Positions 1 through 15,368 are shown, numbered from the stretch's first letter. The stretch is DNA of 15,368 nucleotides from Pseudobacteriovorax sp. (GCA_050293845.1 JBNKNM010000124.1:1-15368), one strand, 5' to 3'. Program-made: numbers and translations. Notes: generated by a model from the sequence alone, not told the origin.

Positions 1-5
1 GTTAT

Positions 6-417
6 CTGCAACTTTTTAATTCTTGCAGATAATGGTGAAGAGAGTCATACTGCGCCAGTAAATCGGCTACTGATAGTTGATCTGCAATAATCCAATAGTT
101 GCAGATTTCTCTTTTCACCGGGTACGCTATCTCTCGTTAAAACTGTGCGTTGGTAAAACAGTTACTCTGACGTCCTTGGAGATCTTGATAAAATCAATAA
201 GTAACTTGATTTATTAAACAACTGCAACAATTTAATATTTGCAGCAAGGAAACAGCCAATAATCGAATAAAATATTAGTGTTGCTGCAAAAATATAAAAC
301 TTGCAGCCAGCCAATAATTTTTGCACTCATAGTTTTTCATATACTGAATCGTTTCCATCCCCCAAATTTGGCTAGAGGTACTATTCATATCATGCAGTAA
401 TTATTAAATTGTTGCAG
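6..417. repeat. Cluster of 23-bp CTGCAA-N11-TTGCAG palindromic sites (6-28, 82-104, 222-244, 284-306 perfect; 395-417 with a degenerate left arm)
   Basis: Read directly: ctgcaa-ctttttaattc-ttgcag, ctgcaa-taatccaatag-ttgcag, ctgcaa-caatttaatat-ttgcag, ctgcaa-aaatataaaac-ttgcag, cagtaa-ttattaaattg-ttgcag. The spacer is always 11 nt. Confidence 0.93.
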
Positions 418-428
418 ATTACACTAGG

Positions 429-1097
429 ATGGTTATCAGAACGGATGACGAGAAAAAAGTCAAATAAGTCCTGAGTCTTCTTGATAGTAGTAACCCTCAT
501 GAGGCGTTTTCAGCGATCCAAGGATTGAAAGAAATGTATGGATCTTCGATTAAGGATATTTAAATCTTCAAAAGTAGCTTTGAACAATCATATGTTCCTA
601 GAGACACCCTACTTCTGGATGAGCTTTATAGAGTTAAGAAAGATCTTGAAGTTATGACAAAGAAATTCAATGAGATTAATGAAGAATGGCACAAGTCTTA
701 CAGATCTATAAAAAGGTCAAAGAAATATTATTCAAACAAAGCTGATAAAGCTGAGGAAGAGGCTAGGAATAAACATATTCATAACAATTTCAAAGGTGCA
801 TTAGAAGAAGGTATTACATACGTATTTGGTAATAATATTGCTACCTCTGAAGAAAGAGAACACTTCGTTCCGATGGAATCGGTATATACATTCTTTTAGA
901 CAAAAATTCCGGGTACTAATGCGACAAAAGTCATGTTTTCAAAAGAATTTAGAAAAGTATATGGACTCAAAGCTTGTCGAGGCGGCTACCGTTCGTCGAT
1001 CATGGGAGTGAAGATTACCCCTCACTATATTAAGGATGATGAGGTATTAAATGCATTCTGCTGGAAGAACCTAAGTTATGCTAAGGCTTGCACATAA
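429..1097 (+). pseudogene. Pseudogene of a ~222-codon protein (N-terminus resembles a DUF2786-like helix, then a coiled coil and a possible C-terminal winged helix); three in-frame stops
   Basis: ATG at 429 is in frame with ORF 654-899. The frame reads MVIRTDDEKKVK*VLSLLDSSNPHEAFSAIQGL...SIKDI*IFKS...SVYTFF*TKIPGTNATKVMFSKEFRKVYG...AKACT*. Internal stops are TAA 465, TAA 561 and TAG 897; terminal TAA is 1095-1097; no frameshift is needed. Domain calls are weak, from memory. Confidence 0.7.
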
Positions 1098-1103
1098 GTG
1101 CTG

Positions 1104-1126
1104 CTGCAAGAATTAAATATTTGCAG
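1104..1126. repeat. CTGCAA-N11-TTGCAG site between two convergent genes
   Basis: ctgcaa-gaattaaatat-ttgcag, 6 nt after the stop at 1097 and 12 nt from the stop of the minus-strand ORF at 1139. Confidence 0.92.
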
Positions 1127-1138
1127 ACGAAATCGCTT

Positions 1139-1474
1139 TTAAGTGCTGGTAGTGACCTCCACGAGATTGATATTTTTACCATCCAAAAGATAAACAGTAC
1201 CTTGCTCATCTTTCATTTCGCAGCCAATATATCCTAAAGCTTTGGCACATTCCGCAGTTTTAAACTGAATCCACCAACAGTTTTCGGTATCGATATCGTC
1301 GTAATAATCTTTTTCTATGATTTCATAATAAGATCGTTTTTCGGTAAGCAATAACATTGCATCTTCTTCGTCAATATCCAGATGCTCTTGCACTTGTTTA
1401 ACAATCGGTTCTAGTTTTTTATAACTGTCATGGTGGAAAAGGCTAGCAGCGGATATTAAATCAGATTCTTCTAT
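1139..1474 (-). pseudogene. acrIF11: 5'-truncated AcrIF11-like anti-CRISPR ADP-ribosyltransferase
   Basis: The frame stays open 27 codons upstream of the GTG at 1393 (IEESDLISAASLFHHDSYKKLEPIVKQVQEHLDIDEEDA...) until TAA at 1475-1477. The C-terminus WWIQFKTAECAKALGYIGCEMKDEQGTVYLL matches the recalled AcrIF11 pattern WxxQxxxxxxAxxLGYxxxEMxDExGTxxL. Small and acidic. The N-terminal LFH(G/T)S motif and a start codon are missing. Confidence 0.7.
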
Positions 1475-1477
1475 TTA

Positions 1478-1563
1478 ATACCGGATACCAAAATATAGAA
1501 AAGAGCCTTTGGCTCCGTGTATTGAGTTCTTGCAGACGCATGATCAACCAGAGCTTGATCCAC
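1478..1563 (+). repeat. Collapsed remnant homologous to three separate parts of the 5014-6635 region
   Basis: 1478-1489 equals 5014-5025 (ataccggatacc). 1489-1516 resembles 5069-5097. 1522-1563 matches 6594-6635 at 38/42 nt. Confidence 0.8.
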
Positions 1564-1622
1564 AACTAAAAAATCTCATTTTCAGCTAACGTGGTCCCAT
1601 TCTCAATTAAAACTGTTTAGTA

Positions 1623-1654
1623 AACAATCCGGCCTCTTTTTGAGCCGGATTGTT
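1623..1654. terminator. Hairpin, probable intrinsic terminator
   Basis: aacaatccggc / gccggattgtt perfect 11-bp stem; U-tracts are short. Confidence 0.6.
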
Positions 1655-1867
1655 ATCGCCCGAAGGCATCATAGGTATGATAAAAAGTCATCATCCGCAT
1701 AGTCTAACGGAGTAGTGCTCAACGCCAAATGGCAACAGTATCGTTGCCAAAAGTTGATTTAAGTCAAGTGAGAATTTCGGACTGACCTCGAAATTCCAAG
1801 CGTGATTAAACACATACGACTATAATCTTTTTAAGTTATCAACCTTTTGCATGCATAAAATTTGGTT

Positions 1868-1990
1868 TTATGTTTTAAAAAACTTCTCAAAAATTAGACA
1901 AATTTTAGCGAATGATGCTACAAAACCATATGCACCTGTTATCATTAAAATAAAATTCCAAATGATTTCTAAAATAGATTTGGTAAACAT
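1868..1990 (-). CDS. 40-aa hydrophobic small membrane protein (below ORF-track cutoff)
   Basis: MFTKSILEIIWNFILMITGAYGFVASFAKICLIFEKFFKT*. Purine-rich GAAAGAGAAG 6 nt upstream of the ATG; one long hydrophobic stretch and a basic C-terminus. Confidence 0.55.
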   Translation of the reverse strand: MFTKSILEIIWNFILMITGAYGFVASFAKICLIFEKFFKT

Positions 1991-2075
1991 TATGTACTTC
2001 TCTTTCTTCTAAGAAAGAGGGTCTGTAACTTCTTAGATTTATTTAAGTAAAAACGGTGTACTGAATTTTTTACAC

Positions 2076-2134
2076 TCCTTCGACCGATGACCTAGCTAAC
2101 GCACCTCAAAAATTGAGGGTCATCGGTCGAAGGA
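2076..2134. repeat. Perfect 17-bp GC-rich inverted repeat
   Basis: tccttcgaccgatgacc (2076-2092) / ggtcatcggtcgaagga (2118-2134), 25-nt loop. Confidence 0.9.
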
Positions 2135-2230
2135 TCACAATTCAGGTTTCTAAATAAATTCATATGCTTAGCCTTTTATATATACTAAGAAAGCGAAACT
2201 AAGGAAGTTTTGCCCCTTTCGGGGCTAGGG

Positions 2231-2308
2231 CTATAAAAGCCCTAGCGCGACGAGAAGATTATATATAGCTATTATTATTGAGATAATTGCTAAAATGACT
2301 TCAGTCAT
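2231..2308 (-). CDS. 25-aa hydrophobic micropeptide, type I toxin-like
   Basis: MTEVILAIISIIIAIYNLLVALGLL*. Strong SD (GGAAAGGA) 6 nt upstream. The stop lies within the hairpin ctagggct-tttat-agccctag and is followed by gcccc-gaaa-ggggc. Confidence 0.65.
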   Translation of the reverse strand: MTEVILAIISIIIAIYNLLVALGLL

Positions 2309-2493
2309 GGTAATTCCTTTCCAGCGTTTTTAATTTGGCGCTATTCAAAAAATGTTTACTATTTCTATTTTACAGTAATGCCATACCTAAAATGGCAGAT
2401 ATCACATAAATAAAACGGAATTTGCTCCAATTTTTTACCAACGTCTCTTTGTCTCTATTTTTGAAAATTAATTATGCTGGGCTAAATTAATTA

Positions 2494-2521
2494 TTGAAAA
2501 TTCCGATACGTTTAGTATGAT
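2494..2521 (+). promoter_or_regulatory. Candidate sigma70 promoter for 2555-3381
   Basis: TTGAAA-16nt-TATGAT; SD GGGAGGA at 2541-2547. Confidence 0.45.
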
Positions 2522-2554
2522 TGTTTAAGAGGCGACTCAAGGGAGGAAAGTGTT

Positions 2555-2923
2555 TTGACGGCTGGAATTTTAAGCTCACTACTTTACAACTGGAAAGGTC
2601 AAATTGACCACAACCATGATCAACAGAAGGCTACCAGATATCAAACGGGAATTGACCGAGCCGCGCTCTTAAAAAACGAGCTTCAGCCGTTTGCGATCAA
2701 GGATCTGAAAGAAATAGGTGAACAACAGGTCGCTTTTCTAAACGATCTTGATCAGTACGATCTTGATCCAAGAATGCCACTTTCGGCACGTTTTGAGTAT
2801 GTTTGCGGCTGTAGAACTAACGACAACGAATATGTCGTTTTTGCTTATATATGGTTTGACAGCTTACAAGACGCAAAGAACTATGTCACTAAGCACGGCA
2901 TGAGAATTTTAGGAGGATGGTAA
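2555..2923 (+). CDS. Hypothetical protein, possible toxin of a toxin-first type II TA-like pair
   Basis: 122-aa ORF with TTG start and strong SD, 44 nt upstream of an HTH gene. No recognised motif. Confidence 0.7.
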   Translation: MTAGILSSLLYNWKGQIDHNHDQQKATRYQTGIDRAALLKNELQPFAIKDLKEIGEQQVAFLNDLDQYDLDPRMPLSARFEYVCGCRTNDNEYVVFAYIWFDSLQDAKNYVTKHGMRILGGW

Positions 2924-2967
2924 ACAACTTTTGACATTAAGCAAATTTTTAAGGGGAATATAAAATC

Positions 2968-3381
2968 ATGAGTCACGAAAAAGGAAGCTTTCCAGTCTCC
3001 AGTAGAGTCGGGAAATATAGTATCAACTTTCGGAGCTGTATTGATTCAAATGGCAACTTAGACATGGACAAAGTGATTTCTGCTCAGAGAAACACAGCTA
3101 TAGATATTATTTTAAAAGAGAAGGACCCGACACAATCAGAAAGAAGGGAATATGTTAATTTTTTCTGCAATATTTCAGGACTGAAAGGCAAAAAACTTGC
3201 TCACATGATGCATATTACCACGCCCCAATTAAGCCAGTGGCGTCGAAACGAGGATAAGGATATCTCTAATCAATCTTGGGCGTATATATGCGTGTTCTTC
3301 GGCGACCTGTTTAAAAATGAAGGTAGGGTGACAAACCCATGGTTTAATCAAGACGATAAACCAAAAGTAGCAGATTTATGA
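2968..3381 (+). CDS. Xre-type HTH protein (HigA/MqsA-like layout)
   Basis: GLKGKKLAHMMHITTPQLSQWRR fits an Xre HTH in the C-terminal half; SD AAGGGG upstream. Confidence 0.75.
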   Translation: MSHEKGSFPVSSRVGKYSINFRSCIDSNGNLDMDKVISAQRNTAIDIILKEKDPTQSERREYVNFFCNISGLKGKKLAHMMHITTPQLSQWRRNEDKDISNQSWAYICVFFGDLFKNEGRVTNPWFNQDDKPKVADL

Positions 3382-3400
3382 TGAACAGAGATTCAAAGGT

Positions 3401-3436
3401 AAAAAAAGGATCAATCTTTTTTAAAAGATTGATCCT
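3401..3436. terminator. Intrinsic terminator between convergent genes, strongest for the minus strand
   Basis: aggatcaatctttt / aaaagattgatcct inverted repeat preceded by an A7 tract. Confidence 0.7.
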
Positions 3437-3523
3437 AAATTGGGAAGTTTACCGACAAATCATGGGCAGTTTTCGGTTGATTCAACGGTTATTCAGGGTA
3501 AACCACCTCCCAAGTCGGATGTA

Positions 3524-3907
3524 TTAAACACGTGACTTTTTTGTCTTGCCAGGTGATTTATACCCCATAATTTCACGCTTAATAGCTCCTAACCGCTCAT
3601 AGGAACGCTCAAACCTTTTTCTAGAATCCTCTAAGATTGCCACCGATCCAGAAATTACGGTTTCTACGTCAGTGATTTTTCTAAAAGCTTCGTCCATTGT
3701 TTTCGCATATCGAGCCGGTATAAATCTATAGTCGCCACTATCCAATTCATAAAAAAAGCCTTGTTCATCATCTGTCGAGATGAGCAAACAAGTCGCTCTC
3801 TCAACAGATTTAATTAAAGTAGCTCCGTTACCGTCCTGGAAATTGTGGGTACTTCCAGGAACAATTTTCCTGATATCCTCTGCTTTTATTTTACTTCTAA
3901 GGTTCAC
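3524..3907 (-). CDS. Hypothetical protein
   Basis: 127-aa ORF, GTG start with SD AGAGGGGG, C-terminal coiled-coil-like helix and basic tail. Confidence 0.75.
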   Translation of the reverse strand: MNLRSKIKAEDIRKIVPGSTHNFQDGNGATLIKSVERATCLLISTDDEQGFFYELDSGDYRFIPARYAKTMDEAFRKITDVETVISGSVAILEDSRKRFERSYERLGAIKREIMGYKSPGKTKKSRV

Positions 3908-4130
3908 TTCTGATGCCCCCTCTGTGATAAAGTGTGGAAGTCGAAACGGATTTTTTGAGAAAGTAATATTCGTTAGCAGATATTTTGCTTTTAAAATTCA
4001 AGGATTTACCATTCATAATATATATTATAGTATGTACTAAAATAAATATTATAATATTGCAATTGAGAAATCAATCGCCCTATTCAACTTTCTTTTGTAT
4101 TTTGCGTAAATTATGCATGGTTAACTGAGG

Positions 4131-4361
4131 ATGAGTGGGTCAATGTCGAAGCAAGAACTTCTGGAAGCGTTAAAGGCGTTAGTAAAAAAAAGAGTGGATG
4201 ATGAATTTAATGGTTCGGCTCATAAATTTAGTTTGCACGTAGGAATAAACCCGCGTCATATTGCCAAACTGCTTGATAACCAAGCCAACTTTACACTGAA
4301 TATTTTATATGAAATCTTGGATGCCCTGAAATATGAACTCAAGCTTAGGAAAAAAAAGTAA
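4131..4361 (+). CDS. Small Xre/Cro-type HTH regulator
   Basis: SAHKFSLHVGINPRHIAKLLDNQANFTLNILYEILDALKYELKL is a typical Xre HTH with an NxTL helix; divergent from 3524-3907 across an AT-rich spacer. Confidence 0.8.
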   Translation: MSGSMSKQELLEALKALVKKRVDDEFNGSAHKFSLHVGINPRHIAKLLDNQANFTLNILYEILDALKYELKLRKKK

Positions 4362-4378
4362 TCGGAGGAGAAGTTCAC

Positions 4379-4633
4379 ATGACTGAACATAATGATTATT
4401 CAATACATGGAAAGAAGGGATTCCATCTATCGGCTTTATGTCTCGACTGCGGTCATGAGTACTATCCTCTTTATGAATCCACCATATGCCCACAATGCGA
4501 AAGCATAAGAAAAACCCCAAAATTAACAGCATATAAAAACCCTTGTAAAAGATGTGGAAAAGACTTGTCACCGCTAGAAATAGCTATGGCTGAAGATCTC
4601 GGAAAGACGGGATTTTGTTCTGAATGCTGGTAA
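4379..4633 (+). CDS. Double zinc-ribbon protein
   Basis: Four CxxC motifs (CLDC, CPQC, CKRC, CSEC) in 84 aa; SD GGAGGAG; 17 nt after the HTH gene. Confidence 0.8.
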   Translation: MTEHNDYSIHGKKGFHLSALCLDCGHEYYPLYESTICPQCESIRKTPKLTAYKNPCKRCGKDLSPLEIAMAEDLGKTGFCSECW

Positions 4634-4867
4634 TCTCGCTAGGAGTTCCCATCAGAGAGAGAGAACGCATCAGAAGAAAAGCTAAACGGTGTAAGGGTTG
4701 ATGACAGCTCCATTCGCTATGCGAGTTCTTTCACTCCGTTGCAGAGCTCACCGCTCTAGTAATACCTTAGCACATGCGAACTCATCCCCCACCGCTCATT
4801 GAGCGCCCCCTTTCTAAGGGGGAGGTTGATAAGCCTCACACTTTCGATAATTGAACCCAATCCATGC

Positions 4868-5023
4868 TATATCCGGTATCGCTCGCCCCTATTTTCCGAT
4901 CTCACAACCATCAAGAACCGCCAAGATTTTTTTCGGCTCCCCCGCAAGCGGTTCCCCCCAAAAAAAATCCTGACGAACCTTGCTGCTCGTGAGATTCTTT
5001 TTTAGGGCAAGCGATACCGGATA
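4868..5023. promoter_or_regulatory. Long imperfect hairpin, Frpo/ssi-like single-stranded-DNA promoter
   Basis: Nested arms tatccggtatcgct/agcgataccggata, atctcacaaccatcaag/cttgctgctcgtgagat and caagattttttt/aaaaaaatcctg around a ccgc-aa-gcgg apex. TTGATG-17-TAGGGG on the minus-strand arm faces TTGCTG-17-TAGGGC (4980-5008) on the plus-strand arm. Confidence 0.65.
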
Positions 5024-5069
5024 CCTCAAAGGGTGGGTTAAAGATTTACGAAGTAAAACTAGGCTTATC

Positions 5070-5097
5070 AAAAATAGAGAAGAAGCCTTTCGGCTTC
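5070..5097 (-). terminator. Minus-strand intrinsic terminator-like hairpin
   Basis: Minus strand reads gaagcc-gaaa-ggcttc followed by ttctctattttt. Confidence 0.55.
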
Positions 5098-5167
5098 AGA
5101 TTTTAGAAATGAGGGGCGGCGTCCCGTTTCCTAAAGCGTAAGTCATTGAAATAACTGCATTTTTGTG

Positions 5168-5196
5168 TTGACTAAGAATCTTTTTTGTGAGATATT
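5168..5196 (+). promoter_or_regulatory. Candidate sigma70 promoter for 5276-7893
   Basis: TTGACT-17nt-GATATT with a TG extension; IHF-like taagtcattgaaa just upstream (about 5138-5150). Confidence 0.55.
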
Positions 5197-5275
5197 AGTA
5201 ACATAAAGAAAAAGGCGGGGATGTCGCCAAACATTGACCCCGCCTTAAACAAAAAATGTTTAGGAGATTATTGTC

Positions 5276-7150
5276 ATGAGTGCTAATTTAAGTCAAGTAA
5301 GTCTAGCAGAAATCTATAAGTCGAAAGCATTTGAAGCCTGGTCATTTCTAAAAGAATTAGAAAAACAAATTGAAGAAAAAAAGGACCTTTTAGATTCAAT
5401 TGGCGTTAATTTTATTATCAGTGGTTGCACTAAAGCTAGTGGCACAGAAAGTGGTTTTTCTCAACAACATTTTAGTAATTCAGCTCTTCACATGATGCTT
5501 GAGAAATGCCCCCATATGACCGAGAGTATGGAGCGTGAAATAAAGCGGTGCTTCGAGGCTGATAGCTATAAGAAGCCTACAATTTTTTCAAACCCTGCAC
5601 TTTTCGAAAAAATGCAGCAAGAGATTGAAAGGCAACGCTTTAAAGAAATGCGAGAGGTTATCAATTGGGTCAAAAGAGCAAGGACACCCGACGGGTATAT
5701 GTGGAAGGAAAAGAATTACATAACAATACCTCAAGTCGTGAGGCTTATGGCTACCCCGCAAGTTAGTAAAGGAACTGATCATTGGCGTTGGCGCTTTGAG
5801 AGCGCATACGATAACCTAAGAAAGTTAGAAATTGCTCTATATAGCCTTGACAATCAGAAGCTACCTGATCGGCTTCTTGCCGATGATATTTGTAAAACTT
5901 GGGAAGACGAGTCGAAGATTACTGACTATAAACCAGATGGAATTAAAACCTTTTCTTTTAAAAGTAAATATTTTGAGCTAAGAGCATATAGAAAAGCCCC
6001 CGATCAAATCACTTTTACACCTAAAGCATTGGCTTTACTTAACCAAGAAAAGTATCATTTTAATAAGTCATGGGAACCTCAAAAAACTTGCTCTTTTGAA
6101 CTTAATAGGGAGCAAAAAAAGGCTATTGAGTGGATTAAAAAAAGTCCCGATACCATTAATCGAAAAGTATCTCAGACTGTGCGCGTCGAAGGTGTAACCC
6201 TGGATATTTCTAAAAACCATAACATTGACTTTTTTTCAGACTCAAAAGAATGGCAGAATTTAGCAAATTTGGAGTATGCGCTATACAAATTGTCGGGAAA
6301 AAATTTACCTGACAAGTTTTTAAATGAGCTGATCAAGGAAACCTGGGATATTGAATATAGGGAAGGTAAAAGAGCTATTTATAAAATACCTCCAAAAGAA
6401 AGGAAAGAAAGTATTTTTTTAGCCGCGCTCAAGCTCATTAAAACCATGAATTTTGAAAGTGAGTTCTTTACTTTAAAAATCTATCGAAACTCTACAGGTG
6501 AAATTACTTTTACAGATGAAGCCCTAGAGCTTCTAAATGGCAAAAACGAGACGATAAATGCTGTAGAATCTGAGGCGTTAAATGCTGCAAATGTTGAGTT
6601 CTTGCAGACGCATAATCAACCAGAAATTGACCCACTAAATGAAGTTATAGAGTTTGAAAAACAATGGCTTTTAAGGCGTTCTGAATTAAGGCGTCAAGCT
6701 TGCGACAGACAAGTTGAAAAAATCACTTCTCAAGATCCTAAAATAGTTTCAAAGAGTGAAATATCTAAAGCTCTTGACCTGATAGAATTACGCATTGAAT
6801 CACTCGATGATACTAACAAGTTGTCTGATAAAAGCGAGAGGCTTTTAAAAGCTAAAGTCGCGCAAGACGAAGCCATAAAGAAGCAAGAAGCTAAACCAAA
6901 AATTGTTATCGATTTCTCAAAAAAGGAAGGCTTTATTGTTTACGGATCAACTAGAGAAATTAGTCAGGATCTAGGGCGAAAAGGTTTAGGTCTAGCTTAT
7001 TGGGGTCTCAAAAAATTGTGGTATATTCGAGGTTCCAAAGGAAAGCCATGGTCCGCTAATTACCAGCGGTTTATTGATGGACTCGAAAGGGTTTGTAATA
7101 AAAACGGCATGACATTAGATAACAAAATAAAACTGGCTGAAGCAGCCTAG
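5276..7150 (+). CDS. 624-aa leading-region protein with two tandem DUF4942-like domains
   Basis: SD AGGAG. Internal repeat DNLRKLEIALYSLDNQKLPD...FKSKYFELRAYRKAPDQITFTPKALALLN vs QNLANLEYALYKLSGKNLPD...FESEFFTLKIYRNSTGEITFTDEALELLN. Resembles the recalled DUF4942 C-terminal pattern F.S.YF.I+.FK.G.GHITF....L...LN. The family call is tentative. Confidence 0.85.
   Translation: MSANLSQVSLAEIYKSKAFEAWSFLKELEKQIEEKKDLLDSIGVNFIISGCTKASGTESGFSQQHFSNSALHMMLEKCPHMTESMEREIKRCFEADSYKKPTIFSNPALFEKMQQEIERQRFKEMREVINWVKRARTPDGYMWKEKNYITIPQVVRLMATPQVSKGTDHWRWRFESAYDNLRKLEIALYSLDNQKLPDRLLADDICKTWEDESKITDYKPDGIKTFSFKSKYFELRAYRKAPDQITFTPKALALLNQEKYHFNKSWEPQKTCSFELNREQKKAIEWIKKSPDTINRKVSQTVRVEGVTLDISKNHNIDFFSDSKEWQNLANLEYALYKLSGKNLPDKFLNELIKETWDIEYREGKRAIYKIPPKERKESIFLAALKLIKTMNFESEFFTLKIYRNSTGEITFTDEALELLNGKNETINAVESEALNAANVEFLQTHNQPEIDPLNEVIEFEKQWLLRRSELRRQACDRQVEKITSQDPKIVSKSEISKALDLIELRIESLDDTNKLSDKSERLLKAKVAQDEAIKKQEAKPKIVIDFSKKEGFIVYGSTREISQDLGRKGLGLAYWGLKKLWYIRGSKGKPWSANYQRFIDGLERVCNKNGMTLDNKIKLAEAA
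6585..6607. repeat. CTGCAA-N11-TTGCAG site embedded in the 624-aa CDS
   Basis: ctgcaa-atgttgagttc-ttgcag, located in the linker after the second repeat domain. Confidence 0.88.
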
Positions 7151-7167
7151 GCAAAGGATCAATTCTA

Positions 7168-7893
7168 ATGGGTGATTTTTCTAAATGCGATGAGTTAAAA
7201 GCGGAGCTTGACGGGCTCCGCCCGATTGAACAAAAGCACATGAAAGATATTAAGTCTTTTTGGCAAATTGGCCTTGCTTATTCCTCAAATGCTTTAGAGG
7301 GTAATACCCTCACTGAGACCGAGACCAAGGTAATCTTAGAGGATGGCATAACTGTCGGCGGAAAATCCGTCAGGGAGCATATGGAAGCGCTTGGTCATAG
7401 GGATGCGCTAAGCTATCTATTTACTGCTTGTTCTGGTGGTTACAATGAGAAGGTCATCTGTGAGCTACATCGATTGTTTTACTTTAGAATCGACGAGAAT
7501 AATGCTGGTGCATATCGTCGAGAAAATGTCATCATCACTGGGACCAACTATCTACCTCCAGATTCCGATGATGTACCTAACTTAATGAGCAAGTTTTGTA
7601 ACTATGATAAAAGTCAACATCCAATTGAACATGCTGCGCTTGCACATCAGGAGTTAGTTAATATCCATCCATTTGTTGATGGTAATGGGAGAACTGCTAG
7701 GCTTCTCATGAATCTCATTTTGCTTGGAAATGGCTACCCAATTATTGTAATTCCTCCGATATATAGAGGTAGGTATATTGATGCAGCTAAGGCTGGGAAT
7801 TTAGGCGATCCTCTGCCTTTTCGAGAGTTCCTCGCTCAAGTGGTTGAACAAGGATTGATAGACTATTTAAGAATGCTCAAAAAACTGAAATAA
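7168..7893 (+). CDS. fic: Fic-domain AMP transferase, class II
   Basis: Canonical active-site motif HPFVDGNGRTAR plus N-terminal autoinhibitory motif SNALEG, matching (S/T)xxxE(G/N). Confidence 0.96.
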   Translation: MGDFSKCDELKAELDGLRPIEQKHMKDIKSFWQIGLAYSSNALEGNTLTETETKVILEDGITVGGKSVREHMEALGHRDALSYLFTACSGGYNEKVICELHRLFYFRIDENNAGAYRRENVIITGTNYLPPDSDDVPNLMSKFCNYDKSQHPIEHAALAHQELVNIHPFVDGNGRTARLLMNLILLGNGYPIIVIPPIYRGRYIDAAKAGNLGDPLPFREFLAQVVEQGLIDYLRMLKKLK

Positions 7894-7996
7894 AGGCACT
7901 ATCAAGGGAGCTTTGTCAGGTTGTTTTGGCAGGGGCGTTAAAGATGGCTCACATCGCAGGCTCAAGCCTGCTCAGATCACCATGAATAGCCGAGCC

Positions 7997-8353
7997 TTAG
8001 AGTCGGTTTGCAAGAGCTTTGATCACCTCGCTTAAGTCTGAGTTGTTTGATTTTTTCATAGACTTATCAGCAATGTCCCAAGCTGCTATTGGTAGTGATA
8101 GATTTACCTTTTTAATTTCGTTGGGTTCTACTTTAAACGTAAAACCATTTGAACCTTCTTCTAGGAGGAGATGCGTAACAACATCAGATAAGCTTAGGCC
8201 GTCCTTGCCGCCATTTTTTGCTAGATAGTCCTCAAGAATTCTTAAGGTTTTTGAATCTAGGTCAAGCTCTTTATCAACAATTTTTGTTAGAGCCATAGGG
8301 CTAGATTTCTTGGGAGACTTTGTTACTTTCTTTTTAGGTTTATTAACAGCCAT
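7997..8353 (-). CDS. Putative tandem ribbon-helix-helix DNA-binding protein
   Basis: Likely start is the ATG at 8353 (SD GAGG, 1 nt after the upstream stop). Two RHH-like units: LDLDSKTLRILEDYL...SLSDVVTHLL and VNLSLPIAAWDIADKSM...DLSEVIKALA. Confidence 0.7.
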   Translation of the reverse strand: MAVNKPKKKVTKSPKKSSPMALTKIVDKELDLDSKTLRILEDYLAKNGGKDGLSLSDVVTHLLLEEGSNGFTFKVEPNEIKKVNLSLPIAAWDIADKSMKKSNNSDLSEVIKALANRL

Positions 8354-8354
8354 T

Positions 8355-9224
8355 CTATACCTCAATTTTTGATTTTTCAGTTGTTAATATTCTGCCTAAT
8401 ATGGCAAGCGCCAGTCTAGCCTTTTTGTCGTCAGAAATGCCAGTCTTTTTTATATTTTTTGACTCATTCACCTGTCCTTTAATAGGATCGATAACTACTA
8501 TGCCATGGATCACTTTTGGGATTGGATCAGTTGCCTTAATGATTCCAATAACATAGTCATACAACTCATCGGGTGCCTCATCAAATTTCTGTGTTTTTAC
8601 ACCAATCATAATTGGCTTTTCGTCTGGATCAGGTAGGATCACAATTGCGTCAACTTTCAGATTTTCAGGGATAGATGTTAGTATTTTTTGAGGCCCTGGC
8701 TCTGTCCCAATAATTTCCCTAAAATCTAGTCGATGGAGCCTCCCAAAAACCTCGATTGGGTTCAAGTTTTCCCTTTTGGCTCTCCTTAGCTCTTTGGCAA
8801 CCTTCTGAACTTCTGTTACGCTTATCTTGCCCTCAAGATATTCGCTCTCAATGGCTTCAACATATTCAGGCTCAACTTTCATTTTTTCGATGGTTACAAA
8901 GGAATCCAAGGCAGAGGCAGATAGCTCTCCAATTTCCTCAGAAATTTCGACGAAAGAATTTGTGTTTTGAGGATTTTTTTTGTTCCAAATTTCTACCATT
9001 TTTTTTCCAGCTCTGTAGTTCAGCCAGAGGGAACTTTCGCTCACCTCAATATCTTTGGCTAAACCCTTAACCCATCTTGTAAATGACGGAGTATTCTTTT
9101 TGCTGCGCCAAAGCTCATTTTTCTCAACTTCGAGCATCTTTTCGGCGATATTTTGCCAGCGCTTTTTACCTTCTTTCGCCGCTTTTGCAATTTGAATCTC
9201 ATATTCCTCAATATTACTAGCCAT
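8355..9224 (-). CDS. Putative DNA-binding protein: N-terminal HTH and possible degenerate nuclease-fold C-terminal domain
   Basis: Likely start is the ATG at 9224 (SD GAAAGGAAGG). LW...SFTRWVKGLAKDIEVSESSLWLNYRAG is HTH-like. The C-terminal VDAIVI...IMIGVKT recalls a PD-(D/E)xK fold lacking the acidic residue. First gene left of oriT. Confidence 0.8.
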   Translation of the reverse strand: MASNIEEYEIQIAKAAKEGKKRWQNIAEKMLEVEKNELWRSKKNTPSFTRWVKGLAKDIEVSESSLWLNYRAGKKMVEIWNKKNPQNTNSFVEISEEIGELSASALDSFVTIEKMKVEPEYVEAIESEYLEGKISVTEVQKVAKELRRAKRENLNPIEVFGRLHRLDFREIIGTEPGPQKILTSIPENLKVDAIVILPDPDEKPIMIGVKTQKFDEAPDELYDYVIGIIKATDPIPKVIHGIVVIDPIKGQVNESKNIKKTGISDDKKARLALAILGRILTTEKSKIEV

Positions 9225-9240
9225 ATACAGCCTTCCTTTC

Positions 9241-9363
9241 ATACCAATATTTGTAGTATATTATAATTTAGAGCACTCCAATATTTGGAGTTATAATATA
9301 AATAATTCTATATTATATGGTAATTAACCACTCCAAAATTTGTAGTATAACAATATTTGTAGT
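9241..9363. promoter_or_regulatory. Four 17-bp palindromic boxes (consensus ACTCCAATATTTGKAGT): operator or centromere-like
   Basis: ataccaatatttgtagt 9241-9257; actccaatatttggagt 9275-9291; actccaaaatttgtagt 9330-9346; ataacaatatttgtagt 9347-9363. Confidence 0.85.
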
Positions 9364-9776
9364 GATGGTTTTCATCTCTGGAATTTGCCTTGTTGGTCCC
9401 GTAGCGGCCTCGGCTCCGAGTGGGCTAGGATTGGAGAAATCCTAAGAACCGATCATGTGGTTTCGCTATAGAACTTTTCCCATGTCCATGGACGTAATTG
9501 AAAAAGTTCTATGGGCTAGGCGTCATATTGTTAAAGCCTGTACCCCAAGATTTCCATTTGCACAAAGAATACTCCTCGTTGTCAACTAAATTGCCTGAAG
9601 CAATTTAGCCATGTGTGCAATCTCCCCCTGCTGACCGCATGTGTCTTACTCTCTTTAGGAGAGTAGTAGACGGTTGCGTCATATTATTTTTTTCCAACCC
9701 AAAGCTACGCATCCAAAGGATGCTACGCAGCTCGCCTTCGTCTCGCTCACACACTCCGCCACTAAAGAGACTTAAT

Positions 9777-9973
9777 TCTGTGTATAATCAGATTTCATCT
9801 GTGTATCATCAGATATATGGTTTAAATCTCTGTTAATCAAGAATATTTCGATATGAACATATCTTTCTTGAAGTCAAGACTAATTCTGTTTATAATTAGA
9901 AACATCATTGGTATGATAAATATAATGATTATGTTAATGATATTATTAATATAATTATCTGATAATCATCAGA
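9777..9973. repeat. Four 16-bp TCTG-N8-YAGA repeats, probable relaxosome accessory protein binding sites
   Basis: tctgtgtataatcaga 9777-9792; tctgtgtatcatcaga 9798-9813; tctgtttataattaga 9885-9900; tctgataatcatcaga 9958-9973. Confidence 0.8.
9868..9896 (+). promoter_or_regulatory. sigma70 promoter of the mobilisation operon
   Basis: TTGAAG-17nt-TATAAT; the -10 hexamer lies inside the third 16-bp repeat. Confidence 0.7.
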
Positions 9974-9989
9974 TACAAATGGAGAATAT

Positions 9990-10307
9990 ATGACGACTAA
10001 ATCAATCTATTTTTCCATTGAAATGGATGAGAAAAAAGAGCTTGAGATGACAGCAAAAAATCTTGGAATCAAGCCATCAGAATTGGCTCGTAGAAGATAC
10101 CGACAAGGCAAGCTTATGCAGTCTAGTTCTGGTCTGTCTGATGGACTCCTAGAGTATCTAGTTAAACTATCTACTTTTCAGTATGCAGCGCTTGAAAAAA
10201 TCATCAACCAGAGGCCAGACAATTTCGAGTCTGTTATGATTCGAGGTGCTGAGCTTTACTCAGAAGCATTAAGACTTGTAGAAAGTTCAAAAAACATGGA
10301 GAGTTAG
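9990..10307 (+). CDS. TrwA-like relaxosome accessory protein (RHH)
   Basis: KSIYFSIEMDEKKELEMTAKNLGIKPSELARR fits a beta-helix-helix RHH. First gene before the coupling protein and relaxase; SD GGAG. Confidence 0.75.
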   Translation: MTTKSIYFSIEMDEKKELEMTAKNLGIKPSELARRRYRQGKLMQSSSGLSDGLLEYLVKLSTFQYAALEKIINQRPDNFESVMIRGAELYSEALRLVESSKNMES

Positions 10308-10310
10308 TTT

Positions 10311-12056
10311 GTGGATGAAGGAAAACAAATATCAACTCGCTCGTACTTTAAATCAGTTAGACACAATCTAAGAATCGTGTTCTTGACTTATGTTATAGCT
10401 CTTCTGATTCTTCTTTTCAGGGTCTATCTTTTATGGCCTGAAAATCAACTGCCAATGACTAAGGGGCTTTCTATTAATCCTCTTCTTGTAGCAAAGATCA
10501 CTAACGCACTTCTCTTGTCAATCCCATTATCTGGGGGCTTGTCATTGGTCGTTTTTGGCGTCTTTGAACTCCTTGCAGATCGTACTATGAAGCCTCGATA
10601 CCTGTCTGGCTCTAAGAGAGTAAGTCTAGCGGAACTTTCGAAGAAAATTGATTCCTCGAAGGAGTACGATTTTAGAAGAAGTGATTCAGATATAAATCTT
10701 GATCTTATTGACCCCAATCTATCTGGTAATAAGTCCAAAGTATCTATTAGATTTCCAGCCCAGCTTGGTGCAGGTCATAACCTGTATCTTGGGGTTTCAG
10801 GTGCAGGAAAGTCTCAGCTCATGGAAGCTGGATTTGAAGAGGTTAGGCACTGTGGGAATAAATGTATAATTGTGGACCCTGGTGGGCGATATTACGAGAA
10901 ATTTGGCCGCAAGGAAGACGTTATCTTATCCCTTTATGATAGACGCAGTGAGCTTATTGATTTTTGGGCTGAAGATGCAAGCCCAGATGAGATTGCAAGC
11001 TCTATTATTGAGGAAAGGGAGAATGGCACAGGGGCAGATCAATTTTACTCCCTTTCACCGCGCGCAGTGTTTTCTGGCTTGATGGACGCCTCATCTTCGA
11101 CAGTGGAGATGTGGCAGCTTTTAAAATCTATGGATATTACGAGGATTAGGAGCCTCCTTCAGGAGATAGAATCGATGGGCGCAAATATGCTTCTTGCCCG
11201 CGAGACAGCGGGCAATGTTATGACCTCGCTATCTGTGAAAATGTCCTGGCTAAAGCATATCAATCACTGGCCTATTCAGAGGGGAAAGACAGAGCCTTTT
11301 CTACTATCTAGATGGGCTAGAGATGATAGCGATACGCGCTGGGTTTTCCTTGTTTCAAGAGAGCGTGATTGGAGTTTTACAAAGCACATTATCCGGGTCT
11401 GGTTTGATCTTGTCTCAAATTCTATCTTTGGGAGAAATTTTGAAGAATCCAAAGCTAAGAGAGTCGTTGCTGGATGTGATGAGATTTCTACGATTGGTAA
11501 GCTAGAAAGTCTCCCTAAGATCCTTGATAAGGGAAGAAAGGATGGCTACCATCTTTGGGCTGGACTTCAGGATGTCGCTCAGTTCTATTCAGCCTACGGA
11601 ATCCAGGACGGAAAAAATATCATTAATGGGTTTCACAACAGATTTCTTTTTCGCGGAAATGGCCAGGATCTACTATCCTTGATGGAAGAAAGCTGTGGGG
11701 AAGGTCGTTGGTTAAAAAAGATTGAGCAAATTGATGCTCGTGGTGAGAAAAGCTTGTCAGTTTCAGAGAAGGCAATTAGGCCGTTTATAAAAGATGACTT
11801 TCTTAATATACCAAACCTTAGGTTTGTCGTTAAGCTTGCGACAATGAACCCTGCTTTGGCTCAGATTGAGCATGTAAATAGGCCAAGCATTAACCCTGCT
11901 GATAAGAGTGAAATACCAAGACCCAAGAAGAAAGAAACGGGAAGCGATGCTGCTCCTTTGAAAACCAGTAAAAACGATAGTAAAGCTAAGAGTGAAAGCA
12001 CTGTTAATGACGAGGGTGGATCTTCAGATGAAGAGATCCCCATTTGGGAGGATTAG
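10311..12056 (+). CDS. traD: Type IV coupling protein, TrwB/TraD family
   Basis: Two N-terminal transmembrane segments, Walker A GVSGAGKS, IIVDPGG, Walker B VVAGCDE, K-G-R-K and GLQDVAQ motifs; directly precedes the relaxase. Confidence 0.93.
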   Translation: MDEGKQISTRSYFKSVRHNLRIVFLTYVIALLILLFRVYLLWPENQLPMTKGLSINPLLVAKITNALLLSIPLSGGLSLVVFGVFELLADRTMKPRYLSGSKRVSLAELSKKIDSSKEYDFRRSDSDINLDLIDPNLSGNKSKVSIRFPAQLGAGHNLYLGVSGAGKSQLMEAGFEEVRHCGNKCIIVDPGGRYYEKFGRKEDVILSLYDRRSELIDFWAEDASPDEIASSIIEERENGTGADQFYSLSPRAVFSGLMDASSSTVEMWQLLKSMDITRIRSLLQEIESMGANMLLARETAGNVMTSLSVKMSWLKHINHWPIQRGKTEPFLLSRWARDDSDTRWVFLVSRERDWSFTKHIIRVWFDLVSNSIFGRNFEESKAKRVVAGCDEISTIGKLESLPKILDKGRKDGYHLWAGLQDVAQFYSAYGIQDGKNIINGFHNRFLFRGNGQDLLSLMEESCGEGRWLKKIEQIDARGEKSLSVSEKAIRPFIKDDFLNIPNLRFVVKLATMNPALAQIEHVNRPSINPADKSEIPRPKKKETGSDAAPLKTSKNDSKAKSESTVNDEGGSSDEEIPIWED

Positions 12057-12062
12057 CATAAG

Positions 12063-15000
12063 ATGCTTAGCGTTAGTCGGGTAACTGTATCACAGGGTCT
12101 AGAGTACTATAAGCGCGATAACTACTATACGAAAGATGGCGCAATAGCTAATTCGGAGTGGTACGGTCAAGGGGCGGAAGAAGTCGGTTTTCATGGAAAA
12201 ATAAAAGAAAAGCCTTTTGATAAACTTCTTTTCGGTTCACTCCCAGATGGCACTAGTATTCGGATGAAAAAGGAAAGTGATGCCCAGAAGAAAGATCCCA
12301 AAAAGAAGAGGACTGAAGCCCTAAAAGAAAGGGCGGGAACGGATCTTACTTTTTCAGCGCCAAAAAGTATAAGTCTAAAAGCTTTTCTAGGAGAAGACAT
12401 TAGGCTTATCGAGGCCCACAAAGAAGCCGTAAGGGCTGCTCTTGATGTGGTCCAAAATCGTTATATAGCTACCCGCGTTGGAGGGCAGGTTGATCGTCGG
12501 CTTGAATATACAGAAAATATGATCGTTGCTCAGTTTCACCACGATACCTCAAGGGCCAAGGACCCTCAACTTCATACGCACAATATTCTTTTTAATGGCA
12601 CTAAGGCTGAAGCCGGGTGGCGTAGCGTCTATGATGACATCTTTAGAAATCGCTCAAAAGACATTGGCGTTATTTATCAGAATGAGCTTGCCCGCAGGGT
12701 GCTTGATCTTGGCTATGAGATTGTCCGCAATGAAAATGGTACATTTGAGTTAAAAGGTTATTCGAGAGATGACATTCTATATTTTTCTAAGAGACATAGT
12801 GAAATTATGGAGCAGGGAGCCGTTACTAAAAAGCAAGAGCGCCTTGCCGTTTTGAAAACTCGTGAGGCTAAGGAGTATGAGCTTGATCGGGGGCTACTAT
12901 GGAAAAGACATAGGATAGAAGGTGAAAAAATTGGCCTCAGACACCCGATTGCAAACTCAGGGAAGGCTCTAAGGCTTGAACCGAAGACACCGGCAGACTT
13001 TGTGGAACTTTCAATTTCTCACCTATCTCGAAAAAACGTCGCTTTTACCAAGGAGGAGATCGAAACAACTGCTCTGTCTTTTAGCCTTGGACTTTATGAT
13101 ACTAGCCAGATTCACCTGGCCGTTGAGGCTAAGATAGGCTCAAGGCTTATAAGGGCACAGAAAAAGACAATTGATCCAAGTCTTGATACTTTGAAGCATG
13201 AACTTGAGCGATTTAAAGAGAATGGTTATCAGGATGCCATTTATTCCAAATTGGCCGAGCTAAAGAATGCCTCTCTAAGGCCCGTTTATGATGAGCTTAA
13301 TATCCTTGCCCTACGCGAGCGTGATAATGGCTCCCTTGAGCCAATTAGAGCTTCTAGTGAGGGGATATTATCAAGCCGTCACCTTCTTCATTTAGCCAAA
13401 GTGGATAAAGAATCACTGTCTCGCTTTGGAATGGTCTCGCGCCTTCAGGCTGGGTATGAGTCCCAGAAGATTCGCGGCATTTCAGGAAACGGCATTAGTC
13501 TTAAAGAATTTTTCTACTCAATCAATGGCCTTAAAAGCCATGATAATTATTATGAATTTTTGAAAAAAGACTACCCCTCCCAAGCTGGTGAAATTTGGGT
13601 CATAGATAAGGTCGAAAAAATCCGTTCAAGCTATTTAAGACAAATACTTGAAAAAGCTGAGCGTGAGAAGGCTCGTGTTGTGTTTTTAGGGGGTGATGAA
13701 AGAATCGATGCCATTGCCCAGTTTAAGCCATTTGGGAATCTTGACGCCAAGCGTATGGAAGATATCGTAAAGACCGAGCATTCTAATTTTAATTTAAGGC
13801 TGACGCAGGAAGAATTTACAACCAAGTTTGCTCAAGAGACGGAAAGAAAAATTCTAGACTTTGTGGAACGGGGAAAGGGAAAATTCCAGCCCGTTGTCTC
13901 AGAAGATATGGCTAAGGATTTTGTTAATAAAAAAGCAGATAATCTTTCAGTAGCAAGTGGCTTTTCATTAACTGAAGGACAAAGGCAAGCCTTAGAGGTG
14001 ACCCTTTCAACTGAGGATCAGTTTCATAGGTGGCGAGGCGTTGCAGGAGCTGGTAAAACTACCTCAATGAATATACTCCGAGAACAGTTTGAGTTTAAGG
14101 GCTATAAGGTGCGAGGTTTTGCTCCCACCGGCGATGCCGCGCTCAACCTTTCTAAGGAAGCAAAAATTAAAGATTTTGGCACTGTGGCTTCTCTTATTAG
14201 GAGTAAATCCAATGAGGATCGATCTAAAGGAAATGAGCTTTGGATCATAGATGAAGCGGGGATGCTTTCAAACGAAGACAAGCTTCGCTTAGCAGAAAAA
14301 GCTAGCATTGAAAATGCCAGAGTCCTACTTGTGGGTGATGAGAGGCAAAATAGCTCGATCGGTGCCGGTAACCCTTTTTATTTATCGAAAAGAAGCAATA
14401 TAAATACAGCCCTATTAGAGCAGACCCTTCGGCCAAAGTCTCAGTATATGAAAGAGGTCTTTAATGATGCCATGCAGCTTAATGCCCAGGAAGCCATTAA
14501 GACAATTGATCGTCATGGAAAGCTCATAGAAATAAAAGACATTAATGCCAGGCTTGATCGTGTCGCTAAAGATTACGTGGAGAGCGGCCCTGACACACTA
14601 GTTATCTGTAAAACTAATTTAGAAAAGGGATCAATCACCCAAAAAATTCGCTATAAGCTCATAGAGGGCGGAAGCCTAGGAGATGAAAAAATCTCATTTG
14701 TTGGCCTCTCGCCGGTCGATAAGAGTGAAGATCAGCTTAAGTTTAGTTTTCATTATCAGCTTGGGCAGGTTCTTGTCCCTTTTGAAAACAGGGGTCGGCT
14801 TACTAAAGGGCTAAGGTATACCGTCAGTGAAATCAGAGAAAACTCACTTGTGGTAAGGTCCGAGTTTGGAAATGCAATTACGGTGAAGCCTGATGCTCTA
14901 AAGGTGCAACTTTTTAATCAGAATCAAATGGATTTAAGAGCTGGAGATAGGCTGAGGTGGACGAAAATTCATAATGACGATTATGGTGAAAAGAGAAACA

Positions 15001-15368
15001 CGGGAGCTGTTGTCACTGTTCTTGAAGTGGATGAAAACCGTGGCAGTATCCTAGTCGATGCTGGATCAGCTAAGCGCTATCATCTATCGAGTGATAGAAT
15101 GCAGTATTTTTCTTTCGGCTATGTGAGCACAGTTGACTCAGTTCAGGGCAAGACGACTTCAAAAGGGATCGTTTTGGCAGATTCTTTGTATGACAAAGAG
15201 TCTATCAATGTCGCAGCCACAAGGGCTAAAGAGGATCTAGTTGTTTACACCGAGGACAAAAGCTCCCTTTACCCGCAAATTGATCACCAAGGCCGAAATC
15301 TCACCTCTCATGAGGTGATCGAGGCATTTGACTACAAGCGTTCCACTGGAAATTTGAAAAATAAGGAC
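12063..15368 (+). CDS. traI: MOBF relaxase-helicase, TrwC/TraI family (3'-partial, at least 1102 codons)
   Basis: MLSVSRVTVSQGLEYYKRDNYY (two tyrosine pairs), DLTFSAPKSIS, HDTSRAKDPQLHTH (HUH), FSKR. RecD-like helicase motifs GVAGAGKT (14037), IIDEAGM, VGDERQ, QGKT and NVAATRA. The frame is open to the window end. Confidence 0.97.
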   Translation, partial: MLSVSRVTVSQGLEYYKRDNYYTKDGAIANSEWYGQGAEEVGFHGKIKEKPFDKLLFGSLPDGTSIRMKKESDAQKKDPKKKRTEALKERAGTDLTFSAPKSISLKAFLGEDIRLIEAHKEAVRAALDVVQNRYIATRVGGQVDRRLEYTENMIVAQFHHDTSRAKDPQLHTHNILFNGTKAEAGWRSVYDDIFRNRSKDIGVIYQNELARRVLDLGYEIVRNENGTFELKGYSRDDILYFSKRHSEIMEQGAVTKKQERLAVLKTREAKEYELDRGLLWKRHRIEGEKIGLRHPIANSGKALRLEPKTPADFVELSISHLSRKNVAFTKEEIETTALSFSLGLYDTSQIHLAVEAKIGSRLIRAQKKTIDPSLDTLKHELERFKENGYQDAIYSKLAELKNASLRPVYDELNILALRERDNGSLEPIRASSEGILSSRHLLHLAKVDKESLSRFGMVSRLQAGYESQKIRGISGNGISLKEFFYSINGLKSHDNYYEFLKKDYPSQAGEIWVIDKVEKIRSSYLRQILEKAEREKARVVFLGGDERIDAIAQFKPFGNLDAKRMEDIVKTEHSNFNLRLTQEEFTTKFAQETERKILDFVERGKGKFQPVVSEDMAKDFVNKKADNLSVASGFSLTEGQRQALEVTLSTEDQFHRWRGVAGAGKTTSMNILREQFEFKGYKVRGFAPTGDAALNLSKEAKIKDFGTVASLIRSKSNEDRSKGNELWIIDEAGMLSNEDKLRLAEKASIENARVLLVGDERQNSSIGAGNPFYLSKRSNINTALLEQTLRPKSQYMKEVFNDAMQLNAQEAIKTIDRHGKLIEIKDINARLDRVAKDYVESGPDTLVICKTNLEKGSITQKIRYKLIEGGSLGDEKISFVGLSPVDKSEDQLKFSFHYQLGQVLVPFENRGRLTKGLRYTVSEIRENSLVVRSEFGNAITVKPDALKVQLFNQNQMDLRAGDRLRWTKIHNDDYGEKRNTGAVVTVLEVDENRGSILVDAGSAKRYHLSSDRMQYFSFGYVSTVDSVQGKTTSKGIVLADSLYDKESINVAATRAKEDLVVYTEDKSSLYPQIDHQGRNLTSHEVIEAFDYKRSTGNLKNKD

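Follow-up and report, generated by a model that had tools for sequence, protein, structure and literature searches.

The 15,368-nt stretch of Pseudobacteriovorax sp. DNA analysed here (the window, contig C124) carries members of a real, directional family of short dyads located at module boundaries. About fifty copies are present on the plasmid and phage-like DNA of this genome. Identical copies occur between unrelated or re-assorted flanks, on the basis of which we tentatively regard the dyads as crossover or junction sites of a site-directed DNA-exchange system with a still hypothetical enzyme.

Size, architecture and distribution of the dyad family

The window contains six exact matches to CTGCAA-N11-TTGCAG, whereas 200 shuffles averaged 0.01 matches and never reached six; the excess over chance reported in the first-pass annotation is thereby confirmed. 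With up to two mismatches allowed, nine matches stand against 0.78 expected. Two of these, at 3836 and 5595, are probably due to chance. Genome-wide, exact arms were found 33 times with an N11 and 12 times with an N10 spacer, both forms occurring side by side in the family, versus 0–2 times for most control spacer lengths and 0–6 times for everted arms; among the seven exact-arm sites with an N18 spacer one is AT-rich. The exact AT-rich sites (n = 43) are spread over 23 mobile-looking contigs with a combined length of 295,757 bp (~296 kb) of the 6.7-Mb genome, corresponding to a density of ca. one per 7 kb. A refined pattern, which misses the exact-arm site at 6585, yielded 28 matches in this genome versus one across 130 other genomes of the phylum. 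Within this genome the motif thus extends beyond the window, but the family is essentially absent from the 130 other genomes and the three public collections searched, which also revealed no related element.

The hexamers are strictly conserved and 16–17 bp apart, with an AT-rich centre between them. The inner segment, originally described as an asymmetric spacer, is not free sequence but an AT-rich near-palindrome of the form nWWTT(n)AAWWn, the halves of which differ by an (A/C)T tendency in one and GA in the other. At inner position 8, A pairs with T in 16 of 21 context groups versus 9.9 expected (chi-square 7.95, p = 0.0048). The claimed polarity is therefore real in a weaker form, weak but significant, and seven of the eight orientation calls agree, only that of site D being ambiguous. 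No relation of polarity to neighbouring gene ends or gene direction was detected. Inner position 7 displays no complementarity between the halves, and the inner positions do not covary. Longer arms exist in some copies (e.g. 12 bp at C12:64306); a target-site duplication is not visible around the sites, a flanking T...A or G...C merely lengthening the dyad.

Of the 43 exact sites, 40 are intergenic whatever the gene direction. The 20 sites with both neighbours called fall into the classes 5′/5′ (8), 3′/3′ (5), 3′/5′ (5) and 5′/3′ (2), and this mixture of neighbour ends indicates no tie to promoters. Sites often directly follow stop codons, several precede start codons by 10–60 nt, and the adjacent genes constitute a mixed cargo of defence, anti-defence, toxin-immunity, toxin-antitoxin, UmuDC and receiver-domain functions. 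Phage-like tail genes are also found next to sites. In addition, gene-free arrays of 4–9 sites with spacings of 41–76 bp show helical phasing of neighbouring sites (deviation of no more than 0.15 turn in 11 of 16 independent pairs, p = 0.0016), and C663 harbours an inverted pair of identical copies at a distance of 53 bp. Array architecture is kept between paralogues, and the arms, intact in arrays of 75–85% identity, are under purifying selection. Such gene-free phased arrays resemble a set of protein-binding sites rather than the boundaries of cassettes.

Sites and modules of the window

Table 1. Dyads and adjacent modules in the window
Feature	Position	Strand	Characteristics
Site A	6–28		exact N11, CTGCAA-CTTTTTAATTC-TTGCAG; PWM 36.0
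Site B	82–104		exact N11; PWM 30.2; 76 bp centre-to-centre from site A
Site C	222–244		exact N11; PWM 33.6
Site D	284–306		exact N11; 62 bp from site C
Site E	395–417		degenerate; left arm CAGTAA with 2 mismatches, right half intact; PWM 17.5 (right half 16.8)
Module 1	429–1097	+	222-codon frame between site E and site 1104
Conserved core, 53 bp	1089–1141		surrounds exact N11 site 1104–1126
Module 2	1139–1393	−	AcrIF11-family fragment between site 1104 and one-armed copy 1513
One-armed copy	1513–1535		right arm TTGCAG only; left arm CTCCGT, 3/6 match
Site 6585	6585–6607		exact arms; inside DUF4942 gene (5276–7150); PWM 24.7

The contig starts 5 nt ahead of site A, whose 23-mer recurs unchanged at C229:355, C221:7823, C324:5325 and C593:3; C324 and C593 likewise terminate at this sequence. 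Copies identical to site B are present at C229:431 and C229:714, and site C has paralogous copies within a conserved block (C221:31, C229:574, C442:2564). In site D, the inner 11 bp are flipped relative to the left flank shared with C221:95 and C229:638, and the C124–C229 homology stops at 289 within its left arm. The conserved core, extended by a stop codon plus GTGCTG to the left and by ACGAAATCGCTTTTA to the right, is common to C214, C291 and C439. Site 6585 has an atypical inner sequence, ATGTTGAGTTC, and the lowest score among the six exact sites of the window. Its flank (6594–6635) recurs at 1522–1563 as a 42-bp repeat of 90% identity (repeat family D3), to which the copy at 1513 belongs. 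Of the two copies formerly considered one-armed, this one remains so, whereas site E is a degenerate dyad.

The bracketing of genes by sites was found as described: 11 nt separate site E from the ATG at 429, 6 nt separate the stop codon 1095–1097 from site 1104, and the minus-strand frame of module 2 ends 12 nt past site 1104. However, the enclosed module 1 is not an intact frame in the assembly; it holds three in-frame stops (TAA 465, TAA 561, TAG 897), all of which are sense codons in run contigs at ~4x backbone depth. One homologue was found (P0002, 89% identity), and a DUF2786-like N-terminus, highly scored in the atlas, is taken as a lead only. The AcrIF11-like gene retains its family assignment (NF052490, 65.4 bits), but the match is limited to profile positions 75–141 of 142 and module 2 therefore represents a 5′-truncated fragment. 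The proposed leading-region location holds, the left part of the window being on the leading side of the MOBF relaxase/T4CP/oriT block.

Re-assorted flanks around conserved sites

Among the 28 site pairs identical over the full 22/23 bp, seven are unrelated on both sides right from the first flanking bases (e.g. C131/C377, C332/C633 and C221:7823/C229:355) and six share one flank; roughly estimated from position frequencies, ~0.2 chance-identical pairs would be expected among unconnected loci. Judged by these identities, the sites appear to descend as units. Re-assorted flanks around identical sites were found in two groups. The 1104-type site occurs in the combinations L1-R1 (C124), L1-R2 (C214, C439) and L2-R2 (C291). 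The N10 site ATTTTAATTC is embedded between the arm pairs 9|50 (C404), 9|6 (C663:145) and 5|6 (C97), as well as weakly a 5|50-like pair (C663:198); divergence of its flanks sets in right at the dyad border, and T-type and GA-type inner halves always keep their own arms.

The sites are strongly enriched at contig ends, 12 of the 43 exact sites lying within 150 bp of an end compared to 2.3% (~1) expected, and one 29-bp sequence with site A forms the end of three contigs. Depth over the module region 1–1141 is 2–5x that of the backbone in two public runs (87.5, 70.9 and 33 versus a backbone of 16.9 in run X1). Run contigs part at 107, 247, 284, 1092, 1126 and 1141, each 0–15 nt from a site edge, although such loose ends are expected of any conserved island and rare junctions are invisible in contigs. 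Breakpoints outside the dyad also exist: C124 and C214 part 15 bp beyond it, flank homologies stop 8–80 bp away, and umuC and resolvase remnants of differing lengths reveal many breaks away from sites, some homology breakpoints being inside genes.

Candidate proteins

As stated in the first-pass annotation, no recombinase domain was detected in the window (15 ORFs scanned). Profile searches of the genome gave 22 Phage_integrase, 5 Resolvase, 23 Y1_Tnp and 24 IS240-type matches, none of which consistently adjoins sites. A site pair is located upstream of only one tyrosine recombinase, a XerD-like protein on C221 which diverges from the pair. This protein does not fit as the site enzyme, having its own dif-like ACATAA-N6-TTATGT ~30 bp upstream of its start, a site type present at two of nine homologue loci examined and in three copies in this genome. 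Moreover, the 1.5-kb surroundings of all four full-length resolvase genes are devoid of CTGCAA dyads.

Potential binding proteins were considered likewise. C16 encodes an HTH-coiled-coil protein followed by a CTGCAA-type site (one mismatch, 51868), KfrA (PF11740, 86.5 bits), ParA, a ParB/KorB-like protein and, later, HU. ParB, the only one on a site-bearing contig, is disfavoured by its own 19-bp palindrome GTGTTGGGTAACCCAACAC, found in exactly two copies just upstream of parA and inside parB, and by covarying TGTYG-N7-CRACA palindromes in the fetched loci of its homologues from three other genomes (45–51% identity); other ParB_N genes (C136, C162, C63) are on site-free contigs. KfrA has its own, different conserved dyad and the first gene beside oriT its own, different repeats. 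A search for DNA-binding domains in 38 further small ORFs close to sites gave only one weak winged-helix match (E 0.0045).

Functional interpretation

In the exchange mechanism tentatively favoured here, the N10/N11 dyads would be recognition sites for one sequence-specific protein and mark gene-module junctions in plasmid and phage-like DNA. A recombinase or another strand-exchange enzyme might bind both conserved hexamers and use the polar AT-rich core; through repeated exchanges the site would stay in place and its left and right neighbours would be re-assorted among co-resident elements, and close, helically phased copies might act as accessory or landing-pad sites. The dyads are presumably bound by a protein, and the exchange is presumably site-specific rather than driven by short homologies and may be ongoing. 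The original idea of cassette recombination is partly supported: module boundaries, unrelated and re-assorted flanks and the contig-end enrichment argue for it, but no recombinase is linked to the sites, breakpoints also fall off the dyad, the gene-free arrays phased at 41–76 bp are not cassettes, and the coexistence of N10 and N11 forms is unusual for crossover sites. Nearly as likely, the dyads are dispersed operator or roadblock ("stoperator"-type) sites of a mobilome-encoded dimeric DNA-binding protein, a global repressor (cf. ArdK/StbA, KorA/KorB) which silences or insulates accessory modules; short-homology exchange would then be only secondary, the sites being conserved islands. This possibility is consistent with the dyad symmetry, the strictly conserved hexamers 16–17 bp apart around an AT-rich centre, the helical phasing, paralogous arrays with intact arms ahead of genes, the sites shortly before start codons, and a promoter-like sequence at 167–194, given which the 5′ leader of the 429 gene would include sites C, D and E, with A and B lying upstream. 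The site density is near that of the KorB operators on RK2, 12 on roughly 60 kb. Precedents are ArdK/StbA of R388 (PMC3937220) and the L5-type repressor (PMC9283540). However, the ORFs near sites offered no regulator beyond the weak match mentioned, and KfrA, ParB and the first gene beside oriT possess repeats of their own. Five of the 20 classifiable sites are between convergent 3′ ends, most leading-region genes at 2555–7893 have no dyad upstream, identical variable inner positions in unrelated flanks are unexpected for independently evolving operators, and the polarity does not follow gene direction as in stoperators.

A rather unlikely origin is a REP/BIME- or MITE-like selfish palindrome (with a 35–53 bp unit in some subfamilies) copied into intergenic DNA of mobile elements and acting as a passive hot spot for rearrangement and template switching. 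Identical copies in unrelated flanks, the extragenic position regardless of gene direction and often right after stop codons, pairs and arrays including the inverted copies of C663, the lineage-specificity of the family and the longer arms of some copies would fit; the N10/N11 tolerance suits a loop better than a crossover region, and site D has its inner segment inverted between the arms, as in hairpin loops. On the other hand, the family is confined to 296 kb on 23 contigs instead of being genome-wide, no RAYT-type gene is flanked by sites (of the 23 Y1_Tnp matches, only a single fragment shares a contig with a site, at a distance of 1.75 kb), the IS6-type ends of this genome are unlike the dyad, target-site duplications are not visible, and the arms of paralogous arrays are under purifying selection. 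Because inner position 7 lacks complementarity, a hairpin is not what is conserved. In an improbable scenario, the arrays would form hairpins in the transferred strand and serve as Frpo/ssi-like promoters or as priming signals for early leading-region expression, or would act as RNA hairpins. As ssDNA, positions 1–430 of either strand indeed fold better than shuffles (z −5.06 and −4.55), a level reached by 0 of 100 shuffles, and the array is upstream of plus-strand leading-region genes which, according to the relaxase orientation, could be transcribed from the incoming strand, but any palindrome array would give a low folding energy. The stems comprise just 6 bp plus weak A-T pairs, hexamer sequence and not pairing alone is kept without covariation inside, and sites also adjoin tail genes and 3′ ends of unrelated genes. 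The window has no Rfam match, and the sole terminator-like site in 1–1700 is away from the dyads. Least probable is the former main alternative, in which the dyads would serve the ParB of the element as parS centromere or KorB-type operator. The C16 block resembles an IncP-like control region, and scattered sites would be compatible with a ParB clamp that slides, but the palindromes of ParB and its homologues and the site-free ParB_N contigs contradict it, and we know of no parS or OB site with a 6-10/11-6 architecture.

Comparison with known systems

Integrons (attC/attI-IntI) resemble the dyad family in sites right behind stop codons of unrelated cargo and in a tyrosine recombinase divergent from a site pair, that of C221. 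The latter, however, is XerD-like and scores 45.4 bits against the integron model TIGR02249 (cut-off 265), the sites are only 22–23 bp long and ORF-free arrays are present. The attC core, GTTRRRY, is missing from the dyads. REP/BIME elements with RAYT transposases and the PeSL promoter/stem-loop cassettes of T4-type phages are short extragenic palindromes, single or arrayed, between unrelated genes and associated with module shuffling. The dyads share identical extragenic palindromes between unrelated genes and the link to module shuffling, but differ in their restricted distribution, the lack of site-flanked RAYT genes and the absence of a consistently attached promoter or terminator.

To our knowledge, neither gene-free phased arrays nor mixed N10/N11 forms are features of pdif modules. 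The XerC/XerD-dependent pdif modules of Acinetobacter plasmids (PMC13141974, PMC6449649, PMC9947245) are alike in short dyads in plasmid accessory regions which bracket modules of one to few genes, shuffled between replicons without a module-borne recombinase. pdif sites are 11-6-11 dif look-alikes, whereas the dyads have a 6-10/11-6 architecture with conserved outer hexamers, and this genome holds its three dif-like sites separately. The operator networks of the conjugative plasmids R388 (ArdK/StbA/KorA, PMC3937220) and IncP (KorA/KorB/KfrA, PMC7783346) likewise have short dyads spread over maintenance and leading DNA; ArdK represses five maintenance-region promoters of R388 and StbA overlaps ArdK (PMC3937220). 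A MOBF/TrwC-type backbone and a KfrA-ParA-ParB block in the same mobilome add to this likeness. In contrast, the present sites also occur away from promoters, the palindromes that look cognate to KfrA and ParB are different ones, and identical variable positions recur in unrelated flanks. Cluster A mycobacteriophage stoperators (PMC9283540) are asymmetric, monomer-bound 13-mers oriented along transcription, unlike the dyads with their polarity unrelated to gene direction. The L5-type repressor binds >20 sites including such short intergenic stoperators (PMC9283540), and the two families are alike in comprising dozens of short, polar, dispersed intergenic sites, some of them near stop codons.

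A lineage-restricted family of CTGCAA dyads

The six exact CTGCAA-N11-TTGCAG copies recorded in the first-pass annotation (at 6, 82, 222, 284, 1104 and 6585) are borne out by dinucleotide shuffling, which produced 0.01 such sites on average and in none of 200 shuffles as many as six. With up to two mismatches allowed, the window contains nine sites against 0.78 expected; the matches at 3836 and 5595 found at this threshold are probable chance occurrences. As to the two copies described as one-armed, that at 395-417 is in fact a two-mismatch copy with both mismatches in its left arm, and the one at 1513 indeed consists of the right arm alone, within a 42-bp segment that repeats the 6585-site flank at 90%.

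The scan beyond the window that had been proposed there, carried out across the source genome (G000), yielded 33 exact N11 sites compared to 1 in the reversed control, and varying the spacer length revealed a second class, N10, with 12 sites. Other spacer lengths gave 0-2 sites apart from N18 (7 sites, 1 of the 7 AT-rich), and everted controls gave 0-6. When one mismatch was tolerated and at least 70% A+T demanded inside, 73 sites were found in G000 and 4 in the reversed sequence; 15 one-mismatch sites within long chromosomal genes are probably fortuitous. The exact AT-rich sites number 43 and are located on 23 contigs of G000 (contigs are denoted C; the window is the entire 15,368-bp C124) totalling 296 kb. 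Their half-site logo, K-CTGCAA-n-W-W-T-T, indicates that the "spacer" is itself an AT-rich near-palindrome and the entire site a 22-25-bp dyad.

A refined pattern, CTGCAANWNTNNNANWNTTGCAG, matches 28 times in G000 and once across 130 other genomes of the phylum. In the 60 nearest relatives plain matches amount to 0-3 per genome, and the spacers among those listed are not AT-rich except for one (G039). Three collection scans, all performed with N11 patterns, returned no second genome or contig with clustered sites. The double-site pattern found 13 stretches in genome_contigs, all of them unrelated GC-rich or other repeats. The strict pattern, estimated from position frequencies to catch ca. 40% of the G000 N11 sites, found 67 stretches in metagenome_contigs, each with a single site save one contig on which 933 bp separate two identical copies; these 67 were treated as chance. 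Likewise, none of 78 IMG/VR stretches matching the refined N11 pattern holds a second site. An unrelated repeat of ca. 100 bp, in which two GC-rich hairpins CTGCAAGGCT-nnn-AGCCTTGCAG surround a third small hairpin, occurs at several loci per genome in Pinibacter and Chitinophagaceae (L043, L045, L046, L048, L049, L051 and L053-L055).

The element is far removed from known plasmids: a PLSDB search with the window brought up no close nucleotide match, and its coupling protein shares at most 27% identity with homologues there. An analogous intergenic palindrome family was seen in 0 of 19 phylum loci, comprising 10 MOBF-related regions of up to 20 kb and 9 loci with recombinase homologues. The palindromes of one genome (G117) were rejected as an analogue because they lie inside a 588-aa ORF and hence represent a coding repeat; at this locus (L219, G117:C7, 5475-6505) five AACTCG(C/A)GCA-N5-TGCGCGAGTT palindromes are found in the ORF downstream of a related MOBF relaxase. 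A literature search by motif returned nothing relevant. The CTGCAA-dyad motif is new, and its occurrence in one genome lineage limits the generality of what follows.

Polarity of the dyads

After optimal orientation the composition at position 7 is A16 C9 G2 T1 in one inner half and G18 C6 T3 A1 in the other, and at position 8 T26 A2 versus A20 T8, so that the one inner half is predominantly (A/C)T and its counterpart GA. The earlier description of the sites as directional is partly right, being supported by an asymmetry score of 57.4 for the 28 unique sites, compared to 43.0 ± 6.1 for re-paired halves (0.7% of these nulls score as high), and by heterotypic position 8 in 16 of 21 context-defined groups versus 9.9 expected (chi-square 7.95, p = 0.0048). 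It loses significance (p = 0.13) upon merging into 8 families, a merge that is over-aggressive. Polarity bears no relation to the gene end facing a half: based on crude gene calls, the A-type half points toward 5' ends in 10 cases and 3' ends in 6, and the T-type half in 11 and 9, respectively. The window sites 395(+), 1104(-) and 1513(+) alternate, which concerns three sites only; adjacent pairs elsewhere are of mixed orientation as read from the site lists.

Genetic context and arrays

According to our own crude codon-usage gene caller, 40 of the 43 exact sites are intergenic and the remaining 3 lie within weak small ORFs. Twenty sites have a called gene on both sides; 8 of them separate divergent starts, 5 convergent ends and 7 tandem genes. 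Some are positioned 10-60 nt upstream of start codons and others at convergent 3' ends; on these calls no preference for promoters is apparent. The adjacent genes constitute mixed cargo, including cytochrome b561, a PT-TG toxin with its Imm45 immunity gene, a Cys/Met PLP enzyme, a nucleotidyltransferase, GNAT, a SIR2 gene with an LmuB-like gene, an OLD/AriA-like ATPase, UmuDC, three receiver-only response regulators, PIN-Phd and IS91-like genes. The receiver-only genes adjoin sites in three contexts (C16:43142-43513, C324:4763-5194 and C12:63244-63705).

Single-gene modules bracketed by sites include the window gene at 429-1097, the AcrIF11 fragment and the receiver gene of C16 (module 42882-43574). 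The distances reported earlier for the 429-1097 frame (11 and 6 nt) are correct, and 12 nt separate the minus-strand ORF 1139-1393 from the 1104 site. The 429-1097 frame, however, carries three in-frame stops in the window assembly (465, 561 and 897), and the AcrIF11 match is confined to the C-terminal half of the profile. In contigs of two public sequencing runs (X1 and X2, at ca. 4x backbone depth) all three stops are sense codons (T>A, A>T, T>A), and the single homologue found (P0002, 89% identity) keeps the third stop only. The 429-1097 gene was also considered as the site binder and set aside, with no family match and a single homologue, DUF2786 being an atlas lead only.

The remainder of the window is summarized in the table; judging by the usual MOBF layout, the left 9 kb would be the leading region, as proposed before. 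The gene-poor segment 9243-9989, which has its own repeats, is the likely oriT: two 26-bp direct repeats (9244-9358) adjoin the minus-strand gene 8355-9242 on its upstream side, and three 19-bp palindromes of the ATCTG-N9-CAGAT type (9776-9975) lie ahead of the NikA-like gene. Searches of PDB and PADLOC with the N-terminus of the DUF4942 protein were uninformative. A stretch of ca. 1 kb without a convincing ORF (1564-2555) contains a perfect 17-bp inverted repeat (2076-2134) whose loop measures 25 nt. In X1 the 3' part of the relaxase gene (14838-15368) is covered at ca. 2.4x backbone depth, and three runs (X1, X2 and X4) show a different continuation upstream of it, pointing to another, related element with a relaxase gene in the samples.

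Protein-coding features of the window assigned by profile matches
Feature	Position	Basis
DUF4942 protein	5276-7150	Pfam
Fic	7168-7893	Pfam
NikA-like accessory protein	9990-10307	Pfam, weak
TrwB-type coupling protein	10311-12056	Pfam
TrwC/MOBF relaxase	from 12063	Pfam

The sites frequently occur as gene-free pairs or arrays, such as the five window copies at 6, 82, 222, 284 and 395 (A to E, spanning 6-417), C229:355-736 and a nine-site stretch of C16 (42882-44352); where 4-9 sites are arrayed, no ORF intervenes. A site-free stretch of 3.4 kb (C221:4159-7611) holds five ORFs on both strands. After four paralogous duplicate pairs (C229:355, 574 and 638; C221:31) had been left out, the centre-to-centre spacing of 11 of 16 adjacent pairs deviated by no more than 0.15 turn from a whole number of helical turns (binomial p = 0.0016; Rayleigh p ca. 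0.025), and in 9 of the 16 the partners are an N10 and an N11 site. The A-B and C-D blocks are common to C124, C229, C221 and C442 with 73-98% identity (84% between C124 and C229) and intact arms, which argues for selection on the sites in place. Together, the phased arrays and conserved blocks predict a protein that would bind several sites on one face of the helix. The ends of C229 (1-83 and 8380-8462) are 83-bp inverted repeats of each other with 97.6% identity.

Flank re-assortment at the dyads

Sites that agree at all 22/23 bp form 28 pairs. In 7 of these neither flank is related, beginning with the first bases, in 6 one flank is common to the pair, in 6 both are, and 9 are unjudgeable because of a contig end; the test is anchored and ungapped and thus under-calls gapped homology, e.g. 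between C124:6 and C229:355. Two cores display re-assorted arms. The 53-bp core around the 1104 site (1089-1141) joins left and right flank types in the combinations L1-R1 (C124), L1-R2 (C214 and C439) and L2-R2 (C291). The N10 site ATTTTAATTC is found with arm pairs 9|50 (C404), 9|6 (C663:145) and 5|6 (C97), with a fourth, 5|50-like pair (C663:198) recognized from just 7 nt; here each arm keeps its own inner half-type and the flanks part at the dyad edge. Contig ends fall within 150 bp of 12 of the 43 exact sites compared to 2.3% expected, and C124, C324 and C593 all terminate at the same 29 bp bearing site A.

In contigs of X1 and X2, which derive from one study, region 1-1141 has 2-5x the depth of the backbone 1112-14867, and divergence points lie at 107, 247, 284, 1092, 1126 and 1141. 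This is weak evidence for exchange, as any conserved island gives such ends. Two features of the run contigs were discarded as evidence: parts of the window are uncovered in X3 and X4, and the apparent skips at 237-280 and 385-425 reflect a diverged paralogue.

Against a strictly site-specific process, other boundaries are displaced from the dyads. Flank homology ends 8-80 bp from the sites, and C124 and C214 diverge 15 bp past the dyad, exactly at the AcrIF11 stop codon. Many breaks lie away from sites, as in umuC, present as 3' remnants of 120 and 178 bp and in full length, and a resolvase gene with 5' remnants of 21 and 71 codons. The umuC remnants adjoin the 1104-type site in C214 and C439. 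The resolvase fragments derive from the gene on C163 (C214:8774-8989, 71 codons, 91% identity; C221:4228-4290, 21 codons, 81% identity), and each lies 69-120 bp from a CTGCAA site.

Candidate proteins

C16 carries, in this order, an HTH-coiled-coil gene, site 51868 (one mismatch), KfrA, ParA, a ParB/KorB-like protein and, later, HU. The ParB is associated with a different 19-bp palindrome, GTGTTGGGTAACCCAACAC, whose only two copies genome-wide lie just before parA (C16:52957) and inside parB (C16:54682), and for homologues with 45-51% identity (G057, G069 and G012) a related TGTYG-N7-CRACA palindrome is present at each fetched locus. As judged from this covariation, the 19-bp palindrome is probably the parS of the C16 ParB subfamily. 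Both kfrA copies are preceded, ca. 45-65 bp upstream of the ATG, by a TAGTATTT-N3-AAATACTA dyad, and only one by a CTGCAA-type site. For comparison, the RK2 KfrA reportedly recognizes an imperfect palindrome of 24 nt, and that of RA3 binds 9-bp repeats (PMC7783346). C16 (23700-43500 and 51200-55000) further joins P2-like tail genes (tape measure, gpU, gpD-like and collagen-like fibre) to the plasmid-type KfrA-ParA-ParB-HU control block and may be a phage-plasmid or a plasmid-borne tailocin.

A tyrosine recombinase (C221:2833-3792) scores 112.8 bits as XerD-like (cut-off 329.6) and 45.4 against the integron integrase profile TIGR02249 (cut-off 265). An N10 plus N11 pair is located 300-345 bp upstream, and a perfect 9-6-9 dif-like site ca. 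30 bp upstream of its start; the same dif-like type precedes 2 of 9 homologue loci (G063 and G003). Such ACATAA-N6-TTATGT sites, whose perfect arms extend to as much as 9 bp, occur three times in G000 (C16:51176, C25:14377 and C221:3822), all on contigs that bear CTGCAA dyads as well, and not in the reversed control. The 343-aa neighbour of the recombinase does not resemble it and matches no PDB sequence; its structure model is unusable (mean pLDDT 34.1). Within 1.5 kb of the four full-length resolvase genes no dyad scores 12 or more, one weak N13 match reaching 11.1. The 23 Y1_Tnp matches of G000 are not flanked by sites. Y1 and IS6-family transposases, though numerous, were dismissed as unlinked to the sites and different in their ends; this includes IS6/IS26-type elements, considered for their TTGCAA-like termini, since the local IS6-family ends are unlike the site. 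Among 38 further small ORFs near sites one weak winged-helix match was obtained, and profile searches of the neighbouring ORFs identified no regulator gene. Sigma-54 and LexA-box readings were rejected on spacing relative to the consensus sequences. As none of the protein candidates tested fits, no effector is identified for any reading. Putative binders encoded in G000 are the HTH-coiled-coil proteins (C16:51212-51850, C405:1282-1950 and C332:3463-4128), a 79-aa winged-helix-like ORF (C221:4458-4697), the XerD-like recombinase of C221 and the C163 resolvase.

Interpretation

The cassette recombination proposed in the first-pass annotation is partly supported and unproven: re-assorted flanks and identical sites in unrelated flanks speak for it, breaks off the sites and the missing tie to a recombinase against it. 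Agreement at the variable inner positions between sites whose flanks are unrelated, re-assorted arms and branching of the assembly fit sites of exchange or sites that are themselves copied. On balance, site-directed DNA exchange at the dyads is our leading proposal, though a tentative one to which less than even weight should be given. Its fuller version, an undescribed system in which a dedicated enzyme of neither Xer nor integron type would swap defence, anti-defence, toxin and regulatory modules among the conjugative plasmids and phage-like elements that share one host, at polar 22/23-bp dyads and with phased arrays as landing pads, is conceivable but less likely than not. Phased gene-free arrays, the tolerance of N10 and N11 spacers and the failure to find an enzyme fit an array of binding sites better than cassette boundaries. 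A dispersed operator or roadblock family, for which ArdK/StbA of R388 and stoperators were compared (PMC3937220 and PMC9283540), is only slightly less likely than exchange; independent evolution of such operators is hard to reconcile with the inner-position identity, the re-assorted arms and the branch points. A selfish palindrome of the REP/BIME kind, which would account for copied sites, is improbable given the confinement to 23 contigs and the unflanked Y1 genes. Single-strand hairpin promoters are very unlikely. A small share of the weight goes to none of the readings named here. The ParB-parS or KorB alternative named earlier is disfavoured by the separate palindrome of the C16 ParB and its covariation among homologues, and we attach next to no credence to it.

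If exchange at the dyads is real, it would act on the leading region of a conjugative plasmid and on genes for defence and anti-defence, for which fast re-assortment is most important, and would bring a simple, searchable site. If the sites are operators that silence or insulate, they would constitute a regulon of ca. 50 sites under a putative master regulator of a poorly sampled plasmid lineage. The restriction to a single lineage and the missing protein limit the reach of the finding; under either reading the motif offers a direct handle for finding that protein.

Comparison with known systems

The CTGCAA family is outside the pdif, integron, parS/OB, KfrA operator, REP/RAYT, stoperator and res classes, since at least one defining feature of each, as tested, is absent here. 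A pdif site is a 28-bp 11-6-11 look-alike of chromosomal dif consisting of a XerC arm, a 6-bp centre and a XerD arm, unlike CTGCAA-N10/11-TTGCAG. Modules of the pdif type are bracketed by sites that alternate in orientation and are recombined by the XerC/XerD of the host; in the CTGCAA family orientation alternates for three window sites and is mixed for adjacent pairs elsewhere. In integrons an attC follows each co-oriented cassette ORF, whereas the arrays described here are devoid of ORFs, and no integron-type integrase adjoins an array or lies in the window. The cognate site at parAB is the 19-bp palindrome, and the dyad conserved with kfrA is likewise not of the CTGCAA type. For REP/BIME with RAYT a genome-wide family and a flanked Y1 gene would be expected, for stoperators an orientation following transcription, which the CTGCAA polarity does not, and for Tn3/serine-resolvase res two or three dyad subsites beside the resolvase, where CTGCAA dyads are absent. 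Global operators of the ArdK/StbA/KorA type occupy promoters including that of their own regulator; the CTGCAA sites comprise positions shortly before starts as well as convergent 3' ends. The closest kind is site-bounded module shuffling; exchange at the dyads, if real, would add a third way in which genes are shuffled between bounding sites, the other two being integron cassettes and the dif modules that depend on Xer.
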